Positions 1 through 64,000 of a stretch of DNA of 64,000 nucleotides are shown piece by piece (position 1 is the stretch's first letter; the number at the start of each line of letters is the position of its first letter). Source of the DNA: a virus. The notes beneath the pieces are model-generated. The model was not told the DNA's origin, made no database searches, and worked only from the letters and a program-made list of their open reading frames with translations. Both the position numbers and the translations under genes were made by a program. The DNA is taken from the IMG/VR virus record IMGVR_UViG_3300021142_000004; one strand, 5' to 3'.

Positions 1-958
1 TAGGTAAATTTGTCTCACCATCAGGTTTAATTTCCCCATAAACTTTAATTTTATGATCATCATTAGATTTAACGATATCTTCCCTATTAATATATTGTTT
101 TTTACTTAATATTGATTCAATGTTATTTAATTCGTTTTCATTTGGTTTTAATCTATCAGATTCAGAAATTACATTTTTAATATCATCAACATCAATATCC
201 ACTTTTTCATCTTCTTTTGGATCATTCTCACCCATAACCAATTGATTGAATGCAATGATTAAAGCAAGTGCCAAAGGGTCAAATACAATAACAATTAATA
301 TAATAAAGAATTTAACCACACTATTAAGTTCAACACCAAATGCTTCAGCAACAAATCTAAAACCACCTACTTCTCTTTCAATTCCGATATTGTTATTTTT
401 AACATCATTAATTTTAGAATTATAAACAACAGAACTATCTTGTAATGAACTAATTTTATTACGAATTAAAGAGGCTTCTTTATCTCTATTATCAACAGAT
501 CTTAATAAACTTCTATTAACCTTACCATTTTCAATAATTTTACCTTGATTTGATTCAAGGTTATTTAATTGATTGGTCAACATATTAATCTGAGTTTCAT
601 TTGATTTAATCTTATTATCCCAAACAGATACTTCTCTTTTAACTTGCTCCAATTTAATATTTTGTTGTTGGAACGCATTTGACAAATAACCAAATATACC
701 CGCAGATGTGATAACCATAAGAATACCAACCGCACTAGTCAAATACCATTTATTAAAACCACGAACAGTATCCCATGATTGTTTAAGATATGTCGCTGTA
801 GTTAATTTTGCAAATTCTAACGAACCTGCCATTATCATCACAGCAGTAGATGCACCACTAAAAAGTACACCTAAACCTGTCACCGAGAAAAATGCGGCAC
901 TACCCGCAATTAAAAATGCAGATATTGCCACCATTGCTTTTAACCAATTCTTTTTCAT
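1..958 (-). CDS. Multi-pass membrane protein with coiled coil (partial; runs off the window start; missing from the ORF track)
   Basis: Manual translation from ATG at 958 gives MKKNWLKAMVAISAFLIAGSAAFFSVTGLGVLF...SLEFAKL...ITSAGIFGYLS...FIILIVIVFDPLALALIIAF. The frame stays open to the window edge, with several hydrophobic helices flanking a coiled coil. Confidence 0.8.
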   Translation of the reverse strand, partial: MKKNWLKAMVAISAFLIAGSAAFFSVTGLGVLFSGASTAVMIMAGSLEFAKLTTATYLKQSWDTVRGFNKWYLTSAVGILMVITSAGIFGYLSNAFQQQNIKLEQVKREVSVWDNKIKSNETQINMLTNQLNNLESNQGKIIENGKVNRSLLRSVDNRDKEASLIRNKISSLQDSSVVYNSKINDVKNNNIGIEREVGGFRFVAEAFGVELNSVVKFFIILIVIVFDPLALALIIAFNQLVMGENDPKEDEKVDIDVDDIKNVISESDRLKPNENELNNIESILSKKQYINREDIVKSNDDHKIKVYGEIKPDGETNLP

Positions 959-959
959 A

Positions 960-1778
960 TTAATCTTGATAATTTAATAAAACAAAACTTTCGTTTCTTA
1001 ATTTCTTTATAGACTTATCTCTAAGTTGTCTAACCCTTTCCTTAGTACAACCAAATTCTTCACCCAAATCATCCAAATTCGATTCATACCCACATAACCC
1101 ATAATATTTCTCAATTATTACCTTTTCTCTATCATCCAAAACAGATAATAACATATTAACCCTCTTTTTTATTTCTTCTGGTGAATTAAATAAATCATCA
1201 GGACTTTTAATGTCATTATTTGGTATCAAATCAATTATCTGATCTCCATCCTCATTTATTGGGTCAAATAATCCAACACAATAAGGTAAATCAATTGAAC
1301 CTGATTCCTCTGTTGGGTTAATCTTTGTATCGTCACCTCTTTCTTCTTGTCTTTTCTTCTTTTGTGAATCTTGAATCACATTTGTTGGGAGTCTTATTGT
1401 TCTTGAATGGTCATTCAATGCGGCAATAATTGATTGTCTAACCCACCAAACTGCATATGATATAAATTTTAAACCACTTGTAGGGTCAAATTTCTCCGCT
1501 GCCTTAATTAGTCCTATATTACCTTCAGATATTAAATCCAAAATTTCAAGACCTTGACTTTGATATGATTTTGCAACTGATATAACAAAACGTAAACAAC
1601 CAGTCACCAATTCATTCTGTAACTTTTCTTTACGTTCTTTACTAATGTTAGTTGTTCTTAATTCTTTAAAGATTTCTTCTTCTCTTTCTAATGTTAAGAG
1701 TGGATACTGACGAATATCTTTCATGTATTGTTTTACTTCGTCTGTGTGATTTAAAATCAAGCTTATGCTACGTGTCAT
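960..1778 (-). CDS. Phage-encoded RNA polymerase sigma70-family factor (RpoD/RpoS-like)
   Basis: Region 1.2 YMKDIRQYPLLT, region 2 LRFVISVAKSY...DLISEGNIGLIKAAEKFDP...KFISYAVWWVRQSI, region 4 HTH LGEEFGCTKERVRQL. Confidence 0.93.
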   Translation of the reverse strand: MTRSISLILNHTDEVKQYMKDIRQYPLLTLEREEEIFKELRTTNISKERKEKLQNELVTGCLRFVISVAKSYQSQGLEILDLISEGNIGLIKAAEKFDPTSGLKFISYAVWWVRQSIIAALNDHSRTIRLPTNVIQDSQKKKRQEERGDDTKINPTEESGSIDLPYCVGLFDPINEDGDQIIDLIPNNDIKSPDDLFNSPEEIKKRVNMLLSVLDDREKVIIEKYYGLCGYESNLDDLGEEFGCTKERVRQLRDKSIKKLRNESFVLLNYQD

Positions 1779-1797
1779 ATAAAATAGTTATTTAATA

Positions 1798-1828
1798 CAA
1801 ATATAGTAAAAAAATCCAATAAAACAAA
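1798..1828 (-). promoter_or_regulatory. Bacteroidota-type housekeeping promoter (TTTG-N19-TATATTTG) upstream of the sigma gene
   Basis: Minus-strand TATATTTG at 1798-1805 with TTTG at 1825-1828, a 19-nt spacer; this fits the Bacteroides -33/-7 consensus. Confidence 0.65.
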
Positions 1829-1841
1829 TCTATTTTATTGG
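1808..1841 (-). terminator. Intrinsic terminator after the putative lysis gene pair
   Basis: CCAATAAAA...TTTTATTGG inverted repeat followed by a T-run on the minus strand. Confidence 0.5.
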
Positions 1842-1865
1842 TATGTGTAGTGATAAAAGAATGGT

Positions 1866-2315
1866 TTAGTGTCTAATAATTAAAATTAATGTAAGTATTA
1901 AAATGATTCCACCTGAAAAAATTGATGTAAATTTATTTTTTGTTTGTTGTACACCCAAATTGAATTCGAGATTTTTAACTCTATTTTCTGATAAATTATT
2001 TTCAATTTTTTCTTGATTAATTATGGAATCATAATTAACTTCTTTAATTTTCATTTTATTTATAATACTATCTTTTAAAGATAATTCATTATAAACCTCC
2101 ATTAATTCTTCATTGGTTTTTTCAAGATTTTCTTTACAAGAATCAAATCTTAATAAATCTTGGGTTATTTTTTTAACTATTGGAATAGGAAAAAATTTAT
2201 AATGTGTGGTATCTTTTTTAGTGTTGTGGGATGTATCCGTAACGGATTGTGAAAAAACTGTCGAGTTGATCGTCAGTATAATTATTAACATCATTAATCT
2301 TTTCATGATAAACAT
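1866..2315 (-). CDS. Secreted/membrane coiled-coil protein, spanin-like candidate
   Basis: N-terminal signal peptide, coiled coil and C-terminal TM helix; overlaps the upstream TM/coiled-coil gene. Confidence 0.45.
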   Translation of the reverse strand: MFIMKRLMMLIIILTINSTVFSQSVTDTSHNTKKDTTHYKFFPIPIVKKITQDLLRFDSCKENLEKTNEELMEVYNELSLKDSIINKMKIKEVNYDSIINQEKIENNLSENRVKNLEFNLGVQQTKNKFTSIFSGGIILILTLILIIRH

Positions 2316-2589
2316 TATTTATTGTTGTTTTTTCAATTTTTATTTTATTTATGTTTGAATCAATTTTATTAATTTCAACATTATAATGCGTAATATTACT
2401 ATCTAATTTTTTCTGTTTAACTTCAATCCTATTAATAGACTCATTTATTGAGTCTATTTTTTGATAAAATTCTGGATCTCTATTTTTTCCACTTATATAA
2501 TTAAAAATAAAATAGGAGATAATACAGATTATTATTAGTGAAAATATAAATTTATAATATTTTGTAAAAAAATTAAAAATAAGTGACAT
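2218..2589 (-). CDS. Membrane-anchored coiled-coil protein, i-spanin-like candidate
   Basis: Single N-terminal TM helix followed by heptad repeats; preceded by the TATTTAT motif and a start-codon hairpin. Confidence 0.45.
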   Translation of the reverse strand: MSLIFNFFTKYYKFIFSLIIICIISYFIFNYISGKNRDPEFYQKIDSINESINRIEVKQKKLDSNITHYNVEINKIDSNINKIKIEKTTINNVYHEKINDVNNYTDDQLDSFFTIRYGYIPQH

Positions 2590-2620
2590 AATATTGTTTT
2601 AAAATAAATATGTCACTTAT
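2579..2620 (-). promoter_or_regulatory. Start-codon-sequestering hairpin with embedded TATTTAT motif
   Basis: Perfect 12-bp inverted repeat ATAAGTGACATA/TATGTCACTTAT covering the ATG at 2589; TATTTAT lies at 2604-2610. Confidence 0.7.
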
Positions 2621-2626
2621 CTAAAA

Positions 2627-3301
2627 TTATCTTTTCTTGGTTATAATTTCATCAATTATACCATATTCAAGAGCGTCTTGTGATGATAACCATAGGTCTC
2701 TTGATGTATCACTCTTAACTTGTTCTGCAGTCTTACCACAATACGAACCAAGTAATTCAAATAGGGAATCATTTAATTTCTCCCACTCAATCATATCAAT
2801 TTTTGCGTCTTGGATATTACCTCTAAAACCACCACTTGATTGGTGTAACATTGTTCTTGAAAATCTCAAAGAACTTCTTTTTCCTTTAGTACCAGCACCC
2901 AATAGAATTGAACCCATAGATGCTGCCATACCTGTGTTAATCGTTCTAATGTCAGAGATAATGTAATCCATAACATCTACCATCGAAAGACCTGATTTCA
3001 CAGATCCACCGGGACTATCAATGTGCATGGTAATATCGTTTGTATCGACACTATCAAGGAACATCAATTGTGCTTGTGTTATTACCGACATATTGTCATT
3101 AACTTCACCAGCAACCCATATAATTCTTTCCATCATCAAACGAGAAAACACATCAAGTTGTGCAATGTTCAATTGACGTTCCTCAATTACATAAGGAGTA
3201 AGACTATTCTCAACTTGTTTGTTGTAATAGTGTAAATTCAAGGAACTAATTCCTTTGTCTTTGGCAAATAAACCAAAATTCTTGTAATCCGTTGGACTCA
3301 T
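2627..3301 (-). CDS. clpP: ATP-dependent Clp protease proteolytic subunit
   Basis: DVFSRLMMERII, IDSPGGSV, catalytic Ser in MAASMG, His in MLHQ, Asp in SRDLW, and EYGIID. Confidence 0.95.
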   Translation of the reverse strand: MSPTDYKNFGLFAKDKGISSLNLHYYNKQVENSLTPYVIEERQLNIAQLDVFSRLMMERIIWVAGEVNDNMSVITQAQLMFLDSVDTNDITMHIDSPGGSVKSGLSMVDVMDYIISDIRTINTGMAASMGSILLGAGTKGKRSSLRFSRTMLHQSSGGFRGNIQDAKIDMIEWEKLNDSLFELLGSYCGKTAEQVKSDTSRDLWLSSQDALEYGIIDEIITKKR

Positions 3302-3323
3302 AATTATTTATTTTTTTGTGTTG

Positions 3324-3331
3324 CAAATATA
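3324..3331 (-). promoter_or_regulatory. TAnnTTTG -7 promoter element upstream of clpP
   Basis: TATATTTG on the minus strand, about 22 nt before the ATG. Confidence 0.55.
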
Positions 3332-3347
3332 TGGTAAACTTTTTAAA

Positions 3348-5600
3348 CTACGAAATATTTTTTGTGATGAAATCTATTGAAGATATATTTTCTTCTTTTT
3401 TAATCATGATTAAATTATCTGACCAGTTTCTTATCAATGTATTATGAGAAATTACAAATATGTGTTCAAAGTAGGTTCTAATCTTCTTAAAGAACTCACC
3501 AACCATTTCTATATTCTCATCAGCAACTTTACCAAATACTTCATCCATTACAACAATGTTTGGTTTAGGTAATGAAGATATTTTAGTTAATACACTTCTT
3601 AATGCCAATGATGATATTGTCTTTTCATAACCTGAACCTGAATTCAATGGCTTAACTACTCTTGACTCATTATCAATCATTAAGAACTCAACCTCATTCT
3701 TTTCATTAATATTTAATTCCAACATGAAATGACAACTATCAGTCAACAATCTAGATAATTCTTGATTTAATAATGGTATCATATTTTTAAGAATAATCTT
3801 AGATATACCATTCTTACCATAAATTGTTAAGTAGGTTTTAAATACTTGTATCAATTCCTCTTCTGATTTAATCTTTTTAACCAAATCATCATTAACCTTT
3901 ATCTTTTCACCCATATTGGTGATTTGATTTTTGTGTTTTTCGATGAAACCATTAGTTTGTCTGATATCACCATTGGTAGTTTCAATCAATGTTTTTAAAG
4001 TAACAACTTCATTATCAATTTTTTGATTCTCTTCTAATTTTTTCTTGTTACTTTCAAAGTTATCAAGTTTAACTTGTTTCTTGTCAATGTCCAATTGTTT
4101 TTGTTCTGCCTCCAATTCATGACGAGTTCTACGAAGTTTATTCTTCTCATACTCATCATATTCTTTCTTCAGTAAATTCAATTTTTCATCTTCTTCTACC
4201 CTAAACTTCAATGATGTTTCTACTTCACTAATATGTCCTTCACAATCTTTTATTTCGTATTTTAAATCATTGATTTCATCTGTATGATCCACTTCTTCTA
4301 ATGAACGTTTACAAGTTGGACAAACACTTCCTTCCTCTAATTCTTTAATCAATTTAAGTTTTTGATCAATATCATTACGAGTTACTTTAAGGTCAAAATT
4401 AAAGTCAGAAATAGTACTTTTAATACCTTCATGTTTATCTTCATAATAATATTCAGAAGGTTCAAGAACAGAAATTTCATTGGCACTATCTAATGTTAAT
4501 TGTTTTTGTCTTTTTAAATCATTAATTTCTTTTAAAAGAACTTCCGGATTAACTTTTATTAGTTCTTGGTCAATGTTATTATTCCTTAAACGTAATGCGG
4601 TTTCTCTTTTTTCTTCAAGATCTCTTAACCTAACATTAAAATCACCCAATTTTTCAGTTAATTTAATGATTTCACTTTCAGATTCAATTATAGTATTTCT
4701 ACAAAGAGTATTATCATTTTCTAATTGTAATAAGTTATAAGTGTTAGATACCAATTTCTTAGACCATTCATTATAAATTTCTTTACAATTATCTTCCTTT
4801 GCTTTAAGTGCTTCCAAACCTAAAAACTTAGTTAAAATCTGTCCTCTTGCAGTAGGTTTAGATTCAATCAATTCTTCCAAATTATAACCAGTCGTAAGAA
4901 TGGTTGAAAGGAAGTCTTCTTGTGTTCCTATTGCAGATTCAATAAACTCTTCTGTTTCTCTTCTTTGTTCACCACTTAAATTAGTTATAGTCCCATCTGT
5001 ATTTTTCTTATAGAACTCCAATTTATTTGTAACAGTATAATCACCCGACCTACTTTTCTTCCTTGTTAAGATCCTTTCAATGAAATAATCCTCATTATCA
5101 ATTGTTATTTCCCCTTTAACTGATAACTCATTTTCATCAGAAAACCTATTGAATATTTCAATATTGGTTTTAGTTTTGGTTGTTGTATTAAAGAATAAGA
5201 ACATCAATAAGTCTACGGACATCGTAGAATTATGCGATAATATCCCATTTGAATAATATTGTTTTACCTCATCTACCTCAATATCTAATAAATCTTTATA
5301 AACACCCGTTGTCATAACAGATTTAATAACATCATTCCCATTTTCTGTTTTTATAATTTGTCCAGGAATTAATTCTTTAACTGGTAAGAATCTACCATTT
5401 TTTAATTTTATTCTATGGTTTTTAGAACAATTTAAAAATAACCCATCGGAAGTTTCAATTCTATGAACCTCTGAGTTTTTTTCTGTAATTTGACAATCCA
5501 TTATTTTTTTAAATCCATATGGTGTTTTTACTTTTAAATTTAAATCACCATATTTTTCAAATATTGTCTTAATATCACCTATTTTTATTTTTTTATTCAT
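3348..5600 (-). CDS. sbcC: SbcC/Rad50 (gp46-like) ATPase C-terminal fragment, fused to a split-intein C-part (aa 1-124)
   Basis: Intein blocks CSKNHR (B), LLDIEVDE (F) and NGILSHN|S (G, +1 Ser), followed by coiled coils, zinc hook CPTC, signature SGYE, Walker B VVMDE and H-loop ISH. Confidence 0.92.
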   Translation of the reverse strand: MNKKIKIGDIKTIFEKYGDLNLKVKTPYGFKKIMDCQITEKNSEVHRIETSDGLFLNCSKNHRIKLKNGRFLPVKELIPGQIIKTENGNDVIKSVMTTGVYKDLLDIEVDEVKQYYSNGILSHNSTMSVDLLMFLFFNTTTKTKTNIEIFNRFSDENELSVKGEITIDNEDYFIERILTRKKSRSGDYTVTNKLEFYKKNTDGTITNLSGEQRRETEEFIESAIGTQEDFLSTILTTGYNLEELIESKPTARGQILTKFLGLEALKAKEDNCKEIYNEWSKKLVSNTYNLLQLENDNTLCRNTIIESESEIIKLTEKLGDFNVRLRDLEEKRETALRLRNNNIDQELIKVNPEVLLKEINDLKRQKQLTLDSANEISVLEPSEYYYEDKHEGIKSTISDFNFDLKVTRNDIDQKLKLIKELEEGSVCPTCKRSLEEVDHTDEINDLKYEIKDCEGHISEVETSLKFRVEEDEKLNLLKKEYDEYEKNKLRRTRHELEAEQKQLDIDKKQVKLDNFESNKKKLEENQKIDNEVVTLKTLIETTNGDIRQTNGFIEKHKNQITNMGEKIKVNDDLVKKIKSEEELIQVFKTYLTIYGKNGISKIILKNMIPLLNQELSRLLTDSCHFMLELNINEKNEVEFLMIDNESRVVKPLNSGSGYEKTISSLALRSVLTKISSLPKPNIVVMDEVFGKVADENIEMVGEFFKKIRTYFEHIFVISHNTLIRNWSDNLIMIKKEENISSIDFITKNIS
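5229..5600 (-). mobile_element. Split intein C-part (124 aa) of SbcC
   Basis: MNKKIKI...VKTPYG...CSKNHRI...YSNGILSHN, followed by Ser. Confidence 0.88.
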
Positions 5601-5664
5601 ATATATTTTAACTTTTATTTATAAAAATATAATATTAGTGGAAAAACTACTGTTAGAAAAAAAA

Positions 5665-6216
5665 TTATTTTAATTCATCAGGTAAAAACCCTAATATTTT
5701 AATTATTTCATTTTCATCATATTCAATATCTATTAAAGTTTCTTCATCAACACATTTTCCACCAAAGTTTTTTGGGTTAGATTCCACAGCGGTAATACCT
5801 TCAAGTTCTGTAAAATCAATAACATTATTACCACCAAATGATAAGAAATTTGAAAATTCAATTCTCTTTATGTACCATTTGTTATAACGAACTTTATTTT
5901 CATTTAACAAATCAATTGCACCATTAACTTTATTATCTAACCTATCAATCATATCCCATTTAATGTTGATTTTATTTTCTTCAATAAAATCTTTCATTAA
6001 TTTCTTTTGGAACTGATGATCGGTGATACTATCAGAAACTTCCAATGATTTTAGTTTAGTATCATCAGTATTGATGATGTGTTTTGGAACGATTTGTACG
6101 TTTCTTGATCCATACTTATGTTGGAAGTATGTTTTTATTCTTTTAACCTTTTCTTCAGTAAAATTCTCAGGTACATCTTCCCATGTAACCTTAATAACCG
6201 GTGATTTATATTTCAT
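5665..6216 (-). CDS. sbcC: SbcC/Rad50 N-terminal fragment ending in a 29-aa split-intein N-part
   Basis: IKRIEFSNFLSFG...IDF...GITAVESNPKNFGGK (Walker A up to Lys), then intein block A CVDEETLI and a stop. Confidence 0.9.
   Translation of the reverse strand: MKYKSPVIKVTWEDVPENFTEEKVKRIKTYFQHKYGSRNVQIVPKHIINTDDTKLKSLEVSDSITDHQFQKKLMKDFIEENKINIKWDMIDRLDNKVNGAIDLLNENKVRYNKWYIKRIEFSNFLSFGGNNVIDFTELEGITAVESNPKNFGGKCVDEETLIDIEYDENEIIKILGFLPDELK
5668..5754 (-). mobile_element. Atypically short split intein N-part (29 aa)
   Basis: CVDEETLIDIEYDENEIIKILGFLPDELK* directly after the Walker A GGK. Confidence 0.85.
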
Positions 6217-6218
6217 AT

Positions 6219-6542
6219 TTAATTTATTCTATTTTCTTCAAAAAATTCTATTATTGCGTTTATTGACCAAACTATACCAGCAGTAAACATACCATCAAAA
6301 AACATATTAATAAACCATCCAAAATCTGTAAAATATTTGGATACTAAACCACCAAATACTAACGATAAGAAAAATCCAATCCATGTGGATGTACAAAGTA
6401 CACATTCAATCAATGCCCCGAAAAACAATGAATTATCTTTTATCCAATTTCTTGGTTTATCAAATATTGACCCATATACCAATATGGTACTCATTCCGTA
6501 TGCCATAAATGACCATACTAAAAAAATTACTAAATCTTTCAT
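6219..6542 (-). CDS. Small membrane protein with CxxC (DUF1360-like)
   Basis: Three hydrophobic segments and LIECVLCTSTWIG. Confidence 0.55.
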   Translation of the reverse strand: MKDLVIFLVWSFMAYGMSTILVYGSIFDKPRNWIKDNSLFFGALIECVLCTSTWIGFFLSLVFGGLVSKYFTDFGWFINMFFDGMFTAGIVWSINAIIEFFEENRIN

Positions 6543-6587
6543 ACTTTTTTTTTTACAATTATAATTAAAAATTTTTATTATACCAAA

Positions 6588-6941
6588 TTATTCATCATAA
6601 AGATCTTTTTTTGGTGTTACTTTTACCACTGGTTTCTCACCTTCTTTTATCATTTTAGTTGGTGGTGGTTCGGGTGTGTTTGGTGTTGTTTTAGCAAAAA
6701 CTTTAATAGCATGTGGGAATGGTAAATTAGATTGATCTAAAAAACCAGCATCTTCCCATTTCTTTATTGTCTCTTTTTTTAAGTCATCCAATGTTTTTAT
6801 ATTAGGTTTTTCTCCATATTTTAATATTGTAAAACCTTGTTTAAAAACTTCATTTGCTTTACCTTCAATATCTTCAATGTTGTTTAATTTACAATACTGA
6901 ATAAATTCTTTATCCAAGGTTAAGGAATACTTCTTCTCCAT
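6588..6941 (-). CDS. Hypothetical protein
   Basis: 117-aa ORF in operon context, overlapping the upstream gene. Confidence 0.7.
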   Translation of the reverse strand: MEKKYSLTLDKEFIQYCKLNNIEDIEGKANEVFKQGFTILKYGEKPNIKTLDDLKKETIKKWEDAGFLDQSNLPFPHAIKVFAKTTPNTPEPPPTKMIKEGEKPVVKVTPKKDLYDE

Positions 6942-7206
6942 TCTCTATATCTTTTATATCGTTTATTTTAAAATGTAAAAAAGGACTTTCATTCAATACA
7001 TCATGAAATGTATATTCATCACTTTCCACATCATACAAACCATAACCATGATGGTTAACTGTTTCACCAAAATTTTGTTGTATTAATGAACCTATTTGGA
7101 TAATAGGTATTTTTTTTAATAATTTAATTTTTCCCATAATTCTTTTAATTTTTCTTTTATTTTTTGGTTGATAATTTTTTTTACATTGTATGCATTCTTT
7201 CTCCAT
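6910..7206 (-). CDS. sbcD: SbcD/Mre11 (gp47-like) nuclease C-terminal fragment; likely start Met24 at 7137
   Basis: IIQIGSLIQQNFGE...HGYGLYD matches the conserved GS...FGE motif that follows GDIH in SbcD. Confidence 0.8.
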   Translation of the reverse strand: MEKECIQCKKNYQPKNKRKIKRIMGKIKLLKKIPIIQIGSLIQQNFGETVNHHGYGLYDVESDEYTFHDVLNESPFLHFKINDIKDIENGEEVFLNLG

Positions 7207-7254
7207 GTTTTTGTTGTTTATTATAAAAAAAAGGGATTCAACAAAATTTTAGTG

Positions 7255-7920
7255 TTATATTCTTTTCCAACCTTTTTTTAAATATCCATCAATATCTTTT
7301 TCATCTATTTCAATTTCTCTTTCTAAATATTTTATATCTCTCTTATGTATATCTCCACATAAAACAATATCACACCCAACAAAGTTTAATTTATCATATG
7401 CAGTTTCATCAAATTCATATCCCGTATTGGTAGTAAATCCTTGAATAGGACCATGAAATAATCCAACATGAAGTTTATCCTCTTCTACCTCAAATTCAGG
7501 TCTATTATTGTGTTGGAATAACGAATAGACTATCCAGTTAACATTATCATCAGAATACATTCCACCGTCTCTATAATAGGTTATATTCGGGTTGTTTAAT
7601 GTTTCCACAATTGGTGTGATTGTATCTAATCTATTCATATTATTTTCCAAGAAATCATGATTACCCGGTATAATGATAAGTTTACCTATTTTACTTAATT
7701 CATTGAAGAACCAAGTAACTAATACGACTTGTTCATTGGAAATATTAATTTTTTGGTGCACCACATCACCTGTTAAAACTATTCTTATTTCATCATATTC
7801 AAAACCTTTTAATTTTGGTCTTAAATCAATTAAGAATTCATTTAATTGTTTGTGATAATGTTCGTGTAATAAGAATGTACGAACATGCAAATCTGAAATG
7901 TGTACTATTTTTTTTATCAT
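7255..7920 (-). CDS. sbcD: SbcD/Mre11 (gp47-like) metallophosphoesterase nuclease N-terminal fragment
   Basis: HISDLH, TGDVVH, PGNHD, LFHG and CGDIH motifs; ends before the final GS motif. Confidence 0.9.
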   Translation of the reverse strand: MIKKIVHISDLHVRTFLLHEHYHKQLNEFLIDLRPKLKGFEYDEIRIVLTGDVVHQKINISNEQVVLVTWFFNELSKIGKLIIIPGNHDFLENNMNRLDTITPIVETLNNPNITYYRDGGMYSDDNVNWIVYSLFQHNNRPEFEVEEDKLHVGLFHGPIQGFTTNTGYEFDETAYDKLNFVGCDIVLCGDIHKRDIKYLEREIEIDEKDIDGYLKKGWKRI

Positions 7921-8774
7921 TTGTTTAAATATTTTTTTACATCCATTGTTAATACTGTGTTTATTATATCCATAGGAACTCTATATTCCTCAAATGTTGC
8001 ATCATCTTTTAACAATACAACAATACACCCAAGTAATTTTAAATTCTCATATTTAGTACCCTTTAACATCTTTAATAGTAGTTTTACATATAATGGTAAC
8101 TGAACATAATAATGTCCTAACGCTGTATTATCATATGATTTAAATGGTGGGTACATTTTTTTTGTATATGGTTGTGCAATAAAGTTTTTTGGTTGGTTTG
8201 TTTTATAATCTGAAACACATAATGATATATTAACATTTTGTTTATCCATTATTAACCAAACTTTATCAGGTTGCCCAGTATATCCTAATTCAGGATCACC
8301 TAACACAATTTCCGTATCCAATAAAACAGCATTCCTTTCTTCCATTAAATCTAAAAATTTATTTCCGGCAATAATCATCGAATCACTTTTTATAATTTGA
8401 CTTTCATCACATTCAAAAATAGGTTGTCTAACTTCTTTATAATTACCATATCTTTTTATCAATTCTTTTTCCAATTCATAATGAACTCTACTACCCATAT
8501 TCGTCGAGTAATCTGCAGCATCTTTCCATTTTTTTAATAATAATTCTTGTTCATATAAATCACCTTTTGCCATAGATAGTGATATACCTTCACTATCAAA
8601 ATGTTCATGGAAACATTTAATAACTTTGGATACTGATGGGAATGTATTCTTAACTACACCATCAGTATCTTTCATGAAATAAACGTGTTCATCTTCAATG
8701 AATGTTAATTCTAATTCTTGTCTTCTTTTTTCTAATAACTCTTTTATTTCTTTTGAAGCTTCTTTTAAATCCAT
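7917..8774 (-). CDS. PD-(D/E)XK exonuclease (Cas4/RecB-like)
   Basis: PSVS, GSRVH, TE, GQPDKVW, SDYKT and QLPLY motifs. Confidence 0.8.
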   Translation of the reverse strand: MDLKEASKEIKELLEKRRQELELTFIEDEHVYFMKDTDGVVKNTFPSVSKVIKCFHEHFDSEGISLSMAKGDLYEQELLLKKWKDAADYSTNMGSRVHYELEKELIKRYGNYKEVRQPIFECDESQIIKSDSMIIAGNKFLDLMEERNAVLLDTEIVLGDPELGYTGQPDKVWLIMDKQNVNISLCVSDYKTNQPKNFIAQPYTKKMYPPFKSYDNTALGHYYVQLPLYVKLLLKMLKGTKYENLKLLGCIVVLLKDDATFEEYRVPMDIINTVLTMDVKKYLNK

Positions 8775-9715
8775 TAATCTAATTGTTTAATTTTGTAATC
8801 ACTAAGATTACCTTGTAAATCTGCAATATCCTTATCAATAGGTAATTTTACAATCCATACTTTACCCATTAATTTACCGCAATTTATTTTATGGTATAAT
8901 TTTTCAGCATTATCCCAAGCGTCCCCATCTAACACTATTACAATTTTTTTTGCAGAATCATAAAGTTTTTTAAATAACTTTTCATGTAAAACCTTACCTA
9001 ACATTGGGATTGAATTAGGAAGAAATATACTATCAAAAACTCCTTCAACCAAGTAAATTGTTTCATCCCAATTTATATGATCTTCATTCCATATTATAAC
9101 TTCTTTTTGTGCTTCCGGGTTTTTATATTTTAATTTTGGTTTATTTTGATACGATCTCGCAACAAAATAATTTATCTTATTGTCCTCATCATATGATGGG
9201 ATAATTATCCTACCACCATATTCACCAAGATAACAAAAACCAATATCATATTTTTCAATCATTTCATTGGTTATGTTTCTTTTTTTAAGGTAATTCCATG
9301 CCTGTTTAAAATATGGGGTCATTTTAAAACCAGCACTTACATCTTTAAATCTAATAAACTCTTTTGGTAATCTAACTGGTTTATATTCTCTCTTTGGAGA
9401 ATCCTCGTTACTTTCAGGTCTTAGTAATTGAAACTTACCAAGTTGTTTTTTATTTCCGTATTTTTTAATTAATTTAAATAATGTACCATGTGTACTATGT
9501 GTTTCCGAACATGACCAACATTTAAAGACTTCTTCTTTATAATTGACTTCTAAATTACCTTTTCCATCACCATCATCTAAACCTTTGATTTCATGGGAGC
9601 ATACAGGACAATCAAAAGATATTTGTCCTTTATAATCATTATGTAATTTATAATCTCCGAAAATATCTTCGAGAATATCAATCACTGGTGAATAATCTAC
9701 TAATTGTTCGGTCAT
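8774..9715 (-). CDS. dnaG: DNA primase (zinc-binding domain plus TOPRIM); start probably the ATG at 9715
   Basis: CPVC...CWSC zinc finger, RIIIP, KYKNP, LVEGVFD, LDGD and KD motifs. Confidence 0.88.
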   Translation of the reverse strand: MTEQLVDYSPVIDILEDIFGDYKLHNDYKGQISFDCPVCSHEIKGLDDGDGKGNLEVNYKEEVFKCWSCSETHSTHGTLFKLIKKYGNKKQLGKFQLLRPESNEDSPKREYKPVRLPKEFIRFKDVSAGFKMTPYFKQAWNYLKKRNITNEMIEKYDIGFCYLGEYGGRIIIPSYDEDNKINYFVARSYQNKPKLKYKNPEAQKEVIIWNEDHINWDETIYLVEGVFDSIFLPNSIPMLGKVLHEKLFKKLYDSAKKIVIVLDGDAWDNAEKLYHKINCGKLMGKVWIVKLPIDKDIADLQGNLSDYKIKQLD

Positions 9716-9720
9716 AAGAA

Positions 9721-9728
9721 CAAATATA
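9721..9728 (-). promoter_or_regulatory. TAnnTTTG -7 element 5 nt before the primase ATG (possibly leaderless mRNA)
   Basis: Minus strand reads TATATTTG-TTCTT-ATG. Confidence 0.5.
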
Positions 9729-9743
9729 GACAAAAAATGTGAG

Positions 9744-9781
9744 AAAAAAAAATGGGTAGAAGTACACCACTACTCCTACCC
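9744..9781 (-). terminator. Intrinsic terminator
   Basis: GGGTAGGAGTA/TACTTCTACCC stem (one G-U pair) followed by A and T9 on the minus strand. Confidence 0.75.
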
Positions 9782-9837
9782 CATAAAAATTCAAAAAGAA
9801 TCTTTATAATTATTAACCAACCAAAAATAAAAATAAT

Positions 9838-10347
9838 TTAATATAATAACTCCGCACTATTAACCATGATGGTTAATTTTAATTCAGTTGAATAATGACT
9901 ATCGTAACTTAGTGAACCACTATCCAACCTACTTATACTTCCATAAAAAGACCATTCACTTACGACATTGTGAGTATTATCTAACATTTTAATTTGAAAA
10001 TGATGATTATTACTTGTTAAATTGGTCATTATTTGATAAAATCTTTTTTGTAATGATGGTGATATTGGATCATGAAAAGTAACAACAACATCATCCCAAC
10101 GAATCATACCGTTATTAATTTGACATGATGGTCTTGTAAGATTTTTTACAAAATATTCAGGTATATTAAATTCGGATGGAAAAATCATTAAAAACCTATT
10201 TTGTTTTAAAGATTCAAAATTATTTGGGGTAAAGTTAATATCTCTTTCAACTAAAAAAACACCAGGGGGTCTAAAACTAGTTCCAATATTAATTACAGGT
10301 GCCAATGTTTTTTCATCTTCCCTGTATAATTTAAATGGAGTCCTCAT
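9838..10347 (-). CDS. Diverged tail-tube (gp19-like) paralog
   Basis: NRFLMIFP...WDDVVVTFHDPISPS...IKMLD...VVSEW aligns by eye with the tail tube at 63291-63779 (NRFILRFP...WEEMQVTFKDPIGPS...LEMLD...VVEKW). Confidence 0.75.
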   Translation of the reverse strand: MRTPFKLYREDEKTLAPVINIGTSFRPPGVFLVERDINFTPNNFESLKQNRFLMIFPSEFNIPEYFVKNLTRPSCQINNGMIRWDDVVVTFHDPISPSLQKRFYQIMTNLTSNNHHFQIKMLDNTHNVVSEWSFYGSISRLDSGSLSYDSHYSTELKLTIMVNSAELLY

Positions 10348-11014
10348 CTATTTTTTTACTTTTCTTTTTAAACTTATTGACAGGTGGTTTATCACCTTCT
10401 AATTTAATCATATTAACATAACCAATAACGCAAGTTGCAGCATCCGCCATATCAAAGTTTTCTTTTTTCAAATTTCCTTTCTTACCATATAACCATTTAA
10501 TATCAGGACATACCGCATTAACGTGATCCCAAATTACTTGTTTCTTATCAATATCTTTTGGATAACCACCAAATAGAACATTACGTCCTTTTGCATTAGG
10601 TCCAACTAAACCTGGAAATGCAAACTTTCTTGAGTTATATGTGGAAATAAAAGTTGGGAGAATACCCAGTTCATCATAACATGCCTTTAAAATTAAAGTA
10701 TTATACCTTAATAAGGTACTAACAGTATAAACATTATTTGAATTTAATAGAGGTTCTTCAATGATAATTTGAGTGATACCCAAATCTTTATAATTGGTTA
10801 AATGTTTTTTGAAAGCATCTGCCTTCTTAATCATTTCTTCAATTTTATCAACAGGTTGTGGTTTTACTTTGGTGAAAAAGTGTGTTAACTCCAAAAGATT
10901 TGAACCAGTTAAATCAAACAATGCAAAACCGATAACTTTTGTACTAATATCTAAACCGAGTATTTTAGGTTTATTTTTAAATAATTTAATTTTTTCTTCT
11001 ATATTTTTTTCCAT
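10331..11014 (-). CDS. ruvC: RuvC-like Holliday junction resolvase
   Basis: ILGLDIST, IIIEEP and FDMADA acidic RuvC motifs. Confidence 0.8.
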   Translation of the reverse strand: MEKNIEEKIKLFKNKPKILGLDISTKVIGFALFDLTGSNLLELTHFFTKVKPQPVDKIEEMIKKADAFKKHLTNYKDLGITQIIIEEPLLNSNNVYTVSTLLRYNTLILKACYDELGILPTFISTYNSRKFAFPGLVGPNAKGRNVLFGGYPKDIDKKQVIWDHVNAVCPDIKWLYGKKGNLKKENFDMADAATCVIGYVNMIKLEGDKPPVNKFKKKSKKIDEDSI

Positions 11015-11024
11015 TTTAATTTTT

Positions 11025-11276
11025 TTAACAATATTCCCATTTATAGCCTCCAGCAGATTTAACTTTTCCTAAACAACATTCTGAAATATGCCCGTTTTTT
11101 ATTTTTTTTTTCGCCTCATTTATACTATCCCATTCTTTAATTAATTTACCATCCATAGTTAATTGTTTAACTCTTTTTTTTGATGTTGATGAATTAGAAA
11201 GTTTTAAACATAATTCATTAGAAAATTTTTTTCCTTTATTTGGTGATACTCTACCTTTTAAAACTAAATAATAATT
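11025..11276 (-). pseudogene. Homing endonuclease remnant (NUMOD3 and NUMOD1 DNA-binding tail, nuclease domain lost)
   Basis: Manual translation LKGRVSPNKGKKFSNELCLKLS...KRVKQLTMDGKLIKEWDSINEA...HISECCLGKVKSAGGYKWEYC*; the upstream ATG is out of frame. Confidence 0.75.
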
Positions 11277-11290
11277 TCATATTTGTAAAG

Positions 11291-13474
11291 TTAAAAGTCT
11301 AATTTAATTCCAAATACTTGTGTACCACTTCTTGTTACTGGTGATGCTGTCTTACCTATAACCATAACTTCTTTATTATCATTTAATAATGCAATTTCAG
11401 TTATTTTTTTAGTTTGACCATTCGTATATGTTGGGTTTTGAGTTGTTGTGAATTGTGATGATGGTAAATTAACCATAAATCTCATTGATTCAATATCGGT
11501 TGCTCTAACAAATTTAACACTACCAGGGAAAGGTTGTTCATCTCCAAATTGTGTTGCTGGTGTTACTGTATTTTGAAAATCATCTCTATATGATGACATA
11601 TCATATAAATGACCACTTAAATCAGATTTTTTAATTGTAAATGTGTTACCAATAATATTACTTGGAATTAAGTAATTTTGTCCGGTATCTATGTCTAAAG
11701 ATGTAAATGCAGAACTTCCACCTAAAATATCGTACATATTAATAATACCCCAATTATCATTTGTTGGTAATTGTCCTGTATTTGTAATTTGTAATAATAC
11801 TTGAAAATCTGTAACAACATATCCAGAAATAGTTTGTGTAAATGCTGTCACCATATTTGCAAATTCATTTGCTCCAAAAGTAATTAATACGTTTGATGGT
11901 GTTGTTGTACTTTCTATTTTTGTAAAATAATTACAAGGTAAATTATTATAAGTATTTGCAATATTATCACTAAAGTTTATGAAATTATATGTTACCCATA
12001 TTGTTTTACCAGTTGTTCCATCCAATATTGAATTTCCGGAAAGGTCATTACTTGGTGTTAATCCTAATTTTGGTGCTGGTAATGAAAATCTTCTATTTGA
12101 TTTATAATCCAATATTGCAACCAGTTCTTGATCATCTATAACAATTGTTTTATTATTATGAAAAACTTTACCAACACGATTTCCTAATTCATCAATTAAA
12201 TATGAAAATTCTAATTGGTGTTTTTCATTTATATTTGATTTTATATAATAAGGTTGATTATTATCGTTTACATCCATTGTGAACTTTGCTCCAATAGTAT
12301 TACCAGTATTTCTATGATAATATATAAATGGAATATACAATTCAAAATATTCCATATCTGATATGTTATTACCATTATCATCTACTATTATTGAATCATC
12401 ATTTGTTGATGTATTTGTACTGATATAATCATCATATTTAAAAAATCTTTCAGGATCATTAACAATATCACCCAATTTTGAATAATGTATTATTGCTATT
12501 GTTCTTTGTTCTTCAGAAGGGACATTTATTATTTCACCTAATGTATTTACATAAGATGTTGAATTTGTTAAAGTCCCACCAGTAAAATCTGTAAATGTTT
12601 GTCCTGATGATGTGGTATATCCTAATAAACTTTTTGTTGAGACATGTATATTACCACTATAACCTGATAAACTTTGAGATAACCCTGCCGTATCCATACC
12701 AATTGGTTTATCTCCCCAAACAATGTTCATTGTCCAAGGATTTAATTGATCACCAGATGTAATTGGTTCAGGTAAACATGCTGGTGATGTTAGGGTTGAT
12801 AATGGATATTCAACTTCACAACTATTACATATTACTTGAAATTTTGTATTAGATGGTAAATAATCCAATTCAGGTACATTTCTATCAACATAGATATTAT
12901 TACCTACAATATTTGTTATTTTATAAATATAACTTATTGAATTTCCTGTTACAATTTTTCTTGTTGGGTCTGGACCTACAAAAGTATTTCCAACAACTAA
13001 AGTAATATATTTACAATTTTGGAAACTTGATCCACTAAGTACGGTAATATAATTATATGTACTATCAAAATTTGCTACAGTAACTTGCTGTACTGGACAA
13101 TAAATTGTTGTGCCCATTGCAGATACGGAATCAAAATCCATATAATCTGATATGTATCCTGCTGGACCCATAACATTTCTAATTGATTCTGTTATTTGAT
13201 TATTAATTGGAACACCATATGTTGTTCCTGATGTAGTTGAATCAAATGTATATGGATATTTAACACCAGATTCTTTATCAAATGGTGAAAAAACTTTTTG
13301 GTATGGAGTACCATTTAGACCATTTAAATTATCAAATGGTGTTGTATAATCATATTCGGAATCTCCAATTTGGAAATAACTTATATTAAAATTACCACTA
13401 GCAATTGATCTTCTCCCCTTTTGGGTTATTCTTGCCGATAAAAACTCTGCGTTATTGTTATTTAAAAAACTCAT
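11291..13474 (-). CDS. Virion tail/baseplate structural protein
   Basis: N-terminal ARITQKGRRSIASGNFNISYFQIGDSE and C-terminal ITEIALLND...GKTASPV...KLDF, typical of myovirus tail-associated proteins; TATTTAT upstream. Confidence 0.6.
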   Translation of the reverse strand: MSFLNNNNAEFLSARITQKGRRSIASGNFNISYFQIGDSEYDYTTPFDNLNGLNGTPYQKVFSPFDKESGVKYPYTFDSTTSGTTYGVPINNQITESIRNVMGPAGYISDYMDFDSVSAMGTTIYCPVQQVTVANFDSTYNYITVLSGSSFQNCKYITLVVGNTFVGPDPTRKIVTGNSISYIYKITNIVGNNIYVDRNVPELDYLPSNTKFQVICNSCEVEYPLSTLTSPACLPEPITSGDQLNPWTMNIVWGDKPIGMDTAGLSQSLSGYSGNIHVSTKSLLGYTTSSGQTFTDFTGGTLTNSTSYVNTLGEIINVPSEEQRTIAIIHYSKLGDIVNDPERFFKYDDYISTNTSTNDDSIIVDDNGNNISDMEYFELYIPFIYYHRNTGNTIGAKFTMDVNDNNQPYYIKSNINEKHQLEFSYLIDELGNRVGKVFHNNKTIVIDDQELVAILDYKSNRRFSLPAPKLGLTPSNDLSGNSILDGTTGKTIWVTYNFINFSDNIANTYNNLPCNYFTKIESTTTPSNVLITFGANEFANMVTAFTQTISGYVVTDFQVLLQITNTGQLPTNDNWGIINMYDILGGSSAFTSLDIDTGQNYLIPSNIIGNTFTIKKSDLSGHLYDMSSYRDDFQNTVTPATQFGDEQPFPGSVKFVRATDIESMRFMVNLPSSQFTTTQNPTYTNGQTKKITEIALLNDNKEVMVIGKTASPVTRSGTQVFGIKLDF

Positions 13475-13507
13475 ATTTTATAAATATATTAATTAAAATT
13501 ATTATTG

Positions 13508-15409
13508 TCAACTAGATGCCGATACATACGGTATGTTAGCACAAGTTCGTAACACATTTTTATTTGAATCTAAATATTGAAATGTTAAACTTGTAATACT
13601 TGTAATTTCATTAGCTGGGTAATTAGTTGTATTTGTAAAATAATAAATACGATTAGATGTACTATTATTAGGACCAGTAAAACCTGAAAAATGTGACATT
13701 GGAATTGAACCAGTCATAATTGCGAATGTATCACTATATCCTGTTAAAGTAACATAAGTAATACCAGTGGTATTAATTACTTCATTTGGTAAATTTAATT
13801 CATATGAAATTATTGTTGGTGTGGGTGTCCCTCCTGTAGAACTATTATTGTAAGGGATTCCACTAAATGTAACACTAAAAATACTTGGACATGTATAACC
13901 TGTGGTTAATGGACAACGATTTACACTCGTATCAGTATAACTATCAAAAAATCCACAAAAATTCCCTACTGTGTTTTTAGTGTAAAACCCCATAGGAATA
14001 TTACCATTTGTCACATCTACTTGTTGTAAATCTGTTGGGTTAAATTGTCCTGTATTACCACTTACCGCTTCATTATTAAAAAACGTAATTGTTCCACCAG
14101 TTGAATATACATTACCATTATTACCATATGGTACAGCAAACGTACCCATTAAACTATTTGATTGTCCATCATTTACAGTATTTAAAGTTTGGACGTTGGT
14201 ATGTTTTAATAAATTTTTAAATAATAAATTATTTGAATCTCTATCAGTTTCATAGGACTTAAAAAATGTTGTAGTACTAATCCCATCAGGTGTTGAATAA
14301 AAATTGGTATATAACTTATTACTTATTGGGTCAATTGAAAATGTTAAACTAGTATAATAACTATTATTCATCGTTTCTAAATATGGTACAATTGATGTTA
14401 CAGCGGAATACGTCACTGAAGAATAATGTATTGTATCGGGTATTAATGTTATTAGATTATTACTACCAATATCATTTAAATAAAATTTATTTTTTAATTG
14501 ATCATAAAATCCATTTTGCCAATCTCTATTACCACTATTTGGGGACGATATGTTTAATGATTTTAAATAAGAAGAAACGTCTATTCTTCCTAAAAGATTA
14601 AAATATTTGTCATATACTTGTGGGTTCCATGGCCCCGTGTTATCTCCACCACCACTTGATCCACCAACAACCCAAAATGTATAATTTGTCGCAGTTCCGA
14701 CTTGTATAATTGAATTGCCAGAACCACCAAAAGAAGTTGTTTTTGATGTTCCGGTATTTCCAAGTTGACCCGGAATTATGTTATTTCTATCAAAATATCG
14801 TATATATTGTGTTGATGTGTCTTCATTAAAATACGAATAATAAATATTATCATTAGTTACCAATAAATTTTGGATTAGATATTGTGCATTTGTACCAGAT
14901 GGTAATGTACCAGATGGTAATGTATCATGATATATCGTATTACTAATCATATCATAAGTCAATAACCCTATCTTTGTTAAATCAATCCCATTATATGGAC
15001 TACTAGTTCCAGCAAATTGGTTCCATCCAACAAAATACATTCTTTTGTATGTTGTATCTATATATGTACCATATAAATCAGTTATATTTAAAATTGGTGA
15101 TCCACCTGATTGTATATAATTCATATCATTACTGTTAATAGCGGTAACAGGGTTGAAATTATAAATATTACCTCTTTTAAAGTCTGATGTGTCTATAACC
15201 CAAACTTTACCTGGATTTGTTAATTCATTATTACTATCAAACCAAGTCTGATTTGGAGCAGTTAAACCACTAATCACTTTTTTTATCCCAAAAGACGTTA
15301 TTGTTGTACATGTACCCGTAACTACAGTACAACCACTAGTAATACCAGTAGGACATGTTATTGTTAATCCAGTCGAACTCATTGTCAAACCCGTAATTGT
15401 TGTTGGCAT
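13508..15409 (-). CDS. T/S/G/N-rich virion protein, possible beta-propeller adhesin
   Basis: Repeated D-P/x-x-x-K-x-Y blade-like motifs; located in the structural operon. Confidence 0.45.
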   Translation of the reverse strand: MPTTITGLTMSSTGLTITCPTGITSGCTVVTGTCTTITSFGIKKVISGLTAPNQTWFDSNNELTNPGKVWVIDTSDFKRGNIYNFNPVTAINSNDMNYIQSGGSPILNITDLYGTYIDTTYKRMYFVGWNQFAGTSSPYNGIDLTKIGLLTYDMISNTIYHDTLPSGTLPSGTNAQYLIQNLLVTNDNIYYSYFNEDTSTQYIRYFDRNNIIPGQLGNTGTSKTTSFGGSGNSIIQVGTATNYTFWVVGGSSGGGDNTGPWNPQVYDKYFNLLGRIDVSSYLKSLNISSPNSGNRDWQNGFYDQLKNKFYLNDIGSNNLITLIPDTIHYSSVTYSAVTSIVPYLETMNNSYYTSLTFSIDPISNKLYTNFYSTPDGISTTTFFKSYETDRDSNNLLFKNLLKHTNVQTLNTVNDGQSNSLMGTFAVPYGNNGNVYSTGGTITFFNNEAVSGNTGQFNPTDLQQVDVTNGNIPMGFYTKNTVGNFCGFFDSYTDTSVNRCPLTTGYTCPSIFSVTFSGIPYNNSSTGGTPTPTIISYELNLPNEVINTTGITYVTLTGYSDTFAIMTGSIPMSHFSGFTGPNNSTSNRIYYFTNTTNYPANEITSITSLTFQYLDSNKNVLRTCANIPYVSASS

Positions 15410-15428
15410 ATTTTAATATTTTTTTTTA

Positions 15429-15986
15429 TTATGGATTACATCCATCTGGTGATGAATTATATTTAACGAATACATTTGTATTTGTACCATCATAAACATA
15501 TGAAAAATACACATAATATATTCCATTATTATATAATGGATGACCATTATTTCCTATGTTTGTAATCTTATATAATGGATTATATGATGGATAATAAATA
15601 TCAAATCTTGTACATGCAGAGTTCGATGGTGTTATAGTTGTTCCACTCACTTCTAAAATTGACCATAAATTTGAACCAGGTATTGTACCCAAAGAAATTG
15701 TCATACCTGTTTGACCTGTAAAATTAATAATTGTTGATTGACACCCTAATGAAGGTACACTCCAATTCAATGTATTACTAGAATAACAATTATAACAATT
15801 ACTATAAACATAACCACTATATGAAATATTTTCATTTAATCCTGTTAATGTATATGATGTTGTGCCAGATGGGATACCACTAATTATATGGGGTGTAGTA
15901 TTGCCACTAAAATATACTAAAGTATAGTTAGTAACAGTATTTCCTGTTGTACTTCCTGACCAATTAATTGTTAAATTTGATGCCAT
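15429..15986 (-). CDS. Fibronectin type III domain virion protein
   Basis: LTINWS...YTLVY...TSYTLTGLNENISYSGYV Fn3 pattern. Confidence 0.6.
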   Translation of the reverse strand: MASNLTINWSGSTTGNTVTNYTLVYFSGNTTPHIISGIPSGTTSYTLTGLNENISYSGYVYSNCYNCYSSNTLNWSVPSLGCQSTIINFTGQTGMTISLGTIPGSNLWSILEVSGTTITPSNSACTRFDIYYPSYNPLYKITNIGNNGHPLYNNGIYYVYFSYVYDGTNTNVFVKYNSSPDGCNP

Positions 15987-16002
15987 TATTTATTATTTTT
16001 AT

Positions 16003-16275
16003 TTAAGTTGACCATGTTGTTGTAACTCCTGTTGGTGTTGAACATGGTGGTACATATACATTTATTGGTTGTATAACAGTATTACAAGTTCCACCAGAAA
16101 TTTTTACATAAAAAGTTGTTCCGGTAAAACTATTAATAGACGTACCACTAATAGTTATACTTGTACCAGTAAAATTAGTTTGATATGGACTATATGTTGC
16201 ACCAGAATTACTTGATGTGAATATAGTACTACCACTACATGGATTACTAAAATTAATTTTTATTATTTTACTCAT
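16003..16275 (-). CDS. Small T/S-rich virion protein (Ig-like?)
   Basis: 90-aa beta-rich ORF in the structural operon. Confidence 0.5.
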   Translation of the reverse strand: MSKIIKINFSNPCSGSTIFTSSNSGATYSPYQTNFTGTSITISGTSINSFTGTTFYVKISGGTCNTVIQPINVYVPPCSTPTGVTTTWST

Positions 16276-16285
16276 TTTTTTTTAT

Positions 16286-19200
16286 TTATTGTGCACAATA
16301 ATTACCCGGTCCTACCGTAAATGTTATTGGTCCTGATGTTGCATTACATAAATCAGTAACATAAACAGTATAATCATCATATGTTAAACCATACACATTT
16401 TGGTTGTTACTTATTAGATTACCATATGAATCATACCAAGAATAATAATAAGTTCCACATCCATTACTAACAGTTATTTCTATTGAACCATATGATATAA
16501 TATTAGTGTCTTCATCACAAACTTCATCTGTAACATTACCACTTACTAAAATTGGAGAACCTGAACAATACGTTGTTTCAGTTAATATATGTTTTGATGA
16601 TGTGCCATTAAATACGTGTAGATCTGTATTTTGTCCACTATATGTTATATTATAATACATATTTGGATTACAATAATCAACACTAACATCAATAACATCA
16701 ATTAATTCACCCGATAAACCAATTAAACGATCACCATTAACATAATAATTATTTGGATAATTACAACATGGTGTAATTTGTGATGATGTAATTTGTAAAT
16801 CTTCCGGGTATCTTGAATCAAAGAAATATGAATCCGTTAAAGTTGGTTCATGGTTATCAACTGAATATCTTGTATAAACTCTAAGTTTTGTTGTTGGTAA
16901 TACTTCAAAAACAAAATTTCCACCGTATTGATAAAGGTCATGTGAAAAACCTGTTATTGAATATTTCTTAATTGATGCCATTGGTGTAATACTAGTTACT
17001 ACCACATTTTTTGTTGTAAATGCAACACCACTAATGATATTAGTCCCACCACTCAATGAATTACTTATACTTTGACTAACAATTTGTGAATTTGGTATAT
17101 ATTCCGCCACTGCAATTGTATTACCGGTTTTTAATTGATATATTGGTGTTTCAACGTATGAACTACCAGTATATGTTCTTAACATAGTATCCCATTTTAA
17201 ACCAAAATTTGTTGGTTGTTCATAAACAACATTTAGTGTTACTGAACTATATGTTGATATTGTTGTTGCTGTCTTAGTATCTATAACACATAAATCAGGA
17301 TTTGGTGTACTGGTATCTTCCGATTTAAAAGTAATATTAACATTACTTGATGAAGATACTTCTTGTTGTGTAAATTTCATTTTAACTTGACAATTTGCAC
17401 CATCTAAAAATAAAAAATCACCAATACTTGTTGATGTGAAACCTGTTATTTTTTCAGTACATGGGTCAACATATTGCCATGTATTTCCTGAATATGTATT
17501 AAATAATGTTGGACTACTACCAGAATATATAAATATTCTAATTCCGTTAGTTGGGTTTGATTTTATAATTCCAACAGGATTTACATTATGTAAAATAATA
17601 TCTCTAGTTGTTGTACCACCTGTATATGTTGGATTAACTACTTCTGGCACAACATTATATAAACAAATTGGTGTAAATGGATCATATTCAGTTTTAATTG
17701 TAAAACTAAATGATTTCATTATTGTACAACTATTAGGTCCATATTTTAATGATGAAAATTTAATTTTTTGAATACCATCTACATCAGTAAAAAAAGAATA
17801 ATTTAACAATGGATCAGTTGTAAGTGTTGCACTTTGTCCCGTAGTTGCGGTATATGGTGCATAGTTTTCATAACCAGCGGTATATCCTGTATGTATAGTA
17901 TTAATAACATTATCTATAAGTCCACTTAATGCTTGTACCCATAAATTTTTTATTTGTGCAATATCTGGATTTAAATAACCTTCATAACCACATACTAATG
18001 GTAATTTATTATTAATATTATATGTTCCTCCTGTTAATATTGTACAACCAGTTAATCCTGTTATCGTATCATATAATTTAGCATTAGTTAAATAACTATA
18101 ATTTCCTGATACATTAACACTATATGTTGTACTTGAGTATGGTATACCGTCTATTTCAATTACCGGATATAATTTTATTCTACTAATATCAATTAATCCT
18201 CTAAAATTTTCTTCATAACCAATTAAATCTAATAAATCATCAGTTAATATTGTTGAAAAATCTGGATATAAATTTTCAATTATTGTTTTTGGTTGACAAC
18301 CCAATCTATATCCATACTTAGAACGACCAAATACACTATTTTGGATTAGATTACCACCTGTCCATAAAGTTGTTGATGGAATCATTTGATCAATAATAGA
18401 AGCCCAATATGGACTCATTTTATTAATAAATTCATGAACGTCTGTAATATTATATGGTGTGAATCCGGTACTACTAATATAACTTTGATAAACATCTTCC
18501 AATGTGATATAATTCTTTTTATATCTAATCACATTGGAATTTGGTATTTGTTCACTTAATAAACGACCAGCAAACTCTGCAAATGTTACACCTGTTTGAG
18601 GGTATAATGTATTTGAACCAAATGTTAATAATAAATCTCGTGATTTTCTATATATGTCAAAATTAACCCCATTTGCGGAATCCAAATAAATACTAATATT
18701 TTTTCTATTAAGAATATATGATGATTTAATATCATCTACCGAACCTTTAACATTATCTATCCTTGACGTAAGTTCAAAACCACTATCTAAACCTGGTAAA
18801 GTTCTAAACACATCAAAATATTGTTCACCATAAGTATATGGTGCAGCAATCGTTTTAATTGTTTTTGTTCTACCAGTTAAAATTGAATTTTCAGTATCTA
18901 AAATATCAGGTGTTCTATGATTTGTTGTAATATCATACCAACCAGAACCTTTTTGGAAAAAAATGTCACTAGCAACATTATTTGCACGTCTAGGTAAACC
19001 AGTTGTTTCATCAATTGGATAATCTGATCTTACAAATGTTGTTGATGGTTTAGAAATTGTTTGAGTATATGTAAACCCAGATGGATCAAAACTCAATATT
19101 ACATTTTTTTTATTTCCTTGAATAACATCATAAATTTGATTTTCAATATCATTCAATTTAGGTAAATTTGTTACTTCGTATACATATTCATTAATATTTA

Positions 19201-20608
19201 TTAATTGTTCAGGTGCACCTAAAAATTTTAAAAAGAAATTTAACGATGATTTTGTACCTTTTGATTTATAAATGTGTGCTAAATTAATTAATAGTCTCCT
19301 ATAAAATTCATATTCCGCCTCAATAAATGTTTTACCTTCTGGTACACCACTATATTGATTAGTACTTCTTGTATATAATGTTTGATCTATTGTGTTTTCA
19401 TCAAATAAATTAATGGTTTCTAAACCTAAATTATTTGCTAAATTTTTTAATAAAATATCAGGTAAGTTATTAATACCATCATAACTTACATTTCTCATAA
19501 ATGCAATGTTATCAATATATTTTTTTACACTATCAAAACTTTGTCCATATAATTGAAATACTGATGTTATTTTTTGGTCTGGTGTATCGTATTCAAATAG
19601 TTGTGGTGCAGATAAAAATCTAACCATTAAATTAGATTTATAATCATCAATCAAATCAGCGGTATCACTTAGATTTTGAACATATTGATCAAATTTTAAT
19701 CCAACAATTTGTAAATTCCAATTATCATCTGATATTGGCCAATTATATTCAACTCTTACTAATGCGGTATTTGAACTATCAAAGGTATCTTTTGGAATAT
19801 AAAATCCCGCATTATATTTTGGACTAGTGTCTTTTGTTAATAACGTACCTTCAACATCATCTAAATTATTAAAAAATTCTTCAGTGATCCCATTATTTGG
19901 CCTAAATAATAAATTTTGATTATATGTAGTTCCGGTTCCAAATGGATTACCATTAACAGTAAAAGTAATTATATTATTAACTGGTTGTACATAATTAATG
20001 ATATCATATGTTGTGCCATTAATGTCTAATACATATTTTTTATATGACGAATAAAAATTCCTTATTGGATTGTCAGTTTCAATTATAGTATTTGAATTTG
20101 GTTTTAATAAAACAATTTCAAATGGATTAAATAATTTAGAATTTTCAATTTGAAATTGTGTTGTTTTAGAATATGTGTTATAACTGATATTAAATGCAGA
20201 ATTTAACGAACCTCCAATCGGTGCATTGACATTAACCACAAAACCAGCAGGAAATTTATTGATAATTCTTGTTATTGAAACTAATAATCTACTTTTTAAA
20301 GAACCGAATAAAGATTTACCAGCATCATCTTTAGCACCTTTAAAAACAATAAGATTTTGTTTTTCTTGATCGGAAATTGTTGTTGGTGCATCTAATTCTT
20401 GTTTTAAATTATCTAATGTTAAAAAATCTGAAAATGGACTTGTTTTAAATTTTTTAGAATCTTTTTCAGGAATGACATTATCAATAGCAAAACTAGTCAT
20501 AGTCATTTGACTTGACCCGTCTGTAATTTGTACACCCACAAGATTATCTGCGAAAGTATCCGCCCCACTTGCTGCTTGACTTGGAACTTTATATCTTACT
20601 GTTGCCAT
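16286..20608 (-). CDS. Large baseplate wedge/tail protein with C-terminal SprB-like repeat
   Basis: LAHIYKSKGTKSSLNFFLKFLG (P2 gpI/T4 gp7-like motif); C-terminal GSIEITVSNGCGTYYYSW...YGLTYDDYTVYVTDLC. Confidence 0.6.
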   Translation of the reverse strand: MATVRYKVPSQAASGADTFADNLVGVQITDGSSQMTMTSFAIDNVIPEKDSKKFKTSPFSDFLTLDNLKQELDAPTTISDQEKQNLIVFKGAKDDAGKSLFGSLKSRLLVSITRIINKFPAGFVVNVNAPIGGSLNSAFNISYNTYSKTTQFQIENSKLFNPFEIVLLKPNSNTIIETDNPIRNFYSSYKKYVLDINGTTYDIINYVQPVNNIITFTVNGNPFGTGTTYNQNLLFRPNNGITEEFFNNLDDVEGTLLTKDTSPKYNAGFYIPKDTFDSSNTALVRVEYNWPISDDNWNLQIVGLKFDQYVQNLSDTADLIDDYKSNLMVRFLSAPQLFEYDTPDQKITSVFQLYGQSFDSVKKYIDNIAFMRNVSYDGINNLPDILLKNLANNLGLETINLFDENTIDQTLYTRSTNQYSGVPEGKTFIEAEYEFYRRLLINLAHIYKSKGTKSSLNFFLKFLGAPEQLININEYVYEVTNLPKLNDIENQIYDVIQGNKKNVILSFDPSGFTYTQTISKPSTTFVRSDYPIDETTGLPRRANNVASDIFFQKGSGWYDITTNHRTPDILDTENSILTGRTKTIKTIAAPYTYGEQYFDVFRTLPGLDSGFELTSRIDNVKGSVDDIKSSYILNRKNISIYLDSANGVNFDIYRKSRDLLLTFGSNTLYPQTGVTFAEFAGRLLSEQIPNSNVIRYKKNYITLEDVYQSYISSTGFTPYNITDVHEFINKMSPYWASIIDQMIPSTTLWTGGNLIQNSVFGRSKYGYRLGCQPKTIIENLYPDFSTILTDDLLDLIGYEENFRGLIDISRIKLYPVIEIDGIPYSSTTYSVNVSGNYSYLTNAKLYDTITGLTGCTILTGGTYNINNKLPLVCGYEGYLNPDIAQIKNLWVQALSGLIDNVINTIHTGYTAGYENYAPYTATTGQSATLTTDPLLNYSFFTDVDGIQKIKFSSLKYGPNSCTIMKSFSFTIKTEYDPFTPICLYNVVPEVVNPTYTGGTTTRDIILHNVNPVGIIKSNPTNGIRIFIYSGSSPTLFNTYSGNTWQYVDPCTEKITGFTSTSIGDFLFLDGANCQVKMKFTQQEVSSSSNVNITFKSEDTSTPNPDLCVIDTKTATTISTYSSVTLNVVYEQPTNFGLKWDTMLRTYTGSSYVETPIYQLKTGNTIAVAEYIPNSQIVSQSISNSLSGGTNIISGVAFTTKNVVVTSITPMASIKKYSITGFSHDLYQYGGNFVFEVLPTTKLRVYTRYSVDNHEPTLTDSYFFDSRYPEDLQITSSQITPCCNYPNNYYVNGDRLIGLSGELIDVIDVSVDYCNPNMYYNITYSGQNTDLHVFNGTSSKHILTETTYCSGSPILVSGNVTDEVCDEDTNIISYGSIEITVSNGCGTYYYSWYDSYGNLISNNQNVYGLTYDDYTVYVTDLCNATSGPITFTVGPGNYCAQ

Positions 20609-21528
20609 TATATATTTGTAATAGTATCAAAGTTTAGTGTTTCATCAATATCTGTTCTTTCTTCTCTAACCTCAAATAACGTATCATTAAATGTATCTTT
20701 AATTTCATAAAGGTTATATTGTTTGTAGATATTATTGTCCTTATCATATATTGTGTATATACCCGGAGTAACCGCTTTAGTTTGATTACCATAAAGAGCA
20801 TAAGCCAATGTATTTGTATCGTATTCAACCATTTCAACCTCCAAAGTTGTTGGGTTAACATATGTATTTGTTAATATAATTTTCTGAGATGGTTGTCCAA
20901 TAAATGGTACTGTATTTGGTTTATTAGATGGGGCAGATGATGGTGTTATTGTTAAAAACATTAAGTTTGTTGCATTTTCACTATATTGATATCTAATCGC
21001 CTTTTGTGTTGTATTAGTTAAATTTGATGTAATTGGTGTACAATAAAAAGAAGATGTTACAATCTTATAAAAATTGGGTGTTTTCTGATTTGTATTTGTA
21101 TCAATATATTCCACTCTATACCCAACTAATCCTTGTGGTGTGAATTTATTCATATCGGCAGTGGGTACAGTACTTAAATCAATAACCAAACCCCTAACAG
21201 AAGGTAATGATGCCAATATACCACAATCTGTAATTGTTGTTCTTATTTGTTTTGGTCTAATATGTATTGTATATATACCTAATTCATTAAAATCAGAAGA
21301 ATTTAATTTTAAATTATATAAACCACCTAATATTTCAACATTTGGTGCATTTACGTCATCCGTGGTATCTGAATTATGATACACAGGAGTTAAAATGTCT
21401 GTTGACGTTAATTTTTTTAACGTAACCGCAGAAGTTGTTAATCTATCCGCAGTATAATGATAAAAAATATCCACATCTGCCGGTGAAACATCACTTGGTC
21501 TTATAATCCCGTAGCTACCTATCGCCAT
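20608..21528 (-). CDS. Virion structural protein (baseplate region)
   Basis: 306-aa ORF with a 1-nt stop/start overlap with the downstream gene; TATTTAT upstream. Confidence 0.55.
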   Translation of the reverse strand: MAIGSYGIIRPSDVSPADVDIFYHYTADRLTTSAVTLKKLTSTDILTPVYHNSDTTDDVNAPNVEILGGLYNLKLNSSDFNELGIYTIHIRPKQIRTTITDCGILASLPSVRGLVIDLSTVPTADMNKFTPQGLVGYRVEYIDTNTNQKTPNFYKIVTSSFYCTPITSNLTNTTQKAIRYQYSENATNLMFLTITPSSAPSNKPNTVPFIGQPSQKIILTNTYVNPTTLEVEMVEYDTNTLAYALYGNQTKAVTPGIYTIYDKDNNIYKQYNLYEIKDTFNDTLFEVREERTDIDETLNFDTITNI

Positions 21529-21577
21529 CCTATTTATTTTTTAATTAATTTATTTGTCTCTTTTATAAATATAAAAT

Positions 21578-22498
21578 TTATTGTTTTTGAATATTAAAAA
21601 ATCCATCCCCGTATATTTCTAACTCTCCTGTATTTTCTATTTCACCCAATCTTAAATTATTTTCCATTATACTTAATTTACCTCTTTCCACGAATATGTC
21701 AGAATAAACAATTGGATCATCAATAAACCCTATAAAATGTTCATTTCTTGTTAACATTTGATTAAACACTTCTTCTTTTTGAAAATTATTTGTATTTCCA
21801 GTAATTGATGTAATCCCATCCGCATAATCAGTATAAAATAAATTATCAATTGTATATGAACTATAAACAACACCATCCGTAGTTATTCCACCTGTTACTC
21901 CTGAATATGTATCAGATCCATATAATTTCAATTCACTAATCCTACTTCTACCTAATGCTGCAAATGAAAATGTAGTATATCCTGTGTTATTTGTATAGTC
22001 TAAATCATTAATATAATCTTGTGTTTGACCTGTTATATCTGTATATGGAATTGTAAAACCACTAAATGTACCTAATGGATTTACAATAGTTAAATTTAGT
22101 GGTACATTTATATTTTTACTTAATGTTTGTGAATTCCAAGGAGAATTTAATAAAATAGATAAAGTATATCCAGAAGGTATACTATATGTATGGGTTAATG
22201 TTGGAAGATTTTCACCAATATTTTGACTAACAGTAATACCAGATATATTACCATCTCCCCAATCAATTGTAAATTCTTGAGTTACAATCGTTCTTAATTG
22301 TGTTGAATCAACAGTATTATAAACTTGAATAGTATTACCAGTTTGTGTGTAAGAAAAATTACATAATTGTTCTACCTGCGTTAAATTCCCATCAAACCCA
22401 ACCATGACACCCATTTCATCCACAGTTGATTCTAAAAATATGGGTATTTGATACGATGTTGACCCTGTAACATATAATAATTGATAACTATTTTCCAT
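21578..22498 (-). CDS. Virion protein with PKD-like domain
   Basis: FTIDWGDG...LTHTY...YTLSI PKD pattern. Confidence 0.55.
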   Translation of the reverse strand: MENSYQLLYVTGSTSYQIPIFLESTVDEMGVMVGFDGNLTQVEQLCNFSYTQTGNTIQVYNTVDSTQLRTIVTQEFTIDWGDGNISGITVSQNIGENLPTLTHTYSIPSGYTLSILLNSPWNSQTLSKNINVPLNLTIVNPLGTFSGFTIPYTDITGQTQDYINDLDYTNNTGYTTFSFAALGRSRISELKLYGSDTYSGVTGGITTDGVVYSSYTIDNLFYTDYADGITSITGNTNNFQKEEVFNQMLTRNEHFIGFIDDPIVYSDIFVERGKLSIMENNLRLGEIENTGELEIYGDGFFNIQKQ

Positions 22499-23295
22499 TA
22501 TTGTCTTTTTTCATAAAATATTATTGGATCTCCAGATTCACCTATTCTAGAACCAACATTAACTCCATCAAATCTAAAAACTTGATAAGAATAATCTGTT
22601 CTATCTATCACAACTTTATAATACATATCACTACTTTCATTAACTTCTTGTACTGAAGTTAATCCAGTAGTTGTAAAATCTGCAATTGTACCATCTTTTG
22701 CATTAAAGAATTTACCAGTCATCCAAAATGTGTCTCCAGTTAATGTTGTTGGTACAATTGCACTATCATCTTGAAACCAAAATAAATACATATTTTCTTT
22801 ATTTCTATAATTATTACCTGTAAATACAGGTAAATATATATACTCATTTAACGGACCATAAAAATACTTTTCACCATTTGGTAATAATAAATTTCTTGTC
22901 ATCACTAATCTTCTATTACTTCTATCAGGAGTCGCACCACTAGGTGTTTTATAAAATTCTAACCTAAAAAAACTTTTAGTTGAATCTTTTAACATTAAAG
23001 CATTTTCTTGTGTTGTTATACCAATAAGACTGTAATCTAAACCATTCGTATATGTTGAACCACTATCTAAAAAATAAAAATAAAACCAAATATCTGTTTG
23101 ATTTATATTGTTTGTTGATGTGTATGGTTTATGGATATATCTAAATGTTTCAAAATTATTTATCGGGTTAATAACGCTATTTAACACCTCAATTTCAAAA
23201 TCAACTAAATTCTCCTCCCAACCTGCGTCAGTTTTAAAATTTTGTTCTGTGTTTAATATTACACTTATGTCATTTTTTGATTTTAAAAGTTCCAT
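22498..23295 (-). CDS. Virion structural protein (hypothetical)
   Basis: Coupled ORF in the structural operon. Confidence 0.55.
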   Translation of the reverse strand: MELLKSKNDISVILNTEQNFKTDAGWEENLVDFEIEVLNSVINPINNFETFRYIHKPYTSTNNINQTDIWFYFYFLDSGSTYTNGLDYSLIGITTQENALMLKDSTKSFFRLEFYKTPSGATPDRSNRRLVMTRNLLLPNGEKYFYGPLNEYIYLPVFTGNNYRNKENMYLFWFQDDSAIVPTTLTGDTFWMTGKFFNAKDGTIADFTTTGLTSVQEVNESSDMYYKVVIDRTDYSYQVFRFDGVNVGSRIGESGDPIIFYEKRQ

Positions 23296-25097
23296 TAGCA
23301 GATTATATTATTATTGTTATTGTTATTGTTATTAAAATTATTATTATTAAAATTGTTAATACCATCTTTTTTATTTATATAATATTGTTCATTTCTTAAA
23401 TAAAAATTTATATCTATTTTAACGGCATGACAATTATTTAAAAACGGAAAATCAGTTCCATTACCATCAATATCTACATAACCATGATCATACAAATCTC
23501 TCCATTTCCAAATACCTTCATTAACAAAGTATTTGGAATTTTCAGGTAAACCATAAATTTGATTAGTATCCGAAGTTTCAATATATGGTGATTGTTGTCT
23601 TAATTTAACCCTATAATGTGGTTGATAAATTAAACCAAACATATTATCAGGTGTTGCCCCTGAAAAACCTGATGTATCACCAGTTTGTCCATAATAAAAA
23701 ATATTAGGAGGATTACTTATTTGATGAAATGACTCCGATATTATTCTTTCTTTTAATTCATTAACATTATATTCAACAAATGCACCTGTTAATAATGTAC
23801 CAATAGGTAATGTTTCTCCACTAATAAAAGTATAACCTGATGCAGAGGGTGTATTACCTGTAAATGTAACACCACTAATTGAAGTTTCTAAAGATGTGTT
23901 TCCACTAAATTGTTGATCTATGTATGTATCATGGAAATTAAATTTATAACCTACTTTAGGTGGATAGTTAAAAAATCCGTTTCCATTTCTAAAAATACTT
24001 GTAACATACACATCAGTAGGTGTATAACCCAAATTATTTGTTATACCAGTTAAAGTAAATGGTGTCGTAAAATCAAATAGAACCGATTCCATTCTATTTT
24101 TTTCAACTAAAAAATCATACGTACCGTCAACATTTTGAAATAGTAATTTTTTTTCATCTCTAAAAATTGGTGATTCAAAACCAACTTTATCCATTAACAT
24201 ATCATTAATACCTGTTAATGTTTTATGTTTATGTACATAATATTGTGATGTGGTACCACTAATATCATTAATATCTAAACATCTTTTACCAAATATAACT
24301 GATGATAAAGTAGTTCCACTAGGAAATTGACTATTTTGAATTATAATGACATATTTTTCAGAATTATATGTTTCATTACCAACGGTGTCAATATAAAAGG
24401 TTTTTCCACTTATTGGTACTGAATCATTAAAACTACCACCAGATATAATAAGATATTCACCAGAGCTGATTCCATGTTCAATTGGTGATGTAAGTGTATA
24501 ATAGGTGGAACCTGTTGTAACTCTAAATGGGATACCATCTTGTGCGGTAAAACTATAATTTGTTCCACCACTTAATGTATAATTCATTTTAAAATTTGGA
24601 TCACCTGAATAAATATAACTTAAATATAAATTCCAATTTTGATACGGTGCCGTTATTGGTGTTATAACAGTATGTCCTGTATATCCTGATAATTGAATAT
24701 CTGGCGTAAATGTACCCAATGTATTTCCACTTACAGGATTATTAACTTCTCTTAAAACATCATTTCTTAAAAATGCAAATTCATTATATGGAATATAACC
24801 ATGTGTATAATCATAATCAGAACCATCACCGTTTAAATATAAATTTCTAACAAGAGGATAATATTGTGTTTCACCTGAATATAAATTCCTAAAAATAATT
24901 TTTATTTTACCATAGACTTTATAATTATAACAATTATTTCTTTCTTGTTCAAATAAATCACTTAAATTTAATGATATATCCATATCACCTTCTCTAAGTA
25001 AAACTTCTTCTTTTTCAAGATCTAATCTTAAATCAATGTCTTGTTCATCCGCCTTAAAATACCTTTTTGTAGGTAATAATATTCTTTTATTTTCCAT
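23295..25097 (-). CDS. Virion structural protein (hypothetical) with poly-Asn C-terminus
   Basis: 600-aa coupled ORF with an AAT-repeat tail. Confidence 0.55.
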   Translation of the reverse strand: MENKRILLPTKRYFKADEQDIDLRLDLEKEEVLLREGDMDISLNLSDLFEQERNNCYNYKVYGKIKIIFRNLYSGETQYYPLVRNLYLNGDGSDYDYTHGYIPYNEFAFLRNDVLREVNNPVSGNTLGTFTPDIQLSGYTGHTVITPITAPYQNWNLYLSYIYSGDPNFKMNYTLSGGTNYSFTAQDGIPFRVTTGSTYYTLTSPIEHGISSGEYLIISGGSFNDSVPISGKTFYIDTVGNETYNSEKYVIIIQNSQFPSGTTLSSVIFGKRCLDINDISGTTSQYYVHKHKTLTGINDMLMDKVGFESPIFRDEKKLLFQNVDGTYDFLVEKNRMESVLFDFTTPFTLTGITNNLGYTPTDVYVTSIFRNGNGFFNYPPKVGYKFNFHDTYIDQQFSGNTSLETSISGVTFTGNTPSASGYTFISGETLPIGTLLTGAFVEYNVNELKERIISESFHQISNPPNIFYYGQTGDTSGFSGATPDNMFGLIYQPHYRVKLRQQSPYIETSDTNQIYGLPENSKYFVNEGIWKWRDLYDHGYVDIDGNGTDFPFLNNCHAVKIDINFYLRNEQYYINKKDGINNFNNNNFNNNNNNNNNIIC

Positions 25098-28000
25098 TAG
25101 TTAACAGGTGTAAATGCATTTTTAGGACCGAATCTTTCAATTAATTTATCAACGCCAGTATTACCAGGTCTTAAACCAAAATAAAACATAAATGGTGTGG
25201 ATAAAATTTGTTTAGTAGTATTATATGGGTCTTTTGTTGGATATATACTTAAATCCGTACTATAATCGTTTCCATTATGATAAATAATCGGATCAGTCCA
25301 TGAACCTCCATCACCATTTCTAATATAAACATAACCATCAGTAGGATCTGTTACCGTACCACTATATGCAATTAATAATTTAAAATTTAATGGTGTTTCT
25401 TCATATAAATTAAGAGTATCACTAACACTTACAAAAGTAGGATCTACATTACCACTCATAACAACTATATCAAATTCTTCGGCCAAATTTAACGTTATAC
25501 CTGTTATTGTTTGACCAGAATAATCATAACTTATTGGTGGTAAAAGATATGCATCATTTGGATTTGTTGTTATACCAGTAAAACGATAACCATATGTCAT
25601 ACCTTGTAAATTTTGTACTTGTATATTTCCATAATCAAAAACTTGATATCCATTTCTACCGAACCCATATCCACCTTTATCCCATAAATAAAATGGTACA
25701 GGTTGAGATGATTCTGTTAAATGACCAGGTGCGTTTAAACATTCTCTAATTCTTATTCCATCCTTTTCATATTGTAACGTTATTGGTACTGGTCCATATG
25801 TACCATTTCCTGCAGCATAAAACGGAGAAGGATTATCAATAGGGTCTAAATAACCCATATCATATTCAACATAATGTGCAAGATTCAAATCAAATCCTTC
25901 AATACCAGCTTCACTATTGATTGATATAAGTTGAAGTAAATCCGGTTCAAAAACAGATATATTTGGTAAATAATTATTAATTATTCCATTTGTGAAAAAA
26001 TTCTTAACTGTTGATAATCCAGTCGCATCAGTTGTTGTATCCATCTTATAATTTATTGCAAATGCAACTAGTTCACCAAAACTTTTAAATGATGTTGGTC
26101 CTATTGAACGAGCAACTGAACAATTTGGATCTAACGATGGGTCAGTACAAATTTCTCTAACAAATTCATCTCTTGGACCTAAATCAACAAATGTCGTTGG
26201 ATGTGCAAGTATTTTAATATTATTCGTAGACTCAATACCCCAAGTTCCATTATTATAATATGTTGATCTATAGTACATAACACCTTGTCCTAAATTATTT
26301 TGATTTGGTATATATGTAATTAAATCATGACAAGCTTTAACCCTAGTATTATTACTTTTAAATTTTGCTTTAAATTGTGGAAAATATAACGAACCAGATA
26401 ACCAATTATCCATAAATGAATAATTAACAATACCACCACAAAAAGATATACCAACAACTTTTCTTCTAAACCATTCTCTTAATGCATTCAAATTTTTACC
26501 AGATATTCCCGCTAAAGATGGAACTATCGTAAAAACACCGGATCTAAATTCCGAATAACCTGTTTTAGTTTTTCTATTATAATATTTTGTTCCGATTTCA
26601 CTAAAATTATAATAACTTGGTAATCTAGGTTGTCCACCAATAGACCAAACTTCACCAGCAATGTAATATTCTGGACTTGGTCTATCTATTAATAAATTAG
26701 TTGGTGTTGTTATTGATTTTTCTATTATGCCAGGTGTGTTTGTACTAATACCACTTAAAGGATAATTTTTATTACCATTGCTATATGGTAAAGTAGGAGA
26801 TCCATATGTTGTTGTTTGTCCATCAAACCATAATACTTCATCGGCTATAGATTTATCATATAATCTATTATATATGTTACAACTTTCCAATATTGTAGAA
26901 CCTGTATATTGTTTATTTGTTTTTTTAAACATTCTATCTTCAATATAACCATATGTTGTTCCACTTATTATTGTTCCATTATTAGGTGAATCACCATTAA
27001 ATGTTATACCAAATAAATTTAACATATCATTTTTACTAATTATCATATATGGTGTACCATCAGGATAAATAGTTGTTAAAGGGACATTATTGATGGCAAC
27101 TTCAGTTAATATAGTAACATTACCTTTATAAAAACCAAATATTGAACCACTTGGGTAACCATTTTGTTCAACAAGATAAATTTGATTTGTTTGATTTGTA
27201 TTTGGATCCATACCACCTATAGGACCTTTATTATTAAGATAATATGAAACTTCATTAATTGGTGATCCTGATGGAGAAAGACCTAAATCAATAAAAAATC
27301 TTGGGAAAACTTCACCATTATCCGGGTCGGTAAACTCTTCAGCACTTCCTAAATATGTGTAACCACTTTGTGAAATTTGATATGAACCATTATTTACACA
27401 ACCGGATGCAGTGTAACTAGAATAAACACAATAATCTCTTGCGTTTGTATTAGTTAAAATATTGGAAGTATTACCACTAATATCTTCATTTAAACTAGTC
27501 GTACCTGTACTTAAAAACAAATACATATAATCAGTATCATTATTTCTAAAAGTACTAATACTATTTCCTATAATGTAATTAGATGTATTAGGTACCCAAG
27601 TTTGTAAAATATCAAATTTTAATTCACCTATTTTTGCATAAACACCCGTATTAAATCCTGTGGTATATGACGTATCATCATCTGAACATAATTCACAATC
27701 ATCATAAATTGTTAATGGTAAAACTTTTTGTCCAGCAACACATACATTAAAGGCTGCATTTATAAATTTTTCACCAATTGCGGCAAATGGTCTCCAATTA
27801 AATGGCCAACCAAAATATATTCCATATAATCCCTTTCCGACATCATATAAAAATGTACCAACAAATTCAAAAACAACTAATTTTATAACAGCAAAAACAA
27901 ATGTTATAAATGCAACTAATGTACCTATTAAAATATTAAAATTTAATCCACTATGTTTTGTTGCAAAATTTGTTGGTAATGTGTTAACACTACTTATACA

Positions 28001-29407
28001 ATCTTTTTCTTCGGATGGTACAATATCTTTTATACCGACATACTTATTACTATTATTTGTAATATCACCAGGTAATCTACTGTGGAATGAAGAAACTGTA
28101 TAAACTTTATTATATGTAAATCTATAAAAATAATCTTGGGGATAATAAAACCCTTCATAATTATTTAATATTAAAGAAATCCCATTTGAAGGATATCCTG
28201 AATAGTCTGTTGTCCATGCATATGAATTTAAATCAATACCATTTTCATCATTAAATTCTCTAATATTTGGTACTAAAAAACTTGCTCTTGCCCTAACTCT
28301 AGCCAATCCTTCATCTTTTAATGTGAACCTAAAACGATAACAAGATGAGGTTGGTATACCTTTATTTGGATCATTGGTATATTCATTTTCACCAAATTCA
28401 TTCGTATATAAATAATCCATATTCATCTCAATACTAAATGCAAAAGCACCGTCATCTCCAATGTCTTCATTTAAAATAACTTCTTCTAAATATGGTCTAT
28501 TTAATTCATCTTTTTCCGTTGTAAAACGTATTGCTTCAATTTTACCTTTAGTTGTAGATAAAGTACATTTTCTACCCATTTCTTTTGTGGGCATACAATT
28601 TTTATTTACTGAATGTTTCCCTGTATCAGTAAATGTTCCCCCAATTATTAAAGCCATCGGTTTAATTCTTATACCAATAGAGGATAAATCAAAATCAGTT
28701 CTTGTTATACCAATTCGACATATATCTTGATTTCCCCAAAATGGTGAAACTTGTATTGTTTTATTATATTTAAAAATTTGAGGAAGTGAATCTAAATCTT
28801 CAGATGATTTAAATTGATATGTGTTTTTGAATTGATCGACACCTTTACCTTGTCTAATGAAATCATCGGGTCTTAATGAAAAACAACCAATATCAGATAA
28901 ATCCCCATCAAAATGTATTGTTTGTTGACCTAATGGTACTCCCCATATCATAAAATCACCAGCATCATTTGTTTTAACTGTATATTTATAATATTTTTCA
29001 AATACTTCCAAATATTCTTCACGAGTTAAAATATCTTCTTGATCCGGAAATGTTCCTGTTGGTTCATGTCCTCCATGTTGTTTTCTTGAGGGTAATAGAT
29101 TATAACGATAATTATTATCGTCTTTATCTTCTACTGTGGTATAAGGGTATAAAACTGAAATTACGGGATCATTAACATCCACATCATCTAATGGTACAAA
29201 TATTGAAACTCTTATATTTGGTACACCAAATCCATTGTTTGCAGTTACTCTACCAACAACAACACCATAATCACTACAAAATGATCTATATACGTCTGTT
29301 TGACTAATTTTTAGGGAAAGTATTTCTAATAAGTCATAAGAATTTTCCAAATTTATAGTTAAAAACTGATCTTTACCAATATTAGTTGATATTCTATACT
29401 TATTCAT
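25097..29407 (-). CDS. Large virion/baseplate protein with carboxypeptidase-regulatory-like N-domain and an internal hydrophobic segment
   Basis: GVVVGRV...GVPNIRVSIF...TVKTNDAGDFMIWGVPLG; hydrophobic stretch around aa 490-530. Confidence 0.55.
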   Translation of the reverse strand: MNKYRISTNIGKDQFLTINLENSYDLLEILSLKISQTDVYRSFCSDYGVVVGRVTANNGFGVPNIRVSIFVPLDDVDVNDPVISVLYPYTTVEDKDDNNYRYNLLPSRKQHGGHEPTGTFPDQEDILTREEYLEVFEKYYKYTVKTNDAGDFMIWGVPLGQQTIHFDGDLSDIGCFSLRPDDFIRQGKGVDQFKNTYQFKSSEDLDSLPQIFKYNKTIQVSPFWGNQDICRIGITRTDFDLSSIGIRIKPMALIIGGTFTDTGKHSVNKNCMPTKEMGRKCTLSTTKGKIEAIRFTTEKDELNRPYLEEVILNEDIGDDGAFAFSIEMNMDYLYTNEFGENEYTNDPNKGIPTSSCYRFRFTLKDEGLARVRARASFLVPNIREFNDENGIDLNSYAWTTDYSGYPSNGISLILNNYEGFYYPQDYFYRFTYNKVYTVSSFHSRLPGDITNNSNKYVGIKDIVPSEEKDCISSVNTLPTNFATKHSGLNFNILIGTLVAFITFVFAVIKLVVFEFVGTFLYDVGKGLYGIYFGWPFNWRPFAAIGEKFINAAFNVCVAGQKVLPLTIYDDCELCSDDDTSYTTGFNTGVYAKIGELKFDILQTWVPNTSNYIIGNSISTFRNNDTDYMYLFLSTGTTSLNEDISGNTSNILTNTNARDYCVYSSYTASGCVNNGSYQISQSGYTYLGSAEEFTDPDNGEVFPRFFIDLGLSPSGSPINEVSYYLNNKGPIGGMDPNTNQTNQIYLVEQNGYPSGSIFGFYKGNVTILTEVAINNVPLTTIYPDGTPYMIISKNDMLNLFGITFNGDSPNNGTIISGTTYGYIEDRMFKKTNKQYTGSTILESCNIYNRLYDKSIADEVLWFDGQTTTYGSPTLPYSNGNKNYPLSGISTNTPGIIEKSITTPTNLLIDRPSPEYYIAGEVWSIGGQPRLPSYYNFSEIGTKYYNRKTKTGYSEFRSGVFTIVPSLAGISGKNLNALREWFRRKVVGISFCGGIVNYSFMDNWLSGSLYFPQFKAKFKSNNTRVKACHDLITYIPNQNNLGQGVMYYRSTYYNNGTWGIESTNNIKILAHPTTFVDLGPRDEFVREICTDPSLDPNCSVARSIGPTSFKSFGELVAFAINYKMDTTTDATGLSTVKNFFTNGIINNYLPNISVFEPDLLQLISINSEAGIEGFDLNLAHYVEYDMGYLDPIDNPSPFYAAGNGTYGPVPITLQYEKDGIRIRECLNAPGHLTESSQPVPFYLWDKGGYGFGRNGYQVFDYGNIQVQNLQGMTYGYRFTGITTNPNDAYLLPPISYDYSGQTITGITLNLAEEFDIVVMSGNVDPTFVSVSDTLNLYEETPLNFKLLIAYSGTVTDPTDGYVYIRNGDGGSWTDPIIYHNGNDYSTDLSIYPTKDPYNTTKQILSTPFMFYFGLRPGNTGVDKLIERFGPKNAFTPVN

Positions 29408-30284
29408 TAATTATATATTTTTTTATTATTCGATATACAGAGTTTGGATGTAAATTTACAATTTCACTAATTTCTTTATAAGTTAGTTTATCTTTTAGTT
29501 CTCTTATTTGTTTGTGTTTTTCTATGTCAGAATTAGGTGGAAATCCGTTATTAGTAGTCTCACTAAATCTTTTTAAACAATTTTTACATTTATAATTTTG
29601 TTTTTTTATATTTTTTAAATAAACAAATCCAGCTCGATTTAAATCAATATTTTTACAATGTGGACATTCTAATTTAAAATTGTTATTAAATTCATGAACC
29701 CCATATTTTTTTTGTTTTTCTAAATCTTTATATTCCCATATAAACCCACCAAAAGTTTTACGTTCTTTTCTACAAACCATACCTATATTTGAAGAATTTT
29801 TTAAACCTATTGTAAGTGCAGCAATTTTCATATTTTTAAATTCATTCAATTTATTTCCATTTAAATCATATTGTACTACTGGTTCACCCAGCTCTAATGA
29901 TTTTTTCATTTTAGAATACGTTAATTTTGATTCTTCAGACCATTTATTTCCTAATGTAGTTCCTGCCTTTGGTGTTAAATTAAACCCATTTTTTACAGAA
30001 TTATAAGTATCAATGTAAAATTGTTCTCTTTCTATTAAAAATTTAATATCAATATTTTCTTCAATTATATAAAATCTAAAAGACTCTTCACCATGTTTAT
30101 TCCAAGATCTTTGTAATTTTATGCTAGTGTGTTTTTTATTTTTTAATAAATTAAAATGAACTATTATTCTTTTTTTTAATTTAATAGTTGATCCAATATA
30201 AACTTTGTTGTTTATAATATTTTTTATCATATAAACACAATTATAACTAATAACATTAATTCTTTCTTTAAATATATATTCCAT
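29400..30284 (-). CDS. Free-standing GIY-YIG homing endonuclease with NUMOD1, zinc ribbon and HTH (likely start MEYIF at 30284)
   Basis: CVYMIKNIINNKVYIGST, RE..YI..YN..GFN, PVVQYDLNGNKLNEF...GGFIWEY, CPHC...CKNC and a terminal HTH. Confidence 0.88.
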   Translation of the reverse strand: MEYIFKERINVISYNCVYMIKNIINNKVYIGSTIKLKKRIIVHFNLLKNKKHTSIKLQRSWNKHGEESFRFYIIEENIDIKFLIEREQFYIDTYNSVKNGFNLTPKAGTTLGNKWSEESKLTYSKMKKSLELGEPVVQYDLNGNKLNEFKNMKIAALTIGLKNSSNIGMVCRKERKTFGGFIWEYKDLEKQKKYGVHEFNNNFKLECPHCKNIDLNRAGFVYLKNIKKQNYKCKNCLKRFSETTNNGFPPNSDIEKHKQIRELKDKLTYKEISEIVNLHPNSVYRIIKKYIINE

Positions 30285-30314
30285 AATTATAAATATATAA
30301 AATTTCAAAAAAAC

Positions 30315-30428
30315 CTAATGTCTGTTTAAACTTAAAATTTCAAGAATGTCGAAATTTTGTTTTAGTTCTACGGTAATATTTTGATCTACACCAATATTGG
30401 TGTAAATTCTATGTTTTTGTATACCCAT
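30315..30428 (-). pseudogene. Orphaned 37-aa copy of the N-terminus of the 25097-29407 protein
   Basis: MGIQKHRIYTNIGVDQNITVELKQNFDILEILSLNRH* compared with MNKYRISTNIGKDQFLTINLENSYDLLEILSLK. Confidence 0.85.
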
Positions 30429-30484
30429 ATTTATATAAATAGAAAAAAATTAATTTTCTAATTTTAATATAAATAATTTTAAGA

Positions 30485-32317
30485 TCAATATGTAGTCGTT
30501 CCTAAAGTTTTTAACCTAACTTTTATATCGGTATTTGGTATTCTAATTTGAAATATTTGATTTGACTTCATAAAAATAGTCATATCTTGTTGTTGAATTT
30601 CCATTGTTATAGAGTCAACAAAATCTTGTGCAACTTGAGATGTAGAATAATTACCACCAATTAAATTATAAACTCTAACATCAACCACATTAACCACACC
30701 ATTAACACTACCTAATTGTCTAATTAAATCACCAACAAATAATGGGTCACCCATTTTTCTTTTTGTAATATCGAAATAAGTTATTGTATCATTAATACAT
30801 GTTCTAACAATATCAGTTTGATTTGAGTTTTTGTCTATTATTAAGTCAATTTGTAAACCTAAATCAATTACTTCACCACTAACAATATCCAAATAATCAT
30901 TTATCATTCTATATTCAGAAAGGTATGTTAAAATATTATTTTTTAATGTGTTTGAAACGACATCAGTTAAATTACCTAATTCATCATATGATAATAATTT
31001 AATTTGAATCTTATTATCAACTTCCATTACATTTACCTTAGCAGGAGCACCAAATGTTGATGGCATTGTTTCTATTAGTGTTTTATAATCATTTAATGTT
31101 ACTGCCCTGTCTTGTGCAGCAAAATTATATGCAACCATATTTCTCATTTCTTCAACTGTTGGTTGGTCAGCACCCCCTACTGCTGGTGTTACATTTGTTA
31201 CATTTAATGATTGTGTGACTTGATCATTAACACTTGAATTTGGTCCTTGTACCGCAAAGTCAATATCGTCCACACTAGTTATAACATTAACACCTAAATT
31301 AGAATCTTTACCACCACCAATTCTATATTGAACAAATAATGTCGTTCCTACTTTTGGTGTTGCACCTAATGATAAATTATTAAGATATGAACCCAAGGAA
31401 ACTCTCATATTTCCTGTCATATAATCATCTAAATTAGATAATGGGTCAACAGAACCAGAACCAAATGTTAAAGAAAAATAACCCTGTGGGGTATATTCTG
31501 TAACAAATTTATTTGTAACAGGTAAATAAACACCAGATTTAAAATTTTGTGTATCTGATGCAGATGTTGGATCAGGTACAAATACTTTATCTTGTATCAT
31601 TGTCTTAACTTCATACCATTTGTTTTGTGAAGAATAAAATTCTGATGATGTTGGGTCAGCATTAAATGATGTACCTTCCTTATGTATAACAGAAGTAACA
31701 CCTAATACATTTTGTTCAGGTAAATATAGTTTTAAAAATGGTTTTTGATCTAAATTTGTAATTACTCTTCTATAAATTTTTGTAATACCATTAACAACCG
31801 GTTCTCTTTTAGTAATAGTATATGATATTAATTTATTATTGTTATCAAAATTTGGTATCTTTAAACGATTTGATTCACCCCTATCATTAAATGGATTTGA
31901 AAAATCAATATCATTAATTGTTTCGAATATTTGTCCACCACCAGAAACTTGTGCACCTGTTTTTAATACACCCAAATATCTACCGTCTTCTTTATCTCCT
32001 CTAACAGGAACATTAATTGAAAAATCACATAAGGCAACTGAAGGTCTTAAACCTGGTATTCTTATTCCATATGTTTTTGCAATGTGAAATAATGATTGTG
32101 TTTGTTGTGCAAAATCCAACATTGTTTCTTGCCAAACCCTATCAATATGAAAATGTAAATTATCCGCAACTGCGGCATTTAAATCCAATAATACTGAATA
32201 TATTGAAGCATCATTAGTATTACCCACTAAATTTGGGTAATAATCTGTTGTTAAGTTAACTAATTCTTGTCTTAATCCCGCAAAATCACGAACTGCGTAT
32301 GATATTTTTTTACTCAT
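30485..32317 (-). CDS. Baseplate wedge protein (T4 gp6 / baseplate J-like)
   Basis: RDFAGLRQEL, YRIGGG, GGAD...E.R, QDRAVTLNDY motifs. Confidence 0.88.
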   Translation of the reverse strand: MSKKISYAVRDFAGLRQELVNLTTDYYPNLVGNTNDASIYSVLLDLNAAVADNLHFHIDRVWQETMLDFAQQTQSLFHIAKTYGIRIPGLRPSVALCDFSINVPVRGDKEDGRYLGVLKTGAQVSGGGQIFETINDIDFSNPFNDRGESNRLKIPNFDNNNKLISYTITKREPVVNGITKIYRRVITNLDQKPFLKLYLPEQNVLGVTSVIHKEGTSFNADPTSSEFYSSQNKWYEVKTMIQDKVFVPDPTSASDTQNFKSGVYLPVTNKFVTEYTPQGYFSLTFGSGSVDPLSNLDDYMTGNMRVSLGSYLNNLSLGATPKVGTTLFVQYRIGGGKDSNLGVNVITSVDDIDFAVQGPNSSVNDQVTQSLNVTNVTPAVGGADQPTVEEMRNMVAYNFAAQDRAVTLNDYKTLIETMPSTFGAPAKVNVMEVDNKIQIKLLSYDELGNLTDVVSNTLKNNILTYLSEYRMINDYLDIVSGEVIDLGLQIDLIIDKNSNQTDIVRTCINDTITYFDITKRKMGDPLFVGDLIRQLGSVNGVVNVVDVRVYNLIGGNYSTSQVAQDFVDSITMEIQQQDMTIFMKSNQIFQIRIPNTDIKVRLKTLGTTTY

Positions 32318-32320
32318 GGT

Positions 32321-32773
32321 TTATATATTGATAATTATAAAATCGGAAGATGAAAATGCTCCATTATTTACAGTATAATCTATTTTTACTACTGCGGTAT
32401 ATGGTTCTGTGGACGCATCTGATACTCTAAATAATCTTTCATCTTCAAGTATATTTGATGTTACTTGATTATTTGGATCATCTTCTGCAGATGTTACTGT
32501 TATTGAATTAATATCTAAATTTGGGATATAATTTTTTACCGCTTCCCTAATTTCTGTTTCAATTAAATCCCAAGTAGTTTGGTCATTTGGTTCAAATATA
32601 AATTCATATAATCTAGTACCAAAATCGGGTAAATAATATCTACTACCTTTTCTTGTTAATATTAAATGAATTAAATCAGCACGAACTTCTCTTTCAGGAC
32701 TTTCTGTCATTTGTACAAAATGTCCTTTAAAACTATCTCTAAATGGAAAATCTACACCATATGTTACTGCCAT
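32321..32773 (-). CDS. Baseplate wedge subunit gp25-like (start probably MAVTYG at 32773)
   Basis: YGVDFPF...LILTRKGSRYYLPDFGTRLYEFIFEP gp25/GpW motif. Confidence 0.88.
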   Translation of the reverse strand: MAVTYGVDFPFRDSFKGHFVQMTESPEREVRADLIHLILTRKGSRYYLPDFGTRLYEFIFEPNDQTTWDLIETEIREAVKNYIPNLDINSITVTSAEDDPNNQVTSNILEDERLFRVSDASTEPYTAVVKIDYTVNNGAFSSSDFIIINI

Positions 32774-32809
32774 ATTCATAAATATAGTAAATATCAAAAT
32801 GGTAATAAA

Positions 32810-34165
32810 TGACATCCTATCATTGTCTAAAAAACAATAAAATTACCAATTGAGGAATGGTTATTACAAACATTAAAGTTCATAATTACATTAGTATAAT
32901 CTAATGGCTCTGTCATAGAAGCAAGGTGATTGTCATAATATCTTTTCAAAATATTAATAGCCGAATTTAAATCTCTATCTATTTCGACTTTATCACTTAA
33001 TTTAACAATTCTATCTTTTAATTCTACCTTATTCTTAAATATTTTTCCTGTTAAAGAATTAAGTTGTGTTGTATTTCTTTCATTTATCTTAATTAAATCA
33101 CATTGTTTATTTTGTAATTTATATTTAAGAAATTCTAAGAACATATTAATATTAGATTCATTAAATGATTTTCTAATACTTTTTTTATTCTTATTAATAC
33201 CTTCTATTGACATTAAAGATTTAATTGTTAATTCACCTACTACAATTGTTTTGTAGTTCATATTCACTAATTGTTTACTCTGAATATGTAGAGTTTCTTT
33301 TATTTGAGTATTTTTTTTAGAATATAATTTTTTCTTAACCTTATTTAGTTTATTGTAATTTTTACTTCCTTTTTCTTTTTTACTTAATTTAGATTTAATT
33401 TCATTAATTTGTTTACCAAAATACTGATTAATCTTTTTAGCTTTATTCTTTAAGATAAATACATTACCTTTATTATCCACACCAGTTCCTAAATTTTTTA
33501 ATCCCAAATCAAACGCCAATACCTTAGTATTAATTATAACATTATCATTATATGATATTGTGTCGTTAATCACAATATCACATAACCATTTATTATTATT
33601 ATTATTAAATTTAACACAAATTTGTTTAATATTTAATTCTGATACATTAGTTAGGTTAGATTTATAGTTAAATAATATTTTATTTATTTGTATTTTATTA
33701 TCTTTAAATACCCAACCTGATTGGTTAAAAACTAAGGTATGATATCTTCCTAATTCTTTTTGTTTAGGCGGTTTTGCTGTATTATCTTTTTTAATTAGGG
33801 TAAAGAATGATTGATATGATTGGGAGACTTCGGTTGCAATTGTTTGTATTGCCTTTGCGTTAAGTAATTTCCATTCTGGTTTTGTTACATTTTTTAATTT
33901 TGGAAGAAGATTAATTAATTCGAATTTTGAATATATTTTTTTATTTATTTCGTAATATTTTTGTTGAATATCAATAAGAGTATTCCATACATCCATTCTA
34001 ATATTCGACAACTGGTTAAGTTGTAATATTTGTTCTTGAGTTGGAAATAATCTAATTGAGTATGTTTTCATATTTTATATAAATAACTTATTACTTATTT
34101 ACATAAATATAAATTAAATTGTGAAAAAATTGGTTCTGTGGGAAATTTGACTATATTTTCTGAAT
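32810..34165 (-). mobile_element. Putative non-autonomous IS200/IS605-family element (ends approximate)
   Basis: tnpB followed by ...GATAGGATGTCA (32810-32821), which resembles family right ends; an imperfect 13-bp hairpin lies at 34074-34107. Confidence 0.55.
32827..34071 (-). CDS. tnpB: TnpB-family RNA-guided endonuclease (IS200/IS605; solo, IS1341-like)
   Basis: KTYSIRLFPT HTH start, RuvC-I AFDLGLK, RuvC-II VVGEL and RuvC-III DRDLNSAINI; no adjacent tnpA. Confidence 0.92.
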   Translation of the reverse strand: MKTYSIRLFPTQEQILQLNQLSNIRMDVWNTLIDIQQKYYEINKKIYSKFELINLLPKLKNVTKPEWKLLNAKAIQTIATEVSQSYQSFFTLIKKDNTAKPPKQKELGRYHTLVFNQSGWVFKDNKIQINKILFNYKSNLTNVSELNIKQICVKFNNNNNKWLCDIVINDTISYNDNVIINTKVLAFDLGLKNLGTGVDNKGNVFILKNKAKKINQYFGKQINEIKSKLSKKEKGSKNYNKLNKVKKKLYSKKNTQIKETLHIQSKQLVNMNYKTIVVGELTIKSLMSIEGINKNKKSIRKSFNESNINMFLEFLKYKLQNKQCDLIKINERNTTQLNSLTGKIFKNKVELKDRIVKLSDKVEIDRDLNSAINILKRYYDNHLASMTEPLDYTNVIMNFNVCNNHSSIGNFIVF

Positions 34166-34174
34166 CTAATAAAT

Positions 34175-34209
34175 AAAAAATCCCAATACTTTTAATATTG
34201 GGATTTTTT
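34175..34209. terminator. Bidirectional intrinsic terminator after nrdA
   Basis: AAAAAATCCCAATA-N7-TATTGGGATTTTTT perfect stem with A/T runs on both sides. Confidence 0.85.
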
Positions 34210-34917
34210 TTATGAACTACAACCTACACATTCAAATATAGAATCTGTTGGTTTAGTTGTTTCAACATAATCTACTTTAGGTTTATCGGTCTTAGTTTGT
34301 TGAATTTTTGTTGTATCTAACGCCAAGTGTTTTGCTCCCGTTGATATCGCCTTTGTTCTAACATAATAACATAATGTTTTAAGACCCCTCTCCCATGAAT
34401 AAAAATGTGAAGATGAAATTTTTGATAATGTTGGGTTTGACATATATATGTTCATTGACTGAGACTGATCAATAAATGGTCCTCTATCTGCTGACATATT
34501 AATCAATTCTTTCTGTGAAATTTCCCAAATTGTTTTATATTTTAAAATCAAATGTTCAATTCTTTGAATTTTTTTAGTATAATTCTTTTCTTCTTTATCC
34601 AAATAATTATTAAAATTAATATTTTGAATAGAACCATCATTCATAATAATCTCATTCTTTAATTCTTCAGACCAAATACCAAGTTTTTCAAAATCATTAA
34701 TCAAATATTTGTTAACAATCAATATCTCACCACCAACTACTCTTCTGTTAAATAATGCAGAGTGTGCAGGTTCTGTCATCTCAAATGAACCTGTGATTTT
34801 AGCAGAACTATTGTGACTAACACAACCATTTTCAGTTATGTAATGGTGATCATTTTCAACTTCAATATCCCATACGGGTTCTTTTAGAATTGATTTAGTA
34901 ATTTTTTTTATTTTCAT
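34210..34917 (-). CDS. nrdA: Class Ia ribonucleotide reductase alpha, fragment 3, with a 36-aa IntC (34810-34917)
   Basis: VWDIEVENDHHYITENGCVSHN|SSAKITG; IDQSQSMN, GLKTLCYY and C-terminal CVGC. Confidence 0.93.
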   Translation of the reverse strand: MKIKKITKSILKEPVWDIEVENDHHYITENGCVSHNSSAKITGSFEMTEPAHSALFNRRVVGGEILIVNKYLINDFEKLGIWSEELKNEIIMNDGSIQNINFNNYLDKEEKNYTKKIQRIEHLILKYKTIWEISQKELINMSADRGPFIDQSQSMNIYMSNPTLSKISSSHFYSWERGLKTLCYYVRTKAISTGAKHLALDTTKIQQTKTDKPKVDYVETTKPTDSIFECVGCSS

Positions 34918-36379
34918 AATTTATACCTTTTTTATTTAAAAAATTTTTTAATTTTTCTTCATTAAAATAAAACCCATCTTCTTCCCATAATATTAAAACT
35001 TCAAAACCATTATTTATTGCAATATTAATTTTTTCTTTATCTTTATTTATTACTTTAATTGGGTCAACAATTTTATTTTTGAATTTTTTTATTGATTCGT
35101 TAATCTCATGTTTCTCCCAATTAGGATGCCAATAACTACCATTATATTCTATAATTATTTTTTTGTTTTTTAAGGTAAAATCATAGAAATAAATGTTTTT
35201 TTTATCTTTAATAAAATATTCTTTATTATTTTCCACACCTAAATAAACATCGTCATAATTATTTTCAATTAAAAAATCATATAATGGTTTAAAATGTCTT
35301 AAACTACTTTTACTTGCCTTTAAGATTTTAACAAATAATTTTTCTTTAGTCTCTTGATATTTTTTAAAACCTTTTTCGTAATCGTTTTCTTTTTTAATAA
35401 AATAACCTAAAGATTTATTATCCGATAATTTACATTTTTCTTTATACAATAATTCACCATTTTCGTCATACTTTTTTTTAAAAAAATCCAAACTATTAGA
35501 ATCTTTTTTTTGATTTTTAATTTTATACTCTTTTAAACTTTTTTCTAAATCGTCATATTTTTTTAAAAAATAATTTAAACTTGAATTGTCTTTTTTAAGA
35601 TTATTTTCGATATATTTTTCAATGTATATATTGTCACCATATTTTTTTTTGAAAAAATTTAAATTAATTGTTGTTTTTTTATTTTTTTCATCAAATATTT
35701 GTTTTGATTTTTCAACATCTCCATTTGATTTTTTCAACGCCCAAGAAAGGGATGATGAATCTTTTTTAATGTAATTTTCCCATTTTTCTAACCATTCACT
35801 TCCATATCTTATTTTAAAATTTTCTATAGTGTTTTTACTTTTATTAACATAATCGTCATATTTCTGAATACCTTCTTTTTCGCCGTATTTTTTTATAAAA
35901 TTAATTTTAGTAGTTGATTTTTTAGTTTTATAAGAAAATATTTTTTCCAAAGCTTCTTCTTCAGTAAATCCTAGATTAATATAATAATTTTTATCATAGT
36001 ATTTTGAAAATTGTTTTTGATTATTTTTAAATTTTTCATTGCCAATTTCATCTCCATACATTAAACATAAAAATGTTTTACTGTTAGAATCATTTAAATT
36101 CATCATTTTATAATTTAAAAATTTAACCATTCTATCAATATCGATATTTGTTTTATTATTTTCAATGTATTTTATAACACTTCTAATTTGTTTTTTGTTT
36201 TTAATAAAAATATCAATTATTTCAAATGGTTTAATTTTTTCATCGCTAATTTCTAATATTTTAAATAAAAAACTTTCATCTCCATTAATTTTTATAACGT
36301 TTTCATCTAAATTTAACATAAAAAAAATAATACTGTTTTTAGTTTTAATTTTGGTATTGTTGAAAAATAACATATTCAT
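34895..36379 (-). CDS. Free-standing Vsr-like (EDxHD/DUF559-type) homing endonuclease with KYG helical repeats
   Basis: C-terminal YFYDF...IIIEYNGSYWH...D..K...GFEVLILWE and repeated KKYG-x-E units; lies between nrdA fragments 2 and 3. Confidence 0.8.
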   Translation of the reverse strand: MNMLFFNNTKIKTKNSIIFFMLNLDENVIKINGDESFLFKILEISDEKIKPFEIIDIFIKNKKQIRSVIKYIENNKTNIDIDRMVKFLNYKMMNLNDSNSKTFLCLMYGDEIGNEKFKNNQKQFSKYYDKNYYINLGFTEEEALEKIFSYKTKKSTTKINFIKKYGEKEGIQKYDDYVNKSKNTIENFKIRYGSEWLEKWENYIKKDSSSLSWALKKSNGDVEKSKQIFDEKNKKTTINLNFFKKKYGDNIYIEKYIENNLKKDNSSLNYFLKKYDDLEKSLKEYKIKNQKKDSNSLDFFKKKYDENGELLYKEKCKLSDNKSLGYFIKKENDYEKGFKKYQETKEKLFVKILKASKSSLRHFKPLYDFLIENNYDDVYLGVENNKEYFIKDKKNIYFYDFTLKNKKIIIEYNGSYWHPNWEKHEINESIKKFKNKIVDPIKVINKDKEKINIAINNGFEVLILWEEDGFYFNEEKLKNFLNKKGINYENKKNY

Positions 36380-36409
36380 ATTAATTGTTTTTTATAAATA
36401 TGTTATTTT
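36364..36409 (-). promoter_or_regulatory. Start-codon-sequestering hairpin with TATTTAT in its 5' arm
   Basis: AAAATAACATATTTAT pairs with ATGAATATGTTATTTT (16 bp, one G-U). Confidence 0.75.
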
Positions 36410-36438
36410 ATTTTTTTTTAACACGTAAATGACAGATA

Positions 36439-37419
36439 TTATTCGTTTATATTAATTATGTCATCATTTTCATTTAAATCTTTAACTTTAACCCATATGT
36501 TTTCATTATTTCTATTAATTAAAAATTTATGTTCCGGACTACATTTAAAAATAGTACCGTCTTCCATTTCTATATTAATAATTTCAGAGTAACCGTTGTA
36601 ATAAATTTTATCCGATATTGAATATCCATTTAAGGTTTTTATTAAAATTGGAGTTTTAAAATTATACCAAACACCACCATTTTCATTTTTTTCAATGTTA
36701 TCAACATCTATATCATTTAATTCACAAATCTCTTTAAAACTTAAAACACCCTTTTCAGTTATTACCTTTGTATCAGATGTTTGACAAGCTACTGGCATTT
36801 GTGCCGTAACTAAACTATTACAAACACCATATGTTTTAACATCTTCTTTTAATGTGTTCCAATCCCATAAACCTGATAGTTCAACATTATCCCACATATC
36901 AAATTGGAAAATACCTTTTGACATTGGTGAACCATCAAAACCTTCATAATTCAAATATTTACCAGTTTTACAAAGATCATTACTTTCAGTAATTGCCGCA
37001 AAATATATTGTTTCAAATATTTGTTTATTTAATTTTTTTGCCTCCTCTGATGTGAAAATATAATCTAACAAATAAAATACATCTGCTAATCCTTGAGTAC
37101 CAATTGCAATTGCTCTTTGTTCTAATCCACCCTTTCTACCTTTTTGAGTAGAATAACTATTGATATCAATTACTTTATTAAGTGCATTAACTACTTTCCT
37201 TACTTCTTTATACAATAGTTGGAAATCAAATTTACCATCAACAATAAAGTTCTTTAAAACAATAGAAGATAATGTACAGATTGCAGTTGTTTCAGAATCA
37301 GTATATTGATAAATCTCACAATTATGTACCAATATATCATTACCATAAAAACATTCCGTTTCTGGTACTTGTATATCATATACGTCTTCTTTTTTAATTA
37401 ATTTATTTATTTTTATCAT
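36439..37419 (-). CDS. nrdA: NrdA fragment 2: IntC1 (33 aa), 178-aa extein, IntN2 (115 aa)
   Basis: VYDIQVP...NDILVHN|CEIYQY...AICTLSSI...AQMPVA|CQTSDTKV...KCSPEHKF...KDLNENDDI*. Confidence 0.93.
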   Translation of the reverse strand: MIKINKLIKKEDVYDIQVPETECFYGNDILVHNCEIYQYTDSETTAICTLSSIVLKNFIVDGKFDFQLLYKEVRKVVNALNKVIDINSYSTQKGRKGGLEQRAIAIGTQGLADVFYLLDYIFTSEEAKKLNKQIFETIYFAAITESNDLCKTGKYLNYEGFDGSPMSKGIFQFDMWDNVELSGLWDWNTLKEDVKTYGVCNSLVTAQMPVACQTSDTKVITEKGVLSFKEICELNDIDVDNIEKNENGGVWYNFKTPILIKTLNGYSISDKIYYNGYSEIINIEMEDGTIFKCSPEHKFLINRNNENIWVKVKDLNENDDIININE

Positions 37420-38575
37420 TTTTTAAATATTCAAATTTATATTTTTTATAAGTGTTTCTTTTACCTTTACATACAGACACTATTGCTGAAATATTACCAT
37501 TTTCAATACTTTTAGATGCCTCTGTCGCGCTTTGAAATACTGTTCTGTTACCATTGGAATCTATTTTAACAACAGATTTTTTTACCCCTTTAGGTATTTC
37601 AATTTTATATTCGCTATTTTCATATCTAAAAATGTTATCATAACTAGTGTTTTTTTTACATTTCCTACGAATAAACTCAACACAAAATCCATGTTCTTTG
37701 GACGCTTCGGAGGTGTTTTTATACTCAACTTCAACAGTGTCGTTTATGTTTTTTTTAAAAAAAACTTTTTTGTTAATTTTTTCTTTTATTTTAGGTTTAA
37801 TATAGTCATTTCTAAAAGATTTTAAAATAACTAAATCTTTATTTTCAAATTTCCAATGGTAATTTTTATGTGTTCCCCCATTTTTTAAACATGAATAAAG
37901 TCTAGACGGTGTTAATTTATATTTTTCAATTGCTGAGATTGTTGTTAATCTATCTAAAATTTCTTTTGTATTAATATCTATCATTTCAACAATTGGTAAT
38001 TTTTCTTTTCTAGTTTTAATTATTTTTCGTTTAGTCTCATCGCTCATTATTTTACCTTTATTCCAATGATTATTGTTTATTTTACGTAAATGGCTAAAAT
38101 TTTCTTCAATTGGCCTTTTAAAATTTGGATTTTTTTCTCCTGACCAATTTTTTGACAAAATTTTATTTATTTTATCTTTCTTATCGGGAATAAATTTTAA
38201 AATATCACCTCCTGTTCCACCATCAGTTATATTTGTTAAAATACCTCCATCAATACTTTTACCGTAAAATTTTATTAATTCACGTTCAATATTCAAAACT
38301 AAATTTTCATCTTCACTTTCGTAAACAATTATATAATTTGGTTCATAATTGTTTTCTTTTAATAATTTTACAGTTCTGCATTTATTGGGATTAACATCCC
38401 CATCGCATGATATCGGATTTTTAACATAATGGAACAAATGTCTTTTTATTTTATTTTTAGTTTCATGTAATCCCTTTCCAACATAAAACGGTTTGAAAGT
38501 GATTCCAGAATAATATGGATTATCATAATTACCTGGAAATCTATCATCCAATAAAACATACACATAATAATTCAT
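37403..38575 (-). CDS. Free-standing GIY-YIG-like homing endonuclease with NUMOD3/NUMOD1 repeats
   Basis: YYVYVLLD...PFYVGKG...R...E..LI..YG......LTNITDGG; WNKGKIMSDETKRKI; NUMOD1 tails; lies between nrdA fragments 1 and 2. Confidence 0.85.
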   Translation of the reverse strand: MNYYVYVLLDDRFPGNYDNPYYSGITFKPFYVGKGLHETKNKIKRHLFHYVKNPISCDGDVNPNKCRTVKLLKENNYEPNYIIVYESEDENLVLNIERELIKFYGKSIDGGILTNITDGGTGGDILKFIPDKKDKINKILSKNWSGEKNPNFKRPIEENFSHLRKINNNHWNKGKIMSDETKRKIIKTRKEKLPIVEMIDINTKEILDRLTTISAIEKYKLTPSRLYSCLKNGGTHKNYHWKFENKDLVILKSFRNDYIKPKIKEKINKKVFFKKNINDTVEVEYKNTSEASKEHGFCVEFIRRKCKKNTSYDNIFRYENSEYKIEIPKGVKKSVVKIDSNGNRTVFQSATEASKSIENGNISAIVSVCKGKRNTYKKYKFEYLKNDKNK

Positions 38576-38617
38576 AAAAATTGTTCATATATAAATATAT
38601 CAATAATGAGTAAACGA

Positions 38618-40201
38618 CTATTTGTACACATCTAAAACATCCGTTTCAACTAATTCATCCGCTCTAATATAACCACGATTCTTAGTGAAAATCAAATGAT
38701 CTGGGGTACATTTTATACTTTTTCCAGTTTCTTCATCAATTATTTCTAAAATTTCAGAATTTTTTTTAGTTAATTTTCCGGTTAATATATCAACAAATTT
38801 ACCGTTTTCACTTTTTACTTTTAATTTTTCCGAAGTTTCAATTAAATCAATTACGTTTTTAATTGTTAAATTTTCAACATCACCATTTTCTCTTTGGATG
38901 TTTAATTGGACATCTCCAGTTAAACAACAGAGATTTGATTGTTTGATAACACCATAGTTTTGATGATTTGTTTTCTTATTAGCATTATCTTTAGAACATA
39001 AATAAGGTACACCAGTTTCAACCTGAGACTCAATTATTTTATTCCATATATCTTGTGCCTTAACTTTCCTACCAATACCTAATTCTACCGCCTTATTATA
39101 ATTCTCCAAATATTCATCACCATATGAATCTTGTAATGGTTTAATACCATTTTTAATGATGTCATTTGGACAGAATAAATACCAATCAGAGTCAGATTTA
39201 ACAGCCTCCATGAAGTTGTCAGGTATCCATAATGCAGTAAACAAATCCCTTGCCCTTAACTCTTCCGCACCTGTGTTCTTTTTAATCTCCAAAAGATCCA
39301 TTATATCTTTATGCCAAGGTTCAAGATATATTGCAGCACTACCAGGTCTTCTACCTTGTTGGTTAAAGAATCTTAATGATTCATTTATAATTTTAAGGTA
39401 TTTTAAAAGACCACCAGCATAACCACCTGATGATGAAATTCTACTTTCTTTACTTCTGATATTTGACATACATAAACCAATACCAGCAGCATCAGATGAA
39501 TATGTTGAGATATCATTCATTGTACCCAAAAGACCTTCTCTTGAATCTGCTTCATTATATTTCAACACACAAGATGCAAGTTGAGGAACTTTAGTACCAG
39601 CATTGATCATAATTGGTGTTGCAGGAGATATTAATTGTGTTGATAATGATTTGTAATATTCAACAGCATCTTCAAAAGATTTTGTTACCCACAAAGCCAC
39701 TCTCATATACATATGTTGTGGTCTTTCAGATAATTTACCCTTTGAGTTCTTTAACAAATACATTTCAGCCAATGATCTCCATGCAAAATAATCAAAATTA
39801 TAATCATTTTCATGATTAATAATATAATCTATTTTATCCGCACCATACTTTTCAATTGTGTTTATTAACTCAATATTTATAACACCCTCATCATATAGAG
39901 TTTTCATTGTCTCAGAAAAACTTGGGTTTGTTTTTTTATGATAAGAAGATATTGCAATTATGGCGGCCAATCTCGAATAATCGTGATGGCTACCAGTGTA
40001 TGATGCTGCAATTTCATATACCAATTTATCTATTTCTCTTGTTTTTATCTGACCTTCGGTTGGTACAGATGTGATAACTTTTATGAAAATCTCATCTGAA
40101 TTAACATTTAATCCTTTAGATGCTTTCTTTATTCTGTTGTAAATTTTTTGTGGGTTGAATGACTCATCACTCCCACTTCTTTTCTTAATTCTTAGTGACA
40201 T
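38618..40201 (-). CDS. nrdA: NrdA fragment 1 (ATP cone to catalytic Cys) with a 102-aa IntN1 (38621-38926)
   Basis: IKKRSG ATP cone, PATP, QLASC, QQGRRPG, ETGVPY, QSNLC|CLTGD...KCTPDHLIFTKNRGY...DEL*. Confidence 0.95.
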   Translation of the reverse strand: MSLRIKKRSGSDESFNPQKIYNRIKKASKGLNVNSDEIFIKVITSVPTEGQIKTREIDKLVYEIAASYTGSHHDYSRLAAIIAISSYHKKTNPSFSETMKTLYDEGVINIELINTIEKYGADKIDYIINHENDYNFDYFAWRSLAEMYLLKNSKGKLSERPQHMYMRVALWVTKSFEDAVEYYKSLSTQLISPATPIMINAGTKVPQLASCVLKYNEADSREGLLGTMNDISTYSSDAAGIGLCMSNIRSKESRISSSGGYAGGLLKYLKIINESLRFFNQQGRRPGSAAIYLEPWHKDIMDLLEIKKNTGAEELRARDLFTALWIPDNFMEAVKSDSDWYLFCPNDIIKNGIKPLQDSYGDEYLENYNKAVELGIGRKVKAQDIWNKIIESQVETGVPYLCSKDNANKKTNHQNYGVIKQSNLCCLTGDVQLNIQRENGDVENLTIKNVIDLIETSEKLKVKSENGKFVDILTGKLTKKNSEILEIIDEETGKSIKCTPDHLIFTKNRGYIRADELVETDVLDVYK

Positions 40202-40213
40202 AAATTATAAATA

Positions 40214-41164
40214 TTAAAAATCATCAGTAAATGTTAAACTTTCTCCCAATTTTGCTTTTTGGTATTCTACCGTTCTTGATTCAAAGAAATTACCCTTTGT
40301 TTCAATTGCAATTTGTTCCATAAATTTAAATGGTTGTTCAACGTTAAATTCTTTCTTACAACCCATTTTTACCAATAAACCATCAACAACAAACTCCAAA
40401 TATTGTTTCATTAAATTATCATTCATACCTATCAAAGATACTGGTAATGATTCTGTAATGAACTCTTTTTCTATCTCTAAAGCAGATAATAAAATCTGTC
40501 TAATTCTTTCTTCACTTGGTTTATTTTCAAGGTGATTATTTAAAATATTAATTGCAAAATCACAATGTAAATTTTCATCCTTAAAAATCAAAGTATTTGC
40601 ATTACATAAACCTTGCATAATACCTCTTGATTTTAACCAAAAGATAGAACAAAAAGATCCAGAGAAGAATATACCCTCAACTGCAGCAAACGCTACCAAT
40701 CTTTCTTGAAAAGATGCACTTTCAATCCAATCTAATGCCCACTTTGCTTTCTTCTGAACTGCGGGTAATCTATCAATTGCATGAAAACATTCGTCTTTCT
40801 CTTTTTCATTGGTGATATAAGTATCAATCAACAATGAATACATCAAGGAATGTATATTTTCCATAGCAATTTGAAAACCATAGAAAAACTTAGCTTCTGT
40901 ATATTGTACTTCTTTATAGAAGTTTTCTGCCAAGTTTTCATTTACAATTCCATCAGATGCTGCAAAGAATGATAAAACATTTTTAATAAAAAACTTTTCA
41001 TTATCTGTTAATTTACCCCAATCTTTGATATCACCACTCAAATCAATTTCTTCCGCTGTCCAAAATGCAGATTGGTGACTCTTATAAAATTCCCATAAAT
41101 CATTATGTTCAATGGGAAACAATACAAACCTGTCCGGATTTTCCGTTAAAATTCTTTCTTTCAT
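40214..41164 (-). CDS. nrdB: Class Ia ribonucleotide reductase beta subunit
   Basis: [20 protein letters not shown] (radical Tyr), [15 protein letters not shown] and NFFE. Confidence 0.96.
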
Positions 41165-41178
41165 TTTATTTTTTTATT

Positions 41179-43623
41179 TTATTGATTATTGGCCATTTGG
41201 TTTCTCCTTTGATACGCCTCTCTAGCCCTATTAATATTGTTCTTTGTCTTTTCTTCTTCGTGACCTAATAACGTATTTTGCATCTCTGTGTCGATATCCA
41301 AATATTCATTATTAAATTTACAATTTTGAAACACAACACCATCTTTACCAATACGAGATTTAAGTAATGTTAAAGTTGCTAAGTTATGTTCTTTTTGTTC
41401 CAAAGTTTTACCGATAGATAAAATAACGTGACCAATTTGTGCTTTCTTAATAGAACCACCCATTTGATCTGCGGTAACCACTTCAGATGATATTGAATCA
41501 CGATTACCTTGTGTTGCCGTCCATATTGCCATTTCAAACTCACTGGTCATTGACTCCAATTGTCTCATAATTGACCCTTCTCCCTTCCATTCTTCCCCGT
41601 TATTTGACCTTTCAGGTGAAATACAGTCAACGTAGTCAATCAACAATAAATCGACCTTAAATCCGTCTGAATACATCTTTCTGATTTTAGATTTAATCTC
41701 AGAAATAGTAACACCATCAGATTGTAATTTCAATAATTTAATTGAACCTTTTGTGTTATCTTGTATTTCCTTAAGACGAAACAAAACTTCTTCTTTGTTA
41801 TCACTTTGTTCATCAGGTGCGATACCTGACCAAATTGTATAGTGTTTTCTTTTAATATTACCTCGATTATCTTCAAAAAATACTTGAAGTACATTATAAC
41901 CTAAATTATAAGCAGTGTTTGCAAATTTAGTTAATAATGTTGTGTTATGTGTTAATACATAATCCCTAGTAACAAATAATTCATCTGTATTTGATACTTT
42001 TATACATACCGCTTCTTCGTTATGTGAAAAATTAATTGATTTAATAAATTTTTGTGAAATATATTTTTTTCTTTTTCTAAATCTTTCTATTTTTCTTATT
42101 AATCTAAATGGTACAATATTATTTGAAAAAGATATTGTTACAACATATGCCATTTGATCTAACTTTTTAAAACCTTTATATTTAAAAGTTGGTTGTTTTA
42201 AAGTTATATTACATGTTCCACCTAATGATAAAACTAATTCTCTAATATTTAACGATAAATCTTTTGAAATTGTTATTATTTGTGTACAACCTTTTTTATC
42301 CACATAACCATCAGTGTCCATTAAACCTTGTAAAATTGATAATCTAACTTCAAATGAATTATATAAATAATCATTTGGGATAAATTTATTATTAGATTCT
42401 GTCCCCAATAAATTATATTTTTCTAAATCTTTTTTAATTGTGTAATTTAATAAAATTTTCTTTATTGTTTTTATACCAGTTAATGTTTCTCTTTCATATT
42501 CATTAAATGATGTATGAATATTCAAATGTTTAATATTATCGAATATTTCATCATCTTTAGTTGAAATTTGTATTGTATCACAACCTAAACAACCATCACC
42601 CAAGAGTAAACCTAATAAATATGGATCAATAAATACTTCTTTTTCATTAAAGTTAATTGGTTCAACAATAGGTAAACGATAATTATATCTACCTCGTTTT
42701 TTTATATCCAACATCATTTCAGATGTTTTCATAACTTTATAATTGTTATTTGGTTTATATAAAGATTTACCATTTTTTCTTATTTTTGTTGTTCTCATAT
42801 TAAGAGTATTAACTGACCATAAATGTTCTTGATCACAGTTAACAAAAGTATTATCAGTAAATTCAACTCTATATATTGGTCTATTACCTTGTGGAAAAAC
42901 CCCTATTGTAAATTGTTCATTACCATCAGAACCTATAATTTTATCACCACATTTAATATCCCCAATTTTCATCCAACCATTTGGAGTCAATATTGGTTCA
43001 CTTATAGGTAATGCTTTACCAGTACCAGTTGGTGCTAATACAACACCCAATTCACCTAATCCTAAACCACCTTTTAAAAGATTATCAATACCTACAATAC
43101 CTGTTGGTATTGGATGTCTAAAATCTTTCTCTAAAGCACCTTCAATATCGTGAAATACATCTGTTGCGTCATCATTAATAATACCAACTTGTAACGCCTT
43201 TTGAATGATTTGTTCAATTTTTGCATAATTTTCAAAATCACCATTTTCAATAATACTTTGTACGTTTTTAAGTTCTCTCTTTAAATTTTGTTGTTTACAA
43301 AAATTAAGTGCGGTATCTTTAACATATTCTGTTTCAACACTATTTTTAATTATTTCTAGTGTGTCAATGTGAATTCTAGCAGATTCTTTATTACCGTTTT
43401 CTGCCATTATCTTTTGAGCTAACGTATTATAATCAGGAATTTTATTATATGATCTATATAATTCTTTCAAGTTCTCCATAATAAACTTAAAAGCATTATT
43501 ATCAAAGAAACGTGATTCTATTACATCAATGATGTTCTCACCATACTTTTTATCCTCAATAATCGCTTTGATTAATGATTGTTGAAACGTAGCACCCAAA
43601 TACCCAAAATTCCTTTCTTCCAT
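41179..43623 (-). CDS. dnaB: Replicative DnaB/gp41-like helicase containing a 357-aa intein
   Basis: PTGIVGID, Walker A APTGTGK|T, LLIDYVD, TATQGNR and KSRIG. Confidence 0.92.
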   Translation of the reverse strand: MEERNFGYLGATFQQSLIKAIIEDKKYGENIIDVIESRFFDNNAFKFIMENLKELYRSYNKIPDYNTLAQKIMAENGNKESARIHIDTLEIIKNSVETEYVKDTALNFCKQQNLKRELKNVQSIIENGDFENYAKIEQIIQKALQVGIINDDATDVFHDIEGALEKDFRHPIPTGIVGIDNLLKGGLGLGELGVVLAPTGTGKALPISEPILTPNGWMKIGDIKCGDKIIGSDGNEQFTIGVFPQGNRPIYRVEFTDNTFVNCDQEHLWSVNTLNMRTTKIRKNGKSLYKPNNNYKVMKTSEMMLDIKKRGRYNYRLPIVEPINFNEKEVFIDPYLLGLLLGDGCLGCDTIQISTKDDEIFDNIKHLNIHTSFNEYERETLTGIKTIKKILLNYTIKKDLEKYNLLGTESNNKFIPNDYLYNSFEVRLSILQGLMDTDGYVDKKGCTQIITISKDLSLNIRELVLSLGGTCNITLKQPTFKYKGFKKLDQMAYVVTISFSNNIVPFRLIRKIERFRKRKKYISQKFIKSINFSHNEEAVCIKVSNTDELFVTRDYVLTHNTTLLTKFANTAYNLGYNVLQVFFEDNRGNIKRKHYTIWSGIAPDEQSDNKEEVLFRLKEIQDNTKGSIKLLKLQSDGVTISEIKSKIRKMYSDGFKVDLLLIDYVDCISPERSNNGEEWKGEGSIMRQLESMTSEFEMAIWTATQGNRDSISSEVVTADQMGGSIKKAQIGHVILSIGKTLEQKEHNLATLTLLKSRIGKDGVVFQNCKFNNEYLDIDTEMQNTLLGHEEEKTKNNINRAREAYQRRNQMANNQ
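41944..43014 (-). mobile_element. Class-3 (Ala1, WCT-triplet) intein with LAGLIDADG endonuclease
   Basis: Starts ALPISEPILTPNG; EHLW (Trp B12), AVCIKV (Cys F4), VLTHN (Thr G5); YLLGLLLGDG and LQGLMDTDG motifs; +1 residue is Thr. Confidence 0.9.
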
Positions 43624-43641
43624 ATTAATTTTTTTTTTTAA

Positions 43642-44088
43642 TTATAAATTATAACCCAAATAGGTTGTTTCCAATTCTTCCATTGACATAATTGTTGTCA
43701 AATCGGTTAAAAAGTTTTTTAACATTGGACGAATATCAACCGTATATCTCACCTTTGGATGAAACACATATGCGGGGAATATTCTTTGAATAAATACGTG
43801 ATCATTTTGTTTAATTTGCAACAAAAAGTATTCATTTTCCACTGCGGTCGTATCTTCCACATCTTCCAAACCAAGGATATATTCCTTATTTTCACACAAA
43901 TAATTGGAACTTTTTATTTTCAAATCTTCAGATATTTTTCTACAAATATTTTTTACATATTCATGTAAATCCATCGACCTTGTTGCTTGAGGATTGAAAT
44001 CCCTAACGTTAAAATACCTCTGACAAATGATGTTTCCTTCCAATGTTAATAGAAACTCTAACTTTGTTAACTCTTGATTGTTACTCAT
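43642..44088 (-). CDS. Hypothetical phage protein
   Basis: 148-aa coupled ORF within the replication operon. Confidence 0.7.
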   Translation of the reverse strand: MSNNQELTKLEFLLTLEGNIICQRYFNVRDFNPQATRSMDLHEYVKNICRKISEDLKIKSSNYLCENKEYILGLEDVEDTTAVENEYFLLQIKQNDHVFIQRIFPAYVFHPKVRYTVDIRPMLKNFLTDLTTIMSMEELETTYLGYNL

Positions 44089-45109
44089 GATTGTTAATTT
44101 TAATTGTTCTTGTTAATTTTTTGTTTTTTTCTTTTCTTGTTAATCTTAAAAATGGATTTAAAAAGTTAATCCACGCATCTTCTGATTTTGGTAAAACATT
44201 GAATATTCCATCCTGAACCATCATCTTCATGGTATTCTTATACGACCTACCCTCAGAATCCATATTTTCATTGATTAAATTAGTAATCTCTTCTTTTGCA
44301 TCATCCGTTAAGAACGGTACATCAAGACTCACTATTCGATTATTGACATCGAAAAACTCGTCACCTAAGACACCATGTTTTGTAACACCTGTCAATAAAT
44401 TAGTTATTGTCTTACTTTTGTTATTTTGTTCAAAAAGGAGATTACCTTTTTCTTTGATGTAGTCTACACTAAGGGGAGTTGTTTTCAGTTCAGGGAATAG
44501 GGATAAAAATGTTTTTACCCCAAGACCCTTAATACCTGAAATACTATCTGACTTATCACCACACATCATCTTAATCATCTTAACATTTTCAATTAAAACT
44601 TCTTGATGTTCATATATAATAATATCACTACTATTATACAATTTTTGGTGTGATGGATTAAACAATTTTGTATTTGGAGATACTAATTGTGTTAAATCAC
44701 CATCAGATGAGTATATAATTTTGTTTTCATTGGGTGAATTTTGAACATAATATGCAATATTATCATCGGTTTCACAATACTTATATTCACCTTGTCTAAC
44801 ATAAAGTTCTTCAAGGTATTGTTGTATACGTGATCTTTGATAGTTATAAGAGTTAATTTCTTCCTCACTCTTGGTTTTAGTTTTCCTATCTTCCTTATAA
44901 TAAGGATATATAAGTTTTCTACTTCTAGACCCTTCTTCACCATCCCAAAATACAACTATTTTATCTAAGTTGTAAGTCTCAAATGATCTCCTAAGAGTAT
45001 TGAGAAAATGAAAAATTCCCCCAATATGTTGTCCTTTATAGAAATAGTTTTTAACCCCGTAAAAACCTTGTATTAAAAGATTGTCACCATCTACCAGTAA
45101 TACTGACAT
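44081..45109 (-). CDS. 5'-3' exonuclease / T4 RNase H-like (PIN/FEN fold)
   Basis: LLVDGDN, VFWDG, YK..R, ETDD, SSDGDL and GDKSDSISGIKGLGVKT. Confidence 0.92.
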   Translation of the reverse strand: MSVLLVDGDNLLIQGFYGVKNYFYKGQHIGGIFHFLNTLRRSFETYNLDKIVVFWDGEEGSRSRKLIYPYYKEDRKTKTKSEEEINSYNYQRSRIQQYLEELYVRQGEYKYCETDDNIAYYVQNSPNENKIIYSSDGDLTQLVSPNTKLFNPSHQKLYNSSDIIIYEHQEVLIENVKMIKMMCGDKSDSISGIKGLGVKTFLSLFPELKTTPLSVDYIKEKGNLLFEQNNKSKTITNLLTGVTKHGVLGDEFFDVNNRIVSLDVPFLTDDAKEEITNLINENMDSEGRSYKNTMKMMVQDGIFNVLPKSEDAWINFLNPFLRLTRKEKNKKLTRTIKINNHE

Positions 45110-45135
45110 TCATGTTTATTTATTGTTAAAAAATA

Positions 45136-46122
45136 CTATTCTTCCTCGAATTCTTTACTTGTTTCAGTAAAGTCGATTTCTCCTGTTCCACTTAAAATAC
45201 CATTCCAATAATCGGAATATTGTTTTTTGTATTCTTCCAATGCTTCTTTTGTATCCTCAATATAACCTTGAGGTACTGCGATGATTTTACCATCTTTATA
45301 AGAAAGACCACTCATATGGTTTTTAACCACAGATACCTTAGTCCTTGTACCAAATGTAACCTTTCTACCATTTTTGGTAGCGTCAATATGACTGATACCC
45401 GCTTTCTTTTGATTACCAAATAAAAATACCAATGTACATGCCAACCATATAGCTTCACCACCTTTTGCTTTAATTTCTGGTTGTCCAAATGGATTATCCG
45501 GTAAATCAACCCAAGGTTGGTTAACTATAACCATAGTATTATAATATGGGTAATCTTCTTTTTTAGATTTAGATATTCTTGAATGAATACCCATACCTAT
45601 CTTATCAGATAATACGGATGCATTGTGCATCTTACCACCTTTACCTTCATAAGTCATTTTACATGGTATTGAACCTACTGAATCCCATAAAAATACTAAA
45701 TTACGAGGTATTTCACCTTTTTCTTGTGCATCTAATAATTCATTGACAAAATCTGTTGCTTGTTCGATATAATCAAATGTATCATTGAATATAAAATCAC
45801 CTTCCCATTCTCCATCAGAATTCTTAGTTGCTTGTAATCCTAATTCAACTGCGTGTTTCCAATCCCATTTTTTCTCTGTGATAATAAAAACAGGTAGATC
45901 ACCTTTCTTTTGTGCATCTGCTGCAGATAAAATCATTGCCGTTGTTTTTGATGAGTTGGAATGTCCTAAAAACATATTAATTCCACCCATTATAGGTCCC
46001 GGTACACCTGATGCTTTAAAGAAAGCATCACCACAAAAGTAAAAATTTTGTTCTTTGTATTTTGTTTTACTTGAATACTTACTTTTGTAATCCCCAATTT
46101 CTTTTTTCTTAATTGTTGCCAT
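45136..46122 (-). CDS. RecA/UvsX-like recombinase
   Basis: P.GGI...GHSNSSKTT, IITE, LWDSVG, VNQ, KGG.A and VVKNH. Confidence 0.85.
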   Translation of the reverse strand: MATIKKKEIGDYKSKYSSKTKYKEQNFYFCGDAFFKASGVPGPIMGGINMFLGHSNSSKTTAMILSAADAQKKGDLPVFIITEKKWDWKHAVELGLQATKNSDGEWEGDFIFNDTFDYIEQATDFVNELLDAQEKGEIPRNLVFLWDSVGSIPCKMTYEGKGGKMHNASVLSDKIGMGIHSRISKSKKEDYPYYNTMVIVNQPWVDLPDNPFGQPEIKAKGGEAIWLACTLVFLFGNQKKAGISHIDATKNGRKVTFGTRTKVSVVKNHMSGLSYKDGKIIAVPQGYIEDTKEALEEYKKQYSDYWNGILSGTGEIDFTETSKEFEEE

Positions 46123-46135
46123 TTTCTTTTTTTGA

Positions 46136-46182
46136 TAAAAATGGCACAGACATTAATATTAATTAATAAATAAGTCTGTGCC
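46136..46182 (-). terminator. Intrinsic terminator/attenuator after the SSB gene
   Basis: GGCACAGAC/GTCTGTGCC stem with an AT-rich loop and a T-run on the minus strand. Confidence 0.6.
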
Positions 46183-46205
46183 GTAAAGTTTATTGTTTTT
46201 TTAAA

Positions 46206-47051
46206 TTAGAACGGAAGATCATCTGCGGGTTCATCATCTTCTTGTGGGTCAACAATTTTTGGTGTTGAAGTTTTTGGACTACCAATAGTTTCATCAGAAA
46301 CTGTCATTGACACATATTTCTTCAAATCAGCATCCCACTTTGGTGTTTCACCATTTGCAACCAAATCCAAGTAATCTTCTGATTTTTTTGCATAAGCGGT
46401 ATCCCATGTCATTTCATCATTAATCCACTTATCAGCAATTGACTGATCAGTATGTAATGGTGCTTTATCTTCAGGGATGATAGATGATACTGCGGTATAT
46501 TCACCACCAGTATTTGATTTTAGAAGTGACAATGAAAGTGTCAAATCACGACCTTCCTTAATATCTGCAAGATTTCCTCTGTTTCTCCAAATTGGAACAA
46601 TCTTATCTAAGATACCATCTCCTTTTGAAGCGTGTTTAAATCTCCAGAACTTAGGTCCATCTGCTTCATTATCTCTGTCGATAACTTTAACAATATAAAA
46701 CTTCTTAGAAGTATATTGTCTTGCCAGTTCTTTGTCTTCTGGTTTTTTGGTCATTAGTAAACCTTCCTTTACTTCGTTTAAAGGAGAACGTTTACCATCT
46801 TGTTTTGGATCGTAAAGTTTTACTTTCTTTCCATCCACATAAATTTCGTGGAAATAAGCTTCAACGAATGGTGTTGAACCGTCCTTAGTAGGTAGGATTC
46901 TGATTCTTTTTTCACCAGTGGTTTGTCCTTTCGGTAAAACCGTGTTGAAATACTTTTTTAATCTGTCTGCTTCAGACATCTGTGGGGTTCCATTGTAAGA
47001 ACCATTCTTGTTTTTTTCGTACTGTGCCAGTACCGCGTCAAATGTACTCAT
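46206..47051 (-). CDS. Single-stranded DNA-binding protein (gp32-like)
   Basis: IRILP...PF.E.YFH, VIDRD...GPKFWRF, GRDL and acidic C-terminal DDLPF. Confidence 0.85.
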   Translation of the reverse strand: MSTFDAVLAQYEKNKNGSYNGTPQMSEADRLKKYFNTVLPKGQTTGEKRIRILPTKDGSTPFVEAYFHEIYVDGKKVKLYDPKQDGKRSPLNEVKEGLLMTKKPEDKELARQYTSKKFYIVKVIDRDNEADGPKFWRFKHASKGDGILDKIVPIWRNRGNLADIKEGRDLTLSLSLLKSNTGGEYTAVSSIIPEDKAPLHTDQSIADKWINDEMTWDTAYAKKSEDYLDLVANGETPKWDADLKKYVSMTVSDETIGSPKTSTPKIVDPQEDDEPADDLPF

Positions 47052-47081
47052 AATTGTTGTTTAAATATCTTTGTAATAAAT

Positions 47082-47089
47082 CAAATATA
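47082..47089 (-). promoter_or_regulatory. TAnnTTTG -7 element heading the SSB-recA-dnaB-nrd operon
   Basis: TATATTTG on the minus strand, 30 nt before the ATG. Confidence 0.6.
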
Positions 47090-47146
47090 GTAAAATAAAA
47101 TCAATAAAAAAAATGGATTAGTCGTTTTTTTTAAATAAAGTTTTTC

Positions 47147-47518
47147 TTACTCTAAAGTAAGTAGATACGATAACTTATTAACTTCACCCAACATTTCGTC
47201 ACGTATATTTAATAAGTTAGTATCTGTCTCGTCAAATTCATCAGTAAATTGTATAAGTGCTTCTCTAATAGTCTTAATCATAGATTTCATATCAATTTCA
47301 CTTAAATTTTTCAACTCAAGTGTCTTATCATCACCTTCTAATACAAATCTACCATATTTACCCATGGCTTCCTCAACAAACTTATCAATTAATTCAATAA
47401 GTTCATCATATATACCACCAAAGGCATTATGTCTAGCAAACCCTTTAGTTTGCCAATGGTTAATTTTAAATTGTGCGTGAACTTCCATAAAGAATTTCAC
47501 CTTAGAACCTATATTCAT
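47147..47518 (-). CDS. Ferritin/Dps-like four-helix protein (DUF5856-like)
   Basis: HWQT...H.A....YD......D.FVE..MGKYGR and NIRDEM...N...YLLTL. Confidence 0.75.
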   Translation of the reverse strand: MNIGSKVKFFMEVHAQFKINHWQTKGFARHNAFGGIYDELIELIDKFVEEAMGKYGRFVLEGDDKTLELKNLSEIDMKSMIKTIREALIQFTDEFDETDTNLLNIRDEMLGEVNKLSYLLTLE

Positions 47519-48200
47519 CGTCTTCTTTTTCAGGGTTAAATGTATCTTTTATAGTGTTTTTAGAATAGTTACTAATATCATCCTTTCTTAATACATATTC
47601 ATTTTTACCACTTGTTCTCATTTCAGCTTGTTTCTGATTAAAGAAGTCAGTTGGTTTTTGACTAAATGGATATGAATCTAATGATCTCATTTCTAATTTC
47701 TCTACCGGTGTTTCAGGTTTCATTTGTTTAACCTCAGCACCTAATTGATCAATTTTTTGAATAACAGCATCCATTTCAGATAATTTTGCTGCCAAGTCAT
47801 CTAATTTAGTAAATACATCATCCATTTTAGATAAAACAGAACCATGATCTTGTTTACTTGATTCAACATCTTTTTTAATGTTTTTAGTCATATTAACTAA
47901 ATCAGTAATATCAATTTCTTCTGTTGAATCTGCTTCGGGTAATGGTGCATCTGCCGGTGGTGCTCCTGTATCTCCTGCTGGTGGTGTTCCTGTATCTCCT
48001 GCTGGTGGTGCTCCAGCACCTAAATCACCCCCTGCTGGTGGTGCATCCGCACCAGATGCAGGTGGAACATCTCCTCCTGCTGGTGGTGAGTCTGCACCGG
48101 GTGCTGGAGGTAAATCTGCTTGTTCATTTATAAATCTTTTTCCGTAATTATTGATTTCTCTGTAACGCAATAATTCTTCGTGTAATTGTTTTTCTAACAT
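47502..48200 (-). CDS. Hypothetical protein with Pro/Ala/Gly repeat linker and coiled coil
   Basis: PPAG repeats at aa 30-88. Confidence 0.7.
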   Translation of the reverse strand: MLEKQLHEELLRYREINNYGKRFINEQADLPPAPGADSPPAGGDVPPASGADAPPAGGDLGAGAPPAGDTGTPPAGDTGAPPADAPLPEADSTEEIDITDLVNMTKNIKKDVESSKQDHGSVLSKMDDVFTKLDDLAAKLSEMDAVIQKIDQLGAEVKQMKPETPVEKLEMRSLDSYPFSQKPTDFFNQKQAEMRTSGKNEYVLRKDDISNYSKNTIKDTFNPEKEDDEYRF

Positions 48201-48205
48201 GGTTC

Positions 48206-48409
48206 TTAGTCTTGTAATAATTGTCTACCGTCTTCGGTAATGAATCTTTTATTTATTCTTTCAACGATACCGTCTTTAGATTTTATTGTGTAACATTCAC
48301 CAGTTTGTAAATCACAAACTTCTTGTTCTTTTCCGTTATTAGAAAAATTCTTAACCACATTTGGATTTAAGAATTGGTCTAATGAATTATTTATTTTATT
48401 ATTATCCAT
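48206..48409 (-). CDS. Small hypothetical protein
   Basis: 67 aa with CDLQTGEC; TATTTAT upstream. Confidence 0.65.
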   Translation of the reverse strand: MDNNKINNSLDQFLNPNVVKNFSNNGKEQEVCDLQTGECYTIKSKDGIVERINKRFITEDGRQLLQD

Positions 48410-48448
48410 AATGTTTTATTATAAATATCTCAATTTTCACTAATGTTC

Positions 48449-51400
48449 TTATTTATTTTGAATTCTAAAATATACCACATCTCCGGTTGTCAATGATAGT
48501 TCTCTCATTAATTTTTCTGACATGGCAATACCATAATTTTTTACTGTTGGCATTATACTAACAGGACCTTGAGCTAATCTTACTCCGGCCATACTATTTA
48601 ATTGATATAATGATTCAACTAAAACAATTTTAGTATTAACAGGGTTATAGAATTTAGTTATAGTGTTATCCATTAATTTATTTACATCTGTATTTTTATC
48701 AAATTTAGTCGAATAAAAATAATTATCAGTTGTAGTTAATTTTAACTCTGACCAAAGTAATGTTGATGGGTTAATAATATGTGTTTTTGGATCTAATTTA
48801 CTAATTAAACTCATTGCAACATTATCATCCAAAGGATATTCGGTTTCATTTCCCATATTTACTACTCTTGCTCTTAACCAAAGATCATTACCATTATCAC
48901 CTTTATATGTGACCATTTGAATTGTTTCATCACCATTAATACCATTATATGGTATTCCACCAATTTTACTATATCCACCATCTTGGTAGAATGAGTTAAG
49001 TGTTTCACCTGCAACAAAGTTACCCGGATCTGTTTTATATTTACCAACTGTTATTACTTGAACAGGTATATTTTTAGCTGTAAAATCAATTTTTGTTAAT
49101 GCAATTGATTTTATTTTTTCAAAATAAGACTTATAACTTGATGTAAAACTATCATTTGGATCAGGTAATGATGATGATGGTATTCTAGACCCTGTAAATT
49201 TTGTTGTTATTGTACCAGGTTTAATATCGTGACTAACTTCAGTTATCCAATATGAACCCTTAAACATTGGTATATTTTTTAAATAAAAATACATTGTAGG
49301 TTGTATCATAACATTACCCATACAAGTAACTTCACAACTATATGATGCTTGTCTATAATAATCAAATAAACCAATATCCACGTTATATGCACCAGCACCT
49401 GATTCAGATCTAGCTAATTGTTCCAATGCATACATTGATGCCGTTGTTTCTTTTATGGTTGATTGATCTAGTTGTACACTTTTAAATATACTTTGATTTT
49501 GATCACCAAAACTAACTTCAAAGGCAACTACTTTATTTGATTTTGAAAAATCACTTACGGTAAATGCTTGATTTGTTGTTATTATTAATGGATTATTATT
49601 TGTATTTGATAAATCAAAACCATCATCTTTAAATAAATATTTTTTACTAACAATATCTAAATGTTTTGAATTTAAACCAACTAATTGTATAATAATTTTT
49701 GGTGTTGATTCTTGATAATCAACTTCTAAGAATGTACCAAAAATATTTTTAGCAACATTTTTAGATGTTGTTAATTTAGGTGTTGTTGAAAAATTAGTAC
49801 CATAAAAATTAACATATGATGGTAATGGTCTCATATCTAAACCAGTACCTTGTATCATCATAGATATTGCACTATATAAATCTTTTTCAATGTTGTTTTC
49901 ATCAATAACACTTGTTAATCTAGTTAAGTCTAAAAATAATTTATCACCAATATCTTTATTGGCTTTATCTAAAAATAAGAATTCATCCATTAATAATCTT
50001 TGACCAATAGAATTACCAGCAATCCATTTGTCATTTAATGTCTTGAAATAATTATATAATTCAATATTTACATCTCTTTGATTATAACCTGCTTGTATTT
50101 TAATGTTAGTTTTGTTATTACTTGCTTTAAAATTATTATTTCTAAATGTTCTAATTAAATTCGTTAAAAATGTTGATGATCTCTGAATACTAGGTTCTAT
50201 AATATTAGAATTGATATAATCATTAAAAGATATTGTGTTACCTTGTTTTTTATAACCAGCATAAATTAATATTAATGGTCTAAAATTTAAGATATTTTCC
50301 ATACTAAGCTCAACATTATTTTGTTCAAAAAAGTTTTCATAGTATAGATCAATATCTTCACCAATATATAGTTTAATATAATTTCTATTTTCTGTTGTTA
50401 ATTGACCAACATTAAATGGATTATATGTAAAACTACTATTTGAATTATTACCAAATCCTTCAATTACATATAAGTTAATTTCTTTAGGATTTGCAATTGT
50501 TAATTTTAATAAATTATTATCTGACAATATTTCATTTGTTACTTGATTTAAATTAGTAACTTGTCTTGTTTTTAATGTATTTATTAAATCATTTAATGTT
50601 AATGAACTATCATTAGGGTCTTTAATAACAGAACATAATGATTTTAACATATCTTGAAAAGATGCGTGTTTTACTAAATCAAAAAGGTTATTACTTACTT
50701 CCGAATTAATACTTTCAGATGCAAAATTTAAAAATATATTTTCAAATTCATTTAAAATATCAGGACTAAATGTACTAATTAAATCTATCACTTTTCTATA
50801 GACTTTATCAAAACCATATATATTATCCGGTGTTAATCCTGTATTATATGTCCTACTATACTCAGAATATGATGGATGTGTTATTCCGTTAAAATTATTT
50901 GTTAAACTAAGAATTTCATCTGACCAAATAATTCTTAAATTAGATTGTTCAGCTTGATAAATATTTTCGGTATTTGTTGTTGTGGTTATTCCCGCTAATG
51001 TAAAAATTCTTTTTTTATTTATTTCATTTCCACCATCTGAAGGTAAAAAAGTATATCTTAAATCACTTGTATTATATTTCGAATTATCTACAAATGTTGT
51101 CCAATAATTTATACTATTTGTACCAACAGTTCTCATTCTTGTTTGTATATTACCATTAATCACATTACCACTAAATGATGTGTTTCCACTATATATATCA
51201 TAAGGTGTATAACCATTAACTATTTGATGATAAATTGCATCATAATATGGATGTACACCTACATCATTAGTTATAAGATCATATGTAACATCATAATTAG
51301 TACCATTATTATTTAATGTATAGGCAGTATATGATGAACCAGTTAAATTATTGTTGAAAAATGTTTGTCCATCAATTATGGTTGTTGTATTATCGGTATT

Positions 51401-54238
51401 TAAAAATCCATTAAGTATATCAAACCCATCAAGAAGATATGTTTTATATCTATGATAAATAGATCCCCATTTAACAATCAAATGATATGGTATATAATGT
51501 GTTGAACCTATCTCTCTAAATAAATCAGACATTACAATACTTGTATTTCCCCCATTACTTAAATCTATTTTATCTTCTAAATCATAAAATGGTAAAGAAT
51601 TTAATAAAAGATATGCTGATCCTACGTATTTACCAAAACTACCATTTTTTCCATAATCACTAAGAAGTTGTTTATGAAAATATGGTGTGTTTAATATATT
51701 AACATTATCTGTTCCTATATTTAATTGTTGAGAAAATAAATTTTGTGTATAACCATTATTTATTTTAACCCAAGATTTTGGATTTATTGGTGATACAATA
51801 AAAGATTCTTTTGTATTAATACTTAAATTACCATTAAATTTTAATGTTTTATCTTCATAATCTTTTAATGAGGAATAAACATTATTATTTTGTTTTTGAT
51901 ATGATAAATATAAATCAGAATTAAATGGATAAATATATTTTCTATATTCTTCTGGTGTATATTTTAATAAACAATTATTTGTTTTTACATAATCCAAATC
52001 ATTACTTGATGTACCAGACATATTGACATTAGATTCAATTGAAAATGGTACATTTAAAGCATCAGTTAAATATGGTGTTGTTGGTAATGAGTCTAAAAAA
52101 TACGGATATCTTTGGAATGGTGATGAAGATTTTAAAAGATCTTGTAATTCTTTTGGGGTTGTTACTTTTTCTCTTAAAAATGTTAATATATTTTCATCTT
52201 CAATAAATGAATTTCTTATGTTATCACTTTCTAAATTTGCTAATTCTAAAATTGTATCATTATCAAAAGTATCAAAACTATTATAATATAATGCTCTTTC
52301 CCAAATTTCATAAAAGGTTGTGGATGGAGTATCATCACCATATGGAATAGTATTTATAAGATATGATAGTGTACCAATACTATTAATTGTTTTTTCTTCA
52401 CTATTACTTTCAAATACAAAAGTTGATTTATTTACACCACCTTCTTTTTCTGTTAAAGGGTCTATTTTTTGTGTTGCAATTGATTTATAATTTTCAAGAA
52501 AATCAATCTCAGGCCATAATATTGGGTTATTTGAATTTAATTTAGTTTGTAAATCAGGTTCTCCCGGATAGGCAATAACTTTTTGTTTATTCTCACCAAA
52601 TGTTTTTTTAATTTCTGGCCAAGGATAAATTGCATTACCAATTGTTTCATCAGTAAATCCTTTTATTAAATCTTTTCTTTTATCAGAAACTTCAAATGCC
52701 TTTCTATGAGTTTCTTGCATCATTCGAATAAAAACTTCAGCATTAGCCAATAGTACACCAAAAATGTTTCTAATAGTTGGGCTAAAACCGATACCTTTTT
52801 TAGGGTCTTTAACAATTTCATTTATCTTATTTTCAATAAAATCTTCAAATTTATTATTTTGTTCGTTAAAATCTTTTCTTATATCTAAAATTTCATTTAC
52901 TAGTTTGTTTATTTCAACAATCACTTGTGTTGAACCTGATAATAGATAAAAATATTTATCAACATAACTAGTCGTTTTTGATGATATTTTAATAAAATTA
53001 GGATTACCTTTTTCTTTGGTAATACTATTAATTAAACTTTGTGATTCTTTTAATTTTTTATTATAATCATTTATTTTAAATTCTAATGAATCATTTTTAG
53101 TTAAACCGGTAATATTTTTTAAAGTTGTTTTATCTTGTCCTGATAAATAATAACCATACTCTTTTGTATCGTTATTAATAACATATTCTGCAGATAAATT
53201 TGTTGATGCCCAACTTTTAATATCGTTTTCAAAATTTGTTAATATATCGTCATATTCCTTTAAAGCACCAACAACTTTTATATTAACTACCTGATCTAAT
53301 ATTTCCCTTTCTAATATTTTATCTAAACTTCTTGCAACAACAAGAACCTCTCTTAATGTTTTAACAGGAAAGTCTTTTGGTAAAATACCCTTTTGTTTAT
53401 ATTCAGAATAAACTGTTTTTAATAATGTATAACCTCTAGATGATTTAGAAACCATTTGTTCATATCTTCCCGTTTTAGGATTAAATGTTGGTTGTGTATT
53501 ATTTTCAATAGGAAACATATATGGTGCATTTAAAACACCTTTTAATGGTATATCTGTTAAAAATGCATATGTTGAACCAATGAATTTTGTAGTTATATCA
53601 AAATTACCGGTATTATCATTATATCTTGTATTAAACTTAACTAAATGTAAACGATATCTTATTGCTTTACCATAAAAACCTTTAACAGTTAAATAAAATA
53701 TTGGCCAAGGTAAATGAAAAAATGCGTTATATGGAGAATTTTCAGGTGATTCAAATAAAGTCTTACCTCTAACATCAATAAATGTCATATCAACTTGAGG
53801 TATATAATTCATACCTTTAACTTGAATATTAACACTTTGTATACCAAAAGTTTGACTTGAAGAATCGGTATTATAATAACTAGGACCCGTATTTGAATCG
53901 TTATTATTTTGTTTTACTTGTGTATTTTCTGCTGGTTTATTTATAAATGAATCAGTCCATGTGGTATCATAATAATCACCATTTGCATTTTTTAACATAT
54001 TAAATGTTCCTGAAGCAATTGATGTTAATGTATTTGGACTATTTTCAGACGCAAGAATTGTTCTTGGGACCAAATCAGCCTCAAGATTAATATACATCAT
54101 TAAATTTTCTTGTTTAATATTTCTAGGTTGTGTGTTTCCATCGTTATCAATAACACTATTTGGATCAATATACATTAAATTGTTTTGATCAACCTTAATT
54201 AAAATATTTTCATTATCTGATAAATTATTGTTCGCCAT
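48449..54238 (-). CDS. Very large baseplate hub/tail protein
   Basis: FGIQSVNI...PQVDMTFIDVRG N-domain and C-terminal CEVTCMGNVMIQP...GSYWITEVSHDI (gp27/GpD-like hub motif). Confidence 0.6.
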   Translation of the reverse strand: MANNNLSDNENILIKVDQNNLMYIDPNSVIDNDGNTQPRNIKQENLMMYINLEADLVPRTILASENSPNTLTSIASGTFNMLKNANGDYYDTTWTDSFINKPAENTQVKQNNNDSNTGPSYYNTDSSSQTFGIQSVNIQVKGMNYIPQVDMTFIDVRGKTLFESPENSPYNAFFHLPWPIFYLTVKGFYGKAIRYRLHLVKFNTRYNDNTGNFDITTKFIGSTYAFLTDIPLKGVLNAPYMFPIENNTQPTFNPKTGRYEQMVSKSSRGYTLLKTVYSEYKQKGILPKDFPVKTLREVLVVARSLDKILEREILDQVVNIKVVGALKEYDDILTNFENDIKSWASTNLSAEYVINNDTKEYGYYLSGQDKTTLKNITGLTKNDSLEFKINDYNKKLKESQSLINSITKEKGNPNFIKISSKTTSYVDKYFYLLSGSTQVIVEINKLVNEILDIRKDFNEQNNKFEDFIENKINEIVKDPKKGIGFSPTIRNIFGVLLANAEVFIRMMQETHRKAFEVSDKRKDLIKGFTDETIGNAIYPWPEIKKTFGENKQKVIAYPGEPDLQTKLNSNNPILWPEIDFLENYKSIATQKIDPLTEKEGGVNKSTFVFESNSEEKTINSIGTLSYLINTIPYGDDTPSTTFYEIWERALYYNSFDTFDNDTILELANLESDNIRNSFIEDENILTFLREKVTTPKELQDLLKSSSPFQRYPYFLDSLPTTPYLTDALNVPFSIESNVNMSGTSSNDLDYVKTNNCLLKYTPEEYRKYIYPFNSDLYLSYQKQNNNVYSSLKDYEDKTLKFNGNLSINTKESFIVSPINPKSWVKINNGYTQNLFSQQLNIGTDNVNILNTPYFHKQLLSDYGKNGSFGKYVGSAYLLLNSLPFYDLEDKIDLSNGGNTSIVMSDLFREIGSTHYIPYHLIVKWGSIYHRYKTYLLDGFDILNGFLNTDNTTTIIDGQTFFNNNLTGSSYTAYTLNNNGTNYDVTYDLITNDVGVHPYYDAIYHQIVNGYTPYDIYSGNTSFSGNVINGNIQTRMRTVGTNSINYWTTFVDNSKYNTSDLRYTFLPSDGGNEINKKRIFTLAGITTTTNTENIYQAEQSNLRIIWSDEILSLTNNFNGITHPSYSEYSRTYNTGLTPDNIYGFDKVYRKVIDLISTFSPDILNEFENIFLNFASESINSEVSNNLFDLVKHASFQDMLKSLCSVIKDPNDSSLTLNDLINTLKTRQVTNLNQVTNEILSDNNLLKLTIANPKEINLYVIEGFGNNSNSSFTYNPFNVGQLTTENRNYIKLYIGEDIDLYYENFFEQNNVELSMENILNFRPLILIYAGYKKQGNTISFNDYINSNIIEPSIQRSSTFLTNLIRTFRNNNFKASNNKTNIKIQAGYNQRDVNIELYNYFKTLNDKWIAGNSIGQRLLMDEFLFLDKANKDIGDKLFLDLTRLTSVIDENNIEKDLYSAISMMIQGTGLDMRPLPSYVNFYGTNFSTTPKLTTSKNVAKNIFGTFLEVDYQESTPKIIIQLVGLNSKHLDIVSKKYLFKDDGFDLSNTNNNPLIITTNQAFTVSDFSKSNKVVAFEVSFGDQNQSIFKSVQLDQSTIKETTASMYALEQLARSESGAGAYNVDIGLFDYYRQASYSCEVTCMGNVMIQPTMYFYLKNIPMFKGSYWITEVSHDIKPGTITTKFTGSRIPSSSLPDPNDSFTSSYKSYFEKIKSIALTKIDFTAKNIPVQVITVGKYKTDPGNFVAGETLNSFYQDGGYSKIGGIPYNGINGDETIQMVTYKGDNGNDLWLRARVVNMGNETEYPLDDNVAMSLISKLDPKTHIINPSTLLWSELKLTTTDNYFYSTKFDKNTDVNKLMDNTITKFYNPVNTKIVLVESLYQLNSMAGVRLAQGPVSIMPTVKNYGIAMSEKLMRELSLTTGDVVYFRIQNK

Positions 54239-54548
54239 AATATAAAGTATATAAATCTACCGATCTTTTGTAATCTTGTAAAGTCGTAATCAAAGGAAAT
54301 GGTATCCTTAATAAAAAATTATCTTCTATTTCAAACTCTAAACCACCAGCAGATGGGTTCGCAGTTAATATCAACCAACCAAATACCGGTGTACCATAAT
54401 TTTGTTGTGATATTTTATCCAACCTATCTTTACCTTTTTTATATAACATATACCTATCAGTTGATTTAATCGGAATATCTAATCCAGGGACAATCCTAAA
54501 ATTACCGTCATTTAAAAAATATTGATATCTATCGAAATAATTTCTCAT
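54225..54548 (-). CDS. LysM-like baseplate protein (gp53/tail X-like)
   Basis: DRLDKISQQNYGTPVFGWLILTANP...LRIP. Confidence 0.75.
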   Translation of the reverse strand: MRNYFDRYQYFLNDGNFRIVPGLDIPIKSTDRYMLYKKGKDRLDKISQQNYGTPVFGWLILTANPSAGGLEFEIEDNFLLRIPFPLITTLQDYKRSVDLYTLYYGEQ

Positions 54549-54553
54549 TTTTT

Positions 54554-57500
54554 TTATTTTTTTCTATAAAAATTTAATTTATTATTAATTACATCAGTTT
54601 GATCTGATTTAATTAATTTAATTTCATTTAACATATTACCATCACTATCTGTTATTGGTGATTCGGTATATGTATATTTTAATTCTTTACTATTTGTTCT
54701 AATCACCGGTTTATCAAATTTTAATGATGTTGATTTTGGTTGTAGTTTAATGAAATCATTAAAATTAGCTTCAATATCATCAATTACTTTTTGACTAAAG
54801 GTATTTGGTGCTGATTTATAAAGATTTAAAATGTTTGTTTTTTCATTTTTTAATAAAACAGGTAATATAGTTATTAAAACACTATCATTAATAACTATGT
54901 TACTATAATTTATCAATGTACCTAATCCACTATACATTTTATTTGTATTATTGGTTATATAATCAATAACTTTACCAATCTCAGTATATAAATCTATATT
55001 TGAAAAACCACTAAACACTGCTTTCGTACCATCATTACCATTTACATTTACTTTTGCATCAGCACTATATGTTATTAAATAATTTAATTTATCCAATGTT
55101 GTAATTACATTATTTCTAAGTGTTTCAAACTCACTTGTACTCTTATCATCAATTAAATTAGTGTGTATTTTTGTATTAATAATACCTAATAAATATGGTC
55201 TTAATAAATTATTTGATGCCAATATTAAATCAGATTTATTTTTTAATGCATTACTTGAAAAATCAAATATTGCAGATAAATCATTAGAATTATTTATCGC
55301 ATTATTTAACGAATCTACCAAATTATTGATTAACACATCAGATTCACTTCCAGTAGGATAAAGTCCAAATAAATTTATAGTATTAACAGATGGTGTATAT
55401 ACATCATAATTTTTTATTGTTCTATAATTTGGTGATAATAAAACAGGCATTATTTCAGGACCATACGTGGTTAATAAAATATTATATAAAATTTCATAAT
55501 TTGAAAAATAACTTGTTACATTTGTAAATAAATCATTTACTATTTTTGTTTCAGTTAAATTAGTACCATCTGTTGAACCAATATATTCACCAGTACTAAT
55601 TTTATTTGTACTTTTAGTAACAGGATTTGCATTATTTGATGGTCTTCTTTTTAAACCTTCCAAAAATTCTTTTGTAAATGTATCTTTATCTATTCCACCT
55701 ATTGTTTCATTTGTAACTTGGGATCTCTCATCATACATTTCAGTATTTGCATAAAAATTAGATGTTAACGCGTTTTGCAATCTTTCGACTGGTTTTTCTA
55801 ACCCTTGTCCACCAATAAATTTAACCTGTAATGTAACACTTGCAATCATTGGTTGGACACCAATACCTTCTGGATTTAAATCCCATATAATCCCACCATT
55901 TTCTTCATATGTTATATTAACATTTTCAATAATGATTTTAGAATGATAAAAATCCCCAATCCTAATAATACAAATTGGTGGAGGACCAAATGTTGTATTT
56001 CTTGCCGGCAAATCACTAACATCTGATAGACCTTTTATTGGTAATGTCTCACCGGGTCTAATACATTGATGTAAAAATGTTAATCTACTATTTAAACCTT
56101 CTGGAGTTGTTGAATGGAAACCTGGATGGAAATATTTTAATTTTTCCCTTAATGATGAAAATGCAACAGGTGATGTATCTTCCAATTGTTTGAAATAATA
56201 ACATTCTGTCAATGTTTTCATTATAATCCTCTTCATAACATCAATTGTTGGCTTTTTTGTTTTTGAGGGTATTGATATTGGTTTTCCATCTTCAACAACT
56301 TTATATTTTGGTGATACCACTGGTGGAGGCGGTGGAGGACCAGGTAATTTATCATATTTAATACCAATACTTACTTGTCTACAAAAAAACGCAATTGGTG
56401 ATACTACTTTTAAATCTTGATTAAGAAAATCTTTATTAATACAATTTGTATTTGCTTCAGGTCCTTTATATCCTTCACCATAACTTGTATAATCAAATTC
56501 TATTGTGTTATCATTATCACTCCATCCAAAGTCTTTTAAATTATATGTTTCAGTAAAATTCGTTTGTCCTCCATTTGTATTTACATTTGAAATATCTACC
56601 CATTGAATATTTGGTTTAGTTGTTCCACCATCTACACTAATGTTATTAAATATATCTTGGGTTATACTATGACTTCTTCTTAATGATAAATCAGCATTAT
56701 ATGCTTCAGTTGCAACTGAAGAACAAGAGGATAAAATTTTAACTTTAATATTTTGTCCTGTTTTTCCTGATATATCAGATTTTAATTGATTTAATTTTGT
56801 TGTATAATTTCCATAATTTGTTTGTAAATCATTAAAAGATTTTGTTAAACCACTTATTATTGTATTTTTATTTTCTGTGGTTAATGGTGTATTCCCACCA
56901 GTTAATAAATTTATATCCTTTGTAATTAATGTTGTATTTAAGGCATTAGTTAATCCATTAATATATGTATTTGATTTACCTGAATATAAACTATATGTTG
57001 TAGTATAATCTTGTGTCGAAATTATACTAGGACTACCATGATCAGGTTCATCATTATCAAAATTTAAAACAAAATTAAAATCAACCGGTGGTTGTGTATT
57101 TTTTTGATCTTGTGATGGATCTTGTGTAACAGTATCATCAATAACTGTTTTATATTTAGTAATTTCTTCGGGTTTTGCATTTTTATCATTAAGATAATTC
57201 ATGACTAATTTTAAATCATCACCATTTAATGTTGTAAATCTTTGAATTAAACCATAAAAATCTAAATCTTGACATCCTGCAAAAAAAGCATTGATATAGT
57301 TATCTGCTTCTTCATCTGACATTCCTTTAAAATACTCTCTAACTAATAAATTTAAAATACTTGGGTGATCCACAACTACTTTAAAACTAATTGTACCTGT
57401 TCTTTCTGTATTTTGATATGTATAAATTGGTTCAGGTCTTCCAATAAATGTATTTGATTCCCATCTTGCATTATTGGACTCTTGTACTTTTAAATCATAT

Positions 57501-59287
57501 GGTGGAAACCACATAACTCTACCACCATTATTACCTTTTTCACATGATGGTAAATCACTAACAGTAAAACCTGGTGTGTTTGATGTTTTCCATGCTAAAT
57601 TTTCAATTGAAAACATATATTTTTTGGCATAAAATTCATTTGGTGCATAGAATTTATTATTTGCACCTGCTTTAGTTATATTTGTTGAATTTGTAAAATC
57701 TTTGTTACCATTTGACATTGGTGCGTAATTTAAATTCCAAACACGACTTTTTCCACCTAAAACACTACTATCCATTTTTCTAACATTTGCAGTACGTTTC
57801 ATGGTATCACTCATCGTATAATATGGTCTATCCTTAGTCCAAACTCTACAATATTCTACACCAGTTTCAATTCCAGTGAATTTATTTGTGTATTTAATAG
57901 CCGAACCTCTTGATAACATTTGTTGTCCTTCTTTGAAGACTCTGCTTGTTTGATCAATTACATTACCAACATGGGTACGTGCTTGACCACCTGGTGGCAT
58001 TGTGTTAAGTAAATCTTGAGTTACACCTAATATAGAACCTTCTCTAAATGTAGTATTAGTTGATAATGTAGGTGTAAATTTACTTTCTTGTGAATTCGTA
58101 TAATTTACATTGTTTACACCTAATTTATTATTCTTTATAGAGTTAATACCATACCATGTTAATTTACCAGAAATACCACCACCTTCTGTTATATTTTTTG
58201 GTTTTTCAAAATAGTCTGTTTGAATTGGATCAAATTTTAAACCTAAATAATATGTACTATGAACAGGTCTTTGAAATTGGTCTGTCATTGCATTTATAAC
58301 ATTATCTGATCTATCGTCACCAATATATGCCACACCTGCCGGTGCTTCTGTTCCTAAAATGTTTTTTACACCCTGAGCGAATTTATCAATAAAATTAAAT
58401 AATTTAGATGAATTTTGCGATCTTGCTGTCGTTGTGTAATTTGGTGCGTATTTTGAAAACGATAATAAATCATATAATCTATTTAATTGACCATTACTTG
58501 TATTTTCAATTAATAAATCAGATGGTTTTCTTGTTGTTTTTGGTCTTCTTTGAATACCAATTAAAGAACCAATAGCCCCTGTAACATCTTGTACTATTGA
58601 ACCTAATTGTGTACTTGGTGTTGGTCTAAAATTAATTGGATTTCTTGGATCTGTTAAATAATCACCAGGTATTGTTGAAAATGGTAATTGTGTACCTGCA
58701 ACTGTTTGAATAAAATCAACAGCTTGACCAAGTAATGAACTTGATACAGTAACTTTATAATTAGGTTCAATTAAAGGTTCTCTACCTGTTAATAAATTTA
58801 ATGCTGTTGCAGTATCACCATTTAAAGCATCAGCCAATCTAAATCTACCAATTGTGGCTGATTGTAAATTTTGTGTGACCCTAGCTAATACAGGTCCATT
58901 TGAATCTGTTTTAATATAATGTGCTGCAAAACGATATAATTCTGATTCAGTCGTATCATCACCACTTGTCATAATACCAATTAGATTATGATCACTAGAT
59001 ACGAAATAAGGGTATAATGATAAGTTTGCCTTCCTTGGTAAAGTATTTAATGTATCATCAATAAAGTATGTCGTAGGTTTATATACATTAACATTTTGAG
59101 ATTGTGTTAATTCAAATGTTCTAACATCCTCTACCGTACCTTGATATATATCAGAATAGTCATTTGTACCTTGTTCAGGATAATTTGTACTAGTAAATGT
59201 TTGTGGTCCGTTAGGTTGATTTAATGTTTTACTTATTAAATAATCTCTAAAAGACTTTGTTGAATTAAAATCTAAATAACTTGGCAT
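54554..59287 (-). CDS. Large tail/baseplate protein with tube-initiator-like regions and an OmpA-like domain
   Basis: FIGRPEPIYTYQNTERTGTISF; FDND...SSCSS....YNADLSLRRSHSI...YGE...CRQV; PPICIIRIGDFYHSK. Confidence 0.6.
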   Translation of the reverse strand: MPSYLDFNSTKSFRDYLISKTLNQPNGPQTFTSTNYPEQGTNDYSDIYQGTVEDVRTFELTQSQNVNVYKPTTYFIDDTLNTLPRKANLSLYPYFVSSDHNLIGIMTSGDDTTESELYRFAAHYIKTDSNGPVLARVTQNLQSATIGRFRLADALNGDTATALNLLTGREPLIEPNYKVTVSSSLLGQAVDFIQTVAGTQLPFSTIPGDYLTDPRNPINFRPTPSTQLGSIVQDVTGAIGSLIGIQRRPKTTRKPSDLLIENTSNGQLNRLYDLLSFSKYAPNYTTTARSQNSSKLFNFIDKFAQGVKNILGTEAPAGVAYIGDDRSDNVINAMTDQFQRPVHSTYYLGLKFDPIQTDYFEKPKNITEGGGISGKLTWYGINSIKNNKLGVNNVNYTNSQESKFTPTLSTNTTFREGSILGVTQDLLNTMPPGGQARTHVGNVIDQTSRVFKEGQQMLSRGSAIKYTNKFTGIETGVEYCRVWTKDRPYYTMSDTMKRTANVRKMDSSVLGGKSRVWNLNYAPMSNGNKDFTNSTNITKAGANNKFYAPNEFYAKKYMFSIENLAWKTSNTPGFTVSDLPSCEKGNNGGRVMWFPPYDLKVQESNNARWESNTFIGRPEPIYTYQNTERTGTISFKVVVDHPSILNLLVREYFKGMSDEEADNYINAFFAGCQDLDFYGLIQRFTTLNGDDLKLVMNYLNDKNAKPEEITKYKTVIDDTVTQDPSQDQKNTQPPVDFNFVLNFDNDEPDHGSPSIISTQDYTTTYSLYSGKSNTYINGLTNALNTTLITKDINLLTGGNTPLTTENKNTIISGLTKSFNDLQTNYGNYTTKLNQLKSDISGKTGQNIKVKILSSCSSVATEAYNADLSLRRSHSITQDIFNNISVDGGTTKPNIQWVDISNVNTNGGQTNFTETYNLKDFGWSDNDNTIEFDYTSYGEGYKGPEANTNCINKDFLNQDLKVVSPIAFFCRQVSIGIKYDKLPGPPPPPPVVSPKYKVVEDGKPISIPSKTKKPTIDVMKRIIMKTLTECYYFKQLEDTSPVAFSSLREKLKYFHPGFHSTTPEGLNSRLTFLHQCIRPGETLPIKGLSDVSDLPARNTTFGPPPICIIRIGDFYHSKIIIENVNITYEENGGIIWDLNPEGIGVQPMIASVTLQVKFIGGQGLEKPVERLQNALTSNFYANTEMYDERSQVTNETIGGIDKDTFTKEFLEGLKRRPSNNANPVTKSTNKISTGEYIGSTDGTNLTETKIVNDLFTNVTSYFSNYEILYNILLTTYGPEIMPVLLSPNYRTIKNYDVYTPSVNTINLFGLYPTGSESDVLINNLVDSLNNAINNSNDLSAIFDFSSNALKNKSDLILASNNLLRPYLLGIINTKIHTNLIDDKSTSEFETLRNNVITTLDKLNYLITYSADAKVNVNGNDGTKAVFSGFSNIDLYTEIGKVIDYITNNTNKMYSGLGTLINYSNIVINDSVLITILPVLLKNEKTNILNLYKSAPNTFSQKVIDDIEANFNDFIKLQPKSTSLKFDKPVIRTNSKELKYTYTESPITDSDGNMLNEIKLIKSDQTDVINNKLNFYRKK

Positions 59288-59325
59288 TATTGTGTTTTAT
59301 TATAAATAGAGATTTTTTAAAAATT

Positions 59326-61302
59326 TTACTTAGCACCAACAATAGTTACTGGCTGATTTGTATATGATCTAGCACTATTTCTTTCAGTCAATTTCGTATT
59401 TGGATCTAAATTTCTAATTTCTATATGAACTTTTGTTTGTTCATTTTGTGGTGTGGTATTATTTGTATTTTTATTATTATTTGTATTTGTTTGTTCTTTA
59501 CCTAAATTTTCCATTGAGGTAATTTTTCCAGCGGTTTGTTTTTGAATTGTTGTGTTATTATTTTCAATACCAGAGGTAATTTTTCCAGCGGTTTGTTTTT
59601 GAATTGTTGTGTTATTATTTTCAATACCAATTGTTTCTAAAATTTTATGATACAATCCTTTTGCTCCTTCTACAACAACATCTTTTCCAACATCTTCGGC
59701 CTTATATTTATCTTTATCTGCAATTTTAGTAATGAATTGTGTTCCTGTTCTTTGTAGTTTTACTCCACCCCTACCTATTTCACTATACCTTGCTCTATTT
59801 TGACCTTCTAACCATATTGCGGTTAATATATTATTTGTTTTTGTTGTTTCATTATATTGGTCTCTAGCAATATCTTCCGGTTTTTCTTTGGCGATTTTTT
59901 GTTGTATATCAATAAATTTATCCATATTACCACCCATTTCCTCCATAGATCTAAATCCACCTTCTGCATTGTCACCAAATATTCTTTTTGCAATACCTTC
60001 GGGTATATCAAAACCAACTTTACCATCTTTCATTGTTGAAAGATTTGCAACAAATTCTTTTTGATCTTCTTTAAGGTTAGGAAACATATTTATTTTGGAC
60101 ATCGCCTCCATTCTAACAGAACCCTTTATTGCTGCACTTGTTAAATCATTCATTGAAATACCCAATGCTTGAGACATTTCTTTTGCTCTTCTTAAATTTA
60201 TACCGGTTACCTCAAATCTACCTTGTTCTGTATTATACGTGGCCAAACTTTTTGCAGCACCTAAAATTGATGTTTGTAAATCTTCAACATTGTTTGTTGC
60301 ATCGTACATCATTCTTAATGGGTCATTTAAATTACCCATTGCACCACCAATTGCTTGTAATCTTGCTGTCATATCAATTGCAGCGCTTGGGTCAAATAAT
60401 TTATCTGCGAGATCAATCGTTTTATTAAAATCAAAATTTAGTGCTTGAGCTTGTTGTACCATTTTAGAAAGTCCTTCAATACCATTTTTAAAACCAACTG
60501 CATTTAATAGTGTTACATTTTCTGTTATAGTTTGTGTGACTTTTTTTGCATTTAAACCTAAATTTACAGATTTCATACCAATATCTGTTATTGACTTAGA
60601 CGCATCATATAATGATATACCAACATCTCTATATTTTTCAGCATTTTCCAATAAATCAGTATTACTTCTCATGAAAGCTGCCGAAGCTTTAACACCCTCT
60701 TCAATTGTTTGTTTTGAATATAATGTTACTTTTCCTGAATTTTCAACCATTTTACCAAAACCATTAATAACTTCTCTACTAGACACTCCAATAGCTTGAC
60801 TTGCCGCTAATGTTGAACTTACCATTTCAACCATATCATCACCAAACTCACCAATATACCCTGTTGAACCTTTTATTTGTCCTATCAAATCAGTTTGATT
60901 TCTCGCCAAATCAATTAAAAGAGATCCACCTTTTGAAGCAATTGTTGTTACTAATCCTGTTATTAATCCAGTAATACCTTGAGCATTTTTAAAAACAGAT
61001 GAAATATCTGAAATTCCTTTTGTAAAATCACTAAACTTTACCCTTCCTGATTCATTTGATTTTGTGTCAATAAAAGCACTTGATATGCTATCTGTAAGAC
61101 TTTTCTGTACATTACCATTTGTCTTTAAATGTTTTTCAGCAATTAATTGATTTTCTTCATACGTTAATTCTGTTTTTACAGTATTATTCGGATTTGCAGC
61201 ATTATATGCCTTTTTTTGTAAAATTACTTTTTGTGTTGCATCTTCTGCATTTTTTGAACTTTTAATAATTTTTTCAATCGTTGATTTTAAATCATCTGCC
61301 AT
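59326..61302 (-). CDS. Tape measure protein
   Basis: A/G/S/K-rich helical protein directly downstream of the tail tube and chaperone genes. Confidence 0.65.
   Translation of the reverse strand: MADDLKSTIEKIIKSSKNAEDATQKVILQKKAYNAANPNNTVKTELTYEENQLIAEKHLKTNGNVQKSLTDSISSAFIDTKSNESGRVKFSDFTKGISDISSVFKNAQGITGLITGLVTTIASKGGSLLIDLARNQTDLIGQIKGSTGYIGEFGDDMVEMVSSTLAASQAIGVSSREVINGFGKMVENSGKVTLYSKQTIEEGVKASAAFMRSNTDLLENAEKYRDVGISLYDASKSITDIGMKSVNLGLNAKKVTQTITENVTLLNAVGFKNGIEGLSKMVQQAQALNFDFNKTIDLADKLFDPSAAIDMTARLQAIGGAMGNLNDPLRMMYDATNNVEDLQTSILGAAKSLATYNTEQGRFEVTGINLRRAKEMSQALGISMNDLTSAAIKGSVRMEAMSKINMFPNLKEDQKEFVANLSTMKDGKVGFDIPEGIAKRIFGDNAEGGFRSMEEMGGNMDKFIDIQQKIAKEKPEDIARDQYNETTKTNNILTAIWLEGQNRARYSEIGRGGVKLQRTGTQFITKIADKDKYKAEDVGKDVVVEGAKGLYHKILETIGIENNNTTIQKQTAGKITSGIENNNTTIQKQTAGKITSMENLGKEQTNTNNNKNTNNTTPQNEQTKVHIEIRNLDPNTKLTERNSARSYTNQPVTIVGAK
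59516..59629. repeat. Exact 57-bp tandem duplication (2 copies) in the tape measure gene
   Basis: Encodes GIENNNTTIQKQTAGKITS twice. Confidence 0.95.
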
Positions 61303-61332
61303 ATAATTTCTTTAAAAATAAATAGTTCTTAA

Positions 61333-61485
61333 TTAATTTTCATCATCCAATAATTGATTAACAATATTGGTTCTTTCATGAATTGGTATTATTAAAAAAT
61401 CATGATAAGTATAACCATGTCTTATTAAAAAATTCTGAATCGTTAATTGATATTTCTTATATTCCGTAGAAAGGACGAAAAAATT
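61333..61485 (-). CDS. Met-less +1-frame extension of the tail-assembly chaperone (frameshift product, gp51/GT-like)
   Basis: NFFVLSTEYKKYQLTIQNFLIRHGYTYHDFLIIPIHERTNIVNQLLDDEN*. The frame opens after a TAG at 61486-61488 and overlaps TTT TTT CGT. Confidence 0.7.
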   Translation of the reverse strand, partial: NFFVLSTEYKKYQLTIQNFLIRHGYTYHDFLIIPIHERTNIVNQLLDDEN

Positions 61486-62197
61486 CTACCCCAAAGTCGA
61501 CATAAACTGGGACTTTTTCTCCTGATGGGGCTATTGTTTCAACAATTAAATCTAAACCTGGTTTATTTTCATCTACAAACTTCTTGAAGTCTTGTGAATC
61601 TTTGATTGGCATAATTTGAATAAATTGATATATTGTCATTTGATTTCTATCTCCATCAATTGACTTAATCATAAATTCTAATTTCTTGGTATTAATAGGT
61701 ACAACCCCACCACCATTTCTAATTTTATCTAATTCTAATTCTTGTTTTTTATTTAAGAATTTAAACTTAACAGTTTTCTTTGATATTGGTAAATAATATT
61801 CAAATTCACCCTTTTCATCAGGAACTAAATTTAATTCCTTAGTTTTCAATACGGATACATCTAAAACAGCTTCAAAAACTTTATCTGTCTTTGGATCATT
61901 TAATTTTACTTTATATTCACTACCAAATGCAGTGTTTCTTAAAAATAATAAAATTGCTTGTTTATCTTCATCAACCAATTCTTCTAAATCTAAGTCTCTA
62001 TCTAAAACTTTTCTTTTTAGTAATTCATTTACAACAGTATCACTCTGTAATAAATTTGGTGACATTAAAATGTTTTCATCTGCTGCGGTTAGATATGCAA
62101 CTCTTACACTTTTTTTCTTATTTTCATAATGAATACCTTGTGAAGGTAACGGTACGACATCGTACATAATACTTGGGTCAATTCTTAATTCTTCCAT
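61457..62197 (-). CDS. Baseplate hub/tail assembly chaperone (gp26-like)
   Basis: VPLPSQGIHY...YLTAADENIL...LFLRNTAFGSEY...PGLDL...FGVEFFRP; located between the tail tube and tape measure genes. Confidence 0.75.
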   Translation of the reverse strand: MEELRIDPSIMYDVVPLPSQGIHYENKKKSVRVAYLTAADENILMSPNLLQSDTVVNELLKRKVLDRDLDLEELVDEDKQAILLFLRNTAFGSEYKVKLNDPKTDKVFEAVLDVSVLKTKELNLVPDEKGEFEYYLPISKKTVKFKFLNKKQELELDKIRNGGGVVPINTKKLEFMIKSIDGDRNQMTIYQFIQIMPIKDSQDFKKFVDENKPGLDLIVETIAPSGEKVPVYVDFGVEFFRPFYGI

Positions 62198-62248
62198 AAT
62201 ACATTAATTTAATTAATATATAGTTGAAAGTAAAGAATTTTGTTATAA

Positions 62249-62281
62249 ATAAAAAAATTCCCATATAAAATATGGGAATTT
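62249..62281 (-). terminator. Intrinsic terminator
   Basis: AAATTCCCATAT/ATATGGGAATTT 12-bp stem plus a T-run on the minus strand. Confidence 0.8.
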
Positions 62282-62310
62282 GTATAATTTAATAAAATAT
62301 GTATAAAAAA

Positions 62311-63216
62311 TTAAATGTCTAATTTTTCTTTTAAATCTTTTATTATATATTCAGGGTTTTCGTTTATATCTTTTTCCCAATAACGAAGTAATGTAATATT
62401 ATGATTTTTACACCATGTATTTTTTCTTTTATCGTTTGATATGTTTTTATTTTGTATTTCGTATTTTGGAATTGAAAATTTACTATTTGGATTACAATGA
62501 TAAAAATCACCATCAACTTCAATTAATATTTTTTTATTGATAAAATAAAAATCAAAAAAAGTTTTAATTTCATATATTAAATGATTATGTATATAATCAA
62601 CATCTTTTATTAAACCAAGATTATCTAAAATTTTAGAGAAAATAATTTCTAATTTAGATGTTTTAACTTTTGAATTATTTCTCATCCAAATTAATTTTCT
62701 TTTAGACGCATCAATTTTTAATTGCGGATTATTTTTATATCTCTCAATTTGAGATAATGAATTTTTAATTTTACTTTCTTCTGTTTTAGGTACACCTGAT
62801 AATTTATCAGATATTTTTTTACCTCTTACTTTATCGTTTCTTAATTTTTCTTTTATCCCTTCAATTTTTTGTTTAGTATCTTCAGTATCCTCTTCCCACC
62901 ATCTACGATACATACCTTTACTCCAATTTTCAGATTGTGTCTTAGCTGATTTAATTTTACTTTCAGGATTTTTATGAAAGTTATTATTTGATGTGGAACT
63001 ATTATGCCCGGAAATAAACTTACTAAAACCTTTATTTATAGTTAAAAATTTTGTTTTTTCACCACAACCACATTCACATTTAGGTTCTATATTATTTAAA
63101 ACAAAATCAACATAAGTCATTTTAGGACTTATACCATGAAATCTATTAGAATGATTTGAAACACCTAATAAACTATTAAACTCTTTTTTACATATCTTAC
63201 AAATAAAAATTTCCAT
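62311..63216 (-). CDS. Free-standing Vsr-like (DUF559/EDxHD) homing endonuclease with zinc fingers
   Basis: CKIC...H....H, PKCECGCG, FFDF...ILIEVDGDFYH...ND..KN...LLRYWE. Confidence 0.82.
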   Translation of the reverse strand: MEIFICKICKKEFNSLLGVSNHSNRFHGISPKMTYVDFVLNNIEPKCECGCGEKTKFLTINKGFSKFISGHNSSTSNNNFHKNPESKIKSAKTQSENWSKGMYRRWWEEDTEDTKQKIEGIKEKLRNDKVRGKKISDKLSGVPKTEESKIKNSLSQIERYKNNPQLKIDASKRKLIWMRNNSKVKTSKLEIIFSKILDNLGLIKDVDYIHNHLIYEIKTFFDFYFINKKILIEVDGDFYHCNPNSKFSIPKYEIQNKNISNDKRKNTWCKNHNITLLRYWEKDINENPEYIIKDLKEKLDI

Positions 63217-63248
63217 ATATCTACCTTTTTAGATAAATATATGGAAAT
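63209..63248 (-). promoter_or_regulatory. Start-codon-sequestering hairpin with TATTTAT
   Basis: Perfect 12-bp ATTTCCATATAT/ATATATGGAAAT stem covering the ATG at 63216; TATTTAT at 63233-63239. Confidence 0.75.
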
Positions 63249-63290
63249 AATAGTAAAATGTAAACCCGATAGATATATTTTTGTATAAAA

Positions 63291-63779
63291 CTAATAAACT
63301 AATATACATCTATCCGGACGTAAACCTACTTGAATAGTTGCAAGTTCGTCTCTTGAGTAATCTAAGTTCTGACCATCGAATCCAGTCATAAATGTACCTT
63401 GAAGTATCCATTTTTCAACTACAACACCTGTTGGATCTAACATTTCAAGTTCAATATCTTTTTTATATCCAGCAGCATAACCCATACGACCTGTTACTGA
63501 TTCCGCATGTAAACGAAACCATTCCATTAACGCTTGAGCTGCAGAAGGTCCGATTGGATCTTTGAAAGTCACTTGCATTTCTTCCCAATTAAATCTACCA
63601 GCAACAAATGTTGATGTATTGATAAAAGGTATTTCAACTGAATTAATTTTTGCTTTAGGTCTTGATGTAGACGTTACAAACCATTCATTGATTCCTAATG
63701 AACTTGGAAATCTTAATATAAATCGGTTAACTCTCTTCGGTTCATAAGGAACCGGCATTTTCATTAATAAATCTGCCAT
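63291..63779 (-). CDS. Tail tube protein (T4 gp19-like)
   Basis: YEPKRVNRF...RP...VAGRFNWEE...TF.DPI...EW...YKKDI.L.MLDP.G.VVEKW.L.G.F. Confidence 0.9.
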   Translation of the reverse strand: MADLLMKMPVPYEPKRVNRFILRFPSSLGINEWFVTSTSRPKAKINSVEIPFINTSTFVAGRFNWEEMQVTFKDPIGPSAAQALMEWFRLHAESVTGRMGYAAGYKKDIELEMLDPTGVVVEKWILQGTFMTGFDGQNLDYSRDELATIQVGLRPDRCILVY

Positions 63780-63895
63780 TTTATTTTATTGTTTTAATTC
63801 TTTTATTCTTTTTATTATAAATATGTTGATTTTTATTTTTTTTTAAAAAAGACTTTTTTATTTGAATTTTTTTATTTATATTTGCTAGGTACCCA

Positions 63896-64000
63896 GTATA
63901 TCTAGTTCTAGTATATCTAGTTCTAGTATATCTAGTTCTAGTATATCTAGTTCTAGTATATCTAGTTCTAGTATATCTAGTTCTAGTATATCTAGTTCTA
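63896..64000. repeat. Perfect 15-bp tandem repeat (GTATATCTAGTTCTA) x7, running off the window edge
   Basis: Seven identical units with no spacers; non-coding region. Confidence 0.97.

Follow-up and report, generated by a model that had tools for sequence, protein, structure and literature searches.

Organization of the split gp46 locus

In an uncultured AT-rich phage (IMG/VR record IMGVR_UViG_3300021142_000004, of which a stretch of 64,000 nt, hereafter the window, was analysed), a Rad50/SbcC-type repair ATPase is encoded by two adjoining minus-strand genes, cut within the ATP-binding loop. The N ORF (5665–6216, 183 aa) opens with 154 gp46/Rad50-like residues (the N-extein, 5755–6216) that end with the first half of the Walker A motif, NPKNFGGK, and finishes with a tail of 29 aa (IntN, 5668–5754) that starts with a Cys (Cys1, codon 5752–5754), bears a net charge of –8 and ends in LGFLPDELK. 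The TAA stop that closes this tail (5665–5667) is placed identically in homologues with as little as 41% identity, and it is followed by a spacer of only 64 nt (5601–5664), devoid of ORFs and with stops in all three frames. The C ORF (3348–5600, 750 aa) is read in another frame and begins with a segment of 124 aa (IntC, 5229–5600, net charge +5) ending in GILSHN, after which comes STMSVDLL. The first Ser of the latter (Ser+1, codon 5226–5228) is also the Ser/Thr of Walker A (GK-S/T), and the remaining C-extein (3348–5225), which amounts to 626 aa with Ser+1 included, comprises the Rad50 zinc hook, the Walker B motif and the signature region. This anatomy bears out the first-pass annotation, which had described a Walker A motif interrupted as NFGGK|ST (here by the Cys and 28 further residues), an acidic 29-residue intein end on the upstream ORF, a basic remainder carrying blocks B, F, G and HN|S on a downstream ORF placed 64 bp later in a different frame, and no endonuclease gene between the halves.

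The two ORFs are very probably the halves of a single gp46/Rad50/SbcC-like ATPase gene broken by a split class 1 intein. The host protein matched the SbcC-like family phrog_77 (E=3.6e-36), and the PHROG SbcC profile match on the C ORF began only at residue 125. The features of Rad50/SbcC/gp46 proteins are present, namely an N-terminal Walker A, a CxxC zinc hook and a C-terminal signature/Walker B region, and the Pfam matches to Rad50_zn_hook and SbcC_Walker_B were both below the cut-offs. A nucleotide search of the whole locus against GenBank phages gave no match, and the N ORF, used as a protein query, retrieved only matches of 26–31% identity from huge uncultured phages and no cultured relative.

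A Mre11/SbcD-like gene lies upstream of the split gp46 locus. This adjoining gp47/SbcD gene is itself fractured without any intein, its parts bearing complementary acidic and basic tails. Elsewhere in the window, nrdA is cut twice by two split inteins, so that the gp46 element was rightly counted as the third split intein of this stretch; for the phage the count rises to at least four, since another atypical split intein, with a basic IntN and an acidic IntC, interrupts an AAA-ATPase gene (L180, 6347–8149) of the same contig just outside the window.

Intein identity and catalytic residues

The assignment of the interrupting segments to inteins relied on sequence, structure prediction and conservation. 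A search of PDB sequences with IntC retrieved CatC (E=6e-6), gp41-1 (8.5e-4) and VidaL (5e-3), and IntN alone found no meaningful match among them. The AlphaFold2 (AF2) model of IntC reached a pLDDT of 94.3, and its top Foldseek matches in the PDB consisted almost wholly of inteins and intein-like HINT domains. VidaL (6vgv) ranked first, with a TM score of 0.88 and an rmsd of 1.4 Å over 122 columns. Pfam did not recognize an intein in the IntC protein of the window, and a faint Intein_splicing match appeared in one relative only. A naturally fused homologue (P0123), modelled by AF2 from its single sequence, yielded a pLDDT of 35.

The residues needed for splicing were conserved across the family. 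Cys1 (Cys155 of the N ORF), placed directly after GGK, was invariant in 26 aligned N ORFs as well as in 56 distinct tails; in the C half, neither IntC alignment showed any variation at His62 of block B (SKNH) or at His123 and Asn124 of block G (SHN), and Asp106 of block F did not vary in one alignment and reached at least 90% conservation in the second. The Thr of the block B TxxH motif is replaced by Ser here and by Ala in many relatives, and the +1 residue, Ser125 in the window, is Thr or Ser in relatives. Taken together, the nucleophile, the residues of blocks B, F and G, the +1 residue, the HINT fold and the restored host motif are those of a class 1 intein. The element also has the hallmarks of an atypical split, with halves on separate ORFs, an IntN shorter than 40 aa that holds block A only, and blocks B, F and G all in IntC. 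The earlier proposal of an atypical split intein in a gp46 host was thus upheld by the sequence matches, the HINT model, the co-folding of the halves and the empty sites described below.

Position of the split and predicted assembly of the halves

Block A in IntN corresponds to a β1-β2 hairpin of about 12 residues, and only 12–13 or so IntN residues enter the HINT core. After the hairpin comes a tail of about 16 residues, conserved and specific to this family, that ends in EIIKILGFLPDELK. The stop after LGFLPDELK is at an identical position in more than 70 homologous N ORFs, which comprise 56 distinct tails, and C1, G22 and P25 of IntN were invariant among the 56. In the AF2 model, strand β3 and helix α1 (residues 7–17) belong to IntC. 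The break is therefore at the S1 site, after strand β2 and before helix α1, as in VidaL and not at the S2 site of AceL-, GOS- and Cat-TerL. This refines the comparison with the AceL-TerL/VidaL type made in the first-pass annotation.

Co-folding, which had been put forward as a check, gave an ipSAE of 0.86 for IntN and IntC in three runs against 0.21 for the best control; 58 of 80 solved complexes attained this mark, as did 2 of 110 mismatched pairs. At least 90% of the contacts recurred from run to run, with a partner pLDDT of at least 81. Residues 160–166 paired with IntC residues 4–8 and 22–25, and the interface included the splice-junction residues 155 and 122–125. The halves are thus predicted in silico to assemble into one domain, although solved structures of atypical split inteins exist and the result may partly reflect likeness to them.

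An assembled domain might also serve another end. The intein halves could have ceased to splice and now only dock non-covalently, as a module keeping two Rad50 fragments together, much as charged tails seem to do for the gp47/SbcD halves. The neighbouring gp47 indeed shows a fracture of this kind, an SbcD-like case was described by Dassa et al. 2009 (PMC2677866), and the canonical block B Thr is absent here. Against this, Cys1, His62, Asp106, His123, Asn124 and Ser/Thr+1 were kept throughout dozens of diverged alleles with a dN/dS of about 0.1, a domain of 153 residues left inside GGK|ST would make the P-loop discontinuous, and the closest solved relatives (VidaL, Cat and gp41-1) are active splicers, all of which renders such a module very unlikely.

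Empty sites, mobility and selection

The uninterrupted gene was found in relatives. Intein-free homologues read straight through the motif, as NFGGK|S/T-T, and continue with a 626-aa tail after GGK. Two of them, L179 and L006, carry NFGGK-TT and total 780 aa; L179, a contig from another sample that is 98.7–99.5% identical to that of the window, does so in a single ORF. Relative to L179, the window contig has 529 extra nt starting at the Cys1 codon, which correspond to an element of 526 nt plus the poorly aligned +1 codon, and the alignment with L006 breaks in the same way, from the Cys1 codon until after +1. Excision of the 526-nt element leaves 780 aa that align colinearly with these intein-free homologues.

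Mismatches to the intein-free near-twin amounted to 9 of 283 nt upstream of the insertion and 3 of 12 nt downstream, followed by 1 of about 1,880 nt. Their clustering beside the insertion site resembles a co-conversion tract, and the presence/absence polymorphism may reflect either gain of the intein by homing or its loss by recombination.

Among gp46 homologues in IMG/VR, more than 900 were matched and almost all of the 160 loci examined were intein-free, IntC being present in only 12. In nine of these 12 loci, the break holds an ORF of 336–343 aa, and an intervening endonuclease gene was also found in L004. This Vsr-like ORF, of about 336 aa, has both phrog_22677 and a C-terminal nuclease-like region in common with the ORF interrupting nrdA in the window. 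Spacers in relatives may measure 40 nt, or about 1,055 nt when the endonuclease gene is included, and four relatives carry contiguous versions of the gp46 intein (P0123, P0144, P0146 and P0152). The homologue search suggested earlier therefore recovered contiguous, endonuclease-interrupted and intein-free forms alike. Since most of the related loci hold the Vsr-like gene, the window locus is best read, from these comparisons, as a derivative of such a "fractured gene" that lost its endonuclease gene.

Moreover, the intein halves are under purifying selection. Moderately diverged relatives, among them L102, which lacks the endonuclease, gave dN/dS values of 0.04–0.17 for IntC and 0.07–0.2 for IntN; the comparisons of the window with distant alleles were saturated and were left out. 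Consistent with mobility, P0001 combines an N-extein of 97% identity with an IntN of only 66%.

The rarity of intein-bearing alleles (12 loci versus more than 900) and the loss of the endonuclease at the window locus could also be expected of a decaying pseudogene, in which insertion of the intein put gp46 out of use and the phage can dispense with it. Such decay is even harder to sustain than a docking module, because neither ORF is damaged along its 183 or 750 codons, the C-extein differs from that of the intein-free near-twin by only four changes in about 1,880 nt, selection acts on both intein halves, and the same layout recurs in homologues down to 41% identity.

Spacer and expression signals

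A JGI contig from an independent assembly and an ENA contig both matched the 200 nt around the spacer without a difference. An indel error in 5601–5667, raised in the first-pass annotation as the point on which a split might fail, was excluded by this identity and by the conserved stop position; that the intein is really contiguous, or that its halves are joined by recoding, is scarcely conceivable, contiguous versions elsewhere and a T8 run in the spacer notwithstanding, given the stops in all three spacer frames, the stop common to the 56 distinct tails and the relatives with spacers of other lengths.

The spacer aligns loosely with the one that precedes the endonuclease gene in relatives, a likeness that is only suggestive in low-complexity AT-rich DNA. 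No clear Shine-Dalgarno sequence or promoter was seen before the IntC ORF, and scans for σ70 promoters and terminators stayed at shuffle level, with no terminator-like site in the spacer. The sequence TATAAATA within the spacer was considered as a T4-type late promoter; this motif occurred 28 times in the window against 28.5 expected and, as it was not enriched, no promoter is claimed.

Proposed mechanism

In the preferred reading, that of a split intein, the N and C ORFs would be translated separately, probably from one transcript. The β1-β2 hairpin of the acidic, 29-residue IntN would then insert into the basic and largely pre-formed IntC to complete the HINT fold. Cys1 would undergo an N-S acyl shift, followed by transesterification with Ser+1 as the nucleophile and cyclization of Asn124, and the P-loop would be made whole (NFGGK-ST) in an ATPase of 780 aa. 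The element would represent a selfish mobile intein. Relatives usually carry it with the break occupied by a free-standing gene for a Vsr-like homing endonuclease, which the window locus would have lost, keeping only the 64-nt spacer.

A more far-reaching and rather doubtful proposal combines three elements. The locus may embody a distinct solution to an S1 break, with a minimal 12-residue hairpin and the conserved LGFLPDELK tail acting as a docking segment that raises affinity; the acidic-IntN/basic-IntC polarity, reversed in the co-resident AAA-ATPase intein, may have been selected for orthogonality; and the endonuclease-less element may still be spreading by means of endonucleases from co-infecting relatives. 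If the latter were indeed supplied in trans, this would explain the co-conversion-like tract beside the insertion site.

Comparison with known split inteins

The closest structural counterpart is the naturally atypically split VidaL (PDB 6vgv/6vgw; Burton et al. 2020, as cited in PMC13014065), whose sequence aligns from IntC residue 3. VidaL has likewise an S1 break after β2 and before α1, depends on Cys and is of metagenomic phage origin; its IntN has 16 aa (PMC13014065) against 29 here, with a sequence identity of about 25%. The greater length of the present IntN is due to the conserved tail of about 16 residues that follows the hairpin.

The inteins AceL-TerL, GOS-TerL and the consensus Cat-TerL (IntN of 25, 37 and 30 aa, respectively; PMC11766414) share with the gp46 intein the short IntN and the location in the P-loop of a phage ATPase, and CatC was the best PDB sequence match. 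A 'Terminase' locus broken at an unusual point was also among the fractured genes of Dassa et al. 2009 (PMC2677866). In the TerL inteins, however, the split follows helix α1 (S2; PMC13014065) and IntC has 104–115 aa; the CatC alignment covers only 104 columns of the present 124-aa IntC, against 122 for VidaL. Their host is TerL with a Cys at +1, against Rad50 and Ser here. The gp46 intein is thus related to the TerL group and is not a member of it, as it differs in the S2 split, the IntC size and the terminase host.

Fractured genes, as described by Dassa, London, Stoddard, Schueler-Furman and Pietrokovski (2009), combine a host gene, a split intein and a free-standing GIY-YIG or Vsr-like endonuclease, which is the layout found in relatives of the gp46 locus and, within the window, in nrdA. 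The endonuclease gene between the halves is missing from the gp46 locus of the window, as in the gp41-7 locus of that study, and present in the nine IMG/VR loci and L004. The eight host enzyme types reported there do not include gp46/Rad50/SbcC, and all of their inteins but one are at the canonical break. The PolB16 OarG intein (PMC10189870) is naturally split at S1 and has a very short IntN (15 aa); it differs in being cysteine-less (Ser1/Ser+1) and in its PolB host, its 168-aa IntC and its sheep-gut metagenomic origin.

The mechanism itself is of an already known kind; what appears to be new is the host protein and the break topology, in which an S1-type break before helix α1 is combined with a conserved IntN tail of about 16 residues. 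Literature searches on split inteins with gp46, or on inteins with Rad50 and phages, found no description of such a case among the papers covered.

Significance of the gp46 intein family

Split inteins with a short N fragment are wanted for protein semisynthesis and labelling, and natural ones whose fragment can be synthesized are few (AceL-, GOS- and Cat-TerL, VidaL and PolB16). To these the gp46 locus contributes a whole natural family, large and represented by dozens of diverged alleles, in a new host protein, with a Cys1/Ser+1 pair and an S1-type break plus a putative docking tail. As three other split inteins reside in the same phage, the set is a ready-made candidate for mutually orthogonal pairs. 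Moreover, the family displays side by side the empty site, the contiguous intein, the endonuclease-fractured gene and the split form without endonuclease, together with a near-isogenic pair of which one member has the intein and the other lacks it, so that the gene-breaking model of Dassa et al. can be tested where the break point is non-canonical.

A split intein in the Walker A motif of gp46

The Walker A motif of the window's gp46 (Rad50/SbcC) is divided between two ORFs on the minus strand. The N ORF (5665-6216; 183 aa) ends in NPKNFGGK followed by the IntN, CVDEETLIDIEYDENEIIKILGFLPDELK, and a TAA stop, and the C ORF (3348-5600; 750 aa), which lies in another frame and starts with MNKKIKIGDIK, carries the IntC up to residue 124 (GILSHN) and then continues as STMSVDLL. 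The two are separated by a 64-nt spacer with stops in all three frames. On re-reading of the ORFs, the first-pass annotation proved right in every coordinate and length, and in its spacer and frame shift. The PHROG SbcC-like profile matched the C ORF (E=3.6e-36) from residue 125 only, and sub-threshold Pfam matches pointed to the Rad50 zinc hook and to SbcC Walker B. An indel error in 5601-5667 would have created a false split; the 200 nt around the spacer were identical between a JGI and an ENA assembly, and the exact N ORF was present on contigs of three samples. The split with its 64-nt spacer is no artefact.

Sequence matches of the IntC included CatC (6dsl_B, E=6e-6), gp41-1 (8.5e-4) and VidaL (5e-3). 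Its AlphaFold2 model, obtained from an alignment with 35 relatives, reached a pLDDT of 94.3 and, apart from one helix (residues 7-17), consisted of beta structure. Nearly all top Foldseek matches in the PDB were inteins or intein-like HINT domains, VidaL being the best (TM 0.88, rmsd 1.4 Å, 122 columns), ahead of NrdJ-1, the Mtu RecA intein and gp41-1. Moreover, Cys1 was invariant among aligned N ORFs, neither IntC alignment showed any variation at His62 (block B) or at His123 and Asn124 (block G), Asp106 (block F) was conserved without exception in one of them and to at least 90% in the second, and the +1 residue was Ser or Thr throughout the relatives. The gp46 element is a real split intein and almost certainly a functional one. 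In moderately diverged pairs, dN/dS was 0.04-0.17 for IntC and 0.07-0.2 for IntN, values that place both parts under purifying selection.

The halves, of net charge -8 (IntN) versus +5 (IntC), were co-folded as the IntC plus 8 extein residues against the C-terminal 36 residues of the N ORF, with a separate alignment for each. This check, proposed with the original observation, gave an ipSAE of 0.86 in all three runs against 0.21 for the best control; among solved complexes 58 of 80 came up to that mark, and among mismatched pairs 2 of 110 did. At least 90% of contacts were common to the runs, with a partner pLDDT of at least 81. In the models, N ORF residues 160-166, within the IntN, form a strand between IntC residues 4-8 and 22-25, the interface includes junction residues 155 and 122-125, and the IntN tail contacts the IntC with helical periodicity (170/171, 174/175, 179, 181/182). 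Because atypical split inteins had already been solved structurally, this result indicates a predicted likeness to them and is not proof of binding by this pair.

Homologues and break position

A search of 5.8 billion proteins returned 161 N ORF homologues. Every intein carrier among them, with identities as low as 41%, stops 29-31 residues past the Cys; 74 tails (56 distinct) are exactly 29 residues long. Among 1.84 billion representatives, 512 proteins were related to the IntC: the top ~30 were mostly SbcC C-halves of ~750 aa with the IntC at their start. Remoter relatives comprised contiguous inteins that occupy this P-loop position in other gp46/SbcC proteins, as well as inteins in TerL and UvsX. 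The search for homologues with an intact intein was successful (P0123, P0144, P0146 and P0152).

In contiguous P0146, the hairpin (CVTKETKIKIKI) is joined directly to ..EITIGELNDIF.., the counterpart of the IntC helix region KIKIGDIKTIF. VidaL could be aligned by sequence from IntC residue 3 and structurally over 122 of the 124 residues, whereas the Cat-TerL IntC has 104 aa (PMC11766414 table) and Cat aligned structurally over 104 columns only. Natural atypical breaks occur after beta2 (S1: VidaL, PolB16) or after alpha1 (S2: AceL, GOS TerL) (PMC13014065). The gp46 break is S1-like. The initial reading of a further atypical split intein in a gp46 host is upheld. The HINT core takes up only about 12-13 residues of the IntN; the others (..ENEIIKILGFLPDELK) form a family-specific tail, with G22 and P25 invariant and F23, E27, L28 and K29 nearly so. 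Since this tail, with a short linker after it, is also present in the contiguous relatives P0123, P0144 and P0152, it probably predates the break. This S1-plus-tail architecture and the well-documented population polymorphism are the most interesting details of the gp46 intein.

In P0144 and P0152, two proteins from the search of representatives, SbcD and SbcC are fused into one chain (1,017-1,211 aa) whose Walker A motif contains the gp46 intein in contiguous form, with a ..GFLPNELK tail.

AceL-TerL, GOS-TerL, Cat, VidaL and PolB16 are among the later atypically split inteins. As a kind, these elements are already known, their description going back to the 'Terminase' case of Dassa et al. 2009 (PMC2677866). 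No paper with gp46, Rad50 or SbcC as host was found in the literature covered, which was without the primary Cat and VidaL papers.

A polymorphic and probably once endonuclease-bearing locus

The gp46-type IntC was carried by only 12 IMG/VR loci. In nine of them, the halves lie 1,052-1,067 nt apart and the gap is filled by a 336-343-aa ORF whose end overlaps the IntC start codon, a candidate for the intervening endonuclease gene sought in homologues; one locus has a 40-nt spacer, and in two the IntN was not found by pattern. The gap ORF matches phrog_22677 and has a C-terminal nuclease-like block (..YDFT..IIEYNG..H...VLIIWD..) in common with the window ORF 34895-36379, which breaks nrdA; by analogy with Dassa et al. 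2009 (PMC2677866), it is a putative Vsr-like endonuclease. The window's 64-nt spacer aligns loosely to the leader 5′ of this gene in relatives; given the AT-rich DNA, this likeness is no more than suggestive. The window locus is best read as a fractured gene whose endonuclease has since been lost, as in gp41-7 of Dassa et al. (PMC2677866).

More than 900 IMG/VR stretches encode gp46 homologues, and almost all of the 160 examined were intein-free, with 616-626 aa after GGK, as expected from 750 minus 124. An intein-free near-twin contig from another sample (L179), in which gp46 forms one uninterrupted ORF of 780 aa with the sequence NFGGKTTISVDLL, matched the window's contig at 99.5%, 97.0% and 98.7% identity over 20 kb. 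Relative to L179, the window's contig is longer by 529 nt from the Cys1 codon onward, namely by the 526-nt element plus a poorly aligned +1 codon. Upstream of the insertion, 9 mismatches to L179 fell within 283 nt, and downstream of it 3 fell within 12 nt (5742-6024 and 6551-6562 in the stretch L178; about 5755-6037 and 5217-5228 in the window); the rest of gp46, ~1,880 nt, had only 1. This cluster looks like a co-conversion or recombination tract, left by gain or loss. In addition, the homologue P0001 had a 97% identical N-extein and a 66% identical IntN, and therefore different intein alleles occur in nearly the same host gene.

Other inteins and broken genes of the phage

The window (27% G+C) is part of a 163.5-kb metagenomic contig. 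Its nrdA consists of three minus-strand ORFs (34210-40201) with colinear coverage of the Pfam RNR barrel (profile 1-213, 213-390 and 391-523), joined by two canonical split inteins. The gaps hold a GIY-YIG/NUMOD gene (37403-38575, minus) and the putative Vsr-like endonuclease gene (34895-36379, minus), and a TnpB/IS605 OrfB-like gene (OrfB_IS605, Cas12f1-like TNB; 32827-34071, minus) lies directly downstream of the last piece.

Some 8.4 kb ahead of the start of the window, this contig encodes an AAA ATPase with a second atypically split intein (6347-7027 and 7304-8149 of the stretch L180). GDPGTGK is followed by a basic 27-aa IntN (Cys plus 26 residues), a 276-nt gap and an acidic 121-aa IntC ending in SHN|T, which is 34% identical to the gp46 IntC in the catalytic core only. 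The two atypical inteins thus have opposite charge polarity. The gp46 intein had been counted as the third split intein of this phage; its coexistence with the two in nrdA holds, but with the AAA ATPase the total is at least four.

A gp41-like helicase (41179-43623, minus) has a contiguous LAGLIDADG intein inserted after GTGK. This intein shows a class-3-like pattern, with Ala at its start, THN|T at its end and Cys in block F.

Finally, gp47/SbcD (6910-7920, minus) is broken without an intein. Its N half (7255-7920, minus) reaches GDIHKR and an acidic 27-aa tail, and its C half (6910-7206, minus) carries ..MGKIKLLKKIPIIQIGSLIQQNFGE; the gene is contiguous in 72 related loci (GDIHKRQTFTLPNGGKGIMIGSLIQQNFGE). 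In L179, a 294-aa ORF lies between the halves, of which the window is without about 807 nt. The start of the window's C-half ORF (MEKECIQCKK..) has its match in the N-terminus of the ORF that lies between the halves in L042 (MEKNCERCGNK..), which marks it as a remnant. This break is similar to that in the 'SbcD-like' fractured gene of Dassa et al. 2009 (PMC2677866), which likewise lacks an intein.

Follow-up and report, generated by a model that had tools for sequence, protein, structure and literature searches.

The region analysed here lies within a 64,000-nucleotide stretch of DNA from an uncultured phage (IMG/VR record IMGVR_UViG_3300021142_000004), hereafter the window. On its minus strand, a gp6-like baseplate gene is followed by a 56-nt spacer, a 37-codon open reading frame (ORF) that we call the orphan, a 40-nt leader, a homing endonuclease gene (HEG) and a gene for a protein of 1436 residues (Table 1). 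The orphan, the TATTTAT motif ahead of it, the HEG and the overlapping ATG of the large gene, all noted in a preliminary description of this DNA, are present on this strand where that description had placed them. A gp25-like gene (PF04965) lies immediately upstream of the gp6-like gene, 30 nt separate the TAG of the orphan from the ATG of the HEG, and the HEG stop and the large-gene ATG overlap by 8 nt (29407-29400). The conserved 11-nt motif in the spacer may act as a promoter; it showed no enrichment across the whole window. The leader contains a T-run, GAAATT and a second TATTTAT-like motif ahead of the HEG's ATG. Translation of the large gene would begin at its own ATG, where the HEG stops, and its transcription probably starts from the old spacer promoter, from the leader or from both.

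Table 1. Features of the locus in the order in which they are read on the minus strand.
Feature	Position	Strand	Basis
gp6-like baseplate wedge gene, 610 aa, upstream neighbour	30485..32317	-	PHROG 219 (E 3.6e-18) and PHROG 6 (E 6e-15), 'baseplate wedge subunit'
Native intergenic spacer, 56 nt	30429..30484	-	Spacer length matches 69 HEG-less loci
Conserved 11-nt promoter-like motif containing TATTTAT	30445-30435	-	Kept in aligned relatives; 100% identical in L072
Orphan 5' end of the large gene, 37 codons + TAG	30315..30428	-	Homologous to intact alleles
Leader of the HEG cassette, 40 nt	30285..30324	-	Homologous to the pre-ATG sequence of the HEG in L072, L092 and L093
Free-standing GIY-YIG HEG, 294 aa, 885-nt ORF	29400..30284	-	PF01541; conserved ATG at 30284, stop at 29402-29400
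Complete 1436-aa gene, putative baseplate/tail module	25097..29407	-	ATG at 29407
Working copy of the duplicated segment, first 32 codons of the 1436-aa gene	29407-29312	-	Homologous to the orphan

The HEG product has a GIY-YIG catalytic domain (PF01541, E 2.9e-13, exceeding the curated cut-off), followed by a NUMOD1 module, a Cys4 zinc finger and a C-terminal helix-turn-helix (HTH); among the C-terminal modules, HTH_23 meets its cut-off and NUMOD1 is a weak match below it. The protein also matches PHROG 7168, annotated as a homing endonuclease. Across eight members of the family, Y, YxG, R, H, E and N residues are invariant, as are four cysteines (CxxC...CxxC), and the first set would correspond to numbered residues of I-TevI. 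With these catalytic and zinc-finger residues in place and a match to the I-TevI catalytic domain (1mk0/1ln0, E 1.1e-16), the enzyme looks active. It shows only 12 differences, 7 of them synonymous, from the HEG of L072, a HEG-bearing relative. The family formed a single 50% cluster in our representative search, and IMG/VR searches with the HEG of the window and with two related fusion proteins, P0124 and P0126, returned distant GIY-YIG genes only.

The 1436-residue protein has more than 3,600 homologues and is conserved over its first 500 residues. It has no Pfam or PHROG match, and the Atlas gave a weak lead to CarboxypepD_reg-like domains; synteny points to a role in the baseplate or tail module. 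On the other side of the junction, the last 200 residues of the gp6-like protein are 65-91% identical across all relatives, and this gene may serve as the left homology arm for homing.

The start of the large gene is present twice. Residues 3-34 of the orphan and the first 32 residues of the 1436-residue protein form an ungapped alignment with 18/32 identities (BLASTP E 5e-12), and at the nucleotide level the copies agree at 56/96 positions, which bears out the earlier reading of the two as homologous but diverged. These are the only copies of the segment in the whole window. The body of the 1436-aa gene is joined to the downstream copy only, so that, as had been proposed, a complete and diverged gene start with its own ATG is supplied downstream of the HEG. 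The orphan is up to 28/32 identical to the starts of HEG-less relatives (L024, for example) and differs from the orphan of L072 at two positions, both synonymous. A duplicated start is found at none of 69 HEG-less loci and in 3/6 HEG lineages with readable context, and since it is seen at HEG-bearing loci only, the duplication is not a chance resemblance.

HEG-bearing relatives fall at the same junction, and the HEG is present there in L072/L073, L092, L093 and L096 and absent from the 69 other loci. The layout of the window recurs in two independent assemblies at 97% nucleotide identity, L072 from ENA and L073 from Logan, and is therefore not an assembly artefact. In L092 and L093, the HEG lies directly upstream of a complete large gene, whose ATG its stop overlaps or abuts, and there is no orphan; in L092, the spacer after the gp6-like stop consists entirely of leader. 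The HEG of L096, which like L093 was found by a single metagenome scan, is decayed by an internal deletion and also sits at this junction without an orphan. A candidate 'mini-orphan' in the spacer of L093 was rejected, its ATG lying within a conserved spacer element common to L096 and HEG-less loci. P0124 and P0126, known from protein sequences, carry gene starts of 28 and 29 codons that were called as in-frame fusions with their HEGs. Their HEGs are 54% identical, and the orphan part of P0124 agrees at 28/28 residues with the beginning of P0115, a full-length protein. Orphan end points thus differ between lineages, at codons 28, 29 and 34. A search for more orphan-HEG fusions returned P0124, P0126 and truncated large proteins only.

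Since plain loci without an orphan exist, the HEG of the window is free-standing and at home in this junction. It has its own ATG, a stop codon closes the orphan, and the plain loci lack any upstream gene fragment, all of which place it outside an intron or intein.

The HEG-less loci indicate what the junction looks like in the intact state. In the 69 that we compared, which are not independent and comprise about 30 distinct starts, the large gene begins about 49-62 nt past the gp6-like stop, and the orphan, beginning at 56 nt, occupies this position, as the preliminary description implied. None of the 69 has a HEG or a second copy of the start, so HEG-less relatives with both copies, which had been named as a finding that would count against the proposal, were not encountered in this set. 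The expectation that HEG-less starts would resemble the orphan held for 66 of the 69, which are closer to it than to the working copy, and failed for the two nearest relatives, L062 and L063, whose starts are of the working-copy type.

Homology of the orphan to intact alleles runs from 30428 to 30325 and stops at codon 34 plus 2 nt, in agreement with the suggestion of a break about 34 codons into the gene; three out-of-register codons and the TAG follow, and the next 40 nt are homologous to the HEG leader of L072, L092 and L093. We considered an alternative in which the orphan extends to about codon 41 with an 11-nt deletion, which would draw on an 8-nt match to L062 only and on noisy gapped alignments in AT-rich DNA. 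In our reading, the orphan is a scar and not a working part.

From the layout as it stands in the DNA, we infer a cut site, a repair route and an immunity of the downstream copy as follows. The HEG would be specialised for the junction of the gp6-like gene and the large gene, cutting HEG-less alleles in the conserved 5' end of the latter at about codons 28-35. In ordinary homing, the break would be resected into the gp6-like gene and repaired from a HEG-bearing co-infecting phage, and the repair would carry over the HEG together with the donor's gene start. If in this lineage only the right side of the break recombined homologously, then the left end, with its promoter and codons 1-34, could have been attached to the cassette's left edge by illegitimate joining. 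A short TTAAA common to the leader may mark the point of joining, as judged from L092, a locus with only 60% identity in the HEG. The DNA itself shows the resulting order: the old promoter and a dead 34-codon start come first, then the leader and the HEG, and lastly a gene start that is complete. We consider it probable that one-sided (illegitimate) break repair of this kind joined a gene cut near codons 28-35 to a HEG cassette that always precedes a complete gene start.

Two elements of the preliminary description do not hold in the form given. The downstream start had been described as recoded for cleavage resistance, but HEG-less alleles are equally variable at the synonymous sites in question, and over codons 25-36 no pattern at such sites sets HEG-linked alleles apart from HEG-less ones. 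The divergence of the two starts is explained by different ancestry, and the downstream copy may still be immune to the enzyme. The replacement start had also been presented as a device that lets a HEG live inside a gene. Because the plain position of this HEG family is directly upstream of a complete gene (L092, L093 and L096), the orphan looks like a by-product of imprecise homing and not a designed part.

If the polarity were reversed, the downstream start would be native to this clade. A block running from within the orphan, and including most of it, through the leader and the HEG to codon 4 of the gene would have been imported by ordinary homologous recombination from a donor in which the orphan-HEG layout was already present, the scar having been made in another lineage. 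L062 and L063 give this alternative its force. They are about 90% identical to the window in nucleotide sequence over the gp6-like gene and spacer, and they share the working-copy type of start, including its unusual codons over the EILSL motif. From codon 5, the working copy is nearly identical to them in DNA, with identity to L062 highest over codons 15-31 (49/50 nt, at 29363-29314) and decaying beyond, while their identity to the orphan declines along its length from 43/50 to 15/38. Since these nearest HEG-less relatives have the downstream type, the native start in this particular lineage may have been something other than the orphan. On the other hand, loss of the HEG through recombination between the repeats, or repair of a cut that drew on the donor's downstream copy, contiguous with its gene, and left the HEG uncopied, would equally produce a HEG-less allele with a HEG-linked start, and L062 and L063 could be derived by either route. 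The downstream type is also rare, being confined among about 190 starts examined to the window, L072/L073 and L062/L063, and this rarity fits a HEG-linked origin. An exact scan of IMG/VR for the 17-nt codon string over EILSL gave two matches on the L062/L063 contigs and 13 others, which we take to be chance, and neither blastn nor tblastn matched the region to any of 50,697 GenBank phage records. On balance, we regard the reverse polarity as unlikely.

It is less likely still that the orphan is kept for a function, as a short upstream ORF setting translation of the HEG or as a 37-residue assembly peptide; we give this idea little credence. It keeps its native promoter-like motif and ATG, both of its differences from L072 are synonymous, and the fragments of P0124 and P0126 share the reading frame of their HEGs, but two substitutions are too few to count statistically, there are three HEG loci with no orphan at all, the fragments vary in length (28, 29 and 34 codons), and here the orphan ends in three out-of-register codons and a stop. 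A group I intron, with the orphan as exon 1 and splicing that removes the HEG and the second copy to join the orphan to codon 33 onward, is suggested by the intron-encoded I-TevI and by source names such as 'group I intron endonuclease' among the HEG's relatives, but we think it most improbable. Splicing had been named earlier as a refuting outcome; a search of 28800-30800 against Rfam gave no group I intron match at any E up to 10, and the 917 nt between the copies, taken up by an 885-nt ORF and the 40-nt leader (the only non-coding DNA there), could not accommodate a ribozyme core. The downstream copy is complete with its own ATG, and plain loci carry the HEG without an upstream exon.

A more speculative extension, which we hold as a tentative possibility, is that the HEG family re-invades the same 5' segment repeatedly, each round potentially stranding a start, with the leader a fossil start kept as a promoter or as an operator that mimics the target, and with L062-like alleles as survivors repaired from the immune copy without the HEG. 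If this were true, the window would hold three generations of one segment: the working copy, a fresh orphan and an old relic. The leader is possibly such an older relic of the gene start, and the indication comes mainly from the protein sequence of P0126, in which the translated leader agrees, in frame, with gene codons 21-30 at 7/10 positions. Comparison of leader DNA with the gene, a weak test, gave p = 0.06, 0.57 and 0.31, with all three leaders in the same register. That the leader might act as an operator of the HEG is a guess by analogy.

The locus is a natural record of how a free-standing HEG, with neither intron nor intein, enters a conserved structural gene of a phage, and of the traces that remain after imprecise homing. 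The likely cut site falls in the interval marked by the orphan end points (codons 28, 29 and 34), so that the target of the enzyme can be tested directly. In annotation, short unannotated ORFs that lie beside a HEG and duplicate the beginning of a gene close by would be better read as homing scars than as new genes, and gene callers may merge such scars with the HEG, as in P0124 and P0126. Our literature search found no published phage case of a stranded start combined with a HEG in this layout.

The closest published analogue is the mORF gene hybrid of fungal mitochondria, known from atp6 of Allomyces macrogynus and from atp6, atp9, cox2 and nad3 of Glomus sp. (PMC3630166). There, an endonuclease ORF (GIY-YIG in atp9) brings a foreign, diverged gene end that becomes the expressed end, the native end stays beside the element as a remnant, and the duplicated ends diverge far more from each other than from relatives (PMC3630166). 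The window has in common with these hybrids an endonuclease ORF, a diverged duplicate of a gene end and a remnant end beside the element. It differs in that mORFs bring a new 3' end, with the native C-terminus remaining downstream of them, whereas here the 5' end is affected and the remnant lies upstream with its promoter, and in that the host is a phage and not an organelle. Some mORFs are fused in frame with the host gene; the HEG of the window is not, while those of P0124 and P0126 are in frame. Because the layout mirrors the mitochondrial hybrids, the parallel suggests that an 'endonuclease plus spare gene end' may be a general solution across phages and organelles.

Among phages, the free-standing seg and mob genes of T4-like genomes provide the nearest comparison (PMC2988022). 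Like the HEG described here, they include intergenic GIY-YIG ORFs that are present or absent in syntenic phages and overlap the neighbouring reading frame, and intronless homing in these phages leads us to expect a cut in a flanking conserved gene, away from the insertion, with donor flanks co-copied (PMC2988022). Within the literature searched, we found no T4-type case in which a duplicated start of the neighbouring gene is left stranded. Disruptive HEGs such as mobE in nrdA of Aeh1 and mobA in gene 60 of T4 instead split a gene into two working pieces (PMC2988022). A precedent for the proposed repair is the illegitimate one-sided double-strand-break repair at microhomologies in T4 intron homing reported by Parker, Belisle and Belfort in 1999. 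As that work is outlined in PMC2988022, homology is used on one side of the break only, the other junction forms at microhomology, and entry at sites mismatched to the donor is possible; that work used an engineered experimental system with the td intron, whereas the window would be a natural product, recognised from sequence alone. Finally, the HEG recalls I-TevI itself in its related catalytic domain and its similar zinc-finger and HTH tail. I-TevI represses its own expression by way of an operator resembling its homing site (PMC2988022), and the leader of the HEG likewise resembles part of the presumed target gene, but I-TevI is intron-encoded whereas this HEG is free-standing, and its leader may be just an old relic.

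The start of the large baseplate/tail-module gene is present in exactly two copies in the window, as a 37-codon orphan upstream of a GIY-YIG homing endonuclease gene (HEG) and as the working copy joined to the gene body. Residues 3-34 of the orphan and 1-32 of the large protein form a gap-free alignment with 18/32 identical (E 5e-12), and 56/96 nucleotides are identical over this segment. Re-examination of coordinates and layout bore out the preliminary description of these features in all details. Because two contigs from separate assemblies, L072 and L073, show the identical order at 97% identity to the window, the layout is not an assembly artefact. Within the orphan lies an 18-nt perfect palindrome (30387-30404, codons 9-14), flagged as terminator-like on the plus strand and absent from the working copy, which may be due to chance. 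Between the gp25-like gene and ribonucleotide reductase pieces, at 32827-34071, is a solo TnpB/OrfB_IS605 gene, which L072/L073 carry at this position too.

Features of the duplicated-start locus in the window
Feature	Coordinates	Strand	Remarks
gp25-like gene	32815-32321	minus	PF04965
gp6-like baseplate wedge gene	32317-30485	minus	610 aa; PHROG 219 and 6
Spacer	30484-30429	minus	56 nt
Orphan ORF	30428-30315	minus	37 codons + TAG
HEG leader	30324-30285	minus	40 nt
GIY-YIG endonuclease gene	30284-29400	minus	294 aa
Large gene	29407-25097	minus	1436 aa; ATG overlaps endonuclease stop by 8 nt

The large-protein family is metagenomic, with more than 3,600 matches on contigs up to 310-354 kb. Among 69 HEG-less IMG/VR loci spanning the junction, in which tblastn found no match to the endonuclease, the large gene starts about 49-62 nt after the gp6-like gene and none carries a second start. 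From this spacing, the orphan occupies the large-gene start position of HEG-less genomes; a conserved 11-nt motif precedes both. Its homology to intact alleles stops after codon 34 plus two bases.

HEG-family members 50-60% identical sit at the same junction without an orphan in three other contigs (L092, L093 and L096), which makes the element a free-standing HEG whose ordinary home is immediately upstream of a complete large gene. The HEG of L096 has lost residues 32-231; what is left at L096:2932-3203 (residues 1-31 and 232-290) has no catalytic domain, and a native spacer and promoter-like motif directly precede its ATG. Two further lineages, P0124 and P0126, are single-protein calls joining 28 and 29 residues, respectively, of the large-gene start in frame to the HEG, the P0124 fragment being identical (28/28) to the start of a full-length large protein, P0115. 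From the window layout and these fusions, at least three lineages acquired or retained a stranded start beside the HEG, ending at codon 28, 29 or 34.

In the HEG product, Pfam hits mark a GIY-YIG domain (PF01541, E 2.9e-13) and an HTH at the C-terminus, with NUMOD1 scoring weakly; the product also matches the catalytic domain of I-TevI (1mk0/1ln0, E 1.1e-16). Eight family members all keep the expected catalytic residues, as well as four cysteines of the zinc finger, and judged by its sequence the HEG of the window looks intact and is probably active. It differs from that of L072 at 12/885 nt, five of them non-synonymous and none in the first 550 nt; 11 of the 12 fall in the DNA-binding part, clustered in the zinc-finger/HTH region (29540-29733). 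The window and L072 barely differ from the gp6-like gene up to 700 nt into the large gene, part from about 28700 (window 25217-28700, L072 9320-11786) and are again 98% identical from 25217. Matches in block 27953-25217 are short or weak (67-85%), and the proteins measure 1436 and 1301 aa; on this comparison it looks like a swap, between near-identical phages, of the distal and probably receptor-binding part of a baseplate/fibre protein.

The expectation that the start of HEG-less relatives would resemble the orphan held for 66/69 loci but failed for the nearest, L062 and L063, which share about 90% nucleotide identity with the window through the gp6-like gene and spacer. Their start is of the type seen in the working copy, whose unusual codons over the EILSL motif they share, and identity to the orphan falls away steeply over the coding part of the latter. 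L062 comes closest to the working copy over codons 15-31 (49/50 identical) and diverges from it deeper into the gene. This type is rare: of about 190 starts examined, those of the window, L072/L073 and L062/L063 alone belong to it. At L062:5995-6110, and likewise in L063, an ordinary-type spacer and six ordinary-type codons are followed, from codon 7 on, by sequence near-identical to the HEG-linked working copy, marking a candidate allele for HEG loss or repair without the HEG. L062 may have lost the HEG through recombination between the two repeats, or may have been cut and then repaired from a donor's contiguous downstream copy without the HEG; in the latter case it would be an immune, HEG-less allele. 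We favour these two histories over a third, in which the working type is native to the clade and the orphan and HEG were imported as a block from an already scarred donor, because the rare start type is tied to the HEG. Under all three, the scar would have formed by the same kind of event.

In such an event, the enzyme would cut HEG-less alleles within the large gene's conserved 5' segment. In the usual course of homing, resection would then reach back into the gp6-like gene, and the HEG would be copied together with the donor's start. In scarred lineages, the right end of the break would instead have recombined homologously, and illegitimate joining would have fused the left end, with the promoter and first 28-34 codons, to the cassette edge. 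One-sided illegitimate repair of this kind has been demonstrated experimentally in T4 intron homing (Parker et al. 1999, as summarised in PMC2988022). The leader is homologous to pre-HEG sequence in L072, L092 and L093, and in L092 it makes up all of the sequence between the gp6-like stop and the HEG. The orphan end and the beginning of the L092 leader, at the stop codon, have TTAAA in common, making a join at this microhomology plausible, with L092 standing in for the actual donor. Read in frame, the P0126 leader matches gene codons 21-30 at 7/10 positions, all three mismatches being Leu to Phe; compared as DNA, the window, L092 and L093 leaders all match the gene best in the same register, none of the three significantly. 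We hold only loosely that the leader may be the decayed remnant of an earlier stranded start, or a target-like operator such as that described for I-TevI (PMC2988022); the scar may be nested.

The proposal that the HEG invaded an essential gene and restored it with a cleavage-resistant N-terminus is supported in part: the locus is best read as the scar of a homing event, with a replacement for the start of the gene. Immunity of the working copy through its sequence differences is inferred because the whole presumed target stands uninterrupted in it; in a synonymous-site comparison, HEG-linked alleles were not set apart from HEG-less ones. A functional orphan is unlikely, being absent from some lineages and variable in length, and two synonymous substitutions are not enough to judge by. 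A group I intron between orphan and large gene is also unlikely, given that Rfam yielded no hit up to E 10, only 40 non-coding nt between the copies, a complete second start with its own ATG, and plain HEG loci without an upstream exon. The stop codon and separate ATG rule out an intein.

Our literature search found no phage case of a stranded start beside a HEG, and of extra interest are its recurrence with different end points and a HEG-less relative carrying the HEG-linked allele. The HEG of the window shares its lifestyle with T4-type free-standing HEGs, but the disruptive T4-type cases reviewed split genes into two working parts with no duplicated end (PMC2988022), whereas here a gene end is duplicated. 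The closest published analogue is a fungal mitochondrial mobile endonuclease ORF that enters with a foreign C-terminal gene segment, leaving the native C-terminus downstream, as in Allomyces atp6 and Glomus atp6, atp9, cox2 and nad3 (PMC3630166); the phage case is its mirror image, at the 5' end.

Follow-up and report, generated by a model that had tools for sequence, protein, structure and literature searches.

The window analysed here is a 64,000-nt stretch of IMG/VR virus record IMGVR_UViG_3300021142_000004, whose source is an uncultured phage with a genome of about 160 kb, the host group being probably the Bacteroidota. The gene for NrdA, the large subunit of class I ribonucleotide reductase (RNR), lies in a block of five minus-strand ORFs, in the order F1, HEG1, F2, HEG2, F3 (Table 1). 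The RNR small-subunit gene nrdB, on the same strand, directly precedes F1. The order helicase-nrdB-nrdA-gp25 is also found in relatives L003–L005 and L008–L010, and nrdB-nrdA only in L006 and L007. The terminator-like hairpin after F3 is the sole such site in 33800–41400, a count no higher than chance (mean of 1.8 in shuffled sequences), and a consensus match of this kind is not evidence of function. Gene order and this single site suggest that nrdB, F1, HEG1, F2, HEG2 and F3 may be co-transcribed.

Table 1. Features of the nrdA region, with positions in the window
Feature	Position	Strand	Length or residues	Description
nrdB	40214..41164	minus		RNR small subunit; Pfam PF00268, E 1.7e-105
F1	38618-40201	minus	527 aa	extein 1-425 (ends SNLC) + IntN1 426-527 (starts CLTGD)
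Extein 1	38927..40201	minus	aa 1-425 of F1	Pfam PF03477, PF00317, PF02867 positions 1-213
IntN1	38618..38926	minus	aa 426-527 of F1 (102 aa) + stop	Cys1, block B CTPDH
Gap before HEG1	38576..38617	minus	42 nt	non-coding
HEG1	37403..38575	minus	390 aa	free-standing GIY-YIG-type homing endonuclease gene, NUMOD-like DNA-binding modules
F2	36439-37419	minus	326 aa	IntC1 1-33 (ends VHN) + extein 34-211 (CEIY...MPVA) + IntN2 212-326 (starts CQTSD)
IntC1	37321..37419	minus	aa 1-33 of F2	ends LVHN, then Cys+1
Extein 2	36787..37320	minus	aa 34-211 of F2	middle of barrel; PF02867 positions 213-390
IntN2	36439..36786	minus	aa 212-326 of F2 (115 aa) + stop	Cys1, block B SPEH
Gap before HEG2	36380..36438	minus	59 nt	non-coding
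HEG2	34895..36379	minus	494 aa	free-standing endonuclease gene; N-terminal repeats, C-terminal Vsr/DUF559-like nuclease domain
F3	34210-34917	minus	235 aa	IntC2 1-36 (ends SHN) + extein 37-235 (starts SSAK)
IntC2	34810..34917	minus	aa 1-36 of F3	ends GCVSHN, then Ser+1
Extein 3	34210..34809	minus	aa 37-235 of F3 + stop	end of barrel; PF02867 positions 391-523
Terminator-like hairpin	34175..34209	minus		directly 3' of F3 stop; 16-pair stem, then T run

The ends of the three nrdA ORFs match intein halves far beyond chance. IntN1 matches the solved NrdJ-1 intein (8ubs_A, E 9e-13), and its Cys1 and CTP[DE]H motif are invariant in 6 relatives. IntN2 matches both TIGR01445 intein_Nterm (31.9 bits, cut-off 24.5) and Pfam Intein_splicing (E 1.7e-13), with C212 and H297 invariant in 24 protein clusters. 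Both C-terminal halves match TIGR01443 intein_Cterm (cut-off 15.6): IntC1 at 27.6 bits, with LVHN invariant in 24 clusters, and IntC2 at 30.7 bits, with GCVSHN invariant in 6 relatives.

HEG1 passes the Pfam cut-off for NUMOD3 (2.5e-4) and falls below it for LEM-3_GIY-YIG (2.2e-4) and an I-HmuI NUMOD-like family (7.6e-5). It shares 35% identity (E 2e-30) with the ORF in the first gap of relative L009, which itself matches LEM-3_GIY-YIG at 3.4e-12. Residues 399–468 of HEG2 give a match to NCBIfam vsr TIGR00632 that stays below cut-off (5.7e-5). HEG2 also matches PHROG 22677 (2.6e-17) and, by hhalign, an ORF of L009 (probability 96%, E 2.6e-9) that has a Pfam DUF559 match at 2.1e-8. In L007 and L008 the corresponding gap is occupied by homologues of HEG2. 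The 42-nt gap before HEG1 contains ATATTTATA, which is not enriched across the window. The first-pass annotation had placed nrdA in three ORFs, and all of its coordinates and lengths hold. Its two different split inteins, at SNLC/C and MPVA/S (slashes mark insertion points), are borne out by the profile matches and independent relatives, and its GIY-YIG and Vsr-like genes by profile matches and the homologous gap ORFs. Each of these genes does overlap the start of the next fragment, HEG1 and F2 by 17 nt and HEG2 and F3 by 23 nt.

With the intein halves removed, the exteins sum to 802 aa and cover the RNR profiles and human RRM1 as consecutive segments that neither overlap nor leave gaps. Extein 1 contains the ATP cone and the all-alpha domain and runs into the barrel, of which it forms the first part. 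F1, F2 and F3 cover TIGR02506 positions 2–295, 295–477 and 477–616, and on human RRM1 (3hnc_A) residues 5–426 of F1 map to 3–430, 34–212 of F2 to 430–606, and 36–218 of F3 to 605–766. F1 holds the first redox cysteine (C211, in LASCVL), N423 and the thiyl cysteine C425, which is the last residue of its extein; F2 holds the Cys+1, E35 and the second redox cysteine C48; and F3 holds the YY pair at about 184–186 and the C-terminal CxxC at 230 and 233, the YY pair and both cysteines being invariant in the conservation comparison. The joined exteins align over their full length with the single-ORF NrdA of 5 relatives (77–82% identity), gap-free at both junctions. Junction 2, MPVA-SSAKITGSFE, is identical. 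The sole difference at junction 1 is a +1 Cys replacing Asn or Ala, the single change demanded by splicing chemistry, as an intein needs a nucleophile at this position. An alignment of the exteins to NrdA HMMs, proposed in the first-pass annotation as a check, gives end-to-end tiling of PF02867 and TIGR02506. The spread of catalytic residues over all three pieces, also claimed there, is confirmed by the RRM1 mapping and the alignment to relatives, and the predicted junctions SNLC-CEIY and MPVA-SSAK in an 802-aa NrdA match the contiguous relatives save for the +1 Cys.

The three-piece layout is widespread in phage metagenomes and not unique to the source phage. Six independent assemblies have it, and among them endonuclease genes are present or absent in the two gaps in every combination, from both filled to both empty; in relatives that lack these genes, 1 nt separates the F1 stop from the F2 ATG. 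No fewer than 24 protein clusters (51–75% identity) have the middle piece, IntC-extein-IntN, and in them V-D-I-V of block F, LVHN of block G, Cys1 of IntN2 and the block B His are invariant. The intein halves are under purifying selection. Their dN/dS is 0.15–0.39 between the source phage and L008 (IntN1 0.39, IntN2 0.18), and 0.05–0.09 for IntC1, IntN2 and IntC2 between L009 and L010; the values for the exteins are similar (0.05–0.24).

Other alleles have one of the two sites occupied or a different form of intein. In P0016 and P0058 the split is confined to site 1, P0059 is intein-bearing at site 2 alone, and in P0005 intein 2 is a contiguous mini-intein, a distribution which suggests that each of the two inteins can work alone elsewhere. 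The IntN1 DNA of L009 and L010 is 98–100% identical and the adjacent extein DNA about 78%, which points to ongoing mobility of the site-1 intein. Among the relatives of intein 1, the +1 residue is Ser in L004, and in L007, L009 and L010 the intein lies one residue earlier, so that the thiyl Cys is itself the +1 residue.

Modelled docking of IntN2 with IntC2 scored 0.88 (best control 0.00), a mark that 58 of 80 solved complexes reached, against 2 of 110 mismatched pairs. Agreement between runs was at least 91% of contacts, and partner pLDDT was at least 77. The model supports binding of IntN2 to IntC2 without proving it, and the pass may reflect likeness to split-intein complexes already solved rather than this particular pair. 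IntC1 and IntC2 are identical at 16 of 32 aligned positions, and the charge polarity is the same in both inteins (IntN acidic, start of IntC basic), so cross-reaction between the two would be compatible with the sequence. As in SICLOPPS cyclisation, an IntC-cargo-IntN fragment would cyclise if its halves were compatible. The strict orthogonality that the first-pass annotation deduced from this topology, and that we likewise infer, stands only as a logical requirement; it is not evident from the sequence, given the IntC identity and like charges. [quoted passage not shown]

As the ORF ends carry matching halves of two split inteins, NrdA is very probably assembled from three separate proteins: the locus would be a class I nrdA "fractured" twice, invaded by two split inteins, whose products F1, F2 and F3 are spliced into one protein. 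Natural three-fragment trans-splicing accounts best for the comparative data: the splicing residues are invariant, the intein halves are under purifying selection, the layout is kept where the endonuclease genes have been lost, and the Asn or Ala of intein-free alleles gives way to Cys at +1. Two unrelated split inteins, each first carried by a free-standing homing-endonuclease gene, would have invaded two conserved active-site positions, one directly after the thiyl-radical Cys and one in the MPxA/S loop. Transcribed as a block from one strand, the genes would yield separately translated F1, F2 and F3; IntN1 would pair with IntC1 and IntN2 with IntC2, and each reassembled HINT domain would in vivo carry out standard class 1 splicing (N-S acyl shift at Cys1, trans-thioesterification to Cys+1 or Ser+1, Asn cyclisation, S/O-N shift). 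The product would be a single NrdA that partners NrdB. Since relatives have lost one or both endonuclease genes, these are probably dispensable for splicing, selfish passengers that spread the cassettes.

The pieces could instead assemble non-covalently, with one or both intein pairs serving as affinity handles without splicing. In phage Aeh1 (nrdA-a/mobE/nrdA-b), as here, a free-standing endonuclease gene cuts nrdA and the pieces must unite (Crona et al., PMC3045599), and the enzyme is active as two chains without ligation (PMC3045599, PMC2677866). The Aeh1 gene, unlike the one here, is intein-free and has a single break. Non-covalent assembly is unlikely at this locus: all residues required for splicing chemistry are invariant across 24 clusters, and every intein-bearing allele has Cys or Ser at +1, where intein-free alleles have Asn, Ala, Thr or Glu, a pattern for which nothing but splicing selects. 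The breaks also fall within active-site motifs (thiyl Cys, MPxAS loop), where about 135–150 added residues would have to be tolerated.

That nrdA is instead a decaying, non-functional gene broken by selfish elements is very unlikely. The intein-ridden nrdA of Campylobacter phages has been read as possibly degenerating (Dwivedi et al. 2013, PMC3653736), and the phage might depend on the host RNR. However, the low dN/dS values extend over exteins and intein halves alike, every catalytic residue is retained, the ORFs lack frameshifts and internal stops, and lineages only 51% identical keep the three-piece layout. Assembly or sequencing errors, or removal of the gaps as RNA by endonuclease-bearing group I introns, which are common in phage RNR genes (PMC3653736), are close to refuted by stops and starts that are the same in six independent assemblies of different sample origin and across 24 or more protein clusters, by an Rfam search of 33500–41500 that matched no family and detected no intron at E up to 1, by ORF ends that are recognisable intein halves and not intron-flanking exon sequence, and by the 1-nt F1–F2 spacing in relatives, which leaves no room for an intron.

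A three-piece split-intein layout was found in the literature for engineered proteins only. In engineered tandem trans-splicing (PMC7090010, PMC12707363), different split inteins link three or more fragments and the middle fragment has the topology of F2; those are designed constructs, while the arrangement here is natural and inherited and belongs to an enzyme essential to the phage. Among known systems, the nearest is the two-piece "fractured gene" of Dassa, London, Stoddard, Schueler-Furman and Pietrokovski (2009, PMC2677866), described for loci NrdA-1 to -7, NrdJ-1/2, gp41 and IMPDH. There too a split intein cuts the host gene, the two halves flank a free-standing endonuclease gene of GIY-YIG or Vsr-like type encoded on the same strand, and one site is at the thiyl-radical motif. 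The gap before the endonuclease gene is 27–51 nt in those loci (42 and 59 nt here), its 3' end overlaps the IntC ORF by 6–69 bp (17 and 23 nt here), and gp41-7, which lacks an endonuclease gene, parallels the relatives without one. All of those loci are cut in two, whereas this one is cut twice, giving an IntC-extein-IntN middle protein. Site 2 (MPxA/S) is not among their split sites, and here site 1 follows the Cys, as in NrdJ, although the host is a class I NrdA. The hairpin that they report ahead of the endonuclease ORFs has no counterpart here; a search for a stable hairpin in the gaps before HEG1 and HEG2 found none.

The cultured Klebsiella phage KP13-7 (OP617745.1, Alcyoneusvirus) has both nrdA sites split by inteins homologous to those of the source phage (SNLC/CVTGE...VHN/CEIDLP and MPGE/CQSW...VSHN/TSSQIS). 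The layout is unannotated, the region being given as nrdA_1, nrdA_2 and hypothetical proteins, and a literature search found no paper on it. Gap 1 holds a GIY-YIG gene, as here, and gap 2 another ORF. Unlike the locus here, KP13-7 has exteins of the E. coli NrdA type, a third, intein-less break holding an HNH gene, and a strong hairpin (z = -8) before the GIY-YIG gene. Campylobacter phages CPt10 and vB_CcoM-IBB_35 (NC_027996, NC_041834) have nrdA inteins at the same two sites, with extra ORFs interrupting site 1; their site-2 intein is a contiguous mini-intein, giving two translated pieces instead of three.

The NrdJ-1 split intein (PDB 8ubs; bioRxiv 10.64898/2026.03.03.709324), experimentally ultrafast, shares with intein 1 the insertion point after the thiyl Cys (NPC/.../SEI there, NLC/.../CEI here) and a canonical split of about 100 + 35 aa. 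Its host protein is the class II NrdJ, and it is reported to need Ser at +1 (bioRxiv 10.64898/2026.03.03.709324), where the locus here has Cys. The site-1 splice junction here reads Cys(-1)-Cys1...Cys+1.

The large subunit of ribonucleotide reductase (NrdA) is encoded in the window by consecutive same-strand ORFs, in the N-to-C order F1-F2-F3, with one further ORF in each gap (HEG1 and HEG2). The three pieces tile models of the enzyme without gap or overlap. F1, F2 and F3 cover positions 1–213, 213–390 and 391–523 of the Pfam RNR barrel (PF02867) and positions 2–295, 295–477 and 477–616 of TIGR02506; in human RRM1 (3hnc_A), residues 3–430 align with F1 5–426, 430–606 with F2 34–212, and 605–766 with F3 36–218. 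The protein has the ATP cone, all-alpha and barrel domains of class I NrdA/R1, with NrdB encoded next to it, and the Asn, thiyl Cys, Glu, redox Cys pair, YY pair and C-terminal CxxC are all present. The first-pass annotation had read nrdA as three ORFs with catalytic residues in each, and the tiling bears this out – its junctions and residue placement were all correct, the fragment lengths and the 802 aa of the joined product were right on re-checking, and each gap ORF overlaps the start of the next fragment as described (HEG1/F2 by 17 nt, HEG2/F3 by 23 nt). Judging by gene order and one terminator-like hairpin after F3, the locus would be co-transcribed.

Features of the nrdA region and its flanks in the window
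Feature	Coordinates	Strand	Description
Helicase	41179-43623	-	814 aa; gp41/DnaB-like; next gene upstream of nrdB; contiguous LAGLIDADG intein
nrdB	40214-41164	-	adjoins F1
F1	38618-40201	-	527 aa: 425-aa extein, 102-aa IntN1
HEG1	37403-38575	-	390-aa ORF
F2	36439-37419	-	326 aa: 33-aa IntC1, 178-aa extein, 115-aa IntN2
HEG2	34895-36379	-	494-aa ORF
HEG2 repeats	35300-36000	-	residues ~120-340, in the N-terminal two thirds
F3	34210-34917	-	235 aa: 36-aa IntC2, 199-aa extein
TnpB-like gene	32827-34071	-	solo; between F3 and gp25-like baseplate gene
ATATTTATA	40206-40214, 38590-38598, 36393-36401	-	4-14 nt upstream of the F1, HEG1 and HEG2 starts

At both breaks the upstream piece ends in-frame in an IntN and the downstream piece opens with an IntC. 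IntN1 (F1 426–527) begins with CLTGD, has an internal CTPDH and aligns with the solved split intein NrdJ-1 (PDB 8ubs) at an E-value of 9e-13. IntN2 (F2 212–326) begins with CQTSD, has an internal SPEH and scores above the cut-off of the intein N-terminal model; its intein matches in the PDB are weak only (E 0.15 or worse). IntC1 (F2 1–33, ending LVHN) and IntC2 (F3 1–36, ending GCVSHN) both pass the NCBIfam intein C-terminal model. Each intein has the full set of class 1 split-intein features – block A Cys1, block B (T/S)xxH, block F, block G His-Asn, and Cys, Ser or Thr at +1. The corresponding motifs are C1, CTPDH, VYDIQV and LVHN/C in intein 1 and C1, SPEH, VWDIEV and VSHN/S in intein 2, and they are invariant in the relatives. 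A structure model docks IntC2 on IntN2 with a score of 0.88, against 0.00 for the best control, with at least 91% contact agreement between runs and a partner pLDDT of at least 77; among solved complexes, 58 of 80 attain the mark set for this score, as do 2 of 110 mismatched pairs. Because split-intein complexes have already been solved, the model shows likeness to these and not binding. Intein 1 shares its insertion point with NrdJ-1, which has the native junction NPC-intein-SEI and reportedly requires Ser at +1 (bioRxiv 10.64898/2026.03.03.709324), whereas intein 1 of the window has Cys there. In vivo, F1 would most likely be joined to F2, and F2 to F3, by two independent standard class 1 trans-splicing reactions.

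The joined exteins align with the single-ORF NrdA of five intein-free IMG/VR relatives over ~807 columns at 77–82% identity, and neither junction is gapped. Junction 2 is identical to that of the intein-free relatives (MPVA-SSAKITGSFE), and junction 1 reads SNLC-CEIYQYTD in the window versus SNLC-NEIYQYTD or SNLC-AEIFQYSD in the relatives, so the difference is limited to the +1 residue, which has become Cys. A Cys at +1 is the nucleophile needed by protein splicing and is not needed by the reductase itself. In our view, no other single observation argues as strongly that selection acts on splicing chemistry rather than on simple docking of the pieces.

The arrangement recurs widely. In a search with F2, at least 24 clusters (90% clustering) of ~328 aa cover all of F2 at 51–75% identity, and the positions invariant in their alignment include block F, LVHN, the IntN2 Cys1 and the block B His. 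All six independent assemblies examined have a three-piece nrdA. The order helicase-nrdB-nrdA-gp25 is kept in loci L003–L005 and L008–L010; only the nrdB-nrdA order is kept in L006/L007 and in the contig of relative P0010. On these comparisons, the three-piece nrdA is not an artefact and is not an isolated case, and a natural double fracture implying three-piece trans-splicing is thoroughly supported.

The gaps themselves vary. Both are filled in the window and in L006/L007, and both are empty in L003–L005 and L010. Gap 2 is filled in L008 and in the P0010 contig, with gap 1 empty in the former and holding a 48-aa ORF in the latter; in L009, gap 1 is filled and gap 2 has only a 90-aa ORF. Introns in the gaps were considered and rejected: an Rfam E-value scan of 33500–41500 gave no match, and in the empty-gap forms a single base separates the F1 stop from the F2 ATG, leaving no room for an intron.

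The split inteins are kept by selection after loss of the endonuclease genes, as indicated by their low dN/dS. Comparison of the window with L008 gives dN/dS values of 0.15–0.39 across the four intein halves; between L009 and L010 it is 0.05–0.09 for IntC1, IntN2 and IntC2, with IntN1 excluded as its DNA is nearly identical and allows no estimate. The values for intein halves are within the range of the exteins. Dependence of the host enzyme on the inteins would predict such selection on split inteins without endonuclease genes.

Every intermediate state is found among close relatives, as their sequences show. Approximately 50 IMG/VR loci are intein-free at both sites. Relatives P0016, P0058, L012 and L013 are split at site 1 only, and P0059 is intein-free at site 1 with an IntN2 at site 2; inteins 1 and 2 therefore behave as independent elements. 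P0005 is split at site 1 and has a contiguous mini-intein at site 2, making it a candidate snapshot of the transition between split and contiguous forms. In this relative (557 aa, 74% identical) IntN2 is fused to IntC2 through a short linker; it is known from one 2.5-kb ENA contig only.

The insertion points at both sites are shifted by one residue from lineage to lineage (junctions 38926/38927 and 36786/36787 of the window, compared with L004, L007, L009 and L010). Site 1 is SNLC-intein-CEI or SNLC-intein-SEI versus SNL-intein-C(A/S)EI, and site 2 is MPVA-intein-SSAK versus PPTAS-intein-SARV. All four combinations of site 1 and site 2 positions are present, and the spliced length is constant throughout. 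At site 1, IntN1 and IntC1 co-vary and form two subfamilies. The IntN1 DNA of L009 (4888–5202) is 98–100% identical to that of L010, versus ~78% for the N-extein DNA, with the switch in identity falling exactly at the intein insertion site; IntC1 has diverged between the two, and only L009 retains the GIY-YIG gene. The IntN1 block looks like a recent transfer or a gene-conversion tract.

In the fractured genes described by Dassa et al. (2009), each locus is broken in two, and all of the NrdA loci share the thiyl-site insertion (PMC2677866). The window resembles these in its same-strand ORFs, its IntN and IntC ends and its free-standing endonuclease genes between the pieces, one GIY-YIG and one putatively Vsr-like, each overlapping the IntC ORF, but its nrdA is in three pieces, and it lacks a hairpin in the gaps upstream of HEG1 and HEG2, which fold no better than shuffled sequences (z = +1.4 and +0.5). 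In Campylobacter phages, site 1 is split and the site 2 intein is contiguous. In the literature searched, two split inteins within one gene were reported for engineered systems only. The natural double fracture recognized in the first-pass annotation stands, but it is less singular than supposed there: public data hold many natural doubly split cases, including one cultured phage.

This phage is the jumbo phage Klebsiella phage KP13-7 (OP617745.1, 30877–36407), in which nrdA is in four ORFs. Both sites are split by inteins homologous to those of the window; a GIY-YIG gene occupies one gap and a further ORF the other, and a third, intein-less break holds an HNH gene. Unlike in the window, the GIY-YIG gene is closely preceded by a 14-bp hairpin (z = -8). 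The annotation lists the middle pieces as hypothetical proteins. In the KP13-7 relative phiKp_21, the only split in nrdA is at site 2. Some matches in 121Q-like coliphages seemed to span the inteins but were discarded on the example of phage 121Q, which has a single ordinary 772-aa nrdA; matches in K64-1 and RaK2 are confined to query positions 15–225. No near-identical DNA was found in the phage collection.

The gap ORFs differ in how well they can be assigned. HEG1 was first described as GIY-YIG-like, and this holds: its Pfam GIY-YIG catalytic match (2.2e-4) is below threshold, NUMOD3 is above its cut-off, and the gap-1 ORF of L009, to which HEG1 is 35% identical (E 2e-30), matches LEM-3_GIY-YIG at 3.4e-12. 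Gap 1 of L007 holds an ORF unrelated to HEG1, so endonuclease genes turn over. HEG2 homologues occupy the equivalent gap in L007 and L008, and FYDF, IIEYNGxxWH and LILWEEDG are invariant in three HEG2 homologues. HEG2 matches TIGR00632 (vsr) weakly, at 5.7e-5 and below cut-off, and aligns by hhalign (96% probability) with a DUF559 protein located in the apparently fractured helicase gene of L009. Sequence and profile searches of the PDB returned only noise, and a single-sequence AlphaFold2 model of residues 345–494 had a pLDDT of 38 and was unusable. HEG2 is putatively Vsr/DUF559-like, on weaker, transitive evidence than that for HEG1. It also has 4–6 degenerate repeats with KKDSSSLxYFxKKYG-like motifs, in common with the L009 DUF559 endonuclease, which probably form a modular DNA-binding array.

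The motif ATATTTATA lies shortly upstream of three of the ORFs. It is not enriched in the window (14 copies found, 10 expected); 11 of the 14 copies are on the gene strand. A scan for sigma-70-type promoters found fewer sites than in shuffled sequences.

Given the IntC1-extein-IntN2 topology of F2, cross-reaction would close it into a ring, and pairing of IntN1 with IntC2 would leave it out. The earlier argument that the two inteins should be orthogonal is sound in its logic. Sequence comparison is not decisive on this point. Identity is 30% between IntN1 and IntN2, and IntC1 and IntC2 have 16 of 32 aligned residues in common; both IntN are acidic, and a basic stretch opens both IntC. Invariant differences specific to each family include VYDI(Q/T)V versus WDIEV and, in IntC2, three extra residues before block G. 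Orthogonality is the usual behaviour of unrelated split inteins – of 24 functional pairs tested, 15 were mutually orthogonal (PMC7090010) – and inteins 1 and 2 are therefore likely to be orthogonal to each other. The proposed use of the locus as a ready-made ligation kit would have modest practical value because many orthogonal split inteins already exist.

Natural trans-splicing has so far been described as a two-piece process; here an essential enzyme would be made from three polypeptides by two split inteins. The IntC-cargo-IntN topology seen in F2 is used by protein engineers for cyclising proteins. Three cysteines are grouped at junction 1 – the thiyl Cys (-1), the intein Cys1 and the Cys at +1 – so redox state or timing could conceivably gate splicing. 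Selection against cyclisation or skipping of F2 may have yielded two inteins that are strictly orthogonal and whose order of ligation is encoded. That the three-piece state goes beyond parasitism that is tolerated and is a checkpoint on reductase activity through assembly, with splicing gated in this way and the inteins an evolved pair of this kind, we consider a long shot. In the three-piece nrdA, the specificity of split inteins that reside together can be studied in a clean natural setting, and the locus raises testable questions: how cross-reaction between such inteins is avoided, how quickly and completely a three-part active site is rebuilt during infection, and how split inteins persist through the gain and loss of homing-endonuclease cassettes. 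The relatives provide a natural series (intein-free, split at either or both sites, contiguous at site 2, with or without endonuclease genes), and KP13-7 provides a cultured system.

The window is ~27% G+C. Its closest cultured relative by the baseplate wedge protein is a Flavobacterium myovirus (27% identity), and relatives encode SprB-repeat virion proteins; the host is thus likely to belong to the Bacteroidota. Further split inteins had been suggested for the region 1–6216, which has Rad50/SbcC motifs and no match to a Pfam intein model. The TnpB-like gene (OrfB_IS605, Cas12f1-like TNB, HTH_OrfB) is missing from the equivalent position in L003–L005 and L008–L010. The helicase intein matches Pfam Hom_end (1.7e-8) and LAGLIDADG_3 (5e-6). 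In L009, the helicase is apparently encoded by two ORFs with the DUF559 gene between them.
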